Positions 1 through 64,000 of a stretch of 64,000 nucleotides of DNA are shown here, one piece after another. Every line of letters starts with the position of its first letter. Position 1 is the first letter of the stretch. A program made the position numbers and the translations under genes. The notes under the pieces were generated by a model that saw only the letters and a list, made by a program, of their open reading frames with translations, had not been told where the DNA came from and did not search any database. Source of the DNA: an uncultured virus (IMG/VR IMGVR_UViG_3300046665_000305) (taxonomy: Duplodnaviria; Heunggongvirae; Uroviricota; Caudoviricetes); IMG/VR virus record IMGVR_UViG_3300046665_000305, positions 1-64,000 of that record; one strand, given 5' to 3'.

Positions 1-302
1 ACAATGAAATTCTCTATACATTATATACTAATTTTCTTAAAGTCTTTTCATTATTAATTAGTTCAAGAATTTCGTATGTCAGTCTCAACGCGACGGCTGT
101 TGCACCGGCACTCATCGCCACGTCTCGTTTCTCTGTTAATTTAGAAAGCTTATAATCAAATAATTTGATGGTCATCAGATTTGTCTCCAAACATATTTTG
201 ACGATGGCCATTTTCTGGCCCATTCATGTAGTTCACTCAATGAGGCAAATTCGTTTGCAAGTTCAAATGAACCGTCAAACATTACCCAAGCAATTTGGAA
301 CA

Positions 303-854
303 TCACATCACCTTCGTAAATCTCGGCAATGCGAGGCCAGTACCACAAGTCCACGTAATGCCTAAGCCGGTTCGATAATTGTATGAGCCGATTTCGACAC
401 CGTCGATTTCGAAATCCGTATCTGTCTCAGACTCGTTTTCGAACGTCCAATAAATAGTTTTATTAGTTAAAGTTCTAAAGAAGTTGTAGGCGTCTCTGCG
501 GATTTTGTTGTAAGGGTCTTGGTCTGTTCCGAAATGAAACAGTTCGACCTTCATAAAATATTTTTGGTGGAGTTGATCTAAGACAGGCTCATTCCTGAAA
601 CATGGCGAGCAAGAAACATAATATCCGCCTTCAACTAGCTCGCCATCCACAGCCATTTGGATCATAGATTGTTCAGCCGAGCCGACAAAGACGCCATCCT
701 CAAATGGATAGGCTCTGTCGGGACTTGGGCAAGTCAGCGCCGAAATTTCGGGTCTGACATGCCAAGGAACATTAATCTCCACGTAACCTTTTGATTTGTA
801 ATAATCTAAAGCTTCGGCGATTAAGTCGTACCGGATCAGGTTATCGTCTTCCAT
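303..854 (-). CDS. class II aminoacyl-tRNA synthetase catalytic-core paralog (LysRS/AspRS/EpmA-like, no anticodon-binding domain)
   Basis: Motif 2-like SPCFRNE..HQKYFMKVE, GSAEQ, EIGSY and motif 3-like GTGLALPRF; only about 183 aa; likely start MEDDN at 854. Confidence 0.75.
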   Translation of the reverse strand: MEDDNLIRYDLIAEALDYYKSKGYVEINVPWHVRPEISALTCPSPDRAYPFEDGVFVGSAEQSMIQMAVDGELVEGGYYVSCSPCFRNEPVLDQLHQKYFMKVELFHFGTDQDPYNKIRRDAYNFFRTLTNKTIYWTFENESETDTDFEIDGVEIGSYNYRTGLGITWTCGTGLALPRFTKVM

Positions 855-1012
855 GACAACTCTCTTAAAAATGAACAAGGTCGATAAGCTTCAAGCTGCG
901 CAAGTTTATCTATAATTGGTCTGGCCCGCATTTTATATTCTTGGTCCAGATGGCGCAACTGTTCCAATAGTAATTCTCTTACGCGCTGGTAATCTTCATC
1001 ATCTTCGGCCAT
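836..1012 (-). CDS. hypothetical protein
   Basis: Short ORF tightly packed between its neighbours. Confidence 0.5.
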   Translation of the reverse strand: MAEDDEDYQRVRELLLEQLRHLDQEYKMRARPIIDKLAQLEAYRPCSFLRELSWKTIT

Positions 1013-1271
1013 TATCAAAAGCTCGCTTCGTAATTCCTGCCATTATCATTAGATCGGCAAGATTCATATCGGGATACTTGTTGTCTAGGTAAGCCTGAAT
1101 CGCGCCTACCATGTCAGATAATTCAACAAGGGCCATAACCCTACAGCCCTGTCGTTCCGCATCCTGAAGTTCAAGAATTTCTTCTAAAATCTTTGAGCTT
1201 TGACCCAAGACGCCCTTCTTGATTTCGGTGAGATGATAGCCGATTTTTGCTTTGCTCATAGCGCGTCCCAA
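999..1271 (-). CDS. MazG-like all-alpha NTP pyrophosphohydrolase-like protein
   Basis: KILEEILELQDA...ELSD (ExxE...ExxD) pattern. Confidence 0.55.
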   Translation of the reverse strand: MGRAMSKAKIGYHLTEIKKGVLGQSSKILEEILELQDAERQGCRVMALVELSDMVGAIQAYLDNKYPDMNLADLMIMAGITKRAFDNGRR

Positions 1272-1449
1272 GGCTCCAACGTATTCAAAAATTCTTTTGC
1301 AATTTCGATATTTTTGTCAGCCTGTTCATATAATGCAACAACAAATTCTCTACCCTCTTGAGAATACATTTTAGTCTCGTGCATATCTATGGCATCGTCA
1401 AGTAAATCTCGAATTCCCTTTAAGATAATGATTCTATCTTCGTATCTCA

Positions 1450-1640
1450 TTATTTATTTCCCCAACTTGCTAGTTCGATATCGAAGTAAACTTGGCCAAC
1501 TTCTTCGTACTCATCAGGATAAAGCTCCATATAAACTTTCTTTACTTCGCTACGAAGTGGCATCTTGGGCCAAAGGAGAATGGCGATGGGATCGCCACTT
1601 TCCGTATTGCCGTGACTTACCCAAATCTCTGGTTTGTCAG
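1450..1640 (-). CDS. hypothetical protein
   Basis: ORF 1450..1719; probable start MTDKPEIW overlapping the upstream stop. Confidence 0.5.
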
Positions 1641-2125
1641 TCATTCTTAATATTGCTCCACGAGATGTAAGTCGTATCAAGCAGTTCCCAAGACGACAAC
1701 CTAGTGTCTTCGAAAGCATTTACGGCGTCATCCTTCGTGACATAAACGCCTTCGTCAAAGAAAATATCGTTGAAATCTGTGTCGCGAATCACGTTGATCC
1801 AGCCATCAGTTTCCATAATCTTGACAAAACCGTCATCCTCAATATCTTCTACACTTTCAAACAGCGAGATAGAGCCGTCACTAAATTTAGCAACGATCTG
1901 GCCAAACTCAGAAACAAAAATTACTTCAATTTCACCGGCTAGGGCGTCGTAGAACTTATCCCCTACAACTGCATAATCATTATCGAGAGCGTTAAGTTCG
2001 CCTGCCTCACGAACTACTTCGGGTGAAGGCGGTACATAAGAAATGTTATAAAAGTCGCTACCATGAACTTGATTCAAGGTTTCGAGATCAAAAAGTACGT
2101 AATCATTAAAAGACTCATTAGACAT
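1637..2125 (-). CDS. acidic hypothetical protein
   Basis: 162 aa ORF, very Asp/Glu rich, start-stop coupled to neighbours. Confidence 0.6.
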   Translation of the reverse strand: MSNESFNDYVLFDLETLNQVHGSDFYNISYVPPSPEVVREAGELNALDNDYAVVGDKFYDALAGEIEVIFVSEFGQIVAKFSDGSISLFESVEDIEDDGFVKIMETDGWINVIRDTDFNDIFFDEGVYVTKDDAVNAFEDTRLSSWELLDTTYISWSNIKND

Positions 2126-3117
2126 TATAAATTCCTCTCAGTTGCGAGGATATACCAATCTCTCGCTTGTTGGTTTACGGCTTTAGAAACGTTCTTCCAA
2201 TCTAGGCCAGAAGCTTCCAACTCATTAACGGATTCTTTCTGCACGTCTTGGCCGATCCACTTCATGAAAGCGCCCATATTCTTCATCACGGCTTCCCCGC
2301 CGCAAGCTTCAGTTACGCCTTGTTCGCAGCGACCTTGAGTAACAAACTCCTTGGCAAAAGCCGCTGCACCTTCTAACACGGCTGGATCGATTTGGATCGA
2401 AACCTTCTTCTCCGAAGATGAGACGTGATGACTTTCACCTTTAGCCTTGAAAATGTAATCGCTGTAAACATCGAATGACATCTCATCAACTAGAGGAATA
2501 AAAACATACCCTTCGCCAATGCCTTCAATCCCGTAACGCTCTTTAATATAAGGATCAACCTTGTCACATTCTTCTACCCAAGAAGAAATGTTTTTGGTCG
2601 CGGCTTCCATTGAACTTTGAAGACGGAAATCGACCTCTACGTCAGTTCCTTTAGCCCAAGGAATAATTTCGAATGGCAAAATTTCTTTACCAAGGCACGC
2701 CTTTATGCGATCCGGGTCTACCACAATTTTATTCGTGTGCATATTTAAAATGGCGAAAACAAAGAACGTTTTCTTCTCAATTTGAGATACAGCTACTTTC
2801 TTCTGGATTCCGGGACCGGCCCACTCACCATAAATTACATAACTGAAGCCGAACGTGAACAGCTGCTTTTTAACAGTCTCCACCCAATTAGCAAATCCCG
2901 CATTATCGTTCTCGACGTTGCAGACTCCGGTTCTCTTGAAGCAAGTCACTGTGCCATCTGGATCGACGCGAATTCCGGCGTTCGTTCCGTGAAGTTTGAC
3001 TTTGCCACGGTACACCACCTTTGGCCGATTGTCAAGTTCAAAACGTCTTTTAACCGTTGCATTAACACTTGAAAACGCTTCGATAGAAGGGAATTTAATA
3101 AATTTTCCTGTCGTCAT
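2125..3117 (-). CDS. RNA ligase, Rnl2 family
   Basis: Motif I KLHGTN, IYGEWAG, GEGYV, IFKAK; probable start MTTGKFIKFPSI at 3117. Confidence 0.85.
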   Translation of the reverse strand: MTTGKFIKFPSIEAFSSVNATVKRRFELDNRPKVVYRGKVKLHGTNAGIRVDPDGTVTCFKRTGVCNVENDNAGFANWVETVKKQLFTFGFSYVIYGEWAGPGIQKKVAVSQIEKKTFFVFAILNMHTNKIVVDPDRIKACLGKEILPFEIIPWAKGTDVEVDFRLQSSMEAATKNISSWVEECDKVDPYIKERYGIEGIGEGYVFIPLVDEMSFDVYSDYIFKAKGESHHVSSSEKKVSIQIDPAVLEGAAAFAKEFVTQGRCEQGVTEACGGEAVMKNMGAFMKWIGQDVQKESVNELEASGLDWKNVSKAVNQQARDWYILATERNL

Positions 3118-3580
3118 TTTGGGATAAACTTTCAATAACTTGACGCATATCAGCCTCTCCCTTTTTTCTGAAAAGTTCACCGGCTTGGCGTATCAATAAA
3201 TTTTTAATATAGTCTGAACTCTCTTCAAAATTTAATCGATAGGTATCAACATGATAATGACTTTGAAGAGGTTTGGCGCTTAAACTTATTCGGGTAAAGG
3301 GGCGCTCATCTCCCGTTTCCTGATGCTTGAACGAATATTCATAATCAGGAAACGGGAGGTATCGTTGGCCTTTAGTAAATTGAAACTTTTCCAACTCTTC
3401 CAAATTTTCTAGGCTTTGATATAATTCAAAGCTGATTTGCCTGTTTCGTGCCAGCGCGTCTTCATATTTCTCGCGGCGCACGAAGGGCCAAATAAAGTTT
3501 ACGCCTCGGTTAAGCCTTACCGCCAGCCAAATGCCAAACGGTGTTACTGTCTCCGGGTCCGTTTTGAATATCTTCAGCAT
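3095..3580 (-). CDS. hypothetical protein
   Basis: ORF fills the gap between the ligase and the HAD gene; start uncertain. Confidence 0.5.
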   Translation of the reverse strand: MLKIFKTDPETVTPFGIWLAVRLNRGVNFIWPFVRREKYEDALARNRQISFELYQSLENLEELEKFQFTKGQRYLPFPDYEYSFKHQETGDERPFTRISLSAKPLQSHYHVDTYRLNFEESSDYIKNLLIRQAGELFRKKGEADMRQVIESLSQNDDRKIY

Positions 3581-3860
3581 CTTCAATGAATCCATGTACG
3601 ATGTAATAGGGATCGTCATCGATCCAAATATCAATTTTAATTCCCTGAGCCTCGCAGACTTTTTTCTTGGCTCGGTACGTGCAATAGATGATGGGAATAT
3701 TTAGGGGAGTGAAATCATTAACCAGTTCAACCGGCGTGTCTCTTCCCCTTGATGTGACTAGATAGACCTTATGGCCGTGGTCCAAAAACATAGGTATGAC
3801 CATTCTCCACAGAGAAATATCAGCTGTATAGGTCGCGTCGTAATCAATCATAATATTCAT
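3510..3860 (-). CDS. small HAD-superfamily hydrolase
   Basis: DYDAT motif I, VTSR motif II, K, and IDD motif IV. Confidence 0.7.
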   Translation of the reverse strand: MNIMIDYDATYTADISLWRMVIPMFLDHGHKVYLVTSRGRDTPVELVNDFTPLNIPIIYCTYRAKKKVCEAQGIKIDIWIDDDPYYIVHGFIEDAEDIQNGPGDSNTVWHLAGGKA

Positions 3861-4028
3861 TATTTATTATCTTTCAAAACCTGCTTCGTCATATTTTCAA
3901 TCATCTTGACAAACAGAGTCTTTGCACTATGTTCCGAAATGATATTGTTGTGGAACCGAGACGCGATTGCGTTTCCTTCGCGAAGCATATTGAAATATTT
4001 GGTAAGCTCGCCGTAGTCTCTTTCTTTT

Positions 4029-4529
4029 TCATTCATCTTCTGTGAAACTCACCTTTTGAATTTCACCACCACTGCCATTGTCATGATGCATCGCGGCTTG
4101 TACCGCTTCTTCGGCCGTAGCGCCTTGATATAACGCTCCTAATGCAATGGGGGAACCTGAGCCGATTGCGGCATATTTTGCCTTGACTTCGAAGCCCTTT
4201 AGATTGGTGCCGTCGTACATCCTGATTGAGTATTCATCATTTTCGTCGCAGGAGACGGCAATCACGGAGCAGTCATATTCTGCTTTTTCTCGTTGCGCCC
4301 CAAAGAAAATGCACTCAATAAAATCGTTAAAATCTTCAACTGAACCAGCAGCGCCTACCAAATAATCAATTTGTTCCGGCTCTTTTCGAAAAACAATTCT
4401 GTCGATCCATGACAGCTGCTCTTCTACGGTTAGTTTAAAAATCTTCTGATATTCCCCCACAAAAATACCATTACCAGTAATTTTTGAATCTGAAACTAGT
4501 ACGCCGTCACGAAATGCGATTGTGGTCAA
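4029..4529 (-). CDS. HslV/proteasome-beta-like Ntn peptidase
   Basis: N-terminal (M)TTIA, DSKIT, AIGSGSPIALGAL, AEEAV..A..HD..SGG. Confidence 0.75.
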   Translation of the reverse strand: MTTIAFRDGVLVSDSKITGNGIFVGEYQKIFKLTVEEQLSWIDRIVFRKEPEQIDYLVGAAGSVEDFNDFIECIFFGAQREKAEYDCSVIAVSCDENDEYSIRMYDGTNLKGFEVKAKYAAIGSGSPIALGALYQGATAEEAVQAAMHHDNGSGGEIQKVSFTEDE

Positions 4530-4564
4530 ATGCCCATTCCTATTCTATTTTGTTTTTATTATTG

Positions 4565-4816
4565 TTATGGAACTAGAGTGAAGTGATACTCAAATGTCTG
4601 AGCACTCATTACTCCTAATAAATCTTCGCCTTCATATTTCACTATGTAACTTCCCCAAGGAGCTAAACTGTAATCTCCCTTTGAAGATTCGAACACAATG
4701 CCAACTCTGACTATTTCATAATTGGAAGGAAACCAGTCAGGGACAGGCGTAGGTCCATCATTTCCAATTTTAAAAGCCTCCACCTCTTGATTAACTTGAC
4801 GCAGGTACTTCGGCAT
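4565..4816 (-). CDS. hypothetical protein
   Basis: 83 aa ORF in operon context. Confidence 0.55.
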   Translation of the reverse strand: MPKYLRQVNQEVEAFKIGNDGPTPVPDWFPSNYEIVRVGIVFESSKGDYSLAPWGSYIVKYEGEDLLGVMSAQTFEYHFTLVP

Positions 4817-5336
4817 TTAAAGCCTTTCTATTAAACTCCTGAATTTCTTCAAACGTTGCAGGCGCAAAATTAAAATTATCAACGCCTACATCTACTCTAT
4901 TCTTCCTGATCGGAACAGTTTTCGTCATGCCATGGACATGGCCGTGCAGCATCCACGAGCCCTTGTGATAGCCGTTCCACTCTTCGATGGGATAATGGCA
5001 AAGTGTGATCAGCATGCCATTCAGTTCAAGCTCTTGGTACGGAAGCGGAGCAACTTCCCAACCATCAGCTGTGATGGTCTTTTGCTTGTCGTGGTTTCCA
5101 ACGATAAGGAATTTCCTGCCGTTGAGTTGCTTCAGATAGAAATCAGCGTCAACAGAAGACTTGTAATTGAAATCTCCGAGATGGAACACAACATCATCAG
5201 GTTTGACACGTTCGTTCCACCGCTTAATCAATTCGGCGTCGTGTTCCTGAATGGTTTTGAAGGGGCGACCCGCGCCGATAGTGACAATTCTGGCATGGCC
5301 CAAGTGGGTATCACTGGTGAAGTAAACGTTAGGCAT
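4791..5336 (-). CDS. calcineurin-like metallophosphoesterase
   Basis: SDTHLGH, HLGDF, GNHD, CHYP, LHGHVH, VGVD. Confidence 0.9.
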   Translation of the reverse strand: MPNVYFTSDTHLGHARIVTIGAGRPFKTIQEHDAELIKRWNERVKPDDVVFHLGDFNYKSSVDADFYLKQLNGRKFLIVGNHDKQKTITADGWEVAPLPYQELELNGMLITLCHYPIEEWNGYHKGSWMLHGHVHGMTKTVPIRKNRVDVGVDNFNFAPATFEEIQEFNRKALNAEVPASS

Positions 5337-5860
5337 TACTTAATTAACTCCTTCACAAAATCGGCACGAAAATCTTCATCATCTACGATCCAATCAAAAC
5401 CTTCTGAGTATTGTGGATATTCAGAGGAGCGGTCCATACTTTCCAAGACGTGAAAAGGAATATACTTCCCTTCTTCTCCTGCCCTACGGTACAACCGTCT
5501 CATCCATTCCAAATGAACATCGATTTCAAAATGTACGCATATCTTAACATAATTATCGAATTTGTCAAGGATTTTCTTCCGCTTCGAAACGGTTAAGTTA
5601 GTTTGATCCCAAACCACGTCAAGCTCTTTAATTTTAGCCACACGTGCATCTTCTTCGATACGGTGAGTAGCATCCTTGACATAGTCGGGAAACACTTCGC
5701 TGTAAGTTTTTCCTTTCGCCCTGCCCCACGATTCAATATAATCGTCGGAGGAAATGGTAAGGAATTCAAAGTCTTGCTTCAATCTTTGGCGGAACGTGGA
5801 CTTGCCGGTACAGGGTAAGCCGACTAACATGATCAAAAATTTCTTAGGCAAATTTAACAT
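5336..5860 (-). CDS. P-loop kinase (polynucleotide kinase-like)
   Basis: GLPCTGKST, SSDD, VWDQTNL...R. Confidence 0.8.
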   Translation of the reverse strand: MLNLPKKFLIMLVGLPCTGKSTFRQRLKQDFEFLTISSDDYIESWGRAKGKTYSEVFPDYVKDATHRIEEDARVAKIKELDVVWDQTNLTVSKRKKILDKFDNYVKICVHFEIDVHLEWMRRLYRRAGEEGKYIPFHVLESMDRSSEYPQYSEGFDWIVDDEDFRADFVKELIK

Positions 5861-6086
5861 CTTCCAATTTCTCAGGCATATTACCGCCGCCGATTGCATC
5901 TAGCCACTCAAAATCAACATCTTTGTAAGTAAGACTGTAATCAGGATTGGCAGCGCCCAACTCTAGGCCGTAATCAAAATCTAGGTCGTAACGGTCGCCC
6001 CAAAAATAAAGTTCACCGTTGACGTAAATGCCTACATAAGTGTCTGCATCTACAAGAATAATTTCAGTGACAGGCGTCTCAGTCAT
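5844..6086 (-). CDS. hypothetical protein (paralog of 28026..28259)
   Basis: Shared G.Y.N, D.EWL and P..L..VKF motifs. Confidence 0.6.
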   Translation of the reverse strand: MTETPVTEIILVDADTYVGIYVNGELYFWGDRYDLDFDYGLELGAANPDYSLTYKDVDFEWLDAIGGGNMPEKLEDVKFA

Positions 6087-6281
6087 TATCAGGCTCCAAA
6101 GAAAGTAAAATATCGGCGTTCGGCAGGGTCAAGTGGCACGGCATTAACATCGCCACTGGCCCAAATGACATTAATACCAACGGGAAGTTCGAACATATCT
6201 TCCTTCTCTTCTTGTGGGGCTTCTGAATTTAGATAATCGTTATAATCTAAACGGAACTGCGAATAGGCGGCACGGATTTCT

Positions 6282-6752
6282 TCATTCGACTTCATTTTTG
6301 ATTTCCTTTTCAGCGGTTACGCGGTAATCTGTCAGGCTGTCCCAAAAGACGCGAGTTTCAAAGCCACGAGATGCTGATAGATTACGAGTGACGCCAACAT
6401 CACCAAGAGGGGAGGCAGCAGTGATGCGAACAGTAGACAGAGCAGGGATTTTAGTGAACTTCCCTTCAATGACGCTTCCAAGTGGTACTGTTGCATAAAG
6501 TTCGGGTTCAGCATTTTCATCCTCCAAAATATCAATGGCGGTGCGGGTGAAGTAATTTAGATAGATCGCAAGGGGATCATCTTCGGCCAACGTGTCGCGA
6601 TAACCCTGCATAACTGGCACGATGGCGTCATAGAGTCGTTCCATCGCATCGGCAATTGCAGCATCTGTATAAGCCGTGGGGCGAATGTTATCTCTTAGGA
6701 AATCAAACTGGTCCACAAGAGCCATATCAGGATTGTACAAATATTCAGTCAT
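6282..6752 (-). CDS. hypothetical protein
   Basis: 156 aa ORF in operon. Confidence 0.6.
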   Translation of the reverse strand: MTEYLYNPDMALVDQFDFLRDNIRPTAYTDAAIADAMERLYDAIVPVMQGYRDTLAEDDPLAIYLNYFTRTAIDILEDENAEPELYATVPLGSVIEGKFTKIPALSTVRITAASPLGDVGVTRNLSASRGFETRVFWDSLTDYRVTAEKEIKNEVE

Positions 6753-6753
6753 T

Positions 6754-7398
6754 TTAATCTTTTCTTCTTTTAAAACTGGACCTTAACCACGGATCGTCCA
6801 TTCTTTCGTTTGTGTCATAGAGGGCGAATTCTGTAATCACTTTGTCGAGCTTTAAGTGATTGTCTAGAAACACCTTCTGCATATCGTCAATTGATTCTAA
6901 ATAAGTTTTAGAATCAACGTCATGCCTTCGGTAAGTGACCATCTGAATTCTATCCTCACCCTTCTTCAAGAGATTACGTGAAGGATGAAGCCATTTCGCC
7001 ATCTTAAGCATTTGGTTAAGCATGTAACCGTCGCCTTCAACTTTGAACGCGAAATGCGTTTCAAAATATTGTTCCGGCTCAGGGTTGGAAGTTTTAGGGT
7101 GCCATGGAACCGTTTCGATTTTGATACGTTCTACGTCGTAACCAATATCTTCCAAGGCTTTTGCGATGGAGTGAGCCGTGACAAATGCCGCAGTGTCATT
7201 TGAATCTTTTAACGTCGAGCTAGTCATAGAATGAGTAGGCACATCGTCGCCCATGTCAATGATGACAGGCTTAACCCCTATGGCATAGCAATCGTCTACG
7301 AAAGTCTCACGGTGATCTACAGTGACATGTATTTCGTAATGAAGTGTTTCGACCGTCTCAGTGAAGGGGCAAGTGTCGCAACCTTGGCACTCACTCAT
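6754..7398 (-). CDS. hypothetical protein with duplicated ExH motifs
   Basis: YEIHVTV ... RIKIET ... YFETHF. Confidence 0.6.
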   Translation of the reverse strand: MSECQGCDTCPFTETVETLHYEIHVTVDHRETFVDDCYAIGVKPVIIDMGDDVPTHSMTSSTLKDSNDTAAFVTAHSIAKALEDIGYDVERIKIETVPWHPKTSNPEPEQYFETHFAFKVEGDGYMLNQMLKMAKWLHPSRNLLKKGEDRIQMVTYRRHDVDSKTYLESIDDMQKVFLDNHLKLDKVITEFALYDTNERMDDPWLRSSFKRRKD

Positions 7399-7637
7399 TG
7401 GGAGCAGACTTCGTCAGTGACAATGAGATTGTCAGTCTTCACGGAGAAAGTTTGGCCATCGCAAAGTCTCACGACAGAAAAATCCCTATTGTATCCACCA
7501 GCAACAACGACTCCCAAAAGGGTTGGTCCGCCTTTAGCACCGACGTAAACATTCTGTCCAACTTCAGGACCACAAGATGTGAGGCCTAAAGTGATTAGGC
7601 CAAAGATTAAAAGTTTAACCGTGCTGCTCATGGGCAT
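7395..7637 (-). CDS. small lipoprotein (tandem paralog 3)
   Basis: Signal peptide with lipobox LGLTSC. Confidence 0.75.
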   Translation of the reverse strand: MPMSSTVKLLIFGLITLGLTSCGPEVGQNVYVGAKGGPTLLGVVVAGGYNRDFSVVRLCDGQTFSVKTDNLIVTDEVCSQ

Positions 7638-7858
7638 ACTTCCCCGTCAGGGGCTTCAGCCATGTAGCCGCTAGATGCGCTAATCACTGTGCCGTCACAA
7701 AGTTTTACAAAGATTAAAGAATCAGGGTTCATTCCTACGACGTAACCAAAATTAGTTGGGCCTTCTGCGCTTCTGACATAGACAAAATCACCCTTATCGA
7801 TGCAGGACGTTAGACCTAAAGCAACGATTGCTAAAACTAGAATGTTTTTCATTTGCAA
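7628..7858 (-). CDS. small lipoprotein (tandem paralog 2)
   Basis: Signal peptide with lipobox LGLTSC. Confidence 0.75.
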   Translation of the reverse strand: MQMKNILVLAIVALGLTSCIDKGDFVYVRSAEGPTNFGYVVGMNPDSLIFVKLCDGTVISASSGYMAEAPDGEVCP

Positions 7859-8109
7859 GTCTTTCCGGAAATATCTAGAGACAGTTTGTCATTATCAATG
7901 AAGAAAAATTCTCCGTTGCAAGTCTCTACAATTGTCTGAACGCCCCACTCCTGCTTAGACACTACTTTGCCAAATATAGCAGTATCGTCGCTGAGCATAC
8001 CGTTAAACTTACGAGCATATACATAATCGCCCACTTTAACATCTTCGGCGCAAGACGTTAGACCTAAAGCAATAAGACCAAAGATTATAAACTTCTTCAC
8101 CACTCGCAT
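7849..8109 (-). CDS. small lipoprotein (tandem paralog 1)
   Basis: Signal peptide with lipobox LGLTSC. Confidence 0.75.
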   Translation of the reverse strand: MRVVKKFIIFGLIALGLTSCAEDVKVGDYVYARKFNGMLSDDTAIFGKVVSKQEWGVQTIVETCNGEFFFIDNDKLSLDISGKTCK

Positions 8110-9278
8110 CCTTTCAAGATTAAGGGTTTGACTCGTTCAAATTTCTGCTCAGATTCACACGCCTCTCGGAGCCGGTTCATTATTTCATCTTCCATCTCAT
8201 CCAATGGAAAATCTTTATCCCATAGGTGGAAAATGATGGACTTAATCAATGGAGGAGCCTTTGAATTTATTGCGAAGTCCTTACGCGGAAGGCGCTGCTT
8301 CAAAATAGCGTTGACTTCACCGAACAGCGTATTGCCAAGCTCTGCAATGTTTTTGTTTAATTGAATCTCGTAAGCCTCTGCACGAGCCAAATCTTCGGCT
8401 AGCATGAATGGCTTTAGATCGTCTAGTTGCTGAGCCAAGAGGATAGCGACGAAGTGTCTTTCTTTCTGAATCTTATCCTTGGTGCGGTGAAGATTGATAT
8501 AATCTTGCGTCTTCACCTTGACCATGTGGCCGTCGTGAAAGCGAAGGACTTCACCTTCAGTCATTTCGTCGGACTTCAGTTCGTAGATGAAATTAACATA
8601 TTCTGCCATAGAATGAAGGGGAGCTTCGTTTTTGCTCACAACTTCGATGCCGTATTCTTTTACCGAGTCACAGTTAACCATTTCGTCGTAGGTCATGTAC
8701 CAACCATCAAAGGTGTGGCGAACAGCAGTCAGCACAAGCCTATCTACTGGATAATCCACAACAATTCTATTCAAACGGCTGCACCATTCAAAAATAGGAG
8801 TAAAGCCGTCATCCATAGCTTCGTTGCAAAATTCAATAATTTCCTGAAAATGATTAGCGACCAGCCAATTCTCGGTTTGCATTGAGGTATCAGTAATACC
8901 CATTTTGGTGGCCCAACGTTGAGCACCCCTGATTCGTAACGGATGAACCATAGACCCATCAAGCTTTTCCAAACGATTATAGATTTTTGAAATATCGATA
9001 GAGGGAAGAAGAGTTTCTTCACGTTCTCCCGCATTGAAAAATTTATGGTAAACACGAGATATAGTCTCGCCCGTTGTGCTGTCAAACTTAATGCCACGAA
9101 GTTCCCTACGAATCGCAGTGTTACGATCTACAACAGGCGGAAATGTCTTGTTGCATGGCAGCTTGTAGTTAATGACGGTGTAGCCATCTTTTTCCACGAC
9201 GTAGAAAAGGTCTTCATCGCCTTTGATTGCATCAAGCGCTTGCTGAATGTGAACGATCCGAGGGAATTCGTAATTCAT
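8097..9278 (-). CDS. rnlA: RNA ligase 1 (T4 RnlA family)
   Basis: ELRGI.F, YHKFFN.GE, EKLDGSM, TPIFEW, NRIVVDY, EGEV, VKVKT..Y. Confidence 0.9.
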   Translation of the reverse strand: MNYEFPRIVHIQQALDAIKGDEDLFYVVEKDGYTVINYKLPCNKTFPPVVDRNTAIRRELRGIKFDSTTGETISRVYHKFFNAGEREETLLPSIDISKIYNRLEKLDGSMVHPLRIRGAQRWATKMGITDTSMQTENWLVANHFQEIIEFCNEAMDDGFTPIFEWCSRLNRIVVDYPVDRLVLTAVRHTFDGWYMTYDEMVNCDSVKEYGIEVVSKNEAPLHSMAEYVNFIYELKSDEMTEGEVLRFHDGHMVKVKTQDYINLHRTKDKIQKERHFVAILLAQQLDDLKPFMLAEDLARAEAYEIQLNKNIAELGNTLFGEVNAILKQRLPRKDFAINSKAPPLIKSIIFHLWDKDFPLDEMEDEIMNRLREACESEQKFERVKPLILKGCEW

Positions 9279-9299
9279 TAAATTAAACTTTCTAAGTGC

Positions 9300-9632
9300 T
9301 TATCGTGTCCGTGAATGCGGTCCCATCATCCAATCTTCAATTGTCATATGATTTAAATAATCAGACATTGAGGGGATTCGACCCAAGTCTTCCATAACGT
9401 GTTGCTCGCCAATATCTCTGACTGAGACAGTTTTGCCATCACTGTTCGTGATATGATGACCAAACACGTCTGCCACTAGATAAATGCCGAACGCGGTATG
9501 AAGAATTGCTCTGTGACGCACATCGGCATGACTTGATTTTGTGCTGTCGAAATATTCATGAATTTTAATATAATCTGAAGGAGTGCCGCCAAACTTGGCG
9601 GCACTTGACCTTGCATGAATAAAGGGTTTCAT
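9300..9632 (-). CDS. conserved hypothetical protein (DUF6915-like)
   Basis: HARSSA.KFGG, HRAILH..FG, VRDIGEQHV.EDLG. Confidence 0.65.
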   Translation of the reverse strand: MKPFIHARSSAAKFGGTPSDYIKIHEYFDSTKSSHADVRHRAILHTAFGIYLVADVFGHHITNSDGKTVSVRDIGEQHVMEDLGRIPSMSDYLNHMTIEDWMMGPHSRTR

Positions 9633-9649
9633 AAAATAAAACTACTTTG

Positions 9650-9991
9650 TTAATCGATCCAGAATACGGCGCGGCGCGGTGGCAGAAGAGAATTTGCAAC
9701 AGTGGCAAGTTCCTTACGCTTCTGATCCAAGCGATAATCCCCGATTTCCTTAATGTCTCGGATCGCGTCAGAGATGCGGGCATAAGTGGTCTTCCAACAT
9801 GCGACCCACGTAGTATCTGTGTAATCGTCAGTAACGTCGGGCGTCATCGCGATAAAATCTAGGACGTGACCACGAAGGATATTCAGGTCCTTCCCGCCAT
9901 ACTTGGCGGCGCGGGGGATAGAGAGGTTTACCAGTACCGAGAGCTTGGCGATCCGGTCTTTCTTGTTTTCGTAATAAATTTCAGGCTTCAT
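9650..9991 (-). CDS. hypothetical protein
   Basis: ORF in operon; probable start MKPEIYY. Confidence 0.5.
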   Translation of the reverse strand: MKPEIYYENKKDRIAKLSVLVNLSIPRAAKYGGKDLNILRGHVLDFIAMTPDVTDDYTDTTWVACWKTTYARISDAIRDIKEIGDYRLDQKRKELATVANSLLPPRRAVFWID

Positions 9992-10012
9992 TTCGCATTT
10001 CCCTTTCTGCAC

Positions 10013-10369
10013 TTAAAAATCACTGAAGTCAGTTGCGTTGATAGTTCTATTGGTAAAACCGTCTTTGATTTCTAGGATGAGGCCTAGCTGCGTGTCAGTA
10101 AATATATAACTATATTGACCGCCGATTGCTCCCGTATTCTCTCTGCGGGTCGAATCAAAGAATTCTTGAACCTCTTTCGCGATTGAGGCTGATGTTTGGT
10201 ATTCGCCCATCGGGGTAGTTATGTAGCCAACCGGCTCAGGCGGCTTAGGTTTAAACAGCCACACAGTTTTTTCTTTATCTTTCAAAATATTTCTTGCCTG
10301 AGAGTGCATCTCCTTAGTGATAGCCTCACACTCGGCTTTCTCTACCTCATTCATTTCTCTAACGGCCAT
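10013..10369 (-). CDS. hypothetical protein
   Basis: 118 aa ORF in operon. Confidence 0.55.
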   Translation of the reverse strand: MAVREMNEVEKAECEAITKEMHSQARNILKDKEKTVWLFKPKPPEPVGYITTPMGEYQTSASIAKEVQEFFDSTRRENTGAIGGQYSYIFTDTQLGLILEIKDGFTNRTINATDFSDF

Positions 10370-10892
10370 GGAACTTGCAGCCTCCTAATTTGTTTATATC
10401 GAAACGATACCAAGAGCAATCATCCTTACCAGACATGGTTGTATTTTCGATCCATTTAAGACGGCCAATTGCAACGATATCGGTACAATATTTTTCCATC
10501 AATGTGGAAGATTGTTTTGTGAAAGGCCACGAACTGTCAAACAGAAGCCATGTGGGGCGAAGAGATGCAAACCTTTCGATCATTGGGTGGAGCAAACTTC
10601 TGGTCCACGGCGGATTACTTATGATTAGGTCTGCATCACTAACATGGCTTTCTTCAATTGTCAATGCGTTAAGTGATTTAATTTGAGGCGCATTCGGTTC
10701 AATGTCATATTCCGCTACACAAATTAGGCCCATTACACCCGCTAACTGTTTAGTGAGAATGCCATCGCCCGCGCAAGGTTCTACGAATTTAGTTCCAGAG
10801 GGTATAAATGCTTTAAGCGCTTGTACCGCTCTAGGATCAATAGTTCTATAATAATCTTTGGGTATTTTGTCAAAATTACTACGTTTTCCCAT
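10359..10892 (-). CDS. DNA amino-(N6A/N4C) methyltransferase
   Basis: EPCAGDG SAM-binding motif and catalytic SNPPW. Confidence 0.8.
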   Translation of the reverse strand: MGKRSNFDKIPKDYYRTIDPRAVQALKAFIPSGTKFVEPCAGDGILTKQLAGVMGLICVAEYDIEPNAPQIKSLNALTIEESHVSDADLIISNPPWTRSLLHPMIERFASLRPTWLLFDSSWPFTKQSSTLMEKYCTDIVAIGRLKWIENTTMSGKDDCSWYRFDINKLGGCKFHGR

Positions 10893-10981
10893 GTTCTTCT
10901 TTTTCTTCTAAACGCTTCAACGCGTCATTAAGTAGTTCTTTAAAAGATTTATTAGACTTAAGAACTAAGCCGTAATACCAT

Positions 10982-11308
10982 TTAATCATTTACTTTTGGC
11001 TTCCACAACTTAGCAAATTTTAGCACGTTTGGATCATCTTCCTCTAAATTAGGAAGCACAACGGCACAAGCCTTGCGACCCTCAAGAGTCTTATTCTCGT
11101 GACCGAGGTAGACGTGCTCTAGCGCAGCAATCTTATCGAATTCGCGCTGATTAACACGGACCACACATTTCTTGAAAGACATGCTGAGCCAGCCCTTATA
11201 CCTAGGCTGGTTTTGAAATTCTAGATGAGCACTTAGCACGGAGTGCGCGACAAGCGTCGGGACCATGTAGTCAGGAAACTCGTCAAGTACGGCGATGTAC
11301 ATTTTCAT
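10982..11308 (-). CDS. peptidyl-tRNA hydrolase 2-like protein
   Basis: KMYI.V, VAH, W...SFKK.V.RV; size and layout typical of phage PTH2-like proteins. Confidence 0.65.
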   Translation of the reverse strand: MKMYIAVLDEFPDYMVPTLVAHSVLSAHLEFQNQPRYKGWLSMSFKKCVVRVNQREFDKIAALEHVYLGHENKTLEGRKACAVVLPNLEEDDPNVLKFAKLWKPKVND

Positions 11309-11560
11309 TTTTTTAATTTTCGCAATCAGATTGATGTTTCATGAGGTACAGTTGAATGGTTTCCCACCAGCCTTCAGGAATATTTTCGGTGCAGCTGTAA
11401 AGTAGCCAACGCTCATTGTGAAGACCAAAACCCATTTCAGTATATTCAGTTTCGTCTTCGTTAAGGACGTGGACATAGAGACAATCGCTATTATAAGCCA
11501 CCGGTACATCGTCGCTAACTTGTGCCAGAGCTTCCATAATAATTTGAGGAATTTCTGCCA

Positions 11561-12010
11561 TCAAAAGTTCCCCGGCGCGACTTGGAAGCAGGGAATACCT
11601 CTGGCTCGCCATGCCGCAACGACTTGGTCACGGTCATCAAGCGCAAAGCTAGGATTGAATCCATCTGCAATGATTTGATCCAGCAGTTCCATCTTAACGA
11701 TATCGTCGCGGCGGCTATCGTTCTTCGCTCTCATATAGAGAGCGTGATAGTTGACCCTATTCCGCAGCCATTCCTCTGTGTGATCCCTAGACTGCTCGCC
11801 ACGGCCAGAGCAAAGCACGACGCGCCAGCCAGCGGCATAAAGCGTGTTGACCAAATCAATGACATGCTGATGTGGAGGATCGTGAGGGATTCCGGCTTCG
11901 AAAGCTTTCCAGTTGGAAGGCTTGGATTGCACGTAATGTTGACGGTGCGAGCAATCAGCTACCGTGCCGTCTAGATCGACAATAATATCACGCATCAATA
12001 ATTTTCCCAT
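11561..12010 (-). CDS. polynucleotide 3'-phosphatase (HAD, PseT C-terminal-like)
   Basis: DLDGT, SGR, MR...D.R.D..VK, LDDR.QVV..WR..G..C.QVA.G.F. Confidence 0.9.
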   Translation of the reverse strand: MGKLLMRDIIVDLDGTVADCSHRQHYVQSKPSNWKAFEAGIPHDPPHQHVIDLVNTLYAAGWRVVLCSGRGEQSRDHTEEWLRNRVNYHALYMRAKNDSRRDDIVKMELLDQIIADGFNPSFALDDRDQVVAAWRARGIPCFQVAPGNF

Positions 12011-12483
12011 ACATCTTAAAAATGTAAGTAATATTTTCGATAGCAGCCGCTACGTCGTCTTCACCATAGCCGTCTTCTTCTAGATAGCTTTCGGCAAAGG
12101 ATTCAATTTCTGCTACAGTGATAGGGCCGTGCCATTTCACCAGCTCTTCTAGGAGGATTGGTTTGAAATACCCATAATCTTCAGCTGCGTTTAGGCTATC
12201 CAAAATATCAAATTTTTTAATAGTTACAGTAGTCATAAATTTTCCTTATTTTCAGCAGTAAAAAGCAGGCCGATAGGGCTTCCCTTTCTAGGGCCTATGA
12301 ATGACATGAGTGTTTCAGTGCCGCGAATCGTGCGAATCTCGCCGTCGATCATGACCTTGGTTCCGATCCATTCCATGACACGCAACGGGTCGTCAAAAGG
12401 AGAAGGGCCACAATAAAGTGTCCCTCTCCCGCTGATCTCAAATGTCTCGACGTATTCAAATACTGGAATGTCGTCTGCCGTTG

Positions 12484-13068
12484 TCATAGAGAGGACACCA
12501 GAGCCTTCACGCCATCGCTAGGATCGATGTAGCGCTCTGTCGTGGTCAAGCTGGCATGGCCTGCCAAGTCCTGCACATCGCGCAGCGAGGCGTTGTATAG
12601 GTTTGCCTGCCGTGCCGCCGATGTGATGAAGGTACGCCTGCCACTGTGGGACGAACATCCCTCTAGGCCAGCAGCTTGATACAGGCGGGAGAACCAAACC
12701 GTCATAGCATTCGGCGTCATGGTCTCCTTGTAGTCACCGAATCGAATAATCTCATCGTTAGGGCGTTGCTTTCTGAGGATTTCAAGGTAGTGTTTCAACT
12801 CAGGATGAATTGGGACTTGTCGATCCTTCTTCCCTCCCTTGGTGATATGGTGTCCGATATGCATGACATCAGCAATAGTGCCGTCTGGCTTAGTAACATC
12901 GATCCAACGGAGGCCAGCAATTTCAGCGGCGCGCAGACCAGCTTTGACACTAAGAAGCACAGCAACCTTGTCGCGCGTCTTGGTCTTATAATCCTTAGTG
13001 GAATCTATCAATTTAAAGACAACCTTCAAATCCTTAGATTCGATGATCTTAGCGCGCTTTACTGCCAT
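12484..13068 (-). CDS. tyrosine recombinase (catalytic domain only)
   Basis: GLRAAEI (R), TKGG (K), HSGRR (HxxR), LAGH (H), TERY (Y). Confidence 0.9.
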   Translation of the reverse strand: MAVKRAKIIESKDLKVVFKLIDSTKDYKTKTRDKVAVLLSVKAGLRAAEIAGLRWIDVTKPDGTIADVMHIGHHITKGGKKDRQVPIHPELKHYLEILRKQRPNDEIIRFGDYKETMTPNAMTVWFSRLYQAAGLEGCSSHSGRRTFITSAARQANLYNASLRDVQDLAGHASLTTTERYIDPSDGVKALVSSL

Positions 13069-13288
13069 CGTTCCGATACTCCTTTTGCACCAATTGCCGC
13101 CTTGATCTGAGTGAATTCTTCTAAATCTTTAGCCGATCTAAGGTAGACGGCGTTTGTAAGAATGTCAATCGTTTCTAGGTCGGCAAGCGTATCCACATGA
13201 ATGTATTCTTCTACTCCCTCTTTGTGACGGAACTTAGTCAAATCCTCAAATTCCATCACGTCGGCACATACGATTGCGGTCTTTTTAA

Positions 13289-13624
13289 TTATTGAAGCCA
13301 TAGTTCCTTATCCACTCCTGAGCACTTATCAAATAGTTTATAAACCCAATATTCTAGGTAGACGTAAGTCGTCATAGCTTCTTCGTTTTCGGCTATGTCG
13401 AACAGGAGCGTAATCAACGTCCGTTGAACGAAGGCGATGTGGTAAAACACTTCACACTCTTTTACATCACCTCTTTTGTAAACTTCGTCATAATCGAACT
13501 TGGCCATTAAGTCAAGATCATCGGCGGCTTCTTCGCCAAAATGATTCAGAACTTTGTCCCAATTTCCTTCACAATAACCAGTTTTGACTTGTTCCACGAC
13601 ATTGTCAATGTATTCTTGGTTCAT
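13289..13624 (-). CDS. hypothetical protein
   Basis: 111 aa ORF in operon. Confidence 0.55.
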   Translation of the reverse strand: MNQEYIDNVVEQVKTGYCEGNWDKVLNHFGEEAADDLDLMAKFDYDEVYKRGDVKECEVFYHIAFVQRTLITLLFDIAENEEAMTTYVYLEYWVYKLFDKCSGVDKELWLQ

Positions 13625-13923
13625 TTAATTTTATAACTTTCCTTATTGATCCGAAGTTCAGTCATGGTGCGGAGATTAACCGTCTTCCACTTCCTGTCCT
13701 GCGTTCCATCCATCTCGACAACAGTAATGAGTGAACCGCGACGTACTCGCTCGCGGCTGTCGTTCTTAGCGTTGTCTGGATTGTTCTTGACCAGAGTTGC
13801 GACATTGCGGCGAAACGTCATGTCACGAATCTTGCCGTCTTTCTTCACGAAGGTAGCGCCTATAATGTTGCCACCAGCGAGAATGAGCTTGCGAAGGGCG
13901 GCGCGATAAGTGATTTCCTGCAT
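13621..13923 (-). CDS. hypothetical protein (possible SH3/WYL-like beta fold)
   Basis: F.KKDG.IR.M ... W+T motif; SD AAGGAG upstream. Confidence 0.55.
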   Translation of the reverse strand: MQEITYRAALRKLILAGGNIIGATFVKKDGKIRDMTFRRNVATLVKNNPDNAKNDSRERVRRGSLITVVEMDGTQDRKWKTVNLRTMTELRINKESYKIK

Positions 13924-13971
13924 GACGTGTCTCCTTGTTCCGTTTTGTGAATGTAAGGAAAAGTTAGCACA

Positions 13972-14457
13972 TCAGAGGAATTTGTCAATGGGAAATTTCC
14001 CATTCTTTAAATTATATACAGGGATGCTATATTCTTCAGCAATGACGATGGCCGTTCTGGTTCCGCCACTCGGCTTGCCATCTGGAGTCCAGCACACGAC
14101 AAAATCGACGTGAGTCTTAAAGTCGTTACCGAGGACTTGGCAAACGTTTCTGGTATGCAGTTTCTTCCCGCCTTGGGTCAGGTTATCCCAATAAGGGTGG
14201 ACCCTCATTGCGATCTTCTTGGCAAAAGTTCTGCCGCCCGCCACAATACCGTCTTCTCTGCCATTAAAACCATTCCATGGCAGAAAGATTTGCTTCTGAT
14301 CGCCTGCACCATCTTCGAATGCTGTATCGGCTCCATCAGCGCCTCCTGAGTTGAGAACATAACCGTTCTCTCTCAAAATAGCGGCGATGGTTCTCATTTC
14401 TTCTATAACCTCGTCAGGGGTTTGACGGCTCCCGATTCCCGCGTAATATTGAGTCAT
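13972..14457 (-). CDS. SLOG-family (DprA/Smf-like) nucleotide-binding protein
   Basis: YAGIGSRQTP, SGGADGAD, LPW, RN..QVLG, GGT..A. Confidence 0.8.
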   Translation of the reverse strand: MTQYYAGIGSRQTPDEVIEEMRTIAAILRENGYVLNSGGADGADTAFEDGAGDQKQIFLPWNGFNGREDGIVAGGRTFAKKIAMRVHPYWDNLTQGGKKLHTRNVCQVLGNDFKTHVDFVVCWTPDGKPSGGTRTAIVIAEEYSIPVYNLKNGKFPIDKFL

Positions 14458-14777
14458 AGTAACCTTAATTTTGAATGGCGTTCATAAAATGAATTAAGAA
14501 TTTTGGCCATAGCTTTTTCGTCATAAGAAATGGCATAACCGCAACCCGAACCAGCAGGTTGATCAATATCGGCTTCAGTCAGTAGATCGTTAACATCATC
14601 GATTGCGGTCTGAATCGAATCTTCAATATCGACTTTCTTCTGCCATTCTTCCAAGGCAATGGTGTACATGCCCCAATTTTGGACGCCAGCATCTTCAAGA
14701 GCTTTTAGCTTGGCTATCTTTCGTTGCATGTCATCGTATTGATATTGGTGTATTGTTATTTTTTCTAATCCGTACAT
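14454..14777 (-). CDS. hypothetical protein
   Basis: L.ALE..GV.NW motif common in phage proteins. Confidence 0.55.
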   Translation of the reverse strand: MYGLEKITIHQYQYDDMQRKIAKLKALEDAGVQNWGMYTIALEEWQKKVDIEDSIQTAIDDVNDLLTEADIDQPAGSGCGYAISYDEKAMAKILNSFYERHSKLRLL

Positions 14778-15913
14778 CAGTAATCTCTTTTGCCTTCATG
14801 GAAAGCTTTGACTACACCGAAACGCAACTTATTGTCTTTGGTATACCCTTGATATTTAACGGTAACTTGTCCGCCGATATACTTTTTAGGGTTTTCCCAA
14901 ATGTCTTTATTGCGTTCATAGGTGCCAGCAACACCGGCTTCGGATTCTCCGTGAGGAGTTTTAACAACGACTGCTTTGGCAGCGCCACTCCAATTGCCTT
15001 GACCTTCAATGATATCTAAAAGTTCAAATTCATCTTCGTCAAAGTTTTTATATTTTAGAAGGCCTTTTGAGCGCTTGAATTCATAAGGGGAATCAGCGTC
15101 ACGAAGCATCAGTCCTTCATAACCATCAGCAAAAAAATTGTCGTGAGCCTGCTGTGTTCTTTCAAGATCAAGGCCATCGATTTGAATAGTCTTACATAGT
15201 TTAATATTTTTAATATCTAAAAAGTCTTCTTCAAAAATCTCTTCAAGAAAATCAAATCTGTCTCGATACGGGCGTTCCAAATCGTCCCAAAAAATTACGT
15301 CGTAGATGTGGAACTGGACTTTTTCCGCAATCTCTTGTAGTTCTTCCTCGCTAAGGCTTGAAAGCTTCTGCTTCTTGACCAGAGAAACGATTTTTTCGAA
15401 ATCTTCTTTGTAATCGTGATTATAAAGTTCGCCATCGAATGTGACGTTATATTTTAATGCGGCTTCAGACAGATCGGTGACAAGGTGTTCCACGGTATGG
15501 AAAGGCTTACCGGCGCGGGACGTGCCGCCATCTTCATCCATGACGCAACGAAGGCCATCAAACTTTGGCTGAAGGAACCAAGTCTTCTTCGTTTTAAAAG
15601 TTTTGATTTCGTGAAATTTATCGGCTAGCATGGGCTGGACAAAGTTTGATCGCTGAGCCGTGTCAGCCGTGAGGCTGTATTTGCGATCCAACTTCTTTTG
15701 ATAGAGAGCTTCAATTTCAGCTGTGGCTTGGCTCTCATCGCTCGTGGCATTCGTCTTGCCTACGTTCTTAGCATTTGCCTGTTTCCATTCAGAGATGACG
15801 ATCTTGCCGCCTTCAATGCCTGAGTGGGTTCGAAATTTTGAACCTTCTTGCTCCATGAACCAGATGCGAATATTATCATTATTGTCGCGGTGATATAAAG
15901 TTTTATAAATCAT
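14777..15913 (-). CDS. lig: ATP-dependent DNA ligase
   Basis: QPKFDGLRC motif I, FDGELY, EGLMLR, KRS..LLKYK and OB domain. Confidence 0.92.
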   Translation of the reverse strand: MIYKTLYHRDNNDNIRIWFMEQEGSKFRTHSGIEGGKIVISEWKQANAKNVGKTNATSDESQATAEIEALYQKKLDRKYSLTADTAQRSNFVQPMLADKFHEIKTFKTKKTWFLQPKFDGLRCVMDEDGGTSRAGKPFHTVEHLVTDLSEAALKYNVTFDGELYNHDYKEDFEKIVSLVKKQKLSSLSEEELQEIAEKVQFHIYDVIFWDDLERPYRDRFDFLEEIFEEDFLDIKNIKLCKTIQIDGLDLERTQQAHDNFFADGYEGLMLRDADSPYEFKRSKGLLKYKNFDEDEFELLDIIEGQGNWSGAAKAVVVKTPHGESEAGVAGTYERNKDIWENPKKYIGGQVTVKYQGYTKDNKLRFGVVKAFHEGKRDY

Positions 15914-15941
15914 AATTTTTCTTAATTTTGAAACGGGAAGG

Positions 15942-15957
15942 GAGCGCCGAAGCGCTC
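15942..15957 (-). terminator. UUCG-tetraloop hairpin (weak terminator or processing site)
   Basis: Minus strand GAGCGC-TTCG-GCGCTC; weak U tract. Confidence 0.4.
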
Positions 15958-16339
15958 ATTTATTTAGTTTAGGCTCTATTCTAAATTTAATAGGATCGGC
16001 GCAATCCGCCGTGATAATGTTTCTGTACCAAGACAGCCACTTGATGCGCTTACCATAAACTTTCATGGTGCATGTCGCGCCTTTAACGAGAAAACGATTT
16101 ACGTCCGAAGAATTATATTTTAGGAAAACCCATTCATCGGTATTTTCGTAAGTTTCGTTCTGCCCAAATGCGATGTACTTACACTTCTGAGCATCGTCTT
16201 GGGAGCAGACACGCTCACTGTCTCGCGTGAACGTGTCAGTGACTGTGGTTGTCGTCGCAGCTACATATATGTATCTCACGCCGTAGGTGACGGCCATGAT
16301 AGCCGCCACACCTAGTAGAACCTTGTAACGAAATTTCAT
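15956..16339 (-). CDS. membrane-anchored or secreted protein
   Basis: N-terminal TM helix; ENTD...K..S.D, G.RI..LS.Y.NI. Confidence 0.65.
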   Translation of the reverse strand: MKFRYKVLLGVAAIMAVTYGVRYIYVAATTTTVTDTFTRDSERVCSQDDAQKCKYIAFGQNETYENTDEWVFLKYNSSDVNRFLVKGATCTMKVYGKRIKWLSWYRNIITADCADPIKFRIEPKLNK

Positions 16340-17326
16340 TTAATCCTCCTGTGAAGTGATTTCCTTCGCCTTCTTGACCCAATCGCCAAATGTGGATTTA
16401 GCAATTCTGAGGGCTCGACCCGCACCCCTGATAGAACCGATTTCATTCACTTTGTCAAGGATTTCCTGTGCCGTGTAAATGTCGCCAAAGAGAAGATCAC
16501 TAGGAGTATCACCAAGAGCTAGTTCAGCTGTGTCTTCCTCTGGCGCATCCCACGAATCATCTACCGCAACATCAAAACGCTTTTCACGCTCGCCGTCGCC
16601 GGGATTATCGATTTCGCTTACGACTTCGTAGGTCCAAGCCCTGCCCTTGGCATTAGCATAATCCGAAGGGATAGCCACAACATCAGCGGGATTGATCTTA
16701 ACGACAACAACACGTGATTTTGAGGCATCACCAAAATGAGTTAAGTAACTATGAGCACAAAAATGTAGACCACGGCTGCAAGTAGAATTACGGTTGGGAT
16801 CGACCGTTTCACGAGGCATAGAAGGCTTTGAGCCAATACTGTTATCTGTTTTGTTGTCGTAAATACTGGTATAGTCATTATTTACCTTCTTAAATGCTAG
16901 GAAGTGACCATCTGATGTTAGAGGCATTTGCGCCGCTTCAAGGAACAGATACAGTTCGTCAATAGCAGTTTGTGAAGGGTTCTTCATCACATTATTCAAG
17001 AAGTTAGCCCAAATGGCAATGTCCCAACCTTCTCTCATGACTTCAATCATCTTAGTGGTCAAAGTATTGTGAAGCGGTCTGTTCTTGTAGTAAATCTGGC
17101 CATCTGTGACAGTCACGTCGCCAAAGAGTTTACCTTTGATCGTCTCAGGAATATTTGAAAGTTCCTTGACGCGGGCCACATCAAAATTGCCGTGACCCTT
17201 CTTCAGTTCGGTAACAATGTCTTCGAAATAAAGATGTGTCTTATCAACGGGTACTGACTTACCGTCAAAAAACAAAAGGACGCCTTTTGCGGTCAGAATA
17301 AAACCTAGTTCATGCATGTTGCTCAT
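16340..17326 (-). CDS. rIIB: rIIB protein
   Basis: NPS..A..ELY.FL, DG.FLAFK.V, CS.GLH, VK.NP.DVV.IP.DY...K.R; immediately downstream of rIIA. Confidence 0.9.
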   Translation of the reverse strand: MSNMHELGFILTAKGVLLFFDGKSVPVDKTHLYFEDIVTELKKGHGNFDVARVKELSNIPETIKGKLFGDVTVTDGQIYYKNRPLHNTLTTKMIEVMREGWDIAIWANFLNNVMKNPSQTAIDELYLFLEAAQMPLTSDGHFLAFKKVNNDYTSIYDNKTDNSIGSKPSMPRETVDPNRNSTCSRGLHFCAHSYLTHFGDASKSRVVVVKINPADVVAIPSDYANAKGRAWTYEVVSEIDNPGDGEREKRFDVAVDDSWDAPEEDTAELALGDTPSDLLFGDIYTAQEILDKVNEIGSIRGAGRALRIAKSTFGDWVKKAKEITSQED

Positions 17327-19421
17327 TCTCTCTATCTACCATTTTAATATAATTAAAAATATTATTCAAATTATTTAAGAACGTGCCGTCATCATAGGAA
17401 ATAATGTATTTGTCGATCAACGGATAATCTTCTTTGATCTTTGTGACCCAATGTTTTAGGGCCTCATCAGAAGAAACTTCTATCGTGAATTCAGCTATCT
17501 TTTCGCTATAAACTTGGGGCGGGACAAGTTGCTGCCAAAGCAGAATGTTTTTCGCGTTCTCTGTTTGTTCATCCTCGCTCTTAGCATATCTACGCATAAA
17601 GTCAAGCACTTTTTTGAATGAAGTATCATTTTCATATTCTAAAACGCTTAATTCTTCGGCGTAATTTTTGAGCCAATGATTCATTTCCTTTTCTAGATTG
17701 CTTTTCTCAACAAAAGACTTGAAATCTAGACCCTTGGCCAATTCGTCGCGAGCCTCGGTCAGCGCGTTTGTCACGCCAGCCGCTTTGACCTTATTAAGAG
17801 ACTTCTGCTTGACAACAAAAATATTCGTCTTATCTTCGAACAGGTTATGTATTGTGTGGTTGTAAACGTATTTATCGTAAGACTCGTCTACCCACAAACT
17901 TCCGTTGTGTGTAATAATATAACGAGTGTCAGGCGTTAAGTTTTTCAGGTCTAGGACAGCATCACCTATCCCAAAGCCGACAACTCTTACCTCGCTATGT
18001 TTAATCCTTGGCAGATAAGATGATGGATCGGGCTTTTCGCGCTCAGGAAGATTGAAATCTTCTAGGCGGTAGAACTTCGGCGGATAACCTAAAAGCTTTT
18101 TTAATTTTCTTAATTGTTCAGGACTTGCACCATAGTCTCTGATCCAGACAACGTTATCGTGGTCTCCGATATTATTTTTGACCCTAGCATTAATTAATTT
18201 AACTTTTTTAGCTTTGGTATAATCTTCAACCAAGAACATAGTATCACTATCGACACTCCACTTAGTTGTGTATTCCTTCTCACTAAATTTAAGGTTTTTA
18301 TTTCTAAAATCATAAGCGCTGGTATAATGAATCGCGACGTTGTAGACTTGTCTGATCCTGTCGCGATTCATTGCTGATGCCACGTTAACCGGCTTATCGT
18401 TAAATCTCAGATGGGCGATATAGCTCTTGACACATGCAATAACAGAATGTTGATGCTCAGCAGCAAAGCAGCGCGCCTCATGCATCGTCTTGATTTTGGA
18501 GAACTTTTCCTTGTAGTCCTTGGTAATTTCTTCACTGACACAATCAGCCATATCAACGATATTTTGAATCGTTGCGTCGTCATAGCTGAGAGATTCACGG
18601 CTCGGCGTTACGTCGAGTTGCCCTATAGGAAAATCAATGAGAATATTAGATGTTAAAATATCCCTCTGAGCATAGGTCAGTTTGCCCAAGGCATCAGTAT
18701 CAATGGGATAAATTACGCAACCTTGCTTGGCGCGGGCCTTGCCGACGCCTTTAAAGATTTCAAAATTTGAACCGGTATAAAAAGGCTCGCCACGCGTTTT
18801 GAGTTTTACCTCGCCGCCACGGATGTTGGGAACAACGTCGAAACCCTCTAAGACGCGCTCCATCTCCTGCCTGAAGCGTTCACAATCCTTAGAGTTGACA
18901 GGGAACGATACCATCAAGCCATCTAGCTCGTTTGTGTCTTCTGACATCATGAGCGAGATTTGAGGAATGCCTTGAGGATTAAGGTAAGCACCATAGACAC
19001 GCTTCGTGCCGCGCATAAACGCAGTGACGGTGAAGCTATCGGTGTAAGCAAAAGGCGTCTTCGATCCGAGGCCAAACTTGCCAATCGCTAGGTTCGTATT
19101 CTCCTTCGTGCTGCGGAACACGGTGGTATAAAGGCCCATAATGTCTTCGTGAGACAATGAGGTGCCATAGTCTCGAACCGAGAAAATAGGGTCAAGGAGA
19201 TTGGGAAGCTGAACCTCGAAAGCGAAGTCGCTACGATCAGCTGCAATTTGAGCGTCATAAGCGTTTGAACTTAGCTCTCTGATGATGGCTTGAATTTTAT
19301 TGGAATAAAGGCCGTCGATTAGGATTTTGAATGCTTTTCCATTTGCGTCGATGGAAAAATTGCCTGTGTCTGCCGCGCCGTGAACAATCACGTCGGCACT
19401 TAACGCGTTATTAGAAATCAT
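17310..19421 (-). CDS. rIIA: rIIA protein (GHKL ATPase N-terminus)
   Basis: LYSNKI.A.IREL.SNA.DA, RDYG, STK, GKFGLGSK.PFAY. Confidence 0.92.
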   Translation of the reverse strand: MISNNALSADVIVHGAADTGNFSIDANGKAFKILIDGLYSNKIQAIIRELSSNAYDAQIAADRSDFAFEVQLPNLLDPIFSVRDYGTSLSHEDIMGLYTTVFRSTKENTNLAIGKFGLGSKTPFAYTDSFTVTAFMRGTKRVYGAYLNPQGIPQISLMMSEDTNELDGLMVSFPVNSKDCERFRQEMERVLEGFDVVPNIRGGEVKLKTRGEPFYTGSNFEIFKGVGKARAKQGCVIYPIDTDALGKLTYAQRDILTSNILIDFPIGQLDVTPSRESLSYDDATIQNIVDMADCVSEEITKDYKEKFSKIKTMHEARCFAAEHQHSVIACVKSYIAHLRFNDKPVNVASAMNRDRIRQVYNVAIHYTSAYDFRNKNLKFSEKEYTTKWSVDSDTMFLVEDYTKAKKVKLINARVKNNIGDHDNVVWIRDYGASPEQLRKLKKLLGYPPKFYRLEDFNLPEREKPDPSSYLPRIKHSEVRVVGFGIGDAVLDLKNLTPDTRYIITHNGSLWVDESYDKYVYNHTIHNLFEDKTNIFVVKQKSLNKVKAAGVTNALTEARDELAKGLDFKSFVEKSNLEKEMNHWLKNYAEELSVLEYENDTSFKKVLDFMRRYAKSEDEQTENAKNILLWQQLVPPQVYSEKIAEFTIEVSSDEALKHWVTKIKEDYPLIDKYIISYDDGTFLNNLNNIFNYIKMVDRENEQHA

Positions 19422-19661
19422 TAATTACCTACAATATAAGATTATTTAAATGCTCGATTATATAATCATGCCCAACGACTTTTGTCAAGTTCTTATTTTG
19501 TTCCATGTCCCAAATTTCGTCAATTTCTATGTCGTGAATAATAGGATCGCCGGTTACGGGGCATGGTTCAGTCATGACGCGGCCAGAGACTCCATACTCT
19601 TCGACAATTTCAAAGAAGGGAATCCACTGGAAATTATTAAATGCTAAAATCATTTAAGGTA

Positions 19662-19713
19662 TTGACTTTCTTTAAATTTTGTGCTAGATATCATGGCATA
19701 ATCACTTTGTCAA
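19662..19713. promoter_or_regulatory. overlapping oppositely oriented sigma70-type promoters
   Basis: + TTGACT-N17-TAGATA and - TTGACA-N17-TATCTA share the hexamer 19685-19690 at a strand switch. Confidence 0.7.
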
Positions 19714-19727
19714 GATAAAAGAACATA

Positions 19728-19892
19728 ATGACTGAAGAAAAAATTTGCACATGTGATCCTGTTCAAGGGAACATTAAAGCCTCCGAAGCTATTGACTTCA
19801 TCAGACCAGACGGTAAGATAGTGGCACGGTATCACAAAGATTGTGCCGTTCACGGTTTTAAACGTATTGAAAATGAGGAAAAGTCGGAATGA
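19728..19892 (+). CDS. small hypothetical protein (54 aa, CxC...HxxC..H)
   Basis: Read from the sequence: MTEEKICTCDP...HKDCAVHG...; ATGA overlap with the next ORF. Confidence 0.5.
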   Translation: MTEEKICTCDPVQGNIKASEAIDFIRPDGKIVARYHKDCAVHGFKRIENEEKSE

Positions 19893-20137
19893 AATATTAC
19901 GTAGTGCTGAGAATGATTACTAAGGACGGGGTGTTTTCGTATGTCTCCTCGCCGTTCGATATTGAAGGAGAGGCTGACGTGTTTGCTGATGAAACCAGAG
20001 AGCTTGTGGCAGGCGTAGATTTCGACACTCATAACTACGAATTTGACAGCACAATTATTCCACTGAGCAAGGCTTACGGGATTGGTGTTTTTGTAATTAA
20101 TTCTGACAAAATTGCGGAAGTAATTGAATGCCAGTAA
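19889..20137 (+). CDS. hypothetical protein
   Basis: 82 aa ORF in the plus-strand island. Confidence 0.55.
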   Translation: MKYYVVLRMITKDGVFSYVSSPFDIEGEADVFADETRELVAGVDFDTHNYEFDSTIIPLSKAYGIGVFVINSDKIAEVIECQ

Positions 20138-20517
20138 TTTACCAAAAATTCATTTACCGTGCCGATCTTCAAGCTAACCCCTTCGTCCTATATCTCTTCG
20201 GAGACAACCTTAAGCGACAAGGCATGGGTGGACAGGCCAAAGAAATGCGAGGCGAACCAAATGCCGTTGGCATCGCGACAAAGAAACTCCCATCTCAATA
20301 TGATAACAGCTTTTTCAGCGATGATGACTTCGATCTGTTTGAAGAGAATTACCTTGCTGACATGGAAATGGTTTATAGCCATCTCGACCATAAGGGTACA
20401 GTCATCGTCCCGCTCGACGGCCTAGGCACTGGCCTCTCTGAACTTCCCACACGTGCCCCAAAAATCGACACCTACATCAAAACAGCAATCAGGAACTTAG
20501 TAGAAGTTTATGGCTAA
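20128..20517 (+). CDS. conserved phage protein, possibly macrodomain-like
   Basis: LFGDN...G.GGQA, NAVGI.TK, DGLGTGL. Confidence 0.55.
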   Translation: MPVIYQKFIYRADLQANPFVLYLFGDNLKRQGMGGQAKEMRGEPNAVGIATKKLPSQYDNSFFSDDDFDLFEENYLADMEMVYSHLDHKGTVIVPLDGLGTGLSELPTRAPKIDTYIKTAIRNLVEVYG

Positions 20518-20809
20518 CGCAGAAAAAGACCAACTTGAAAGTATTATAGATTTTCTTTGCCACAAGTACGATACGACAGGCAACGAAATCTACCAAAAAG
20601 AACTTAAAGAACTGATCAAGGAGAACGAAATCAATGGGTAATCCAGTTACGAAGCGCGAAGCAGACATTTTGGACGAATATGCTGCGATTATGGAAGAGC
20701 TTAACAATACTGATGACGATGATTTCAGTGCTTATGCCGGTAAGAGAGATGATGAGGATGGGGATTGGTAGCACAAAAGTAGTGCGATAACAATTCAATA
20801 AACTAGTGT

Positions 20810-20836
20810 AGGCCCGCGTCAGCGGGCTTTCTTTTT
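20810..20836 (+). terminator. intrinsic terminator
   Basis: GGCCCGC-GTCA-GCGGGCT followed by TTCTTTTT. Confidence 0.8.
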
Positions 20837-20854
20837 GACTACATTCAGGACAGC

Positions 20855-20876
20855 AAAAAGCCCGCCGAAGCGGGCT
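20855..20876 (-). terminator. intrinsic terminator of the NAD operon
   Basis: Minus strand AGCCCGC-TTCG-GCGGGCT-TTTT. Confidence 0.85.
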
Positions 20877-20883
20877 AAATGTT

Positions 20884-22308
20884 TTAGATCGAAGCGTTAG
20901 CCCTGACCTCTGTGAACGTGATTGGTAGCTTCAGCCATTTACCTGTGTTCCAAATAGGCTTTAGGTAATTCTCGGTCCCATGTGAAGCATTAGCCAAGTC
21001 ACTGAACTTGACAGACACTAGCTTGGTGCCGTTGTGAACCACGGCTTGACGGCCACCCTTGCTCGACTTGCTCATGTCGGTCTTAGGCTTCTTTTGAACC
21101 TCGATTCGTTCATTTCCGATACGAATTTCGTTCGTCTTCATGGCCCAAGAGAAATCATCGCGCATTGGAGCCTGCAAAAGCTGTCCGCCCATCCCGAAGC
21201 AAATATTCTCGGCTGAGAAGCCAAAATCTTCCACAGCTTCAAGAATATCTTCAATAGAATTGAGATTTACGCCGTCGCCTTGGATGACACGAACTTTAGG
21301 ATTTAATACTTTAAAGCCCTTAGAGTTGATCGTGCTGCCAAACTTTTCATCCAGAAGTTCTAGAACATGAGGTACGATTTCGGTCGGTTCACCACTATCA
21401 GGTCGGACCACGATCCAGCCGTCACGAGCCTCAATCTTTTCCTTATGATCCATGCCGATGTACTGAGACACGAAGCGGTCAAGATCGTAACTATCTCCAA
21501 CGATTGAGATAATTGGATATCCCATCTCGGTAAACGTATCAATTACACGTCCAACGAAGGCAGATTCCCCTGCTTCGCCATTCATAGTCGTTACGCTATG
21601 TTCGGTAGCTGGCACTGAAATGATAACAGGACCATCTCGCTCAAGATCATGTTCATAATAATCTTCAGCCGCACCAATTGCTTCGACAGTATCGGAACCG
21701 AGGAAGTTAATGGCATGCGCTAATCCGCCAAGTGCTGCTGTTTCACCGGATGATGTGCCACGAGCGCCGAAGTCATTGAGGGCGCAAGCCAGTGTCATAG
21801 GGTCTTTAATGTCAAGATCGGACGTGTATTTATAAGCACTGGCGATTGTTTGCTTGATTTTGCGGCTCAGTGTTGCGACCGTGCTAGGATACCAAATCGC
21901 ACGAAGCAAACTAGTCTCGATATCAGCTACGATTTCAGGCATAGCATCGGAACTGACCTGGACCACGACAACGCCGGGACTAACGACAGTGCCTTCGGCC
22001 AAAGCTTCAATCTTTACCGGAACATAACCGCCATATTCATTGACGACACGTTCCCACAATTTGCGGTGAAACGGGACCATTGCCGACTTGGCATGGCGTT
22101 CCGCTCTGTCAATATCAACCCAAGACAACCTCTTGGTCAGATATTCCTTGATCCAAGCCTGAAGGCCGAAGAAGACGATTTCGTCGGTGTAAGCCGTCTT
22201 GCGCGCTTCGATATAAGAGGTAGCGCCTGTAATATCCTTTCGGACCACAAACGGATGGCTAAATTTGTAATTGTCGGTACTGGTAATTAGTGAACGTGTA
22301 AGTAGCAT
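20884..22308 (-). CDS. nadV: nicotinamide phosphoribosyltransferase (NAMPT)
   Basis: TDNYKFSH, FFGLQ, IWYPSTVAT, DFGARG, PATEHS, RPDSG, IQGDG, FGMGG.LLQ. Confidence 0.95.
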   Translation of the reverse strand: MLLTRSLITSTDNYKFSHPFVVRKDITGATSYIEARKTAYTDEIVFFGLQAWIKEYLTKRLSWVDIDRAERHAKSAMVPFHRKLWERVVNEYGGYVPVKIEALAEGTVVSPGVVVVQVSSDAMPEIVADIETSLLRAIWYPSTVATLSRKIKQTIASAYKYTSDLDIKDPMTLACALNDFGARGTSSGETAALGGLAHAINFLGSDTVEAIGAAEDYYEHDLERDGPVIISVPATEHSVTTMNGEAGESAFVGRVIDTFTEMGYPIISIVGDSYDLDRFVSQYIGMDHKEKIEARDGWIVVRPDSGEPTEIVPHVLELLDEKFGSTINSKGFKVLNPKVRVIQGDGVNLNSIEDILEAVEDFGFSAENICFGMGGQLLQAPMRDDFSWAMKTNEIRIGNERIEVQKKPKTDMSKSSKGGRQAVVHNGTKLVSVKFSDLANASHGTENYLKPIWNTGKWLKLPITFTEVRANASI

Positions 22309-22325
22309 ATTAGAAACTCCTTCGC

Positions 22326-23417
22326 TTATGCGTTGATAATATCATTAATAATTTGTTCGTGATCCTCAAAGAACTGACCACGCATAGTGGGCAGCATTGA
22401 AATAGGAATCCACTGAGCATGTTTCGCGTCGTCGGACCCTTTCACTTCAGGCAATCCAGCCTTCACATTTTCAAGAACAAACTTGAAGCAATGAGAGATG
22501 ATGTGACTTCTGTTGCTCCTGAAAGGGTTGTCATAAACCTTAGAGGCTTGCAATGATCCAAACAGAACCTTTTCAGGTACTTTCAGTCTTGTCTCTTCAC
22601 GCAGTTCACGAACAGCGGCATGAATCAGACGTTCGCGATTAACGAAGCCTCCCGGCATGGCCCACAGATCGCGGCCATAATCATTTCCACGTTTAATAAG
22701 GAGAATGTGACCAGCTTGAATCACTGCGCTGTCTACCGTGGTGTGTGGACCACGGCCCCATGCCGCTTCATATCCCTTCTCATATTCCCAATCAGATCGC
22801 AGACCTTCCCAAATCTCGGGTTTAACCTTAATATGATTACCGATTGCGGTTTTCACTCTCGGATCAAGGTGAGGCGCTGTTGCGATGTTACCAGCGAAAA
22901 GGTATTCTCGAACAGCTGTAGCGCTAAGCACTTCGCCTTCGTAATCCGCTGGACTAACGGCTATTGACTCGTACTGAGGAAATAGTTTCAAATAGAAGCT
23001 AGTCTCGTCTTTCGACATACCGGCGAGCGCGATGGAATGAGTGTAATCCTTGAAACCGCGATTTGTATATTTCGCTACTGGTTCATGATTACGAATCGCG
23101 CTATTTACGGCATGTTGAACTTCCGCGAGCCAGAGATTATCGTTATACGGATAATCACCAACACTTGTGAGCAGAATCCGTTCGTCGTGATTCGTAGCGA
23201 TACGAATCATTTCCTGACGTTCCAAAGCTGTAAAGGGGGTTCTTGTGTTCCGCGCCAAGTTGTCGGAACCGCAAACTACGATAAGATAATCGCATTTCGC
23301 AAGCGCTTCCATCATTACTTTGACGTGGCCGTCGTGGATGGGAGCAAAACGTCCAATGAAGACGCCATAGTCGTATTTAATACCCGGCATTTGAAACTCC
23401 TTCTCTTGCCATTTCAT
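22326..23417 (-). CDS. nadM: bifunctional NMN adenylyltransferase / ADP-ribose Nudix hydrolase
   Basis: FIGRFAPIHDGH (HxGH), LSAT.VR, Nudix box GG...AAVRELREET, GSDDA, FFEDH. Confidence 0.92.
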   Translation of the reverse strand: MKWQEKEFQMPGIKYDYGVFIGRFAPIHDGHVKVMMEALAKCDYLIVVCGSDNLARNTRTPFTALERQEMIRIATNHDERILLTSVGDYPYNDNLWLAEVQHAVNSAIRNHEPVAKYTNRGFKDYTHSIALAGMSKDETSFYLKLFPQYESIAVSPADYEGEVLSATAVREYLFAGNIATAPHLDPRVKTAIGNHIKVKPEIWEGLRSDWEYEKGYEAAWGRGPHTTVDSAVIQAGHILLIKRGNDYGRDLWAMPGGFVNRERLIHAAVRELREETRLKVPEKVLFGSLQASKVYDNPFRSNRSHIISHCFKFVLENVKAGLPEVKGSDDAKHAQWIPISMLPTMRGQFFEDHEQIINDIINA

Positions 23418-23428
23418 TTAACGTGCAA

Positions 23429-23469
23429 CTTATAACAGAAGATTCCACTTTTGTCAAGTGGAATCTTCT
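23429..23469 (-). promoter_or_regulatory. promoter of nadM-nadV inside a perfect 14-bp inverted repeat
   Basis: TTGACA-N17-TATAAG; AGAAGATTCCACTT-N5-AAGTGGAATCTTCT. Confidence 0.75.
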
Positions 23470-23479
23470 TTCTCAAAAA

Positions 23480-23731
23480 TTAAAATACGATATCGACTTC
23501 TTCGCCAAAAACAGAAATAATATCTTGAATTAGCTGGTTCTTATCTTTGCCCCAACCTTCTGTTTCCGCGAGTGGTTCGCCGTCTGCTGTGAGCCAAAAA
23601 TATGCTCGATAGCCTTCTTCTTTATCATAATCAATTGAGACATGAAATTCATCAATTTCATAGCCCTCAAGAGCTTCCGACATGTCGTCTAGATTTTCAA
23701 TAATGTACTGCTGAAATAGTGACCTACGCAT
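23480..23731 (-). CDS. small acidic protein (paralog of 55425..55688)
   Basis: Shared N.D...EAL, EEG and K.QLI.D.I motifs. Confidence 0.6.
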   Translation of the reverse strand: MRRSLFQQYIIENLDDMSEALEGYEIDEFHVSIDYDKEEGYRAYFWLTADGEPLAETEGWGKDKNQLIQDIISVFGEEVDIVF

Positions 23732-23736
23732 TTATG

Positions 23737-26700
23737 TTATTCTTCCGTAATGTTAATCATGTCAAGTTTGATTTTTAATTTATTTTGAATGTGGTCCATA
23801 ATAGTCTCTAGAGGAGGTAGTTTCATCCAAACTTCGTTATTTTGTCTCTTCCTTCTAACCATTTTTGCGAGCAAGTATTGATCGGCTAGCTTTTGGAATG
23901 TTTTTGGATCGGCTTTATATCTGGATTGGGATGTTTTCAAACTATTATAATAATGTTGTCTAAGAATTTTAGGGTCTACCCAATTATCTATGCCATAATC
24001 TAACTCTACCTTATCTAAATCTTGTGAAGATACTTCATCAATGCCCATATTTTCTACGAGAGTGACAAAGAACTTCTCCCAAACATGCATTGATTGTGTT
24101 ACTTGCTGTCTCAAAGCATCAGTCTTTGGAGGCTGTCTCAGAACGTCCCAACCAGCTGATCCCTGTGGCTCAAAGTGAAGAAGGTCATACATCATCGCTT
24201 CCTTGCCACCATTTTCCATTTGTTCAATGATGCCTTTGAAGTAAACGATATCGTCTTTATATTTGTCTGAAGCTTCAGTCACAAAATATCGACGCTCATC
24301 GGATGAAGCATTGACGACCCATTCTTCGTTTGAGATAATGACGATGCGAAGATAGTTTTCCATCTGGAACGCATCGATACCCTTCGGCTCCATGAGAAGA
24401 GACGAACCTGTAATCAGTTCTTTAAGGATTGAGTCTTCTCTGGCATTACCGGCGAATAGACCTTCTTCAGCGATCATGAACAGCTTGTCTCTAAAGTGCC
24501 AGTTGAATTGGCCCGTAATGTGAGACGCGTTGGCCGAACTCATGCCGTACTTGCCCATAATGTCTTGGAAGATAGTGAAGACAAGAGACTTACCGACACC
24601 CTTTAGGCCGCGCACAACAATGGCTGAGCCCTTCTTTTCCCAAGGACGTTGAACGATGTGTGCGAGCCACGTCAATACCCATAGATAATGCTCTTCATTA
24701 TTATGGCAAATCACTTCGAAGATGTGATTTTTGAGCTTGTCCCAATTACCTTTTCGGGCAATTGTCTCAAAACCCTTGAAAAGATTAAACTTTGAAGGAT
24801 CAGGATTGGGACGAGGATCGAACGTGACACCTTCATAGGTACGGCGCTGTTCCCATTCGAGCCAAAGCTTTGAAACGTGCTCCAATCGTGGTTCATTTCC
24901 TTCGTGGATCAAAATTTTCTCATTCGCTTTAAGGGCTTTCCAGTCATCTCGACCGGTAAAAGTCATATCTTTTTTATGGGAATCCATGATAACTACTTTA
25001 GAACCAGTATCGACCATGGCATATCGTTCATTGTATTTGTGAAGCCTTTTGTCCAATTCGTCAAGCTTTTTATTCTTGTCTTCCTCAGTCTTTTCGTATT
25101 TAGTTGGGAGATGCTTCTTTAGAATTTTCTTAGGTATTTTTGTCTTTCTACTTATTTTTGAAAGGTAAACCTCGAAATCGTCCTCATCTAAATCGTCTAA
25201 ACGGCCAATCTGCCTTACAATATCAATTACGTCGTCTTTTTGACTGGCTTGCGATATTGAATCAATCAGTGCTGGAATGTTAACTTCGGCTTGAGTTAGC
25301 GGCTTCTTTTCGTCACTTTTTTCTTCAGGCTCTTCCCTGATAAGGCTAGGGCAAAAGCGTTCGTCCTGAAGGTCATCAACCGTGAACCATTCAAGCTCGA
25401 CCATGCCCTGCACATATTCTAATTTGTTTCGGCCCGCACATGAGTTATGGGTGCAGTGAATCATGAAGCCAGTATCGCCGTCTGAGGCGTTAATAGCGTA
25501 AGTTCCTGCGCCGCCTGCCTTGCTATGCTCATCTTCGAAAGGGCATTCGATATGGAAGCCGGGACCATTGGTACGCGGCGTTCTAATAGCGTCTGGATAA
25601 TACTCTTCAATGAGATCAACAATCTCACAGTCTCTTGTTGCGATCCAACGCTTCAAGTTGTAGCCATCAACGTAAAGACCTTCGCCCTTCGCGCCTAGTG
25701 ACTTACCTGCGTCTTGGAAAGCGTTACTCGCATCAGACTTGTCGCCGCGCTTCATTTCGATGCGGTCGTAAGAGCGTAGATCAACATATTCGCCGTCTAC
25801 GAATCTAGTTTCATATGGGCTATCTTTGGCATGGCGCGGCATATAAAATAGACGTGCCGGATCGGTGCATGAATGGTCATACACAAAGCCTAACTCAGTG
25901 CCTAAGCCGTGATAATGCTCTTTCCACGCCTTCTGTTCTTCTCTTTGATTGGCCTTGCCTTGGAAGACAAAAGGCTCTGAAAGGAAGAAAATGATACGAT
26001 GTTTAGGCATCTGCTTGTGCCTAATAATCGTCAGTGTGCCCTCTTGTGACACCTTAGCATCTTCGATAATGTCGAGAGTTTCAACAACGCGAGGGAGGAA
26101 ACCTCTCTCAGAGATCAGGTACTTCCTGAGAAGATTGATTTCAACGTTCTTTGTTGCATCTCTTCCGCTCCATCTGAAAAAAGCATCACGCTTCACTTCA
26201 GATTCGTCTTTCATATGCGAGTGAGTCGTGTATCGCACATAAGCTAGGCCAGTCTCAGCCAAACGGGCGTCAATTTCTTCGGCGGTTTCACCTGTATCCA
26301 GATCGAAGCCGATAAAATAGTTTTTGACCAGAGCGTTACCGGAACGATCATTCCCGGCCAATTCGCCTTGAAGAAAGCAAGTTCCATCCTTCTTACCCTC
26401 TTGGTGGAGAGTAAGCATTTCAATAACGCCGCCGAAGGTGCCTTCAACGTTTTTCCAGCCGCCCTTCTTAGCCGCAGCAGTGGGAGCCAATGCGATAGAG
26501 ATTTTTGTTGATTTATCAACCTTGGATAGGAGCTTAGAATCCTTGACTACTTCCTCGAAATCAAACGTCTCGTAGAAATTGTCTTCGTTGAAGGTGTAGG
26601 AAATAAGAGGAATCTCTACGACAGGCTCGCCATATTGGGGAATGAGATCACCATCAATGGCGCTTTCGTAAAACCATAGCTTCAAACCGCCGCCTTCAGC

Positions 26701-26937
26701 TGAAGGTGCGGGGAAGTGACTAGGGACTTCATCTGCGGGCAGGCCAAAGCCTACAAGCTCATTGGCCGTCGTTTCTAAGCTGATGTGAGTGGGATCAAAA
26801 TCAATGACTTCGTCTAAATCGCGAGTTTGAAGCGGAACGTCGTCTTTATCATTAAAAAATTCAATATTGCCCTGAGTAAGACCGTCACCAAATAAACCAG
26901 CAACAAGCCTTTCAAGCTCGTCTTCAGTAATCTTCAT
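23737..26937 (-). CDS. primase-helicase (primpol-like N-terminus, Zn finger, D5/SF3-type NTPase)
   Basis: DLD, YTTHSH, D.SC.DPARL.Y.P, CPF..EH...C.H..C, Walker A GLKGVGKS, EPKG, ERRY; probable start MKITEDE downstream of the promoter. Confidence 0.85.
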   Translation of the reverse strand: MKITEDELERLVAGLFGDGLTQGNIEFFNDKDDVPLQTRDLDEVIDFDPTHISLETTANELVGFGLPADEVPSHFPAPSAEGGGLKLWFYESAIDGDLIPQYGEPVVEIPLISYTFNEDNFYETFDFEEVVKDSKLLSKVDKSTKISIALAPTAAAKKGGWKNVEGTFGGVIEMLTLHQEGKKDGTCFLQGELAGNDRSGNALVKNYFIGFDLDTGETAEEIDARLAETGLAYVRYTTHSHMKDESEVKRDAFFRWSGRDATKNVEINLLRKYLISERGFLPRVVETLDIIEDAKVSQEGTLTIIRHKQMPKHRIIFFLSEPFVFQGKANQREEQKAWKEHYHGLGTELGFVYDHSCTDPARLFYMPRHAKDSPYETRFVDGEYVDLRSYDRIEMKRGDKSDASNAFQDAGKSLGAKGEGLYVDGYNLKRWIATRDCEIVDLIEEYYPDAIRTPRTNGPGFHIECPFEDEHSKAGGAGTYAINASDGDTGFMIHCTHNSCAGRNKLEYVQGMVELEWFTVDDLQDERFCPSLIREEPEEKSDEKKPLTQAEVNIPALIDSISQASQKDDVIDIVRQIGRLDDLDEDDFEVYLSKISRKTKIPKKILKKHLPTKYEKTEEDKNKKLDELDKRLHKYNERYAMVDTGSKVVIMDSHKKDMTFTGRDDWKALKANEKILIHEGNEPRLEHVSKLWLEWEQRRTYEGVTFDPRPNPDPSKFNLFKGFETIARKGNWDKLKNHIFEVICHNNEEHYLWVLTWLAHIVQRPWEKKGSAIVVRGLKGVGKSLVFTIFQDIMGKYGMSSANASHITGQFNWHFRDKLFMIAEEGLFAGNAREDSILKELITGSSLLMEPKGIDAFQMENYLRIVIISNEEWVVNASSDERRYFVTEASDKYKDDIVYFKGIIEQMENGGKEAMMYDLLHFEPQGSAGWDVLRQPPKTDALRQQVTQSMHVWEKFFVTLVENMGIDEVSSQDLDKVELDYGIDNWVDPKILRQHYYNSLKTSQSRYKADPKTFQKLADQYLLAKMVRRKRQNNEVWMKLPPLETIMDHIQNKLKIKLDMINITEE

Positions 26938-26963
26938 TATTATGCCTTTTTTCACATGCTTGT

Positions 26964-26992
26964 TATATGGCACAAAAAACCAAAAAAGTCAA
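26964..26992 (-). promoter_or_regulatory. sigma70-type promoter of the primase-helicase
   Basis: TTGACT-N17-CATATA. Confidence 0.65.
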
Positions 26993-27020
26993 TACTTTCT
27001 AGGTCCATTTTTAAAAAATA

Positions 27021-27051
27021 AAAAGTCCTGACAATGGCTTGACAGGACTTT
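27021..27051 (-). terminator. intrinsic terminator-like hairpin
   Basis: AAAGTCCTG...CAGGACTTT with an adjacent A-tract (U-tract on the minus strand). Confidence 0.55.
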
Positions 27052-27420
27052 CATAAGTAAAATCAAAGGCTAGATTACTTACGCAGGAGCTTCTTCCAGA
27101 AAGCTCCAAGGTATTCATCGAGAGGGGAAACAGAATTTCCGCGTTCAGTGTAAGTTGAATACGCAGTATAAACGGCATAACCAACAAGGGCGAGGAGGAT
27201 AAGATCGAGGATAAACATATTTAGTTCCTTTTCAGTGGTTGTTGTGACTTAAGTGGGGAAGCTTCTTACTTCCCACCACCCTTCATTCTGCGCTGCATTT
27301 CATATTCCGCCGCAGCTGAGCTAAGGCTTCCGCTCTGGATAATTGCCTTAAGCTCTTCCGTGCTCTTCTTCTTCATCTTTTCGGTGCGCGTTTCATTAAC
27401 TTTAGACATTTAAGCTCCTT

Positions 27421-27705
27421 CTAAATTTTTTCGTAAACTAAAATAGTGCGTTCCACCTGAGCAACTTCGTCGCATTCAATTTCATCTGGACCATATTCAA
27501 ATGGGCGCTCATCCTGTTGTTCTGTAGCACCAATAGAATAATTTGTCAAGTAAAATTTTCCAGTCTCAACGTCTTTGAAAACCATTTCATGATGTACGGA
27601 CCAGCGGCCAGTGTCAGTGATATCGTCTTTAATCAGTTCAAGTAATTCAGAATCTTCCCAAATCACCAGCTTAAGCTGTTCCTTATCAAAGGTCTTGGAA
27701 GGCAT
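27421..27705 (-). CDS. conserved phage hypothetical protein
   Basis: GRWS.H...VF...GATE.QDE; probable start MPSKTF. Confidence 0.6.
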   Translation of the reverse strand: MPSKTFDKEQLKLVIWEDSELLELIKDDITDTGRWSVHHEMVFKDVETGKFYLTNYSIGATEQQDERPFEYGPDEIECDEVAQVERTILVYEKI

Positions 27706-28039
27706 AACGGAAGTCCTCTGGAATAGTTTCGGGATCAAAATCAATTAATTCATAAAGTGAATAATGGGTCTTGGCAAAAGTTCTGCCATTCTCGACATAA
27801 ATCTTTTCTACTTTGCTTGTAGAAATGACCTCGCCGCCGAGAAATCGACCCTTCGTGTCAATCTCAATCGTGCCACCAAGATTCGGATAACGAGCGCCAT
27901 TCATGGGAAGGCCGGGAGTCTTGAAATGAACATTGGTCAGGACACCGGTAATGCCTTCTTCGATGAGGCTACCTTTAAGTTCGCGTTTCGCGGCGAAAAA
28001 CTTGTCCGCAAGTTCTAGATATTCTTTATACGTTGTCAT
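27686..28039 (-). CDS. hypothetical protein
   Basis: 117 aa ORF; D.KGRF..G..I.TS motif. Confidence 0.55.
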   Translation of the reverse strand: MTTYKEYLELADKFFAAKRELKGSLIEEGITGVLTNVHFKTPGLPMNGARYPNLGGTIEIDTKGRFLGGEVISTSKVEKIYVENGRTFAKTHYSLYELIDFDPETIPEDFRYAFQDL

Positions 28040-28259
28040 TTAAAAATTTAACCTTCTTAAGTTCTTGGGGTAAGTCGCCTCGGACATGAAGCCATTCATA
28101 GTCAGCTTCTTTCCATTCATACGTAATGTCTAGACGAATCAAGCGTTCAGAAATAGCCTGAACAACTTCTCTCACAGTGACTTTATGACCTTCGGTGATA
28201 AGACAGTCGTTTATATACAGACCTTCCCAATCATCGCCACTTACTAAAACAATTTTCAT
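28026..28259 (-). CDS. hypothetical protein (paralog of 5844..6086)
   Basis: Shared motifs. Confidence 0.6.
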   Translation of the reverse strand: MKIVLVSGDDWEGLYINDCLITEGHKVTVREVVQAISERLIRLDITYEWKEADYEWLHVRGDLPQELKKVKFLNDNV

Positions 28260-28878
28260 AAACTAAATCTTTCTTAAAATTTTGGCCCACCAAGGAATAT
28301 CACCTGAGCCGGGACTATAAGCGTCGTAATACGAACAGTAACATCCATGTTCTATCATGCCGATGCAATTTTCACAGTCGTAATATGGATAGGCCCAACG
28401 GCGAACCAGTAGCCGAAGCCTTAATCTAAAATTGTGTACCAATTAAATAAAATCCGTAACATAGCCAAGCAATTGGCAGAATAAAAATTGAACACCAAAC
28501 CGTGTAACCGACAAGAATTGCGCCGCCTAGTCCAAAATAACGTTCAGAGACGGCGAACATAACAAAGGCATACAATGTAAGGCCTAAATATTCACAAATT
28601 CCTACAAAAAACCACCAGCCAAAAAGGCTCCAAAAATCCACCGTCACCTAAGTTCCCTTTTCAATGATCTGAAGTCGGCACAAGTGCCGCGATATGCACC
28701 TACGACCTGCCCGCGAGGAACAGGGATGCGGTAAATCTGAGATTCGTTTTCACAATCTTGCACGTAAGTAATAGAGCCAGACTTCTTGACCACTTTACCA
28801 ACCTTAATTTCCCCGTTCTGGATGAAGAGGATGTTAGCGCTTAGCACGAGGGCTGTGATAATCATGTCTGGTTCTCCT

Positions 28879-29220
28879 TTAATCAACAAACAAACCTTCT
28901 GGTTCGGCGTCGATTATATCCGCGATTTGGGCAAAGGTCAAGCCTTCCACGTCGTTGTGACGGAACAAAGCATTCGTGCTGTACTCCCCTAACACGTCAC
29001 GAAGGCCAAAAGTTTTAGCCACAAGCGCGTAAGGGTTAACAGACATATTGCGGATATCTCGTAACTCATAGTCACTCAGTCCAATGACTTTACCAGCCAC
29101 ACCGAGGCAGCAATATGCCCCGTCAGGGGTGCATAGGTCTTTCTTGCCCTGCTCATATTCGCCGGATCGCAGCGCAGCGGTCCACTTGGCGCGCAATTCT
29201 TTGTGGTTATGCTCAGTCAT
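28879..29220 (-). CDS. hypothetical protein, CCLGV family
   Basis: W.AALRSG.Y.Q, CCLGV, ND....F..IA.II. Confidence 0.65.
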   Translation of the reverse strand: MTEHNHKELRAKWTAALRSGEYEQGKKDLCTPDGAYCCLGVAGKVIGLSDYELRDIRNMSVNPYALVAKTFGLRDVLGEYSTNALFRHNDVEGLTFAQIADIIDAEPEGLFVD

Positions 29221-29448
29221 TATTTTTCTTCCTTCCACGGATGATTACTCTGTCTAAAATTTTAAATTCTGAGCAGAAATACGATATAGCCATCACGGCA
29301 ACAAAAGGTCCAATAATTAGAGCAAGAGTGATAAATCCTAGCAAATCCTTTAATCTAGAGTCATTCCCTAGATAATAATCTATATAGAATCCTATGACAC
29401 AGCCCAAAAGCCCCGAACCGGCCCAAAGTAAATAATAATCTAATAGAG

Positions 29449-29661
29449 TCATCGTCTTTTTGAACCATCAATTTTAAGAGCGATTAGAAATAGAAGAACG
29501 AGAATTGCGATAATTACTAGGGGCGCGATCCAGAGCGGAGACAGTACCCATAGCCAAGACCAAGCAATGAAGCCGGTTAGCTTCAGAGCGATGAAAAGAA
29601 TGGTGAGGAGACCGACGAAACCAATACCACTTGAAGATGAAGAACTTACATTATTTGTCAT
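29449..29661 (-). CDS. small membrane protein
   Basis: GIGF.GLL.I.FI.LKL...I.WSW.WVLSPLWI, two TM helices. Confidence 0.7.
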   Translation of the reverse strand: MTNNVSSSSSSGIGFVGLLTILFIALKLTGFIAWSWLWVLSPLWIAPLVIIAILVLLFLIALKIDGSKRR

Positions 29662-30181
29662 TCGAATGTGTCTTTCGTACCATTAATTTTGTTGTTAATA
29701 ATTATTAAAATCCATTTCACAGTGAAATACAATGCTATCACGGCGAAGACTTGTGTCAGAGGATCGGAGGGCCACATTATTCAATTCCTTCAAGAAGGTG
29801 ACGGACCATTGCTTCGGCTTGAACCGCGTCGAGCAGATTGGTGCCATAGGGTTGATGCTTCTTGGGCCACGGAGTGTTCTCATTAAAATCTGGCTTAAAG
29901 CTAATTCCTGCGTCTGGATTAAAGTTTTCAGGCAGTTTCCATGTCAGAAACCGGTTAACCATGTGTTTAATCTGAGCTTCAGTCATTTACTTCGCCAATC
30001 CACGGCCCTAGTGACACGTACATGTTTTTATCTAAGTGCCAATAACCGCGATCAAAACCACTGTGAATAATAGTTTGAACATCTCTTTTATTGAAGTTTA
30101 AATCAGTAAAAATTTTAAGTATAGTTCCGGGGCTTAATGCGCCCTGAGCCAAAAAATACTCGATATGTTCCTTTAAAAGTT

Positions 30182-30676
30182 TCATGCTGATAAAACCTTT
30201 TCAATCGCTGCTTCAAGCTTCTCTCTCACACCAGCGTACCTCTTGTTGAGGTAGGCTTTAAACTTATCATCAAGATCAGCATTGCGTCCAATTGATGTAT
30301 TATCCATATTGTCGGCCAGCTTGCCGATCAGAGCAGTGATATTACCGCTGGCGCAGAGCGTATCGATATAGTCTGAATAACTTCCATCTTCGTTATAGTG
30401 AGTCAAAAGCTCTACCGCGTCGATAATGGCATTGCTATATCCATAGAGATGGAGATCATAAGCCGTAATATCGCTATCTTCAAGTACGTCGTGGAGCAGT
30501 GCGACTTGATAAATATCACTTGCGAGCTTTTCGTCCGCAATGTCGTAACGCTTCACCAGCATTAATGCATTATTAGAAACCCTGACACAGTGATCGTACT
30601 TAGATACTTTCTGCTTGTCGTATTGGCCAGATAGAGCAGCTTTGACGAGGATCATAGTTTTTAAATTACTTGGCAT
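30182..30676 (-). CDS. HD-domain (p)ppGpp hydrolase-like protein (Mesh1/SAH type)
   Basis: H..RV, ALLHDVLEDS, V.LLTH, KLAD..DN. Confidence 0.8.
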   Translation of the reverse strand: MPSNLKTMILVKAALSGQYDKQKVSKYDHCVRVSNNALMLVKRYDIADEKLASDIYQVALLHDVLEDSDITAYDLHLYGYSNAIIDAVELLTHYNEDGSYSDYIDTLCASGNITALIGKLADNMDNTSIGRNADLDDKFKAYLNKRYAGVREKLEAAIEKVLSA

Positions 30677-30893
30677 TGATTAATTCAAACCTTCCATCTG
30701 CAAATTCACTATCTTTTCTAACATACATTTCGTCAGAGTCAATATCTCGATAAACAAAAACTCTATCGTCATCTTTAAGTGCATCAGCGGTTTGGACCGT
30801 GGCAAAACCTATGATTTCGTAATAAGAGCCTCGGACTTTATGTCTTACTCTGTCACGAGGGGTTTGGCCCATCTTCCATGCCGCAAAAGCCAT
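30666..30893 (-). CDS. DUF1653-like small SH3-fold protein
   Basis: RHK..G..Y.IIG.A...VYR.....YVR...EF.DGRF; start uncertain. Confidence 0.6.
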   Translation of the reverse strand: MAFAAWKMGQTPRDRVRHKVRGSYYEIIGFATVQTADALKDDDRVFVYRDIDSDEMYVRKDSEFADGRFELINAK

Positions 30894-31374
30894 GAAACAT
30901 GTAATATTGACGCCAACACTAAGTAGTAATGGGAATAGGTAAGACAACTTTGACACCTTTATCGACGCGTTTAAATTCTTCAAATCCTAGTGCAATCACT
31001 TCAGGAAAAGATGTTTCGCGCCATGTATCCCACTTCTTTCCGAATCTGGTATGGCGCTTAAATTCTCTAACAAAAGTCTTTCCATCTCGCCTACTTAAGG
31101 CGACTTGAATACTATGTTTCTCGTCGCCAGCTTGATAAACTACAACAGCTTTAGTCATCGGAAGGAAACAACTCCCCATATTTACTGAGGCAAGAGTCGA
31201 TTGCTTCTTGCTCTGTTAATTCTGTTCCATCAAAAATGTCATACGGAGTGCATTCGCCTTCGTAATAAAATTTAGCCTTCCAATACCATCTGCGCCAGAA
31301 AATACAGACCGCAATTTCTTGGACATAGGCTTCGCACTTACAGTTTTCAATCAAGTAATATGCAGGTTTCACGA

Positions 31375-31842
31375 TCATCCTTCCTTCTGAAGGATATTTT
31401 GATCCTTCATCTCTACGCCTTCGATATCGCCCATACTGGATTGACCTTCACCTTTGCCCATTTTACCTTTTTTATTGTTTTTCTTAATAATGGCGGCTTG
31501 GCCGTTCTTGATTTTTTTGGTAAGCTGGTTAAATATTGCCCTATTTTCAGCATTATTTGGCATGCTGACGAGACGTGGTTCCTTGACGCCTTTCTCTATG
31601 ATGAGAAGGTAGATAGACTTACCGCCGTCATAACCGCTGATCATTAGGGCTTGGTTTTCCATTTCAGCGAAATTGATTGGCACGGCATAGCCAAAGTATT
31701 TTGGAACCTGAGTGGCTACGGTCCAATAACCGAGATAAAGCATTGGAATGAAAATAGCCAGTGAGAGCTTCCAATTATATCGGAAGCCGACAAAAACTGT
31801 AACAAGTAGAAGTCCAAGAATGATGATAGATGGAATGATCAT
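31375..31842 (-). CDS. membrane protein, third gene of the MotA-like cluster
   Basis: Two N-terminal TM helices, GY, IYL...EPR. Confidence 0.65.
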   Translation of the reverse strand: MIIPSIIILGLLLVTVFVGFRYNWKLSLAIFIPMLYLGYWTVATQVPKYFGYAVPINFAEMENQALMISGYDGGKSIYLLIIEKGVKEPRLVSMPNNAENRAIFNQLTKKIKNGQAAIIKKNNKKGKMGKGEGQSSMGDIEGVEMKDQNILQKEG

Positions 31843-32423
31843 GCCTTTAGCCTCGCAAAGAGAGAAATCTGTTCATCTTCAGACTTACTAATAAAGTTGC
31901 CATCCTTGTCGATATCGAACTGTAAAATAGTGGATTCCTGTTTAACAGTTTCCAGTACAACCACTTTTTCAATAATATCTTTATAAGGATTTAGCTTGAA
32001 GACCCTGATTTTGACCGTTTCTGGTCCTTTAGTTGGTTTATCAAAAAGCATTACATTGACGGTGTAAGTGCCTGCCATGACTACTCTAATGCTGGCTACC
32101 TCTCGGCGTGTGTGATTAACAATTAGGTTGCCGCTAGGGTCAGTAAAAGTATTATTTCTGCCTAGATTATCTGTGTCTAGGGTCATGCCGCCGATTTCTC
32201 TGGTGTGATAGTAGACAATGTCGTTATTTGGATTACTCATCCAGAGATCAACATCGTTTGGACTATCATCGGTCCACGTCATTTCGACTAGGAATTGAGA
32301 CGGATCAATGATCGTTCCCTTTGATTCTTCCTTCTTCGGCGTAGAGAGAATAATTACAACGAAAAATACTGCTATAAGGCATTGAAGTACATCAATGTAT
32401 GCAATTTTGACAGGGCCTTTCAT
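31839..32423 (-). CDS. single-TM protein with MotB/ExbD-like TM Asp and a YfaP-like beta domain
   Basis: AYIDVL..L TM; W...DVDLW..P, LD.D..G, REV. Confidence 0.6.
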   Translation of the reverse strand: MKGPVKIAYIDVLQCLIAVFFVVIILSTPKKEESKGTIIDPSQFLVEMTWTDDSPNDVDLWMSNPNNDIVYYHTREIGGMTLDTDNLGRNNTFTDPSGNLIVNHTRREVASIRVVMAGTYTVNVMLFDKPTKGPETVKIRVFKLNPYKDIIEKVVVLETVKQESTILQFDIDKDGNFISKSEDEQISLFARLKA

Positions 32424-32443
32424 TAGGCTCTTCCTTTCAAAAA

Positions 32444-32851
32444 TTAAACTTCGTCATAATTATCGAAGCATAGCGCGATCTGATAATCAAGGGCAATGCT
32501 GCTGGCTAGGCCAAACAAGCCAGTGAGGAAAACTGGACCAACTTCGGTCAAGATATTCTGTCTAAAAGCCTCCATATCGTCAGCGCCCATGAACATTAGA
32601 ATAAGGCCTGTCATGGTGCCAATCAGGCCCCACATCGTAAAGCGATTTAGATGAAATCTAATTTTTTTAAAGTTGATTTTATCACCCATAATCCCTAAAT
32701 AGGCCGAACAGGTCACATAAAGTGCCAGAATTACCAGCGTGATGTGAGTCTTATCCATGGTCCAGATAAAGTTAGCTGCGTCATAAAATTGGATCAGAAA
32801 TGCCATGATGAAGAGCGAGACGCAGTTGAAGGTAAGCCATTTGTAGTTCAT
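32444..32851 (-). CDS. MotA/TolQ/ExbB-like membrane protein
   Basis: Four hydrophobic helices; GLIGTMTG and FLTGLFGL. Confidence 0.6.
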   Translation of the reverse strand: MNYKWLTFNCVSLFIMAFLIQFYDAANFIWTMDKTHITLVILALYVTCSAYLGIMGDKINFKKIRFHLNRFTMWGLIGTMTGLILMFMGADDMEAFRQNILTEVGPVFLTGLFGLASSIALDYQIALCFDNYDEV

Positions 32852-33027
32852 ATCAAAGTTCCTTGTAACGCGCCGTTGCGCTATAGACTGCGAATGCGGT
32901 GATTAGTAGTGGAACGAAGTCACGAACCGTGACATCTAAATATAAGGCGAGACCATATATTCCAAAGAAAATACCGGCACAGAATACGAGATCGATAAAG
33001 AGTAACTTAAGCCAAAGAAAAAATAAG

Positions 33028-33366
33028 CTATGTGACGGCATTTGACTTCTTTCCCGCCAGATATGCCGCTTCGGCGTGGCGTTCCACAATGTTTCTAAAT
33101 TCGGCGTTGTGGCCATATTCTTGAGGATAATAGCTGTTCCACCAAGAACAGAACGTTTGCTCATCGGCAGGAGCGGAGACGAAAAACTCAAACTCGTGTC
33201 CATTAGGATTACCAGAGTCGTCAGCCTCAATTCCCAACATGTCAGGAAAATCTTGGAAAAACTTTCCACCAACGGTGTAGATCTTTCCTACCGTAAAATT
33301 CCAGCCACCGTACCTGTGATTTGGATCGACAAAGATAACTTTGTCACCTTTTTTGTATTCAGTCAC
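33028..33366 (-). CDS. hypothetical protein
   Basis: KKGDKV...TVGKIYTV phage SH3-like motif. Confidence 0.55.
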   Translation of the reverse strand: MTEYKKGDKVIFVDPNHRYGGWNFTVGKIYTVGGKFFQDFPDMLGIEADDSGNPNGHEFEFFVSAPADEQTFCSWWNSYYPQEYGHNAEFRNIVERHAEAAYLAGKKSNAVT

Positions 33367-34375
33367 GAATGAATTCCTCTATCTCTCGTAGATCAGTGAA
33401 AAAATCGTAAACAGCTTCTACAACTTCTTTGCGCTGTTTCTTAATGTCAGTGCTTTCCACGACATGATATTTGCAGTCATATTCGTCCAGAAGGTCGATC
33501 CAGAACTGCATCTCACTTTCCCTCTTATCTCCGCCATATCTCAAAGGATCGGGCTCGAAAGGGATATTGTCATTTAACATTACATAAAGATCGCTTTTTG
33601 TCAAGTTAAATTTTTGGATAAGTTCTTCAGGCATTTTACCGCCGTAGATTTTATAATATCCAATGGTTGAAAGGAGATCAGTATCTCTTATATTAAACAA
33701 TGCAGTAGGTGCGGAAACCATGACAGCGTACTGACCACGCACAATGTTTAACATTTTTTCATCCGTGACTTCAGCGCCGACTTCTTCAAGATAAGGTCTG
33801 GCCCATTCATGAATCCAACGGCCTTCAAGCTTCGTGGCGAGCCACTTTGACATTGTGGTTTTGCCTACCGATTCTTGTCCGTAGAGGCAAACCGTTTTTG
33901 CCAATTTGCCTTGGTATTCGGGGAGGATATATTTAAAATTCTCAGCGAGATTTTGTCTCACACGCGTTCCTGTGACGCTCAGGATTTCCCTGCCAATATC
34001 GACAGGAACAAAAGTGACGCCAAGAGCTTCAGCAAATCGAGCGCCATACTTTTCAGAGGCGAAGAAATAATCAATCTTTTTGCGTTTAGTGACGGCTTTA
34101 TCTACAAGATTGGCCCAATAGTCCCAAAACTCCGTCGTGCCATCGTCATTTTGAGGCGCATCGTCGGCGTAATGCTCATGAACTGTTACATTCGTACCGG
34201 CATAATGTTTTGCTAAAACTTCGGCACGATCCAGCGTGAGACGAGGCTCAAACGATCTGATACAGACTATGACGTGGAGTCGATCAACGAATTTAGATGC
34301 AAAATCAATTAGATATTGATGACCACGAGTTGGAAGCAAGCCGCTAATTACTGTCAGTCCCGTCGTAGTTGTCAC
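33359..34375 (-). CDS. nadR: NadR-like NMN adenylyltransferase / ribosylnicotinamide kinase
   Basis: P..GH.YLI.FA, SE.YG, GQESVGKTT, EWAR.Y, DTD, D.LRYG...RE. Confidence 0.88.
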   Translation of the reverse strand: MTTTTGLTVISGLLPTRGHQYLIDFASKFVDRLHVIVCIRSFEPRLTLDRAEVLAKHYAGTNVTVHEHYADDAPQNDDGTTEFWDYWANLVDKAVTKRKKIDYFFASEKYGARFAEALGVTFVPVDIGREILSVTGTRVRQNLAENFKYILPEYQGKLAKTVCLYGQESVGKTTMSKWLATKLEGRWIHEWARPYLEEVGAEVTDEKMLNIVRGQYAVMVSAPTALFNIRDTDLLSTIGYYKIYGGKMPEELIQKFNLTKSDLYVMLNDNIPFEPDPLRYGGDKRESEMQFWIDLLDEYDCKYHVVESTDIKKQRKEVVEAVYDFFTDLREIEEFIRD

Positions 34376-34793
34376 CCAAAATCTCCTTTAATAAGCTCTC
34401 AGCAATCTCGCCTAGCCGATCTTCAACTGGAACAAAATCATCCTGACTCATCGTACCATATGACCAAGCTTCCCAAACTCGGATGCAGTCATACGCGCCA
34501 TATAGCTCTGGTCCTAAAACTTTAATAATCTTTTCGCGTAGCTCAGACTCATTCATATTTGTGATCTACTTCTTTTAAAATTTGTGCCACGGTTTCAAGA
34601 TTATTGGCCCAAGACATTCCGTCAATATCGATGATATAAGCAGTTCGATTCAGACTATCACCCATTTCAACTGAATACGCAATATCGAAATCAATATCTT
34701 CCTCAAGTAAAAGTTTAATAGCTTTAACGGCTTGTTCTTTGGTGAAGAATCTGGCCCTCAAATCCCAATGGCAAATCGATGCTTTACCAGCGC

Positions 34794-35294
34794 TCATTCA
34801 GGGTACTCCGACAGTGGGCGAAACGGAGTGTCATCGCCGCCTTCGATCACGGTGAGGAGATATGTCCCAATCATTTGAGGAGTGATGTTTATTTCGCTGC
34901 TTTCAACGCCTGTTTCAAAGGCATAATGTCTATCAGCATCATTGGCACCAGCTAATGAAGAAAAGTTAAGACCATTAATAACTAAATCCTCGCCTTCAGT
35001 CATGCCATCACTGTCCCACAGTCCGACAAGCTCTACCAATTCAGAAGGAGCGGAATATGCTGCGTCCTCATCTCCATATTCGAAACACGCATTATCCAGT
35101 CCATTAACTATGTTGCGGCGCGGCACGCCTAAGCAATACGCGCCATGACCTAAGCAGCATCTAGCACCGTCGCCTTTATCAAGAACACTAATAGCTTTCT
35201 TCCTCTTTTTATTTAGAAGGAAATTGGCCCACTTGATTCGATTCGCTTTAACTTCGTCTCTTGTCATAAAATTTAAACTCCTTCCACGGCCCAT
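34794..35294 (-). CDS. hypothetical protein, CCLG family (paralog of 28879..29220)
   Basis: KW..FL ... CCLG ... AND. Confidence 0.6.
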   Translation of the reverse strand: MGRGRSLNFMTRDEVKANRIKWANFLLNKKRKKAISVLDKGDGARCCLGHGAYCLGVPRRNIVNGLDNACFEYGDEDAAYSAPSELVELVGLWDSDGMTEGEDLVINGLNFSSLAGANDADRHYAFETGVESSEINITPQMIGTYLLTVIEGGDDTPFRPLSEYPE

Positions 35295-35730
35295 CGAGCC
35301 AATACATTCGCAATATCGCCTTCCGTAACTCTGACATAATTATGCCACCAAGTCACGAAGCCTGTGTTTTTATCAACGTCAACGGAAATTACATCTTCAC
35401 CGGAATTCACATCAGCGCTGAACTTGGGAGATGATAGGGCAACATTCAGGAGATGCGCCGTGGTCCATTTTTTATTCAAACGCATGACATTCCTCCTTTT
35501 AAAAAAGATTTCCGCATGTGACTGGTTTTGAAATTCTATCGGTCGTGGCGCTAGTAATTGCTAGACCGGCGAAGAAGGGCCACACAATCCCTGCCATGAC
35601 CGGCCCGTATGAAAACTTTTCTGACGGGCAAGCTTCTCTATAAATTCTGTCATATCCGGCCCACGTCCCAAAAGCGATAAGGCCATAAATTATTAGAAAT
35701 TTCATAACACCCTCCTTTGTTCTAGATAGA

Positions 35731-35759
35731 AGTGTAGCCCCGTTAGGGGCTACTGTCAA
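35731..35759 (-). promoter_or_regulatory. promoter whose spacer forms a hairpin
   Basis: TTGACA-N17-TACACT with GTAGCCCC-N4-GGGGCTAC. Confidence 0.65.
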
Positions 35760-35763
35760 TCAT

Positions 35764-36411
35764 TTAGTTGAAGACTTCTTCAGATTTACGCCACTCAAAG
35801 TGACCATAAAGTGTATTTCCGAGGAAGTAAATGTACTGGATCACCACGAAATAAGCTTCCTGCTTGAAGTATAGGTAGATCGACAAGACATTGAGGACAA
35901 AGAATACGGCCCACGATGTGCGATGCTTATTGTCGAGCATGGCTTGAGCCACGGCATAGACTACAGCTGTCGTAACATCTACCCAAGTCTGCTCGTAGCC
36001 GAAATATCCATTGACGATGGTCAGGATCAAATAAGTGGCAAGCCCGATTCCGACATATCCGAGCCACCAAGCCGCATTCGGATTAGTAACGGGGCGGGTC
36101 ACGTCATCGCTGCGCCAGCGGAACCAGCCATAAATCAGGTTGATCGATAGGAGGATGTTGAACAGGCCGACCGCAGGTAGATCGGCTCTGTAAGACAAAA
36201 TGGCATAAAGAATGGTGGAAACCGCGCCGAGCGGGTAATTCCATCTCGTTTGGAACACGCACATCAGAGTGCAGACATAACTGGTCCAAATTGCAAAGAA
36301 TTCGACATAGTTAAAATTATGCACATCAACGAGACCAAGTGCCGCGCCCATTACATAAGTGATAATGGTAAGGTTTGTGCCCCAACCCAAGCTAGCCCAA
36401 TATTTATTCAT
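35764..36411 (-). CDS. pnuC: nicotinamide riboside transporter PnuC
   Basis: Multi-TM; WNYP.G, YGW..W, D..T, AQ.ML..K...SW, YG...W. Confidence 0.88.
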   Translation of the reverse strand: MNKYWASLGWGTNLTIITYVMGAALGLVDVHNFNYVEFFAIWTSYVCTLMCVFQTRWNYPLGAVSTILYAILSYRADLPAVGLFNILLSINLIYGWFRWRSDDVTRPVTNPNAAWWLGYVGIGLATYLILTIVNGYFGYEQTWVDVTTAVVYAVAQAMLDNKHRTSWAVFFVLNVLSIYLYFKQEAYFVVIQYIYFLGNTLYGHFEWRKSEEVFN

Positions 36412-36719
36412 CTAAATCTCCTTTGCGGTTTACTTTTTCATTCTGTCTCTTATCTCAACCAATAAATAGACAATGATGCTTAGTAAAATGATTGTGAGCA
36501 CGTGTCAATCCTCTCGCTCAACTAATTTTCCTACCACAACCGCTGTATCTTGAATTGACTTCAATTTAAGTTCCGCGTCGGTCCACGTCTTGGCCCACAG
36601 GTCGGTCACAAATTTCCTGCCGTCGTGAAAATACTCAATGGTGTAGCAAAATTCTTCCGTCTCTTTGTTATAAAGTTTAGGATTAGTTTCAACTTTGGCT
36701 TTAAAAAGATTAAAATCAA

Positions 36720-37289
36720 TTACTGACATTTTCGTTTTCCATGGTTTTCGTGATAGCCATACTCGATTTCTGCTTTAGCTCTGGATTCAGCTGCTTCTTC
36801 TTTAGTTAGAAAATAACCTAAAAATTTGCGTTTGCCGTCTCCTGTTGAAATACGTGCTACCCATTGTTTAGGAGGGGAGGCAGAAGGCCAAAAATCTACA
36901 CCTATAATTCCGCTTTTGTTATTTCTGGCTAAAGATTTATTTTGGTCATTTTCAATTTTAGTCACATCTCGTAGATTTTCAATTCGATTATCCCAAGGTT
37001 TCCCATTGATGTGATCAATGATTCCATTCGGCCATGAACCATAAACATAGAGCCAAGCAATATTATGCGCTCTATACCCTTTTGTGAAAATGGTCCCAAG
37101 TTTGTAACCATCTTTATCATTTGAAGTAAAAGCCCTAGCATAGGCATAACGACTGTTCCAACTAGCTGATCCCGGTCCAGTTGGGTTGTCAAACCATTTT
37201 TTGTCTCTGAATTTCCAATAAAAATGGCCAGTATGAGGTTCGTAATGTATCAGTTCTTTTAGGATATCTTGAGTTAATTCTATTTTCAT
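36720..37289 (-). CDS. HNH homing endonuclease with C-terminal AP2-like domain
   Basis: Y.P.TG.F.W, AH.IAW.Y..G.WP...IDHING...DNRIENLR, N.SG..GV, LG.F...EEA. Confidence 0.9.
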   Translation of the reverse strand: MKIELTQDILKELIHYEPHTGHFYWKFRDKKWFDNPTGPGSASWNSRYAYARAFTSNDKDGYKLGTIFTKGYRAHNIAWLYVYGSWPNGIIDHINGKPWDNRIENLRDVTKIENDQNKSLARNNKSGIIGVDFWPSASPPKQWVARISTGDGKRKFLGYFLTKEEAAESRAKAEIEYGYHENHGKRKCQ

Positions 37290-37948
37290 AGTTCCAAATC
37301 TATATAACTAAGTTCGTTTAAGCAAATAAATCTAGTGCCATCAATGACTTGATCGATATCGACGTGCCAATGACCGAATAAAAATATTTCTGGTCTGTGA
37401 ATTTCCAGCATTCCTTGAAGGGCCTGCCTAGTCCGCGACGGTCTTAAGATTTTATTTTTGTTGTGACCTTTCATGATCGTGTCCGCGATGCTTTCGGGGC
37501 ACTCGTGGCAAATCATGACGCGAGGCCTGACCATGTCGTACACGTCTACAAAATGATTCAGCTGAGCCAGCGAGCATTCTTCATCGGCCCACCACGACAA
37601 GCCCTCAGTTCTGAGATGGATATCGATAGACAGAGCGCCACCGATATACATTACATCATTTTCGACCGTGCCATCTGGAATCCACTGAGATTGATTACGA
37701 CACACGTTAGGGTTATCGTGGTTTCCACGTATGTATCGACAGTTGCGTTTCACCATTGCATCATGAGGAGGATTGGCTGCGTGCCTAAGTTCGCGGCCCG
37801 CGTCATAATATCTGAATCCGACACCCATATCGCCCACACAAATAGACCTAGATGCGTTTCTGATGATATTTTTGAAACGTCTATATTTGCCATGACAATC
37901 GCCAATGACGCGGGTCAGCTGCCTAGCCATAATATGGCACCCTGACAA
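37286..37948 (-). CDS. metallophosphoesterase
   Basis: GDCHG, VGD.G, RGNHD, GGA.SID, H.CP, FGHWH. Confidence 0.88.
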   Translation of the reverse strand: MSGCHIMARQLTRVIGDCHGKYRRFKNIIRNASRSICVGDMGVGFRYYDAGRELRHAANPPHDAMVKRNCRYIRGNHDNPNVCRNQSQWIPDGTVENDVMYIGGALSIDIHLRTEGLSWWADEECSLAQLNHFVDVYDMVRPRVMICHECPESIADTIMKGHNKNKILRPSRTRQALQGMLEIHRPEIFLFGHWHVDIDQVIDGTRFICLNELSYIDLEL

Positions 37949-38339
37949 TGTCGAGTAGTTCTACGCGCTCGCCTGTGGCAATGTCGTAAGGTTCTTCGTC
38001 ATAAGCTTTCTGCGCCTCTTCACGGCTGAAATAAAGCCCATCATTGAAATCAACGCCGTCGCGGAATCGGCAAACAATGAGCCATGTTTCAGCTAAAGGT
38101 GTCTGTTCCACTTCTGGCTCGATTTCTTTGACAAAAACCCAAGCTTCAAGAAAATCTTCTACCGAACCGCCCCAAATCCAACTATCTCCAAGTCTGGTAT
38201 ATTTATCCGTTGGATCATAGCCGCCAGTCATTGTAAGGCGAATCACGCCATCTTCATCCACCGAAGCCGTTGCATGAAGTACGCCGTTCCAAAGCCATTC
38301 ACAATTATTTCTAATAGTCATAAAATGTTATCCTTTAAA

Positions 38340-38382
38340 TAAAAAGACCCTCTCCCTGCTAACAGCTGCAAAGGAGAGGGGG
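38340..38382 (-). terminator. intrinsic terminator
   Basis: CCCTCTCC...GGAGAGGG stem followed by TCTTTTT on the minus strand. Confidence 0.55.
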
Positions 38383-38647
38383 ATTTCTGGTATTTTAGTG
38401 ATGCATGCCAGTGGGTACAAAATCTCCATCTGCGAAGCATTGAGCCATTGAGATAGGCATTCCCATATGACCGTTATACATAAGCCTGATTTCGCCAACG
38501 ATGTTGAATAGGCTTATGTGTCTTTTTTCTAGCTCCGCGCTTAGTTGTCCGTCTTCGTCATAGTCAATGACAGTGTTACCATTTACGTCGTCTGTTTTTC
38601 TATAGGTCACAAATGCAGTAAAGCGAGCCATTCTCAGAAATCCCCCG

Positions 38648-38956
38648 TTAATCTAGGCCAAGGTCTTGTTTTATGGCGCGAGAAATTCGCGACATAATAG
38701 TGTGTACACGATCTACATCATTCTTCTCAAGTAGTTGAATCTCACTATTGACATGCCAGTCTATCGGTGATTCGTTCAAACTCTGAGCATAAACAAGTAC
38801 ATCACGCTTTTGCTTGAAAGGAGCGATGATCCACATCGCCTTTAATCCTGATTGTATGTGATAATTATACCACAATCCATCGTCTGGATTTTTGACTAGG
38901 GCGAAATGCCCTTCTTGGTAGGCCGGGAGGTTTTTGAAAAAGAATTTTGTAGCCAA
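38648..38956 (-). CDS. hypothetical protein
   Basis: TTG start with a strong SD (AAGGAGG). Confidence 0.6.
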   Translation of the reverse strand: MATKFFFKNLPAYQEGHFALVKNPDDGLWYNYHIQSGLKAMWIIAPFKQKRDVLVYAQSLNESPIDWHVNSEIQLLEKNDVDRVHTIMSRISRAIKQDLGLD

Positions 38957-38960
38957 AGAA

Positions 38961-39017
38961 AAACCTCCTTATTTTGCAATAAGGAGGTTTAATAGCAGAA
39001 CGTATCGTGAATGTCAA
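38961..39017 (-). promoter_or_regulatory. promoter plus SD-sequestering 13-bp hairpin
   Basis: TTGACA-N17-TATTAA; AAACCTCCTTATT-N4-AATAAGGAGGTTT. Confidence 0.7.
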
Positions 39018-39025
39018 TAGAAATG

Positions 39026-39439
39026 TTACAGTTTGGGAACCAGAATCACTTCTTCGTTGATGATCGAGTTGATGATCGAAGGGTGTGTTTTGGCGAATTC
39101 CATGACCTTATCCTCCAAGGTATTCGTTTTCACCCTGATCTGGCGATCTTCTACTGCATTTTCCTTGACAGCAGAGGCGGACGTGGTGTTACGTGCCATT
39201 TCCTGCTTCATCTTTTCTTCGCGAGCCCTCGCACCGGCCTGAACAATCTTCTGCCGGATTTCACCAAGAGAACCACGTCCCATGCGATTGATCGACAGAA
39301 GTTCGTCATCCTTCATGCTATCGAGATCGGCAAGCGTCTTGTCCAGAAAGCCGCCATTCTTCAGTGCAGCGGCGGCACGGCCACCCCAAGCAATTTCGTT
39401 AACCTTGATCGTTGCGAGTTCGTTATTAACATTAGCCAT
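39026..39439 (-). CDS. RNA polymerase alpha-subunit C-terminal domain-like protein
   Basis: GRAAAALKNGG..TLADL...DDELLSINRMGRGSLGEIRQ resembles RpoA CTD (R..N.LK...I.DL....ELL...N.G.KSL.EI); SD GGAG before ATG at 39439. Confidence 0.7.
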   Translation of the reverse strand: MANVNNELATIKVNEIAWGGRAAAALKNGGFLDKTLADLDSMKDDELLSINRMGRGSLGEIRQKIVQAGARAREEKMKQEMARNTTSASAVKENAVEDRQIRVKTNTLEDKVMEFAKTHPSIINSIINEEVILVPKL

Positions 39440-39611
39440 GACATTTCTCCTGTTTCGTTTCCGTTGTTTGTGACACCGCCCCTTGCGTTTGTCTGACGGA
39501 ATAATGGATAACATAAAGAAATGTTCCGTGAAAAGTAACCTCTTTTGATTACTTTTTTATAAGCCATTGAAAATGCTTGGATTTATTTTCGACAGATATC
39601 TGGAACTTCGC

Positions 39612-39881
39612 CTAATCAGCCTTGTTTTGGTCGTAAACCAGCTCGATTACATCATTTAAGGAACCGCTAACGAAGCTTGGTTGCGCACCTTGACCCATCA
39701 AACTTTGCCACACGCAACGCGTCCTGACTATTTCTTCTATCTCTACATCTGACAAATACCAACAAGAAATGTAGTAATTATCGACGTGATGGACCGGCAT
39801 GCTTCGAACCTCTTCCTCAGTCATACCTTTCGGCGGGCCAAGAGTTAGATTCGCACCGGGAAAATCAACAGGAACTGCCAC
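39612..39881 (-). CDS. conserved phage hypothetical protein
   Basis: P..F..AN..L.PP, SCW.LS..E..EI. Confidence 0.6.
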   Translation of the reverse strand: MAVPVDFPGANLTLGPPKGMTEEEVRSMPVHHVDNYYISCWYLSDVEIEEIVRTRCVWQSLMGQGAQPSFVSGSLNDVIELVYDQNKAD

Positions 39882-40153
39882 GCAACACTCTCCATATAGT
39901 GATAAAAATATTAGGGATACCCTTCCTTCCGGGAGGGCATGGTTTTGGTCTACTATTCGTCATTGTTAGGGGAACCTCAAATGATGGCCGGGGATGATAG
40001 CGCCTAGCTTCTTGTCTGAACCAAACGCGTCAGCCGCGACTCGATATGCCGTTGGTATGTCGTCCGCTTCGCATTGGAAAACGGCAGTGGCGCGAAACGT
40101 TTTGCCAGCGTCGTCTTGAGCTTGATAGTGAACCTGTATCGACCACTTAGCCA

Positions 40154-40978
40154 TTACAAGCCTTCGCCATCTTCGTAATCGCCATCTTCGGCATCGATCT
40201 TGAGCCGCTTCTCTGCCGCGATTTCAATCATCACATCAGCCAATTCGAGATAGGTCTCATAGTTGTCGTACTGGCCACCATAATTCGAAGGCCTGTAGTG
40301 TTTCCACATCTGATCCATATTGGTCTCAAAAATGAATTGCTTATAAAGCTCATGGGCGAGCCCTAGGCTCACGGCATGATCCAGAGGTTCGTAGGATTTA
40401 GCAGCGGTGATTTTATTAAAAATTTTCCAACCAATCTTGCTATGAGTCCAGCCAAAGGCGTGAGAATTCTCTAGATACATATGGAACATGTGATGTTTGA
40501 CAGGATTGTCAGGGAGTTCGGATTCCGTCATCTTCTTAGCGTCTTCGAACGCGTCAATGAAATAAGATGGACCTTGTTCGAAGATTTCGCGCCGATAGTT
40601 GAACAGGTCGCCAGAATCGATCACTTTAGAGCTAAATTTCTCGTAGACCTGTGGATGAATAAGGAATAGAGTATCAGCTATGCTATACTTCGCGCCAAGG
40701 TCATCCGTATCAATGGTCCTATCTTCTCCATCATTTTCAATCTTGAGGCCGAGGAATTCATTGAGAGGATTAGGCTTGAAATCTTCCGCCACTGAGCCAT
40801 AGTCATAATATGACGTTAGCTGTGGGAAAGAAATGGGTTGCCATTCCTGATCCGGGTTGAAAACTATAGCGCCGGTACGATACACATGCTTCTGGCGTTC
40901 CAACCGTGTCACGTAACACGGCTCGCCCCATCCAATCGTCATACCAGTGATACCGCAAACTTTATTAAAACTTCCCAT
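40154..40978 (-). CDS. hypothetical protein
   Basis: MG.FN..C..T, YDYG, GGQ. Confidence 0.65.
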   Translation of the reverse strand: MGSFNKVCGITGMTIGWGEPCYVTRLERQKHVYRTGAIVFNPDQEWQPISFPQLTSYYDYGSVAEDFKPNPLNEFLGLKIENDGEDRTIDTDDLGAKYSIADTLFLIHPQVYEKFSSKVIDSGDLFNYRREIFEQGPSYFIDAFEDAKKMTESELPDNPVKHHMFHMYLENSHAFGWTHSKIGWKIFNKITAAKSYEPLDHAVSLGLAHELYKQFIFETNMDQMWKHYRPSNYGGQYDNYETYLELADVMIEIAAEKRLKIDAEDGDYEDGEGL

Positions 40979-41412
40979 TAAATATCACTCGTTTCAAAAG
41001 GGTAATGTGAAAATAGTACACCAATGTCTTCATCGCTAAAAACTTTTGCGTCGTACAAGGCTTGAGCCATATACGCGACAAGGCTTGTCAATGCTTCTAT
41101 CTGCCTACTGTTATTACTATCCAAATCTGAATAGGTATCGTGTTTGTCATCTATTAGCTTTTCCACAGCCTCTTGGACCGTTAGTTCTTTTATAGATTCA
41201 CCGCGCCACGATCTATTATAATAAATAATCTTTTTCACTATTCCACTTCCTCATAATTAATTTTATAAATTTTGTAATCGTTGTGTTCTGGACTTCTAAG
41301 TTTGACGTAATCCAGTAAAATTCTGGCACTCTCTATCGAGCCGTGGTGAACCTGAGTATGATAGGTATAGATGCACTTAGAACCATTGTCCCAATGGCGA
41401 GCTATAACGTAA

Positions 41413-42255
41413 TCAAATGTTTTCGCCATATTCAGCCTCTGCAATTTCTGTGACTCTTGATATAATTTTCTTTTGATCTGCGGCGTACCAACCGGCGCTT
41501 GCAAATCCATTTAGCTCAACAATTTTAGGAACACCATCTGCCATTAGTGCAACGTCACAGGTGTAGACCGTGTCGAGTTGCCATGGCAGGCGTGCCACAG
41601 CTGCTGCGACTTCTTCACATTCCGCTGGCCAATCTCTGCGAATATCCAGATTTCCATCCCAACGATATTCCGAACCGGCAATAACTTCGCCAGCACCTAT
41701 GATGAATCGAAATTCGCCTTTAATGTCATGCTTTTTCGATTTCGCAATCATGACGATTGTTTCATCCGTAACAGCAGTTAATTGCTGCGTCGAATTAGCT
41801 TCGAAAAGGAAATCGCTATAGAAGATGGCTTGGCCAGTGAAACTCTTATCGCCACTCATGGGGCGAATGAAAATTTCATAACACTGAAGCAGTTCGTAAA
41901 TCGATTGCCATCTCGCCTTCAGGTCGCCCCATGTCAGCATGATATAGTCAGAGTTGAGGAACCAGTCATGAGGAATGTTCGTCATGTAGACATTACACTG
42001 ACGATTCTGAGTGTAGCCATAAGCGCCGGGGGCGAAAACTCGTGGGCACTTCTTGACGAAGTTGATTGTTCCATAAATGACGACAGGATCGCCATCTTTG
42101 AAAGGGCCATAGTCTTGGTCTTTCGCGTCAGCGAAAGGAATATATTGGGCATAGTAATAAGGAATGCCTAATTCTTTAAAATTTTCATCCATGTTCCGAT
42201 ACAGCGGACTGCGATCAAACATGTAATTGTCGATTAGCCATGAAATTTTGGTCAA
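41413..42255 (-). CDS. ATP-grasp domain protein (DUF4343/R2K-like)
   Basis: FIRP..G.K.FTG, EFRF, CDVA, IVELN.F..AG.Y. Confidence 0.75.
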   Translation of the reverse strand: MTKISWLIDNYMFDRSPLYRNMDENFKELGIPYYYAQYIPFADAKDQDYGPFKDGDPVVIYGTINFVKKCPRVFAPGAYGYTQNRQCNVYMTNIPHDWFLNSDYIMLTWGDLKARWQSIYELLQCYEIFIRPMSGDKSFTGQAIFYSDFLFEANSTQQLTAVTDETIVMIAKSKKHDIKGEFRFIIGAGEVIAGSEYRWDGNLDIRRDWPAECEEVAAAVARLPWQLDTVYTCDVALMADGVPKIVELNGFASAGWYAADQKKIISRVTEIAEAEYGENI

Positions 42256-42745
42256 GAGATTACACCTTTTCTCTTAGCAAATTCAATGGTATGCTTTGTA
42301 TTCTCGTGCGTAGCAAATTCTGTCATGCCAAACAATTTTTGCCTCAAAAGGGTCTCGCCCTCAGACATTTTATCCCATTCGTCAAAGCTCGCCTGACCTA
42401 GTTTAGTGAGACTGCGCAAGAGTTTTTCGTAACGCTCAATCTTAGCTTCTGCTTTGGTGAGAGGGTCGATTGCATTAAACATCTGAATGACGTTGTTACC
42501 TCGCTCCAACTCCTTCGCAAGCTCTTCTGGATCAGAGTTGAGGTTGTAATCCACGTGAATCTTTGTCGCGCCAATGGCGATACGATGCGCTTCTATTACT
42601 TCTTCGTGGGTACGTTTTGTCATAACAGGTCTCCTATATTCTGTGTCAGCAGGTGGCTCGATGCCAAATGCACACGGCCCTAAAATAGCTTTGGCATAGT
42701 TGGGAATTAAAGGCTTTACCGTGACAATGGTTGCATTTCTGATCC

Positions 42746-43093
42746 CTACCATCCCTTTTCAAACCTTTCTAGTGCCAAATTGATCCTTCGGCGCGACCAT
42801 GTCAAAATTATCTTGTAGTTCATGCCGGATGGGAAACTTTTAATAAGTTTCTTGAACTTGGCGTCTGTAATGGCTCCCTTTGCCTCATTACAAGCCCTAC
42901 AAGAGCCTGCGATGTTTTCCTTAGCGTCGGACCCATTCTTGCTTCTTGGCTGCTTATGCTCCGCTGTGACGCTTTTAAACGTTAAAAGATCGTGGCAATA
43001 GCAGCACTTCTTGTCTTGGCTCAATAGAGCTTCCTCTCGATAGACTTTGACAAAAGCTCTATCTAGTTTTGATAAATTATATTGCTTCGACAT
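42746..43093 (-). CDS. HNH endonuclease
   Basis: C.YC, TAEH..PRS..G....NI..SC..CN..KG. Confidence 0.85.
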   Translation of the reverse strand: MSKQYNLSKLDRAFVKVYREEALLSQDKKCCYCHDLLTFKSVTAEHKQPRSKNGSDAKENIAGSCRACNEAKGAITDAKFKKLIKSFPSGMNYKIILTWSRRRINLALERFEKGW

Positions 43094-44051
43094 AGGCTAG
43101 AGTTTAAACTCCGTTTGCCTTGGCAAACTCGGTCCAGACTTCGGCTGAAATAGCGAGGTCTCTATCAACTACGGCGTACCAGACTTCAGGAGGAATTGTT
43201 TCGTCAAAGAATACAGCATTTGCAGGGCTGTTTGCCGCTCCATTGTGCGCCTCAATCACTTTGCAGAGACGGTCGATCAAAACAGCAACGTCCGAAAATA
43301 GGACAAACTTGCCAGTGGGATGAGGAATTGCGAAATCATCCATAACGGCGTAACGATCCAGAGTTAGCTCTTCATTCATTTTCAACCCTCCTTTTCATAT
43401 TCAGCGATCATTGCATCTAATTCCGTGTCTGTCAACTTACAATGCAACTTTACCCATGCAGCGCCTTTTTCAATATCTTTATTACTGTAAAGAGTGATGC
43501 TGCCGTATTTGACTTCAACAAATCCGACAGGTTTAGAATTTCTAAAACGGTATTTCATTTTGCGCCAAAATAATAAAAAGTTAAACTGATTGGCGCTACC
43601 ACGATAAAGAGTGGGGAAGCCCACGACAAGGCGCTAAGGGCTTTCTCATTGGTAATCATATTTTCGAGTTTGATGCAGAACCAAATCATTATCAATGACA
43701 TAGAGATAACGAAAAATACGGGCGCGAGTAATTCAGGTACGGTCATTAACTTGCTCCTAGCAAAAGGAGCACAATCGCCCAAGTAAGTTGGTAGTTATAA
43801 AGCAGCACACCTAAAATAGAAAGCGTAACACCGTAACAAAAATAATTAATTATTTTCAATTGAGATCATCCCTATAATTTGATAAAGTTTTGTAAGAGAT
43901 TGGCGGTCATCGAGCGAGCCGTGAAAAATTTCTTCACTCCTACTCTTGAGCCATTTTAGCTGATTTTCAAGTTCGTCACTAATATAACGCTCTCCATCGA
44001 TATAAACTTCCTTAAGTTTGCTTCTCGGTCCCATGCTTGAAACGTACATTT

Positions 44052-44393
44052 TTACCCCTTTGTGAGAACGGTGATAATGGTATTATCTTTTACGACGTAG
44101 CCTACCTTATTTTCGGGGTCGGGTACGCGCTCTTCGACATGTCCGTTATTTTTTGCCATGTTTTTCTGCTGCGCCGACATACACTTCCAGACGCGCTTAG
44201 ACAATTTATCTCTGAAGATTCCGAGGCCTTCAATTTCATGCTCGCACCACGAGATGAAATCTGAATCTATAATGTGATTTAATGACGGAAGACCACGCTC
44301 AATCATAAACAGAAGTCGAAGTTCGGAAAAATCAAACTTCAAGACGCGCTCCATGTACCGATATAGGGCATGCTGTGAAACTTTCAAAATCAT
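44052..44393 (-). CDS. hypothetical protein (HA..RY.ER motif, possible RelE-like fold)
   Basis: VSQHALYRYMERV ... VVKDNTIITV. Confidence 0.5.
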   Translation of the reverse strand: MILKVSQHALYRYMERVLKFDFSELRLLFMIERGLPSLNHIIDSDFISWCEHEIEGLGIFRDKLSKRVWKCMSAQQKNMAKNNGHVEERVPDPENKVGYVVKDNTIITVLTKG

Positions 44394-44412
44394 TTATACC
44401 CCTTAATTCGGC

Positions 44413-44462
44413 TTGACTTTTTGTTATTCATCCTCTATGACACCTTTCTATTAGCAAGTCAA
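44413..44462. promoter_or_regulatory. overlapping oppositely oriented promoters at the major strand switch
   Basis: + TTGACT-N17-TATGAC; - TTGACT-N17-CATAGA. Confidence 0.7.
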
Positions 44463-44473
44463 TAGGATTTTTA

Positions 44474-44731
44474 ATGTCACTTCATTCAGTTTATGACGCC
44501 ATGTTCGCTGGCTTTAACGACAAGTTAAATGATTTACCTTCCCGCCTTGATGATTATGATTATTTCACAGGGCCACGTTACGAGATCGGAAGACACTTAG
44601 CCACTTGGTTAACCGTTATAGGTGAAGACACTTCCAAAGTCACTTCATATAACATAATGCAATTTTACGCAAAATATCAAAAAGAGATTTATCCAAAACA
44701 TGTCAGGCAGCTTCGTAGAGCGAGAAATTAG
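44474..44731 (+). CDS. hypothetical protein
   Basis: First plus-strand ORF after the promoter. Confidence 0.55.
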   Translation: MSLHSVYDAMFAGFNDKLNDLPSRLDDYDYFTGPRYEIGRHLATWLTVIGEDTSKVTSYNIMQFYAKYQKEIYPKHVRQLRRARN

Positions 44732-45341
44732 AAATACAGTAATTGATAAAGTCAGACAGCTTCGTCCCAATTCCCGAATCATTCACGAATTGAATACGGC
44801 AGGAACTGGTAGCCCGCGCGCCGATTTAGCCGTGGTAGGGCTTTCTGAAATTTTATTATTTGAAATCAAGAGTGAGAAGGACGTGTTGAAGCGTTTGGAT
44901 CATCAATGGAAAGCATTTAGTCAATGCTCACATCAGACGTTCCTTGTCCTCGATAAAAAGTTTTTTGTCGAGAAAATTTATGCCAACGGTGCAGGTTCGC
45001 GTTATGATCCAAGTGATGCACTTACCGCTATTTTGGGCAGTCATGTCAAAGACTTTGTCTGGCCTTATCCTGAGCCATTAAGGAATTCAAATCGTTATAT
45101 GGATCAGACGTGGAAAATTAAAGGACTTTATAACACTCCTAATACGAGGGCCATGCTTAATTTGCTGTGGAAGGCCGAATTAGTGTCACTTTGTGTGAAT
45201 TTAGGCTTGCCATATCGATCCAATGATAATATGATGAAATTAGTTGAACGTATTATCCTAGGCGCAACTGGTAGGCAAATCACTGAAGGTGTCTGCGCCG
45301 CGTTAAGAACAAGACCATTCGCAGAGGCGGACGAAGTTTAA
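44700..45341 (+). CDS. PD-(D/E)XK nuclease-like protein (MmcB/sce7726-like)
   Basis: IIHE, RADLA, FEIKSE.D.L.RL..Q. Confidence 0.7.
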   Translation: MSGSFVEREIRNTVIDKVRQLRPNSRIIHELNTAGTGSPRADLAVVGLSEILLFEIKSEKDVLKRLDHQWKAFSQCSHQTFLVLDKKFFVEKIYANGAGSRYDPSDALTAILGSHVKDFVWPYPEPLRNSNRYMDQTWKIKGLYNTPNTRAMLNLLWKAELVSLCVNLGLPYRSNDNMMKLVERIILGATGRQITEGVCAALRTRPFAEADEV

Positions 45342-45352
45342 AGAGGAGTGAC

Positions 45353-45790
45353 ATGACGCCGGAACAGAAACAGCAGCTTAAAGACTATCTTGCCTTTATT
45401 CCTTCCATACCTACAAAATGGGCGAGAAATCGGCACAGAAAAAAGGCCAAGCTGTTTAAGCAACAAGATGGGTTGTGTTGCTTGTGTCACAAGCCTATGA
45501 CGATCCGGCTCGGTACGAGTAAAGGTAGGCCTTCGAAAAGTGATGCTACATTTGAGCATAAGCATTTAAAATCCGAAGGCGGTACTAATGCTTGTAGTAA
45601 CGTTCCTCTCAGCCATTCACGTTGTAATCATCATCGAGGCGTCGAAGATTTTGAGACATTCAAAACTAGGATAGCTGAACATGGTGGTAAACTTCCGCCT
45701 CCTGCTCCGGGTAATCACGATTTAAAAAGACGTATGGCTGTCAAAGGTGACGCAGAAGCTATGGAAGCAATCATAGCCAAAAAAACTTAA
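45353..45790 (+). CDS. HNH endonuclease
   Basis: QQDG.C..C, ATFEH....SEGG....N....H..CN..RG. Confidence 0.85.
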   Translation: MTPEQKQQLKDYLAFIPSIPTKWARNRHRKKAKLFKQQDGLCCLCHKPMTIRLGTSKGRPSKSDATFEHKHLKSEGGTNACSNVPLSHSRCNHHRGVEDFETFKTRIAEHGGKLPPPAPGNHDLKRRMAVKGDAEAMEAIIAKKT

Positions 45791-46837
45791 ACTTTCGTTG
45801 TACATTCTCGCCCTAGAAGAAGGTTGGGAAAGGAATGACAAAGTGAGCCTTGAGAGTTTGAAAACTTTGCACGATCAACCTATAAAATTATGATGGAGTA
45901 ATAAATGGTCTATCAAATCAAGCATGAGCAGTGGCGTGGCGAAATCGGTAACTGCATCGCTGCACCCGGATTTGAATTTAAGGTAGGCACGGCGAACACG
46001 ATTCGTAAGGTTCACTGCCTTAAAATGGAACGACTCGGAAATATAGACATATTTACAGTTTATTGGGGCATTATCATGCCGGGAGAAGAAGTAAGTGGTC
46101 GAAGTAAAAATTAAAGTGTTTGAACCTATTGACGAAGATGAATATGAGTGCCCTAATCCTGCCGAGCCTTCAACGATCCTGTTCCAAATAGAATATGTTG
46201 ACGGCGATGATTGGGATATTTATGAGATTCAATACGAAGGTGGCGCGGCAGAATATGAAAACAGCTATGGCTGCGGGCTGGATTACACTCTAAAAGAAAT
46301 TTTTAGTGTCAAGGATGATGGGCTGGTCGAGGGTGAATGGTACGTCATCGAAGGCTTTACCATTCATTTTTATCGAACCGGTTATTGGGAAGAAGAAATC
46401 GATTGTGATTTTAACTTCACCAAGTTCCGCGCCGCTTCGATTTACGACCGTCTCTATTTTGGAGTCTAATATGACCTTTTGGATACTCGTTATCATATAT
46501 TCCTTTGGCATCTTTGTTTCTGCCGGTTACCTAAATCGGCAAGGCTTGCCAGACGTATTTTGGGCTTCGGTATTGTGGCCCGTCGTAATTGTTGCTGCGT
46601 TGCCTTACTTTATCGGTAAGAAGATTGCGGAATGGAGTGGATATTAATGGATTTGCCAAATTTAATTATTTTGGTGGCTTATGTCGCTGGCTATTTTTTC
46701 TCATTCGGAATGATGAAGAATATTTTCGATCTAAATTGGAATGACTACTGTGATCCTATTCCTCTAGTTGGGCTTCTCTTCATAATGATTGTTTGGCCAA
46801 TTTGGTGGGTCTGTTACATTCCTTATAAAGTCGGGAC

Positions 46838-47233
46838 GTGGCTCGCGAAGTGAATTATTTTAATACTAAGGCCAAGAATGAAACTGTTTTTAATAAACTT
46901 TTTGAGGCAGCTGAAACTGTTACAGACTGCGATCAGCACAGGCATGCCGCTGCCATTGTTTACAAAAAACAAATCCTTTCCATCGGTAGGAATCAATTAA
47001 AAACTCATCCTATTATGCTGAAATATCAAACTGATAAATATAAAATTTATCTCCATGCCGAGATCGACGCAATTATCAAAACTATTAATCAATATGGTTC
47101 CGACGTTTTAAAACGGTGTGACCTATACGTTATGAGATTGACGGGTGGAGGCAATATTGGTATGTCTAAACCCTGTCAAGGTTGCCAGAAAGCTATCGAC
47201 GCTTTCGGAATTAAAGGAGTTTATTGGACATGA
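46838..47233 (+). CDS. CMP/dCMP-type zinc deaminase
   Basis: HAA.I, G.N, HAE, SKPC..C. Confidence 0.85.
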   Translation: MAREVNYFNTKAKNETVFNKLFEAAETVTDCDQHRHAAAIVYKKQILSIGRNQLKTHPIMLKYQTDKYKIYLHAEIDAIIKTINQYGSDVLKRCDLYVMRLTGGGNIGMSKPCQGCQKAIDAFGIKGVYWT

Positions 47234-47977
47234 TTGAGGTTAATAAGTTTTATACTTATTCTGCTAATCCACTTGAAATGCAGTGTTTGGCGCGTTACGC
47301 AGCTGGCGGTGTGGCTGTTCATCATACCACTAGGTATGACAAAACGCCTGCGTTTGGTGCGGTTTACCTCTCTGACGAAGACTTTGAAAAAGGGCTTATT
47401 AAGGAAATCACTCCTCCTGTCAGAGGTTTTGTAAATTTAGTTTACGACGGAAACATAGATCAGCAGTATTTCGTTAGTCAGGTTTATGCTACTATGGCTC
47501 TTGCTGCGGAGGGATTTAATCTATTGAAGACCGAAAATCCTTATGCACGTTTAATGAGAACTTTGGAGCTTAAGCCTTGACCACCAGTCCTGAATACATC
47601 TGGCTCGTAACTGAAGATGGTGGAGTAGAAGCATTGGAGCGCGACAAAGGCGGGGAGATTTCTCAGGCCAAAGTCATTGACGGAAAGCTAGACGCTCTGT
47701 TTCGGGACGCTAGAGGCGTTATGGTCGCTATCGTACCAGAGAACTATATTAAAGAATATAAAAAGTGGAAGAAGGGACTTTTGAAGTGACAATTGTTATT
47801 GGTTATTGGGGCATTCCTGCCCTGCTTACTATACTTTTCTACGCATTCGCTATAATCTTTCCGATCGCTGCTAAGGTGGATGAATTTACGGAAGGTTTTT
47901 ATACTCTGCTTTTTGGAATGCTTGCTACCATCGTCTCACTTCTGACTTGGTGCGTCTACTTCGCGGTGACTTAAATT

Positions 47978-48304
47978 ATGAATATTTTTCTTGATGACGA
48001 ACGGCTTCCTGCAAACTATCGTGACTTTGTCATTGTGAGGAGCTATGGTGAATTCGTTGATGCGCTTCTTTATGCCAAGGAGCCTATCAATTTTATCAGC
48101 TTTGACCATGACTTGGGTGACGATAGTCTTGACGGTTACGAGTGTGCCAAGTATCTTGTTGATCTAGACGAAGATCGGGGCGGAACAGTGATCGGAGAAG
48201 ATTTTGAGTGGTACGTCCATAGTCAAAATCCTATCGGGGCGGCAAACATTCACGAATATCTAGACGGATACATGAATTTTAAATATCCAACGGAGGCAGA
48301 TTAA
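47978..48304 (+). CDS. cyclic-phosphate-processing receiver-like domain protein
   Basis: IFLDDER, ISFDHDLG, GY, HSQNP.G. Confidence 0.75.
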   Translation: MNIFLDDERLPANYRDFVIVRSYGEFVDALLYAKEPINFISFDHDLGDDSLDGYECAKYLVDLDEDRGGTVIGEDFEWYVHSQNPIGAANIHEYLDGYMNFKYPTEAD

Positions 48305-49330
48305 GTGGCTAAGCTTTTGACACGAGATGATTTCAGAGAAGGCGTCTTTGCCAGAGATGGTCATCGCTGTGTCGTATGCGGAATAGGCGGAAAACTTGAT
48401 GCTCATCACATCTTAGAACGCAGATTGTTTGCCGAGGGTGGTTACTACTTAGAAAATGGTGCCAGCGTCTGTGGAATCCATCACATCGCTTGTGAGGCTA
48501 CAGACATTTCGGTGGAAGAAATCAGGGGATACGCGGGGATCACAAAGAAAGTTATCCCTGAACATTTCTATGACGATCAGGTCTACGACAAATGGGGAAA
48601 TCCTATCCTGCCTAACGGAACTAGGTTGATCGGAGAGCTTTTCTTTGATGAATCGGTTCAAAAGATTCTACATGATAAGCTCCCATTGTTCACCCATTAT
48701 GTCAAATATCCTCGCACGACTCATGTTCCTTGGTCACCGGGGATGAATGAGGATGACAGAATGTTGAAAGACATGACCGCTTTCAGCGGTATGGAAGTTG
48801 TTGTAACAGAGAAAATGGATGGCGAAAACACTACGCTTTATAATGATTATATTCACGCCAGAAGTCTTGATGGTCGAAATCATCCTAGTCGCAATTGGGT
48901 TAAAAACTTTTGGAGTTCCATTGCCATAGACATTCCTGAGCGTTGGAGAGTATGCGGTGAAAACCTCTTTGCCAAGCACTCCATCGGTTACGATAATCTC
49001 GAAACTTATTTTTACGGCTTCTCTATCTGGAACGATAAAAATGTTTGCCTTTCGTGGGATGAGACTTTGGAATGGTTTAAACTTTTAAACATTGTTCCAG
49101 TGCCTACTCTGTACCGAGGCGTATATGACGAAAAACTCATTAAAAACATAGTCTTATCGTGGGACGATCATGAAGGTTATGTCGTTCGGACTGCAAGTGA
49201 ATTTTCTTTCGGGGAATTCAAAAAATATGTTGCAAAGTGTGTAAGAAAAGGTCATATACAGACCACGAAACATTGGATGCATGGGCAGAAGATGAAAGTT
49301 AACGAACTAAAGGAGAAAATTTATGAGTGA
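48305..49330 (+). CDS. HNH domain-RNA ligase fusion
   Basis: N-terminal RD...CVVC...DAHHI..R...NG..VC..HH; C-terminal KYPRT.H.PWS, TEKMDGENT, CGEN, EGYVVR, AK.VR. Confidence 0.85.
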   Translation: MAKLLTRDDFREGVFARDGHRCVVCGIGGKLDAHHILERRLFAEGGYYLENGASVCGIHHIACEATDISVEEIRGYAGITKKVIPEHFYDDQVYDKWGNPILPNGTRLIGELFFDESVQKILHDKLPLFTHYVKYPRTTHVPWSPGMNEDDRMLKDMTAFSGMEVVVTEKMDGENTTLYNDYIHARSLDGRNHPSRNWVKNFWSSIAIDIPERWRVCGENLFAKHSIGYDNLETYFYGFSIWNDKNVCLSWDETLEWFKLLNIVPVPTLYRGVYDEKLIKNIVLSWDDHEGYVVRTASEFSFGEFKKYVAKCVRKGHIQTTKHWMHGQKMKVNELKEKIYE

Positions 49331-50969
49331 TTTTGGAGCAGCAAAGCTTAAGGAAGCACGTCAGGCACGAATCGCGGAAATTACCGGCGTCAAGGCTAAG
49401 ACGGTTCAGACCGAAACGGCAAAAGATACCCGCGCCGAAAATATTGCAACGAACACGTTCTATAAGATCGTGCTCGATCCTGCTCTTTCACCCGAAGATA
49501 AGCAGAAAGCAGTAGCGAAAACGCTTGCTACCGTTGGTACGAAGGAAGAAAACAAGGCTACGATTAAGGCTCTGGATGAATTCAAGGAATTCCTTCAGCT
49601 TAAGCGCGAGCAAATGGCTGGTAACATCATCGATGTGACCAATACCAACACAACGGCGCAGCTTCAGCAAGTTTATACCACAATGAATGACGGCCTGATC
49701 GAATTCAATGAAGCGATGGAGCCAATTCTTGGAATCATTAATGCTATGCACGTGGTGCGCAAAGAAGGGAAGACGAATGAAATCTTCTCCGATATCCGTA
49801 ACGACCGCAGCGTTGAAACGGAATATAATCTAAAGGTCGAAAATATCAAACAGCGTTTCACATCAACGCAGCAGCTAATCGATGAGTTGACCAACGAAAA
49901 TGCACGACTCAGCGAAGACAAAGCTCTGTTCGGCCTGCTTGGGATTCGCCAGTCTTCGCGCGAAAAGATTGCACTGAATGAAATTTCTATCATTCAGGCC
50001 AAGGACAATCTTATCAGGCTGGAACAGGAACTGACAACTGTCTCGGCTCAAGCTCCGGTCTCTGTGGCAGATGACTCGGAATTTGGCAAGGCCAAGGCAA
50101 CGATCCGCGCCATGCTTGACCTTTCGGCGGAAGAACATCAGCGGAATTCAGCTAACACTGTTGAAAAGGCTAAGAAATTCGTTGAAGTTTCTAAGTCTGC
50201 TCTCGGTGGTATTCGCGGTAGTCTTAGCGGCATGGGTGAGCAAATCGACAATCTTACCGATGCGAACCAGTCCATGATTTCTGCATATGCCATTCTAGGT
50301 GAAGGCATTAAGGAAGCTGGCTCGGAAATCAAGACGAAGCGCGAAACTCTTGCGACCCCTGCCGAAGAAGAATCGATGATCACAAAGATGAAGCGCGACA
50401 ACGAACTTCGCGACATTGACGATCATCTCACTGTCTTGTCCAGTTCTGCCGTCGATACCGAAACGACCTTTGCCGATCTTTCGTCTCAGTCCGTGCGTAT
50501 CAAGACCATGGCAGATGCCAACTCGTCTCAGGTCGAAAAGGTGCGCAAGATGCATACCCAAGGTGTCGCTGGTGTCGCTGATCGACTTTCTGTCGTGCTT
50601 CAGGCCGTGGGTCAAGCCGCAATCGCTGAAAGCTCTGCCATTGCGCGTGACACAATGGTTCAGATGAGCGATGCGACGAACGAAATCGCGATGAAGGAAA
50701 GCATGCGTGTCGCTCTGGCAACGGGTGATGTGAATGACGAACTTGTCAAAGCCATGGAAGACCTTGGTGCATATGGTGAGGTGGTTCAGAAGGCTACCGA
50801 AATCACCCGCGAAAACGTAGCTGAGCTTGAACAGAACCTTGTCGCGATCCGCGAAATCGCTTCGTCGGTTCAGGATGCGGTCAAGGATAACGCTGCGGTC
50901 CACTCTTCGATCAAGGTTGAGAAGCCGGAAGAGCCCAAGCCTGCCGAAAACGCATCATTCAAGATTTAA
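49323..50969 (+). CDS. large coiled-coil protein
   Basis: 548 aa, helical heptad-rich, one short hydrophobic patch (ALFGLLGI). Confidence 0.75.
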   Translation: MSDFGAAKLKEARQARIAEITGVKAKTVQTETAKDTRAENIATNTFYKIVLDPALSPEDKQKAVAKTLATVGTKEENKATIKALDEFKEFLQLKREQMAGNIIDVTNTNTTAQLQQVYTTMNDGLIEFNEAMEPILGIINAMHVVRKEGKTNEIFSDIRNDRSVETEYNLKVENIKQRFTSTQQLIDELTNENARLSEDKALFGLLGIRQSSREKIALNEISIIQAKDNLIRLEQELTTVSAQAPVSVADDSEFGKAKATIRAMLDLSAEEHQRNSANTVEKAKKFVEVSKSALGGIRGSLSGMGEQIDNLTDANQSMISAYAILGEGIKEAGSEIKTKRETLATPAEEESMITKMKRDNELRDIDDHLTVLSSSAVDTETTFADLSSQSVRIKTMADANSSQVEKVRKMHTQGVAGVADRLSVVLQAVGQAAIAESSAIARDTMVQMSDATNEIAMKESMRVALATGDVNDELVKAMEDLGAYGEVVQKATEITRENVAELEQNLVAIREIASSVQDAVKDNAAVHSSIKVEKPEEPKPAENASFKI

Positions 50970-50982
50970 AACGTTCTTTCAC

Positions 50983-51021
50983 TTGACAAAGTAACTTAAG
51001 GCGCTTTAAATAGCGCCTTAA
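50983..51021 (+). promoter_or_regulatory. promoter with the -10 region in the loop of a 10-bp inverted repeat
   Basis: TTGACA...TTAAGGCGCT-TTAAAT-AGCGCCTTAA. Confidence 0.6.
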
Positions 51022-51050
51022 TTACATCTAAACTTATAAGGAGAAAAATT

Positions 51051-53048
51051 TTGGATTACCTGATTCGTGGTTCTGAATATCTGGCACAGCACGTAGGATT
51101 CAATCTCGTGGGTCGAAATCACGACTTGGACCGGCTCAGCGCTATTTTGATGCGCAGCGCGGCTAACTCTGTCGTGCTTGTCGGTCCCGGTGGTGTAGGT
51201 ATTACCGCGCTGTGCCTTGGACTTCAGATGAGGAAGGCTGATCCAGACGCGCCATTTGATATCGTGGCGAAGCGATTGTTCTGGCTAGATACCGATGGTC
51301 TTTTCTCATCCGGCGATTCCAACAAGACGAGTGAAGATTTCCGAAAGATCATGGCTCGTCTCGAAAAGACGCCTGATTCTATTCTGATCATCGAAGATAC
51401 GCGTGATTTCATTGAGGCTTGCCGTAACAATGGCGCGGTTCATTTCATTAATGACCTAATGTCGTCCGTTAAGCGGAACCTGACTCAGGTTATCTTTGAA
51501 ACGCGCGACGAAGATGCTGAAACTGTCATGAGGGTTCATAGTGACCTGAAGGAATGTTTCACAATGATGGACGTGATTGAGCCTGTCAAAGAGGCGCTTC
51601 ATGAAATCGTCACGAAGACAGCTGAAGGTCTGTCAAAGTATCACGAGATTGTAATCAACGATGACGCTATTCTTGAGGCGATTACACTTACGAACAAATA
51701 TCGTACCCGCGATCCGGGTCTCAGCCGTGCTCAGCCAGAGCGTAGCGTCACACTTCTGGATCGTGCACTTGCCAGTTATCGTCTCAAGGCTCACGCCGGT
51801 CTAGACGAAACTGTTTCTGCAAAGCTACGAGAATTTAATAAAAACAAAAGAGACGGCGAAATCGAAATCGCCAATCTTGAAGAAAATATTGAGCAAAAGC
51901 TGAAGGAAATCAAGGACAAGGGCGACAGTTTCAATATCGGGATTGAGCCTCCCGCCGTTATGGAACTTCGCAAAACTATTAAAGAATTCCAAAAAGTAGT
52001 TGATGCGAATAAGGCAGAATTTGATAAGTTAAAACTTCAAATTAATGCCGATCTACGCTTGACGAAAGAAATGGTGACGGAAGAATTTTCCACGATTTCA
52101 GGAATTGCGGCGTCGAAGCTTAATGAAAACGAGCGTGAAAAGCTGAAGGGTCTTGAGAACGCTTTGGGTCAGCGTATCTTCGGGCAAGCACAGGCCGTTG
52201 GTAAGTTGGCAAATGCGGTCAAAGTGGCTCGCGCCGTGCGTCGTAATAAGGAATCTCCGCAAGCTTCGTTCATGTTTCTCGGTCCATCTGGCGTTGGTAA
52301 AACCGAAATTGCAAAGGCTTTGGCCTCAATCCTCCTAGGTAGTGAGAAATCGCTGGCTCGCTTCGACATGTCGGAATACTCGGAAAAGCATGCCGTGGCA
52401 AAGCTTATCGGTGCGCCTCCCGGCTATGAACTGGCTGAGGCTGGTGGTGTTTTGACCAACTTGATGCGAACCAATCCTAATCAGATTCTTCTCTTCGATG
52501 AAATTGAAAAGGCTGATCCTCAGATTTTCAATCTCTTCCTTCAGATTCTTTCTGATGGGCGTCTCACTGATAACTTGGGCCGTACCGTATCGTTCGCAGA
52601 TTCCATCATTATCATGACAACGAATATTGGTCAGCCCCATTTCCTCAATGAGGAATTGACGTGGGAGGAGGCTGAAACTCTTGCGTATGAAGACCTAAAC
52701 AATACCTATCGTCCTGAATTCCTTAACAGATTTGCGGGCCGTGAGAACATTGTTTGCTTCAGAAAGCTTGAAGTGGAACATATCGAACATATTGTTATGC
52801 GCGAAATTAATAAAATTTCTGGCGTCTATGGCGAGGAAGGGATTGTTATCACTATTCAGGGACAAACGATCACGAATTTCTGCGCCGATCACTATGACCC
52901 TGTCATTGGGGCTCGCGGCTTGCCGGGATACATCGAAACCAATCTTGAGCCTATTTTCGCTGATTTTGCCATCGATGGCTTTACAGGTAATCTCTCTGTA
53001 AAGTATGATACTGAAACAAAATCATTTAAGGTGGAGAAGGAGCAATAA
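51051..53048 (+). CDS. ClpB/ClpA-like Hsp100 AAA+ ATPase (no N-domain, degenerate NBD1)
   Basis: NBD1 GPGGVGIT, middle coiled coil, NBD2 GPSGVGKT, DMSEY, LIGAPPGY, LFDEIEKA, GARG. Confidence 0.9.
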   Translation: MDYLIRGSEYLAQHVGFNLVGRNHDLDRLSAILMRSAANSVVLVGPGGVGITALCLGLQMRKADPDAPFDIVAKRLFWLDTDGLFSSGDSNKTSEDFRKIMARLEKTPDSILIIEDTRDFIEACRNNGAVHFINDLMSSVKRNLTQVIFETRDEDAETVMRVHSDLKECFTMMDVIEPVKEALHEIVTKTAEGLSKYHEIVINDDAILEAITLTNKYRTRDPGLSRAQPERSVTLLDRALASYRLKAHAGLDETVSAKLREFNKNKRDGEIEIANLEENIEQKLKEIKDKGDSFNIGIEPPAVMELRKTIKEFQKVVDANKAEFDKLKLQINADLRLTKEMVTEEFSTISGIAASKLNENEREKLKGLENALGQRIFGQAQAVGKLANAVKVARAVRRNKESPQASFMFLGPSGVGKTEIAKALASILLGSEKSLARFDMSEYSEKHAVAKLIGAPPGYELAEAGGVLTNLMRTNPNQILLFDEIEKADPQIFNLFLQILSDGRLTDNLGRTVSFADSIIIMTTNIGQPHFLNEELTWEEAETLAYEDLNNTYRPEFLNRFAGRENIVCFRKLEVEHIEHIVMREINKISGVYGEEGIVITIQGQTITNFCADHYDPVIGARGLPGYIETNLEPIFADFAIDGFTGNLSVKYDTETKSFKVEKEQ

Positions 53049-53797
53049 TGGCTGACAATGATCTTCTTGAGCAAATGCGCAGGGCTCGCGAGACTCAGGA
53101 AAAAATTGAGCTAGACAGGGCCAAGGTAAAATCGGAATCTCGCGTCGAGCGCATGTCGGAAGATTTGAACATGTTCCACAGGTTCATTCTTCAGGTCGTA
53201 GCGGCGTGCCAGTGGTCGTTCTGGAACGTTGGTATTCCGACATGGAAAGTTGTTCGTTGGCCGTTCTGGAAGCTCCTGAAGCAGTACAGACGCCTTTGGA
53301 GCCTTGTCGTGTATCAGCGTGACGAATTTGAAAATCTCCGGTTCTCCAAGGTGAGGGCCGGGATGCTTCTCACTGGTTCAGTGATCTTTGTCTGGTTCTT
53401 CCTGTGGCCCATGATATTCTTTGCCGGTGAGGCGGTGAGTTATGGTTTGACCGCAAAAGTCAATGAAAAAATTTACTTGCACAATAGTCAAGAAATTGAT
53501 TCGGAAAATAACATTCACTCAGTGCAAGGCGCGACACGCCTACCGTTGGATGAGAATGACACCATCTATTTTAGAATCGAAGGGACGCTGTTCAACCACC
53601 TGTGGAGCTTGATGCATAGCCATGGTCTGTTCTACAGCGATTATGTCAGTGCCACCGTTCCCCCCGGCCTTAATATCTGCACCACAACGTCATACGGCTT
53701 CAGGTTAAAGCTCCTGATGCGCAATTGGGAAATTTATCCTCATTTGTTGAGTGCTACATGTAATCCAGTAAATGGCGAGGGTTTGAAAGATAAATGA
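53048..53797 (+). CDS. membrane protein coupled to the Clp ATPase gene
   Basis: Overlapping stop/start, central TM helix, C-terminal YG.R....W..YP..L...C. Confidence 0.7.
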   Translation: MADNDLLEQMRRARETQEKIELDRAKVKSESRVERMSEDLNMFHRFILQVVAACQWSFWNVGIPTWKVVRWPFWKLLKQYRRLWSLVVYQRDEFENLRFSKVRAGMLLTGSVIFVWFFLWPMIFFAGEAVSYGLTAKVNEKIYLHNSQEIDSENNIHSVQGATRLPLDENDTIYFRIEGTLFNHLWSLMHSHGLFYSDYVSATVPPGLNICTTTSYGFRLKLLMRNWEIYPHLLSATCNPVNGEGLKDK

Positions 53798-54022
53798 CGA
53801 CAAATAAAGACATTTGGTATCAAGGAAGTCTCCTTGTCACAAATATTACCCGAAAGTTTGATAAAAATACGTGGGAGGAATATGACAGGGAAGAGAAGCG
53901 CAAAGTTTTTAGACATTTTTATCCCTATGACGAGGGTCGGTCCAGAGAACTTGTTGCTATCTTTTTAAACGCTGATGATGCGGCACGTGCCGTGGCTGAT
54001 CACAACATTAGAGGAGAAAACA

Positions 54023-54436
54023 ATGTCTGACACTCTGACCAAAATTCGTACACATTTTCTGGACAGTCGCAAGGCTCGCGACACTGAAACATCGGCCTTC
54101 CTGTCAACCATCATTGGTGAGATCGAATCTAACGCTAAAATGGTTGATGGCATAAAGGTCGTGACAGAAGAGGACGTGGTCAAGGTTCTTAAATCTTTTG
54201 AAAAGAAGACAATTGAATTTTTGCTCGTCGTGCCTGAGAACGCTAAGTCACTTAAGGAGAAGGCTATCATCGAATCTTTCCTGCCTAAGCAACTTAATGA
54301 GCAAGAAATCCTTGACATTCTCGAAAAAAGTGGTACAGAGAAGGTAATGGGTTCTTTGATGAAATATCTCAAAGATCATTATGCCGGTCAATATGACGGC
54401 AAAACTGCTTCGAAAGTTGTGAAGGGGATGCTTTGA
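54023..54436 (+). CDS. GatB/YqeY domain protein
   Basis: E..I...FLP.QL.E.EI, MG..M..LK..Y.G.YDGK; SD GAGGAG. Confidence 0.85.
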   Translation: MSDTLTKIRTHFLDSRKARDTETSAFLSTIIGEIESNAKMVDGIKVVTEEDVVKVLKSFEKKTIEFLLVVPENAKSLKEKAIIESFLPKQLNEQEILDILEKSGTEKVMGSLMKYLKDHYAGQYDGKTASKVVKGML

Positions 54437-55424
54437 TGAGTTATTACGACAAGACAAGGGAAGAACGACGCCAGAGGCTTAGTCGTGAAGCTTCCGACAT
54501 GACGACGGCTCAGCTGCGGTCAGCACTGGAATGGCAGATGGCTCTTGAGGATCATGGCGCTGAAATTGGTGAGAGCCTAGCTTCTTCATCTAAGATAGAA
54601 ATTATTAGACTAGAATTAGCGAGGCGTTATTGACATGGCCACTGCAATCGTTTGGGACGCTTATCATCGAGACCAATATGAAGGCACTTTGTTTAAGCGT
54701 TATCCAGACGGTATAACTATTGACTTGTCAAATGGAATCAGATACTTTGCTAAAAACGTTAACATCGTTTCAGTTGAAGGAGAAGAAAAGGAGGAATTGG
54801 AAAGTGGAGAGCAAAGCGTTTGAAGAAGGTTGGGACGCATATTTCTTTGGGTCTGACCGGGGCGAAAATCCTTACAAAATGTCTCAGGACGAATATCAAG
54901 ATTGGGAATCAGGATATCTTGATGCCATGGATTTCGACCTGTTTAAAGAATCAGAGGAGGGCGAGTCGTGGAGGGTAACGGCTTGAAGATGGAGATTAGG
55001 GTAACGAGTTACGTCAATGCATTCGACCTAGCTCTTTATCTTTCCAAGAAAATTGGCAAATCTGTTGAGGTTGGCGATACAAATAATTATTCAGATTATG
55101 CCGTTTTGGTTCAGAGAAAAGAACTTGATCAATGGGATCAAAATGTTCTTGATGAATTCTTAAGTACCGGTTGGCTTAGCATGGAGCGTAGTCGTCGGGT
55201 TGTCATGACTTATGCCGCCAATATGGGTTGGATCGAAGAAGGGAATTACGTAATCCGCGTATCATGGTAAAATATTTTATCCATGCCTTAGCGCCGCGCC
55301 GATACGTAATTATGTGTAAAGTGTGGTACAGGCCTTTTAAACGTTTCTTTTTAAATGGCGAATATCGATCTATGGATGATGTTCAAGAAGCCATTGATGA
55401 ACTGAGAGATAAGGAGACCGGTGA

Positions 55425-55688
55425 ATGAAGAGGAATTTTTTTGGCGATCCAGTGCCAGCAAATTTTGATGAGATCGAGGAAGCTCTCATGGAGATAGACG
55501 CTGTTGTCGAAACTGTCGCTGTCTTGGTTGAGTTTAACCATGAAGAGGGTGAATTTCATGGCTTTACCGCTACAATCGATGACGAAAGTGGTAGCGCCTT
55601 CACCACGCTTGGATATGAATCCAAGGAACAACTAATTAATGATCTTATCGCTGCTGGTATTGGCCATCGTCAAATTGACGAAATTTAA
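55425..55688 (+). CDS. small acidic protein (paralog of 23480..23731)
   Basis: Shared motifs; SD AAGGAG. Confidence 0.6.
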   Translation: MKRNFFGDPVPANFDEIEEALMEIDAVVETVAVLVEFNHEEGEFHGFTATIDDESGSAFTTLGYESKEQLINDLIAAGIGHRQIDEI

Positions 55689-56228
55689 TACTTGACTTGC
55701 GTTGAAGAATCATGTGTAGTGTCCTTCTAGTATATAACATAGGAGGACTTGCCATGAATAGAAAGATTGTAATGCCGTTTGTCGTATTAGCCATCCCTTT
55801 ACTAGGTTCGATGGCTTATGTCTACCGAGACAGTTTAGGCCTGCCGCAGACCGAAGAGGGTAGGACGCAGCAGATTGCGAAAAACATTTTCGACAACTGC
55901 GTCACCGAAATGCCTAAATATATGAAACAACTCCCGGTCTATAAGATCAACGAGGCGTGCTCCATCACTGCGATGGATGAGGCAAAGAAGCAGTACGCCA
56001 TCGAGAAGCTGACCGGCAAAAAAGGCCTGCTATAAATGGCGTTCAAGAAGATGTACCACGGCACGATGCTTGCCGTGGGAAACGGGAAGCGAATAGTTAT
56101 CAAGCATGACGGCACGATCAATCGCCAAGACTTGGATAAGCTGACGATGGAAGAATTATACATCGTGATGCGGGCGTATTGCAGCGGTCGGATAAAGGAA
56201 GACATGATCGATCTTATCATGAAAGAAG

Positions 56229-56495
56229 TTGAAGCTCATGCCGAGTCTTGAGGAAGACAGGGAGCTTATGGCCTTCTTCCTTGGCGGTACGTGTCAGACC
56301 ATAGTTATGGCATGCGAGGCTTTGGACCTAGACGAAAGTCTGGATTGGGAAGACGAGCTTTTAAACGCTCGCCCTAGCATTGAGTGCTGCTCCGATTGCG
56401 GGTGGTGGATGGAAAGCGCCGTTCTCGAATTTATCGAGGATGGTAATGGAAAAGTTTTATGTGAAGAGTGTTTTAAAGATTTTTATGAAGAATGA
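56229..56495 (+). CDS. small zinc-finger protein
   Basis: C..CGWW ... C..C. Confidence 0.6.
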   Translation: MKLMPSLEEDRELMAFFLGGTCQTIVMACEALDLDESLDWEDELLNARPSIECCSDCGWWMESAVLEFIEDGNGKVLCEECFKDFYEE

Positions 56496-56665
56496 ATTAT
56501 TTGAATTAATTAAAGAATCTTGGGAAAATGCCTGCCGTAACGGTTATGGGCCTGAACTTACGGCGCTTCCTCTTGATCGCAGAGTTGACGATATGATGGA
56601 CTGTGACGCCTTAGTGGCTGAGTATCCAAGAGAAAATATTTTAAAAATTATGGAACAAATATTTA

Positions 56666-56953
56666 ATGTCTAAAGCAGAAATTGAAAAACTACTAGAACA
56701 AGCCCTGTCTCTTATTACTGAGGCAGAAGAAATTGCAAACAGTACCGGCGAAACCTTTCATTTCGATTTAGCCTACGGCATGGGCGGTACATATTATCCA
56801 GAGCGTATGTCTAAGGATGACGCACTGGCACTTCTAAGGTCGGGCAAGGACCTTAGCGCGGAACAGCGTAAAAATATTGCCAAAATAATTGACGAAGATG
56901 ACAACAATTATTACAACCGAAGCGGTTGGGTATCTTCATCATCCATGTGCTAA
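56666..56953 (+). CDS. small protein ending GWVSSSSMC
   Basis: ORF track; C-terminal half homologous to the next peptide. Confidence 0.7.
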   Translation: MSKAEIEKLLEQALSLITEAEEIANSTGETFHFDLAYGMGGTYYPERMSKDDALALLRSGKDLSAEQRKNIAKIIDEDDNNYYNRSGWVSSSSMC

Positions 56954-56980
56954 CATTAACTTTTAAAAAGGAAATATATT

Positions 56981-57118
56981 ATGACAAAGACTGAAGCCCT
57001 TGAACTACTTCGTTCCGGCGTAGAGCTTACCGAAGAGCAGCGCACCACTATCGCGGAAGCAATCGAAGACGCTGAACTTTATGACGATTGGACTTCTTGG
57101 GAAGGCTCTAGCTGCTAA
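56981..57118 (+). CDS. 45-aa peptide ending WEGSSC
   Basis: Read from the sequence: MTKTEALELLRSGVELTEEQRTTIAEAIEDAELYDDWTSWEGSSC; AAGGA SD. Confidence 0.7.
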   Translation: MTKTEALELLRSGVELTEEQRTTIAEAIEDAELYDDWTSWEGSSC

Positions 57119-57165
57119 AACCTTCCTCAAATTAATTTAAAGAAGGTTATTAAAGGAGTAATGTT

Positions 57166-58044
57166 ATGCTTTTAGTCGGTTCTCAAGCATTTGATTTCGG
57201 TCGGGTCCCTAGTGATATCGACTATATCGCAACTCCCGGTGAGTTAGAACTTTTTAAAGAAGTAAATAGTGATAAAATCGTTCTCGTCAAGCCTACAAAA
57301 TTTGGCGAGACGATTTTCATGCAAGGGTCTGATCCGGTGGAATTTGACACGTCGGAAACGGGTCAAGAATTAATGTTTATAAGCGATAAGGATTACGATT
57401 TAGCTCGTCTTCAACACGATGGGCATTTGATCGCTGAGCCTAATCTGCTTCTGACACTTAAAATGTCGCATAGGTTTCTTAAAAATAGCCCTCATTTTCT
57501 TAAAACTATGAAAGATATCTGGTACTTGAGAATGCTTGGAGCTACAGTTCCTGAAAGTCTGACAGATTGGCTCAAGCGCCGATCCAAAGTGACTTACGAT
57601 TACGGTCATCCTAGTTTAAAGAGAAATAAAGAAAACTTTTTCAGTAATGATGAAGTTCCTTATATCTACGATCATGATACGATTCATGAATCTGTAAAAA
57701 CATTCTCGACGCCTGCATTCGAACTTATTAAAGATGATGCAGCGGAAGTGTTTTGCTCGAAAGAGAAATTCATGGCTCAGCCTGAAGAGATTAAGCTAGC
57801 TACTGTTTTAGAGGAAAGCCTGACGCTCGCGCTAGAACGTAGCCAAATTCCGTTTAATTTTGAGCCTGATCGGTATAAGTCATTTACTACAGCGCTTGAA
57901 AAAGTGTGCACCAGCATTGCCTCTGGTTGGTGGCGGACCTACGCATGGGAAAATTACTTTACCGTGTTAGAAATGTATAACGAAAATTATGTTGACCGCT
58001 TTAAAACAGCACTCTCAGAAGGTATTATTAAACCTTATGCGTAA
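57166..58044 (+). CDS. Pol-beta-superfamily nucleotidyltransferase-like protein
   Basis: LVGS.A ... SDID motif; LK.SH, YDHD.IH, EE...LA.ER. Confidence 0.7.
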   Translation: MLLVGSQAFDFGRVPSDIDYIATPGELELFKEVNSDKIVLVKPTKFGETIFMQGSDPVEFDTSETGQELMFISDKDYDLARLQHDGHLIAEPNLLLTLKMSHRFLKNSPHFLKTMKDIWYLRMLGATVPESLTDWLKRRSKVTYDYGHPSLKRNKENFFSNDEVPYIYDHDTIHESVKTFSTPAFELIKDDAAEVFCSKEKFMAQPEEIKLATVLEESLTLALERSQIPFNFEPDRYKSFTTALEKVCTSIASGWWRTYAWENYFTVLEMYNENYVDRFKTALSEGIIKPYA

Positions 58045-58197
58045 TATTTTACCTGTTGTTGGAATTACTATATTCATTATTCTCGCCGGTTTCGGTCTCT
58101 ATGCCAAAGGCGTAGCGAGTTACCACTGCGGACTAGGTAATTCTATTCTCTTTGGAAAGAACGTTGTTTGGGCCTATTACATGGGATATTGTGATAA

Positions 58198-58449
58198 GTG
58201 ACTAAAATCATTCATGTCAACAGACATTTCATCGCAGCAAATGCAAAAGATGGTGGAAATAGGCCTGTCTATACCATTAAGGACCGAGGCAAGACGAGAT
58301 ACGCCAGAGAAGTCATTATCGATGGCCCATCTAAACTAGTTTATGATGGCTCACAGCTTAATTGTGGCGCTAGGGCGTGGATCGAAACTGATTCAAATCT
58401 AATTCTTGTAGACGAGATGAGCTTCGCGGAAGCCAAACTAAATGACTAA
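58198..58449 (+). CDS. conserved phage hypothetical protein
   Basis: IHVN...I..N.K, V.I.GPS..VY, L.CGAR.WIET. Confidence 0.65.
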   Translation: MTKIIHVNRHFIAANAKDGGNRPVYTIKDRGKTRYAREVIIDGPSKLVYDGSQLNCGARAWIETDSNLILVDEMSFAEAKLND

Positions 58450-58783
58450 ACAAGAAATCTTCGACACTATCTACCTCGGAATGAAATCTCAAGGCTTTCG
58501 TCAAAGCACTATAGGCTACGATTGTCGTTACAGAAATAAACGAAGAAAGTTAAAGTGCGTCGGAGGTTGGTTAATTCCAGATGAAGTGTATTCGGCTCGA
58601 AAAATGGAAGGTTTAACCATTAGGGAACTTGACTTTTTTATGGGAATGGAGCATTTAGATTTCATTGAAGAAGCTCAAGAGATTCACGATGAATCAATGA
58701 TGATTGAGGAAATGCGTTGGAGGCTTCAAAAGTTAGCTCAGCGCCACAAATTGGAGATTCCAGATGACACAATTTTCGAATGA
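58442..58783 (+). CDS. hypothetical protein (tandem paralog A)
   Basis: QE.FD...QG, C.YR, C..G.LIPD..Y, Q..HD. Confidence 0.65.
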   Translation: MTKQEIFDTIYLGMKSQGFRQSTIGYDCRYRNKRRKLKCVGGWLIPDEVYSARKMEGLTIRELDFFMGMEHLDFIEEAQEIHDESMMIEEMRWRLQKLAQRHKLEIPDDTIFE

Positions 58784-59144
58784 ACAAGAACTTTTTGACG
58801 CGGTGTTTACCGCTCTTGAGAAGCAGGGTTTTATCAAGTCTGTCGTGCCTGAGCAGGTAGATGAGATGTGGGACATTGATCCAAGTTTTGTTCAGTGCAG
58901 GTATCGAGGCGCTAATGGCTGCCGCTGCGCTGCGGGGCATATCCTTCCAGATGCTGATTACAAAGAAGAATTTGAAAGGATATCTGTTAATGGCGTGAAG
59001 TACTTTGTGAATAATCTTTCCGACCAACAACTCACACTTATTCGTGAGCTACAGCAGGCTCATGATTTTGCCAAAAGCCCCGAAGATATGAAACAACGCC
59101 TCATTGGGGCAGCGCGGTATGCAGGCTTGGCTGTACCAGCTTAA
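58764..59144 (+). CDS. hypothetical protein (tandem paralog B)
   Basis: Same motifs as the preceding ORF. Confidence 0.65.
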   Translation: MTQFSNEQELFDAVFTALEKQGFIKSVVPEQVDEMWDIDPSFVQCRYRGANGCRCAAGHILPDADYKEEFERISVNGVKYFVNNLSDQQLTLIRELQQAHDFAKSPEDMKQRLIGAARYAGLAVPA

Positions 59145-59146
59145 GA

Positions 59147-59274
59147 CGACGTGACGAAAGAAACTGTTACAACTCTCGTCACGTCGCCCCGCTCGCTTCT
59201 CCCTTAGATACTCCTCTCAAAGTAGTAACTGACCTAAAACTACTACTTTGATTACTGAGAAATACTAAGGAAGC
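59147..59274. repeat. two adjacent long inverted repeats in an intergenic region
   Basis: CGACGTGACGA/TCGTCACGTCG and TCAAAGTAGTA/TACTACTTTGA (11 bp perfect each) plus outer CCTTAG/CTAAGG. Confidence 0.75.
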
Positions 59275-59340
59275 CCTCAAATTGTCATGTATCAAGATGT
59301 GTAACACACCATTAATAATTGATCAAGGCGGTATTTATAT

Positions 59341-59739
59341 ATGACTATTCCTATTAGTAAAAGATTTCCTTCAGACCAGCATTTTGCCGTCGTTCTGTTT
59401 GACACGAATATTGGTTGTGATGGCGAGGGATGGTGGAACGGTGATAATGCTGTGAATTATCTTGTCATGACATATGAAGAGATCGTTCAGTGGGTAGCAA
59501 AAAACAAAGATAGAAAATTTAAAGTTGTCGAAGTTTACCCTATGACGGTTGAGATTCCTGAGCCTGTTGTTATTAGTACTAAGCCTTATGAAATGCCTCC
59601 TCATTTAGTAGAAATGAAGAACGAAGTTCTGGACCAAGCAAGAGAATATGCTAAGTTGCAACGCGAAAGATTGGATAGCATTCAAGACCCTGTCATGAAG
59701 GCTGCGTTGATCAAAGATTTAAAAAAAGAGGGTTGGTGA
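59341..59739 (+). CDS. hypothetical protein
   Basis: 132 aa ORF. Confidence 0.55.
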   Translation: MTIPISKRFPSDQHFAVVLFDTNIGCDGEGWWNGDNAVNYLVMTYEEIVQWVAKNKDRKFKVVEVYPMTVEIPEPVVISTKPYEMPPHLVEMKNEVLDQAREYAKLQRERLDSIQDPVMKAALIKDLKKEGW

Positions 59740-60320
59740 TGGATTTTAGAGTAGGTGATAGAGTTAAATTGGTTCAGCGGCGCGATCTTTACGGTGAAAC
59801 TATTCCTGATATAGCTAATGAATGGAAGCTCGATACGCCTTACATCATTTCGGCGATTAATAATCGTAACACTTGGTTAGGCCCTAATTATGCCTTTCAA
59901 GGCACATGGGATTGCGTGAACTTTGAGGGTCTTGAAGGTTACTGGTTCAGGAGCGACGATCTTGAGTACGCGGCTGAGCCGGGAACTTATTGCTCACTAG
60001 GCGGTGAGAAAGTCTATTTCGTTGGCGTCGATCCTAATAATTCTGAGCTTGCTGTGATCATTGATCATGAGCGCGATGTGACGCGGTGCTATATCCACAA
60101 CTTCATGCCGTGGCGCGAGCCGCCTAAGAAGGTCGTAGGTTACGCTGTTGTGGTGCGAGGCGCAATCAAGACCAAAGAATTATTTTTCTTGGAAAATATT
60201 CAAGATACAGAAAAAGAAGCGCATGAAGTTTTTGAGCGTGAAAATGATGGCTCAATTGAATTAGTTGAAATTTTAAAAATTGAATATGAAGAAAAATCTG
60301 AAAAACCTGTTGACATTTGA
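59733..60320 (+). CDS. hypothetical protein
   Basis: FRVGDRV phage SH3-like N-terminus. Confidence 0.6.
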   Translation: MVMDFRVGDRVKLVQRRDLYGETIPDIANEWKLDTPYIISAINNRNTWLGPNYAFQGTWDCVNFEGLEGYWFRSDDLEYAAEPGTYCSLGGEKVYFVGVDPNNSELAVIIDHERDVTRCYIHNFMPWREPPKKVVGYAVVVRGAIKTKELFFLENIQDTEKEAHEVFERENDGSIELVEILKIEYEEKSEKPVDI

Positions 60321-60338
60321 TACGGAATGTCTTAGATA
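60310..60338 (+). promoter_or_regulatory. sigma70-type promoter of the ncRNA cluster
   Basis: TTGACA-N17-TAGATA. Confidence 0.75.
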
Positions 60339-60388
60339 GGAATAACAAGATAACTAAATCTTCCTCAACTGTTGTTGAAGAAGTTTAA

Positions 60389-60638
60389 CCAAGAGTAGCT
60401 CCAAAGTATGCCTTGTGTCAAAAGGTAGCAGGTAGAGCACCACGACCTGATTTAGTGTAACGATGTGGCAAATCGTGTTACGACACTAAATAGAATTGGA
60501 TAGGATACTGCCGCAGAACAGGATTAAGTAGTGGGTCAGATCAACTCATGAAAAAGACTTAGTACCGCGTCAGTAAAATTGAAAAGGATTGGGTAGAAAA
60601 CGTGGGGGCTGGTGGTTCGAATCCATTCTCTTGGACCA
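60389..60638 (+). ncRNA. tRNA-like RNA 1 with a 156-nt insert replacing the anticodon loop and an expanded D-loop
   Basis: Acceptor CCAAGAG/CTCTTGG, A73, CCA; D stem GCTC/GAGC; AC stem CCACG/CGTGG; T arm GGTGG-TTCGAAT-CCATT. Confidence 0.8.
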
Positions 60639-60641
60639 GTT

Positions 60642-60790
60642 TGCCGAAAGGCTACGAGTAACGCCGGTTCAATTCCGGCTCGCTAATCGAGGTTTGGTAA
60701 GGAAAAGTAGGGTTCAAGTCCCTACCGAAGCGGCACATGCCGCAGGACCGGACGGTTCCGGGGATTTGGCAGTCTGGAAAGACAGACACA
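60642..60790 (+). ncRNA. structured RNA with two T-loop hairpins
   Basis: GCCGG-TTCAATT-CCGGC and GTAGGG-TTCAAGT-CCCTAC, enclosed by TGCCG/CGGCA; further hairpins CCGGA-CGGT-TCCGG and GTCTG-GAAAGA-CAGAC. Confidence 0.6.
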
Positions 60791-60793
60791 TTG

Positions 60794-61017
60794 CCGGGGT
60801 TAGCTCAGCTGGTAGAGCACTGTGAGCCTGATTCATTTCGACTGGCTTGATCACCGATAGAAGTGAATTGAACCTGAGATGAGTCGATAACATGAAAGGA
60901 ATGAAGTAATGAGAGTAATTAACTCAAGAACCGGCCCAAGTAATGTTGGAGATGATTTGAAGGGGATAAGGGGTGAAACTACAGGTGTCGGGGGTTCGAA
61001 TCCTTCACCTCGGACCA
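60794..61017 (+). ncRNA. tRNA-like RNA 2 with a 155-nt insert replacing the anticodon loop
   Basis: Acceptor CCGGGGT/ACCTCGG, A73, CCA; TA-GCTC-AGCTGGTA-GAGC; AC stem CTGTG/TACAG; T arm GGGGG-TTCGAAT-CCTTC. Confidence 0.85.
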
Positions 61018-61031
61018 TTCTTCCTCCATTA

Positions 61032-61526
61032 ATGGAGGGAAGAACTAATTTACAAGCAACGAACACGCCGTCATGGCTCGCCGCCGATATGGCAGCGCTT
61101 GCGGATATCATAATTCATGACAGGGTACTTGAACCTAGCGCTGGAACTGGCGCTATCGTGGAAGCTGTTAGTGTCTACGCTCAAAACATCACGGCGATAG
61201 AGCTTAACAAGCCTATGTTCGCTGAATTGGTGGAATCATATCCGTCTGTGGAATGTCTGAACACCAATTTCCTGAGATATAGTTTTGACAATCTGTTCGA
61301 CCGCGTCGTCATGAATCCGCCGCACAAGAATTGTGTCGAGCATGTCAGACATGCGGCGGACCAACTTGCAGAAGGTGGCCGTCTCGTCGCCCTGCTCCAT
61401 GCAACTTACTGTGACGAAATTTGTAAGATTCTCCCTGATGTAAGATTTTATCATTTACCTCGCGAAACGTTTGTGATAGGAGATAACTACATCGAAGCAG
61501 TTATCGCGGTTTGGGACAAAATTTAA
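61032..61526 (+). CDS. class I SAM-dependent (N6-adenine-type) methyltransferase
   Basis: TP, VLEPSAGTG.I, AIE, FDRVVMNPPH; start placed after the tRNA-like gene. Confidence 0.8.
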   Translation: MEGRTNLQATNTPSWLAADMAALADIIIHDRVLEPSAGTGAIVEAVSVYAQNITAIELNKPMFAELVESYPSVECLNTNFLRYSFDNLFDRVVMNPPHKNCVEHVRHAADQLAEGGRLVALLHATYCDEICKILPDVRFYHLPRETFVIGDNYIEAVIAVWDKI

Positions 61527-61710
61527 AGGAGGTTGATATGACGATGATTTCGTTCAAGTGCTATCTTAATGATGGCAATTCTTTCTCAGTTGCATTACCT
61601 GTTGTTCCTCAGACAGGAAACACTTTCTTTAAAAACAATGTTCGATATAAGGTCGTTGATGTTGTTTTTGAGCACGACGATCCCGAAATTCAGCTATATG
61701 TCGAACTATC

Positions 61711-62184
61711 ATGAAAATCATCTGGAACCGTGCCGGTGGCCTTCCCGAATGTCCATATTTCCGGCTATGGGCCGTCCTGTTCAAGAAGTGGAGCGTTAGG
61801 CTTCACCAATGGCTCGGAGATGACGATCACCGTCATCCACACAATCATCCTTATTGGTTCGTTACTGTCGTGCTACGAGGCGGCTATGACGATGTGACAT
61901 ACGAAACGATTGACAACGCTGTTCTGGTAAAAGACGTTGAACGGATGCGGGCCGGAATGATTCGGTTTAGGCCAGCCGATCACATGCATTCGGTTCAAAA
62001 CGTCAGACCTAATACGTGGACCTTTCTCATCACTGGTGCTCCAATGTTTCGTTGGGGATTCCTTGTCAAGGGGAAAATCATTAAGAGAGATAAATATTTC
62101 GCGGTGCACGGTCATCATCCTTGCGATGGAACGGGCGAGGGAGTTAGGCTGAAGCCGGATGGGACAAGGATTAGTGATGCTTAA
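61711..62184 (+). CDS. cupin-like protein
   Basis: RLH...DD.RHPHNHP..F...VL.GGY, H.H.V, WGF. Confidence 0.65.
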   Translation: MKIIWNRAGGLPECPYFRLWAVLFKKWSVRLHQWLGDDDHRHPHNHPYWFVTVVLRGGYDDVTYETIDNAVLVKDVERMRAGMIRFRPADHMHSVQNVRPNTWTFLITGAPMFRWGFLVKGKIIKRDKYFAVHGHHPCDGTGEGVRLKPDGTRISDA

Positions 62185-62664
62185 CACCAAAAATGTCAGG
62201 AAATTCATCGCGATTCGCAACAAGGCGAGGCTACATTCGAATCTCCAATTCAGCATTGATCTGAGAGCGGCGGGGCTAGAGATGGCCGACCTAGGCAAAC
62301 CAGTCGTGACAGGGATAGGCAACTATGAATGGAACCTTGGTAGGATAGGAACGTTGGTTGAGTGTAACGGTCACATGAGCTTGGAGTAGCAGAAGGAGAC
62401 ACGCTATGGATGAATATGTCACCGTACCTGAGATGGTTGAGGCCGTCTACGAGGAGGGACGCGACAACTCATTCGGGAGCTTTACTCGTATCGAAGTTGT
62501 GAACGGTTGTATAATTGAGCTTCATGAGGATCGCGGCGAGTTCGTGATTTGGGAAGAAGTGGATCAATTCGTGGTCACTGCTAAGCATATTAACAGGCTT
62601 GGTATTGGTGATACATTGGTCGAAGCGGTGCGAGACGCGTTAAGCAAAGCATGACAGAAAGTGA

Positions 62665-62706
62665 TTGACTTGGACTCTAAATCGCGTCATAGTGATTTAG
62701 AGTTCA
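62665..62706 (+). promoter_or_regulatory. promoter with the -10 inside a 15-bp imperfect inverted repeat
   Basis: TTGACT-N17-CATAGT; TGGACTCTAAATCGC/GTGATTTAGAGTTCA. Confidence 0.65.
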
Positions 62707-63109
62707 TTTAGTTTAAAGGAAAAATTTAATGTTTAGAGAGCTTGGTTTTGATATTTTGACTGTGGCGCTAACAATTTTATCTCTGTGGATATTCTCTTGG
62801 GTTCACAAAAATTATGCGCCAGAAATCAGTGTTACCGATTTTGCGGCGATAAGTGCGCTAATTTTTGGCATCAGAAATTTGTTTGAGAGGTCTTAATTAC
62901 ATGACAGTTACAATTCTCCAATTCATCGCTCTGGCCTGTCTCGCCACGAAATACTTCCTGTTTTACAGCGTTGCTAGGACTAGAAACGACTTACTGGCGC
63001 AAGGTCGAGACATAACTGCGGCAGAGAAATTTTATTTTATCACAGCGTTTCTTGGCCTAACCGTGACATGGCTGGCTGTCATGACGTATATTATTTGGGG
63101 GATGTGACT

Positions 63110-63514
63110 ATGGAAATGCACGTCTCAGATTTAAAAACTGACGGCTTCGCCATGACAGGGGAGCGCTACCTAGGCATGACGGTTATTGCTTATTACGCCG
63201 TGGAGGACATTGAGGGCGTGGGTGAAACATATCGTTTCGCCTCGCATTGGAGCACGCTACCAGAACATCGTAATCCTGTCAGGCTTTTTGATGAGTACCA
63301 AATCAAAGATATCAGGAACTTGCGACACATTCTTAACGAGATGGGCTATGCCATTGTCCCGCTTGAGCCGAGTGAAACAAAAATTAATAAAATGAATGAT
63401 GCGTATTGGCGGAAGCGGAGCGATATCATGTCTCAGTCTCCGACAGAAGAGCCGAGCGCGGGAGGCGGACCAATGGGTTATGCCTATAGAGCTATGATCA
63501 GTGAAGGAGAATAA
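63110..63514 (+). CDS. hypothetical protein
   Basis: ORF with G...VP.EP ... Y.AM motif; probable start MEMHVS. Confidence 0.55.
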   Translation: MEMHVSDLKTDGFAMTGERYLGMTVIAYYAVEDIEGVGETYRFASHWSTLPEHRNPVRLFDEYQIKDIRNLRHILNEMGYAIVPLEPSETKINKMNDAYWRKRSDIMSQSPTEEPSAGGGPMGYAYRAMISEGE

Positions 63515-64000
63515 TAGTGTATAAATTTCCAGTGTTTGTTGATGAGAAGGGGAATCGTTTCATCTTTCCCGGATTGTATACCTCTGACATAGATGGACGT
63601 AGCGCGACATGGAGCTACTGTCTCCAACTCGAAATCGCTCTGAAAGTTAAAAAGGAAGAAGAAACTTTTGATGTGGTTCCCGGTATCGGCTATTCCTATG
63701 TCCGATCAGAAGCCACGAGCCCTAGCTTCGCGCATGGCGGTGACATAGTCCATCTCATCGGCGGGCCGCTGTTTGACGAAGTCTCTAGGGAGTGCGACGC
63801 GAGTGAACAGTAATTTTGGTTATTATCCCGGTAGCGTGGCACAAAAATTTAATGGTTTAAAAATTTACTATACCGAAGCAGCGCAGCAACCAACTTGGGT
63901 GAGAAATTTTCCATATTCTAAACACCGAAGTAAGCGTATTTTTAAAAAATTAATAAAGAGATATGGCTCTGAATTTGTTATGGAGGCTTGCATTTTCTAT

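What the first reader, a model, noticed from the sequence alone, without database searches (positions are those of the whole stretch)
60389..61017. Two tRNA-shaped RNAs whose anticodon loop is replaced by an equal-length (156/155 nt) structured domain
Seen: 60389-60638 and 60794-61017 each have a 7-bp acceptor stem, TA at positions 8-9, a GCTC/GAGC D stem, a 5-bp anticodon stem, a 5-nt variable loop, a TTCGAAT T-loop, discriminator A and encoded CCA. The anticodon loops are replaced by 60445-60600 (156 nt) and 60825-60979 (155 nt). The inserts differ internally but share their ends: 5' A(G)CCTGATT, and 3' TTGAA-AA-GGAT-TGGGTA-GAAAA versus TTGAA-GG-GGAT-AAGGGGT-GAAAC. These ends can pair (CCTGATT with GATTGGG or GATAAGG), leaving a GAAA-containing 3' bulge, and they enclose further hairpins (ATTTAGTGT/ACACTAAAT; TCGACT/AGTCGA; TTCATTTC/GGAATGAA). 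A TTGACA-N17-TAGATA promoter lies about 50 nt upstream. Inference: conserved length and junctions with divergent sequence argue against decay. Possible roles are an undescribed class of tRNA-mimic ncRNA (decoy for anticodon nucleases or uncharged-tRNA sensors, or a tmRNA-like ribosome ligand), or a new small intron type removed by self-splicing or by the phage's RNA ligases. Both have C1:G72 and A73; G72/A73 are known bacterial ProRS acceptor determinants.
Basis: partly seen in the sequence, partly recalled or inferred. Interest (0 to 1): 0.93.

Follow-up and report, generated by a model that had tools for sequence, protein, structure and literature searches.

The report
Phage tRNA-shaped RNAs carrying large inserts
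Two neighbouring phage genes encode RNAs shaped like a phenylalanine tRNA but with a folded domain of about 150 bases wedged in beside the anticodon; the same design lies unannotated in about a dozen other phage genomes, so it is a real and apparently undescribed kind of RNA whose job is still open.

Summary
Window 60389-60638 and 60794-61017 are cloverleaf, tRNA-shaped genes (C1-G72, A73, encoded CCA). Each has 149 or 148 nt inserted exactly between tRNA positions 31 and 32. An intact 7-nt loop follows the insert (UAGAAAA / GUGAAAC).

This is not chance or decay. I found 13 further distinct members, making 15 sequences in 12 phage records. They include unannotated DNA of the isolates CcrColossus, CcrPW, Bajun and RHph_Y1_11. 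All 15 keep C1-G72/A73/CCA, a helix that pairs the two ends of the insert, and a loop NNGAARN. The cloverleaf pairs covary: 97% of cells pair, against 34-50% when partners are slid.

Nearly all members lie behind a TTGAC-N17-TAnATA-like element. They lie ahead of a methyltransferase gene and a thiol-dioxygenase-like cupin gene.

No Rfam family fits. Group I gave 0 hits in five carrier genomes, and tmRNA and YrlA do not match.

Without RNA data I cannot tell whether the insert is removed. My best reading (0.45) is an unspliced tRNA-Phe mimic: the tRNA body serves maturation and recognition, and the insert is the working domain. The main rival (0.33) is a new kind of tRNA intron.

The parts
60310..60338 (+). 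Promoter-like element, TTGACA-N17-TAGATA.
   Evidence: Read. The same TTGAC[A/G]-N17-TA[G/C]ATA-like element lies upstream in 10 of 11 family loci by my own pattern. The tool's consensus scan does not list it.
60360..60383 (+). Hairpin CTTCCTCAAC-TGTT-GTTGAAGAAG just upstream of copy 1.
   Evidence: A near-identical hairpin lies between the two copies in G001.
60389..60638 (+). tRNA-shaped RNA, copy 1 (250 nt). Acceptor 60389-60395 / 60628-60634; D arm 60398-60438, with a 25-nt extra hairpin in the loop; AC stem 60440-60444 / 60601-60605; T arm 60611-60627; A73 plus CCA 60635-60638.
   Evidence: CM R1 scores it 284 bits. ARAGORN does not call it in any mode.
60445..60593 (+). Insert of copy 1 (149 nt). 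End-pairing helix W: 60446-60453 with 60586-60593. Hairpin A: 60450-60458 / 60483-60491. Helix X: 60506-60514 / 60567-60575. Hairpin Z: 60532-60536 / 60544-60548.
   Evidence: Pair counts. Helix W table. Compensatory changes against G001. RNAalifold finds A, X and Z on its own.
60594..60600 (+). 7-nt loop UAGAAAA, an anticodon-loop look-alike (GAA plus A37, but A at position 33).
60639..60793 (+). Spacer holding two T-arm-like hairpins (60663-60679 and 60708-60724) and three further hairpins. It is absent from G001.
   Evidence: A weak mascRNA-model hit, E 0.85.
60794..61017 (+). tRNA-shaped RNA, copy 2 (224 nt). Acceptor 60794-60800 / 61007-61013; D arm 60803-60818; AC stem 60820-60824 / 60980-60984; T arm 60990-61006; A73 plus CCA 61014-61017.
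   Evidence: ARAGORN intron mode calls tRNA-Phe(gaa) i(32,148). CM R1 scores it 230 bits. Pair counts.
60825..60972 (+). Insert of copy 2 (148 nt). Helix W: CCT 60827-60829 with GGG 60970-60972. Hairpin A: 60829-60839 / 60860-60870. Helix X: 60883-60893 / 60943-60953. Hairpin Z: 60910-60913 / 60923-60926.
   Evidence: The Z-loop sequence AGTAATTAA is identical in Rhizobium phage RHph_Y1_11.
60973..60979 (+). 7-nt loop GUGAAAC (U33, GAA, A37).
61018..61044 (+). Hairpin TTCTTCCTCCAT-TA-ATGGAGGGAAGAA directly after the CCA. It overlaps the start codon of the next gene.
   Evidence: Read.
61032..61526 (+). Methyltransferase gene, syntenic with the RNAs.
   Evidence: Weak Pfam hits to RrnaAD and Cons_hypoth95. 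PHROG 'DNA methyltransferase', E 4e-22. Homologues follow the RNAs in G001, L125, RHph_Y1_11, CcrColossus, CcrPW and Bajun.
61711..62184 (+). Cupin gene, syntenic with the RNAs.
   Evidence: PHROG 4786 'cysteine dioxygenase', E 1.6e-33. 51-96% identical copies follow the methyltransferase in five other loci. AF2 model pLDDT 95.3. Best folds are thiol dioxygenases, TM about 0.6.

Best explanation
These are members of an undescribed family of phage RNAs built on a tRNA-Phe-like body.

Inferred mechanism. The operon promoter drives a transcript from which RNase P and 3' trimming cut out each unit at its acceptor stem. The unit stays whole. The L-shaped tRNA body, with C1-G72, A73 and CCA, gives it defined ends and stability. 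It also gives access to proteins that read tRNAs, most plausibly PheRS through G34-A35-A36 and A73.

The 145-200-nt domain hangs from the end of the anticodon stem through a closing helix. It leaves the GAA-purine loop as a 7-nt bulge and acts as the working part, either a binding surface or a decoy. It would also keep the RNA out of the ribosome's decoding site.

What is shown: the fold, its conservation, its distribution and its gene neighbourhood. What is inferred: processing, charging, and that the insert stays in.
For: 1. The family is real and constrained.
- There are 15 distinct sequences in 12 phage records.
- The 21 cloverleaf pairs are 97.1% paired, against 34-50% when slid; 15 pairs change on both sides.
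- Helix W has 3-8 bp in 15 of 15, with at least 8 different sequences.
- Co2 and PW2 differ by two compensatory changes in the extension of helix W, and by 3-4 in an inner hairpin.

2. The insert is itself a conserved fold, not filler.
- The two paralogues are only 53% identical, yet they share the same order of helices in register.
- RNAalifold recovers helices A, X and Z independently.
- The Z-loop sequence is shared between the window and RHph_Y1_11.

3. The loop is not kept as a decoding loop.
- GAA and a purine at 37 occur in 15 of 15, but U33 in only 9 of 15 (10 if Ba1's 8-nt loop is counted).
- Neither G001 copy, nor the single copy of RHph_Y1_11, nor that of L125 has U33.
- Position 37 is G in 7 of 15. 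By recall, this is unlike bacterial tRNA-Phe.

4. Copy 1 carries a second, 25-nt insertion in its D loop. It is 100% conserved in G001.

5. No splicing signature was found.
- Rfam Intron_gpI gave 0 hits at E<=10 in five carrier genomes, while the model rings in 8 of 14 control genomes.
- There was nothing relevant at E<=10 on the inserts alone or on L120/L121.

6. There is precedent for phage-borne tRNA mimics. Y RNA-like RNAs are reported in phages including CcrColossus (PMC12135203, passages). Those map elsewhere in that genome.
Against: - The insert always sits exactly at 31/32 and leaves a complete 7-nt loop. In 8 of 15 members that loop reads AUGAARN, a passable tRNA-Phe loop once the insert is taken out. 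ARAGORN intron mode calls tRNA-Phe(GAA) in 11 of 15.
- CcrColossus (28 ordinary tRNAs) and Bajun (26) have no ordinary tRNA-Phe at default thresholds.
- Insert length and sequence vary widely (145-200 nt) while the tRNA body is conserved. In copy 1, body identity is 97% against 86% for the insert. This is what an intron would show.
- A cupin-linked relative in Paraglaciecola virus GD1 has the same design with a 50-nt insert and a canonical Val loop, UUGACAA.
- There is no expression or end-mapping data.
- MFE z-scores are ordinary.
Confidence: 0.45

Rival explanations
1. The inserts are introns of genuine phage tRNA-Phe(GAA) genes. Helix W and the anticodon stem bring the two junctions together. 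The insert is cut out between positions 31 and 32 and the ends are joined, giving a 76-nt tRNA. The chemistry would be new, either an unrecognised self-splicing fold or cleavage and ligation by proteins such as host RtcB or phage Rnl/PNK.
For: - The insertion site is fixed and the 7-nt loop is intact in 15 of 15.
- ARAGORN intron mode calls tRNA-Phe in 11 of 15.
- The loop AUGAAR occurs in 8 of 15.
- The end-pairing helix is universal.
- CcrColossus and Bajun lack an ordinary tRNA-Phe among 28 and 26 tRNAs.
- The window phage has three RNA ligase genes plus PNK kinase and phosphatase.
- GD1 has an RNA ligase and a phosphatase gene directly upstream of its variant.
[quoted passage not shown] 1993, seen in the reference list of PMC3984707).
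Against: - U33 is lost in 5-6 of 15, and in every copy of three carriers.
- Copy 1 has a D-loop insertion.
- There are no group I matches.
- The nucleotide before the insert is G in 12, A in 2 and U in 1, not the U expected at a group I 5' splice site.
- No bulge-helix-bulge can be drawn: the junction is 1-3 nt against 7-8 nt.
- Pfam found no tRNA splicing endonuclease or RtcB among ORFs of at least 100-110 aa in G000.
- RNA ligases are absent from Bajun, RHph_Y1_11 and G003.
- CcrColossus has a low-scoring intron-less tRNA-Phe(GAA)-like gene at 68452-68526, so the gap in its tRNA set is not clean.
Confidence: 0.33
2. The units are cis-acting leader elements of the methyltransferase-cupin operon. 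They would be tRNA-shaped processing or stabilising signals, or a sensor that sets expression of the downstream genes, with no role as free RNAs.
For: - The order promoter, RNA(s), methyltransferase, cupin is kept in G000, G001, L125, RHph_Y1_11, CcrColossus and CcrPW, and at least as far as the methyltransferase in Bajun.
- The next start codon lies 14-50 nt after the CCA.
- Cupin genes in GD1 and L140 are also preceded by odd tRNA-like units.
Against: - A leader needs no encoded CCA, A73, C1-G72 or invariant GAA.
- Two tandem copies per phage are not explained.
- No terminator/antiterminator alternative was found.
Confidence: 0.12
3. They are dead tRNA genes disrupted by an insertion and drifting.
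For: ARAGORN default mode and Rfam tRNA do not call them. U33 is variable.
Against: There is covariation in every stem. The design is conserved across phages whose neighbouring proteins are only 36-57% identical. GAA, A73, C1-G72 and CCA are invariant.
Confidence: 0.02

Closest known systems
Group I introns in bacterial tRNA genes (cyanobacterial tRNA-Leu(UAA) and tRNA-fMet; Azoarcus tRNA-Ile; Agrobacterium tRNA-Arg). The examples are recalled; the class is described in PMC3984707.
   Same: A structured intervening sequence of about 150-250 nt in the anticodon loop of a bacterial-type tRNA gene. The two tRNA halves pair in the anticodon stem.
   Different: - The site is 31/32, not within or just after the anticodon.
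- No U precedes the insert.
- There is no room for P1/IGS, and no match to Rfam RF00028.
- As of 2014, every phage group I intron known lay in a protein gene, none in a phage tRNA gene (PMC3984707, passage).
tmRNA
   Same: The topology is the same: a tRNA-like acceptor and T-arm module, with a large pseudoknotted or structured domain where the anticodon loop would be. It has CCA and is matured like a tRNA.
   Different: - A complete D arm and anticodon stem are present here.
- There is no G3-U70.
- No conserved tag reading frame: the 22-codon frame of copy 1 is stopped in G001 (read by eye).
- ARAGORN tmRNA mode finds 0 of 15. Rfam gives only a 10-bit beta_tmRNA hit on the T arm.
YrlA / bacterial and phage Y RNA-like RNAs (Rfam RF02553)
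   Same: ncRNAs with a tRNA-mimicking module, known from phages including CcrColossus (PMC12135203, passage).
   Different: - In YrlA the RNA ends lie in the Ro-binding stem and the tRNA-like module is internal. Here the ends are the acceptor stem with CCA.
- Best YrlA scores in CcrColossus lie at 108.8-109.4 kb (42 bits). The family locus at 241.7 kb scores 25 bits, against a cut-off of 69, and only by joining the T arm of copy 1 to the D arm of copy 2.
- Pfam found no Ro60 gene in G000.
Protein-spliced tRNA introns of archaea and eukaryotes (bulge-helix-bulge)
   Same: The intron is variable in length and sequence, and is closed by pairing near the anticodon loop.
   Different: - The junction here is 1-3 nt against 7-8 nt, not two 3-nt bulges around a 4-bp helix.
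- The site is 31/32, not 37/38.
- These are bacterial phages, and no splicing endonuclease was detected.
Stable RNAs of unknown function in the phage T4 tRNA cluster (species 1 and 2), and engineered 'tRNA scaffold' RNAs. Both are recalled, from no call.
   Same: A tRNA-like frame is used to make or stabilise a non-tRNA RNA in a phage or expression setting.
   Different: This is an analogy only.

Membership tests
Group I intron | Match to the family covariance model (conserved core P3-P9 and P4-P6). | tested here: not met
   RF00028 gave no hit at E<=10 on window 60000-61400, on each insert alone, on L120/L121, or in five whole carrier genomes. The model rings in 8 of 14 control genomes.
Group I intron | A 5' splice site after a U that pairs with G of an internal guide sequence in P1. 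| tested here: not met
   The base before the insert is G in 12, A in 2 and U in 1 of 15. Helix W starts 1-3 nt after the stem, leaving no room for a P1 hairpin.
Group I intron | A terminal G (omega G) before the 3' exon. | tested here: inconclusive
   G precedes the 7-nt loop in 14 of 15 (Ba1 has A). That G is the closing C-G pair of helix W, which explains it equally well.
Group I intron | Self-splicing with guanosine in vitro. | not testable with these tools
   This needs a bench assay.
tmRNA | tRNA-Ala-like module with G3-U70, a tag reading frame, and detection by ARAGORN or Rfam. | tested here: not met
   ARAGORN -m finds 0 of 15. Position 3-70 is A-U or G-C in the window copies. No Rfam tmRNA hit above 10 bits.
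YrlA (Y RNA-like) | Match to RF02553 at the gathering score, with the ends in a Ro-binding stem. | tested here: not met
   25 bits against a 69-bit cut-off, and the hit spans two adjacent units.
Canonical elongator tRNA-Phe | A 7-nt anticodon loop with U33, GAA and a purine at 37, on a continuous cloverleaf of 73-77 nt. | tested here: not met
   The cloverleaf, GAA and purine-37 are present in 15 of 15. But U33 occurs in only 9 of 15, and 145-200 nt interrupt 31/32. ARAGORN default mode of 15.
Canonical elongator tRNA-Phe | Aminoacylation by PheRS and use on the ribosome. | not testable with these tools
   A73, U20 in 14 of 15 (read), and GAA fit the PheRS identity set as I recall it.
Archaeal/eukaryal BHB tRNA intron | Two 3-nt bulges separated by a 4-bp helix at the splice sites. 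| tested here: not met
   The junction is a 1-3 nt linker opposite a 7-8 nt loop between the anticodon stem and helix W.
Known self-cleaving ribozymes (hammerhead, HDV-like, twister, pistol, hatchet, hairpin) | Match to the Rfam models. | tested here: not met
   No such family appears among all hits at E<=10.

The most novel reading that the evidence does not exclude
The inserts are the first tRNA introns of bacteriophages and belong to a new splicing class. A helix-closed, 50-200-nt element sits at position 31/32 and is removed without a group I core or a BHB motif, restoring a phage tRNA-Phe (tRNA-Val in GD1).

A still bolder variant: the uncut RNA is a dedicated Phe-carrier on which the adjacent methyltransferase and thiol-dioxygenase-like cupin act.
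Probability: 0.3. Interest if true: 0.92.

Novelty: new variant of a known kind. Interest (0 to 1): 0.8.

Why it matters
The RNAs sit unannotated in published, culturable phages. CcrColossus has been public since 2012, and its authors reported that Rfam found no RNA elements other than tRNAs (PMC3556154, passage).

Either reading is new. If the insert stays in, phages of Alphaproteobacteria carry a tmRNA-sized tRNA mimic with an invariant GAA loop, tied to a methyltransferase-cupin operon. That would be a new player in tRNA-centred phage-host conflict. If the insert is spliced out, it is the first intron in a phage tRNA gene, and a splicing route that fits neither group I nor BHB.

The question can be settled at once with one Northern blot in the Caulobacter/CcrColossus system.

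The finding also exposes an annotation error. In RHph_Y1_11 the RNA is read as the N-terminus of the methyltransferase CDS.

Tried and rejected
RNA evidence
- No RNA holder is listed for window 60300-61100. Only one DNA run with a 0.05 share was returned, and I did not lay it.

Early homologue hunts that found only G001 or chance matches
- blastn, distant mode, of 60300-61100 against phages: no match.
- Viral pattern scans.
- Neighbour-protein scans.
- Metagenome pattern scan: 23 loci, all chance.
- Genome contigs pattern scan: 32 loci, all chance.
- CM R1 in Lacusarx, XM05, L02, Mwe-JY26 and RXM found only ordinary tRNAs.
- The break came from blastn with the 45-nt 3' half and from synteny with the methyltransferase and cupin.

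My own loop-E idea
- I proposed two AGUA/GAA modules and a pseudoknot between positions 34-36 and the triplet after GAA: CUG/CAG in W1, CUU/AAG in G1, CCU/AGG in copy 2.
- It fits the four window-type sequences, including one compensatory change.
- It is not general. RHph_Y1_11 lacks the AGUA/GAA motifs around hairpin Z, and the pseudoknot competes with helix W, which is universal.
- I keep it only as a possible alternative conformer.

Other motif ideas, rejected by reading the sequence
- Hammerhead, K-turn, box C/D, T-box NCCA pairing, and an SD-like or CsrA-sponge reading. The archaeal sR43 and sR53 hits have E 2.8-8.8.
- A tag ORF: not conserved.

Other dead ends
- The phage-ligase link: ligases are absent from 3 of 5 other carriers.
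- The first cupin fold, from 5 sequences, had pLDDT 43.6 and was not used. PDB sequence search and Pfam gave nothing for the cupin.
- A MAFFT alignment of the 15 inserts alone gave no reliable common core.

Literature
- Searches found no description of these RNAs (listings only, except where passages are cited).
- Most subscription journals are not in the library.
Full report
WHAT IS THERE

The window is the first 64 kb of a 119,575-bp IMG/VR virus record, about 65% complete. Its primase is 34-39% identical to those of Sphingobium phage Lacusarx and some Erythrobacter phages. The host is therefore probably an alphaproteobacterium.

Between tRNA positions 31 and 32 lie 149 and 148 nt, followed by a 7-nt loop: UAGAAAA in copy 1 and GUGAAAC in copy 2.

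ARAGORN in default mode and Rfam at gathering score find nothing in the window. ARAGORN in intron mode calls copy 2 tRNA-Phe(GAA) with a 148-nt intron at 31/32. It misses copy 1, whose D loop carries an extra 25-nt hairpin.

The 155-nt spacer between the copies holds two further T-arm-like hairpins and is missing from the sister phage.

A FAMILY, NOT AN ODDITY

One related IMG/VR record, G001, has both copies. The tRNA parts are 97% and 87% identical to the window's, and the inserts 86% and 90.5%.

Pattern scans of the viral, metagenome and genome collections, and a first covariance model, found no other member.

The break came from blastn with the 45-nt 3' half of copy 2. It hit unannotated DNA in Caulobacter phages CcrColossus and CcrPW and in Brevundimonas phage Bajun. 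Its other hits were genes annotated tRNA-Pro.

In each of these three isolates an intergenic gap of about 670-700 bp holds two tandem units, with inserts of 172-200 nt. Synteny searches then added:
- one unit in Rhizobium phage RHph_Y1_11, which lies inside the annotated N-terminus of a methyltransferase CDS;
- single units in six more IMG/VR contigs, three of them identical.

In all there are 15 distinct sequences in 12 records. ARAGORN results on the 15:
- default mode: 0 calls;
- intron mode: 13 full-length calls, of which 11 are tRNA-Phe(GAA), one Gly and one Cys (the last two with other intron placements);
- tmRNA mode: 0 calls.

WHAT IS CONSERVED

All 15 have C1-G72, A73 and CCA. On the 15-sequence alignment, the 21 cloverleaf pairs are 97.1% paired, against 34-50% when partners are slid. 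Fifteen pairs change on both sides, and 0 of 500 shuffles reach the observed covariation score.

The junction has the same design in all 15:
- an anticodon stem of 3-5 bp;
- a 1-3-nt linker, most often a single purine;
- a helix W of 3-8 bp formed by the two ends of the insert, in many different sequences (CCUG/CGGG, CUGG/CCAG, CCGU/ACGG, CCGC/GCGG, CCGGG/CCUGG, UCAC/GUGA, CCGUGC/GCAUGG);
- on the 3' strand, a 7-nt loop NNGAARN (8 nt in Ba1).

GAA and a purine at position 37 are invariant. U33 is present in only 9 of 15.

Inside the insert, the two window paralogues are 53% identical yet share the same helices in register. These are hairpin A (42 nt in both), helix X and hairpin Z. On the four window-type sequences, 42 pairs are 95.2% paired against 40-50% when slid, and RNAalifold recovers A, X and Z unaided. 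CcrColossus and CcrPW differ by compensatory changes in the extension of helix W and in an inner hairpin.

A common core across all lineages could not be aligned reliably.

NEIGHBOURHOOD

A TTGAC[A/G]-N17-TA[G/C]ATA-like element precedes the first unit in 10 of 11 loci by my own pattern. The tool's stricter scan lists none in the window.

Downstream come a methyltransferase and a cupin:
- The methyltransferase gives weak RrnaAD/RsmD-type Pfam hits and matches PHROG 'DNA methyltransferase'. In CcrColossus it is gp358, discussed by its authors as a possible rRNA methyltransferase (PMC3556154, passages).
- The cupin keeps 51-96% identity across the carriers. It has 50 homologous clusters, all unnamed and without a Pfam domain. 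It folds with pLDDT 95.3. It most resembles thiol dioxygenases at TM about 0.6 and 10-17% identity, alongside generic cupins.

Cupin homologues in Paraglaciecola virus GD1 and in contig L140 are also preceded by odd tRNA-like units:
- In GD1 the unit is 127 nt, with C1-G72, A73 and CCA, a 50-nt helix-closed insert and a loop UUGACAA.
- In L140 a tRNA-like unit has an 18-nt anticodon loop.

WHAT IT IS NOT

- Group I intron. The Rfam model gives no hit at E<=10 on the region, on the inserts alone, on the larger GC-rich relatives, or in five whole carrier genomes, while it rings in 8 of 14 control genomes. The base before the insert is not U, and there is no room for P1.
- tmRNA.
- YrlA. The best Y RNA-like hits of CcrColossus lie 130 kb away. 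The 25-bit hit at the family locus joins the T arm of one unit to the D arm of the next.
- A known self-cleaving ribozyme. None is listed at E<=10.
- A BHB intron. The junction geometry is wrong.

MIMIC OR INTRON?

For an intron:
- the fixed site at 31/32;
- the intact loop, which reads AUGAAR in 8 of 15;
- the helix that brings the junctions together;
- the variable length and sequence of the insert against a conserved tRNA body;
- the lack of an ordinary tRNA-Phe among the 28 and 26 tRNAs of CcrColossus and Bajun;
- the Val-type variant in GD1.

For an uncut mimic:
- U33 is lost in 5-6 of 15, and in every copy of three carriers, while GAA-R never changes. This is the pattern expected of a protein- or RNA-recognition element rather than a decoding loop.
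- G37 occurs in 7 of 15.
- The D-loop insertion of copy 1 is perfectly conserved.
- The insert has a conserved architecture.
- No splicing core or enzyme was found.
- RNA ligases are patchy among carriers.
- CcrColossus has a low-scoring, intron-less, C1-G72 tRNA-Phe(GAA)-like gene in its main tRNA cluster.

I put the mimic at 0.45 and the intron at 0.33. The remainder goes to a cis-acting operon leader (0.12), decay (0.02), and readings I have not named. No RNA run holds the stretch, so only a bench test can decide.

NOVELTY

Library searches and passages from three papers gave no description of these RNAs.
- The 2012 phiCbK/Colossus genome paper used tRNAscan-SE and Rfam and reports no RNA elements other than tRNAs. 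The word 'intron' does not occur in it.
- A 2014 review states that all phage group I introns then known lie in protein genes.

The library lacks most subscription journals, so 'not described' means not found in these searches.

Noticed in passing
window 60639-60793: The spacer between the two units holds two tRNA-top-half-like minihelices (T arms GCCGG-TTCAATT-CCGGC and TAGGG-TTCAAGT-CCCTA) and three GC-rich hairpins. The whole piece is absent from the sister phage G001, where the spacer is 40 nt.
   Followed up: partly
G000:C1:92531-92620 (minus strand; outside the window): A 90-nt tRNA-like sequence next to tRNA-Met, with C1-G72, a good T arm and a GCCA end. CM R1 found it (E 3.6e-4). ARAGORN does not call it.
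   Followed up: no
CcrColossus NC_019406.1 68452-68526 (locus L148/L173): An unannotated, low-scoring tRNA-Phe(GAA)-like gene at the head of the main tRNA cluster (Rfam tRNA 30.8 bits; ARAGORN only at -ps90). It has C1-G72, the same CCAG/CUGG anticodon stem as the insert-bearing units, and an aberrant T loop.
   Followed up: partly
Rhizobium phage RHph_Y1_11 MN988558.1 62193-62420 (L122 1289-1516): The annotated methyltransferase CDS EVC30_106 starts 240 nt too early. Its first about 80 codons are the tRNA-shaped RNA.
   Followed up: yes
window 2125-12010 and 48305-49330: An unusually rich RNA-repair set: two PF09414 RNA ligases, one T4 Rnl1-type ligase, a PNK-like kinase, a PNKP HAD phosphatase and two metallophosphoesterases. 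There is also an NAD salvage set (NAMPT, NMNAT-Nudix, PnuC) at 20884-23417 and 35764-36411.
   Followed up: no
window 4029-4529, 41413-42255, 51051-53048, 53975-54436: A proteasome-subunit-like protein, an R2K ATP-grasp protein, a ClpB/ClpA-like AAA+ protein and a YqeY/GatB-tail-like protein. The last is a domain type that binds tRNA in GatB (recalled).
   Followed up: no
CcrColossus 108836-109447 (minus strand): Three tandem YrlA-like hits (42, 30.5 and 29.9 bits, all below the 69-bit cut-off). These are probably the phage Y RNA-like genes mentioned in PMC12135203.
   Followed up: no
Citromicrobium phage vB_CbaS-RXM OL963731.1 35170-35280 (minus strand): A 111-nt sequence ending in a good T arm and CCA but without a clear acceptor stem (CM R1, E 0.004).
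   Followed up: no
Paraglaciecola virus GD1 MW805361.1 113999-114125 (L180 2168-2294): An unannotated 127-nt tRNA-Val(GAC)-like unit with a 50-nt helix-closed insert. It lies between an RNA ligase/phosphatase gene pair and the cupin gene. The 5-nt linker on its 5' side reads GAAGA.
   Followed up: partly
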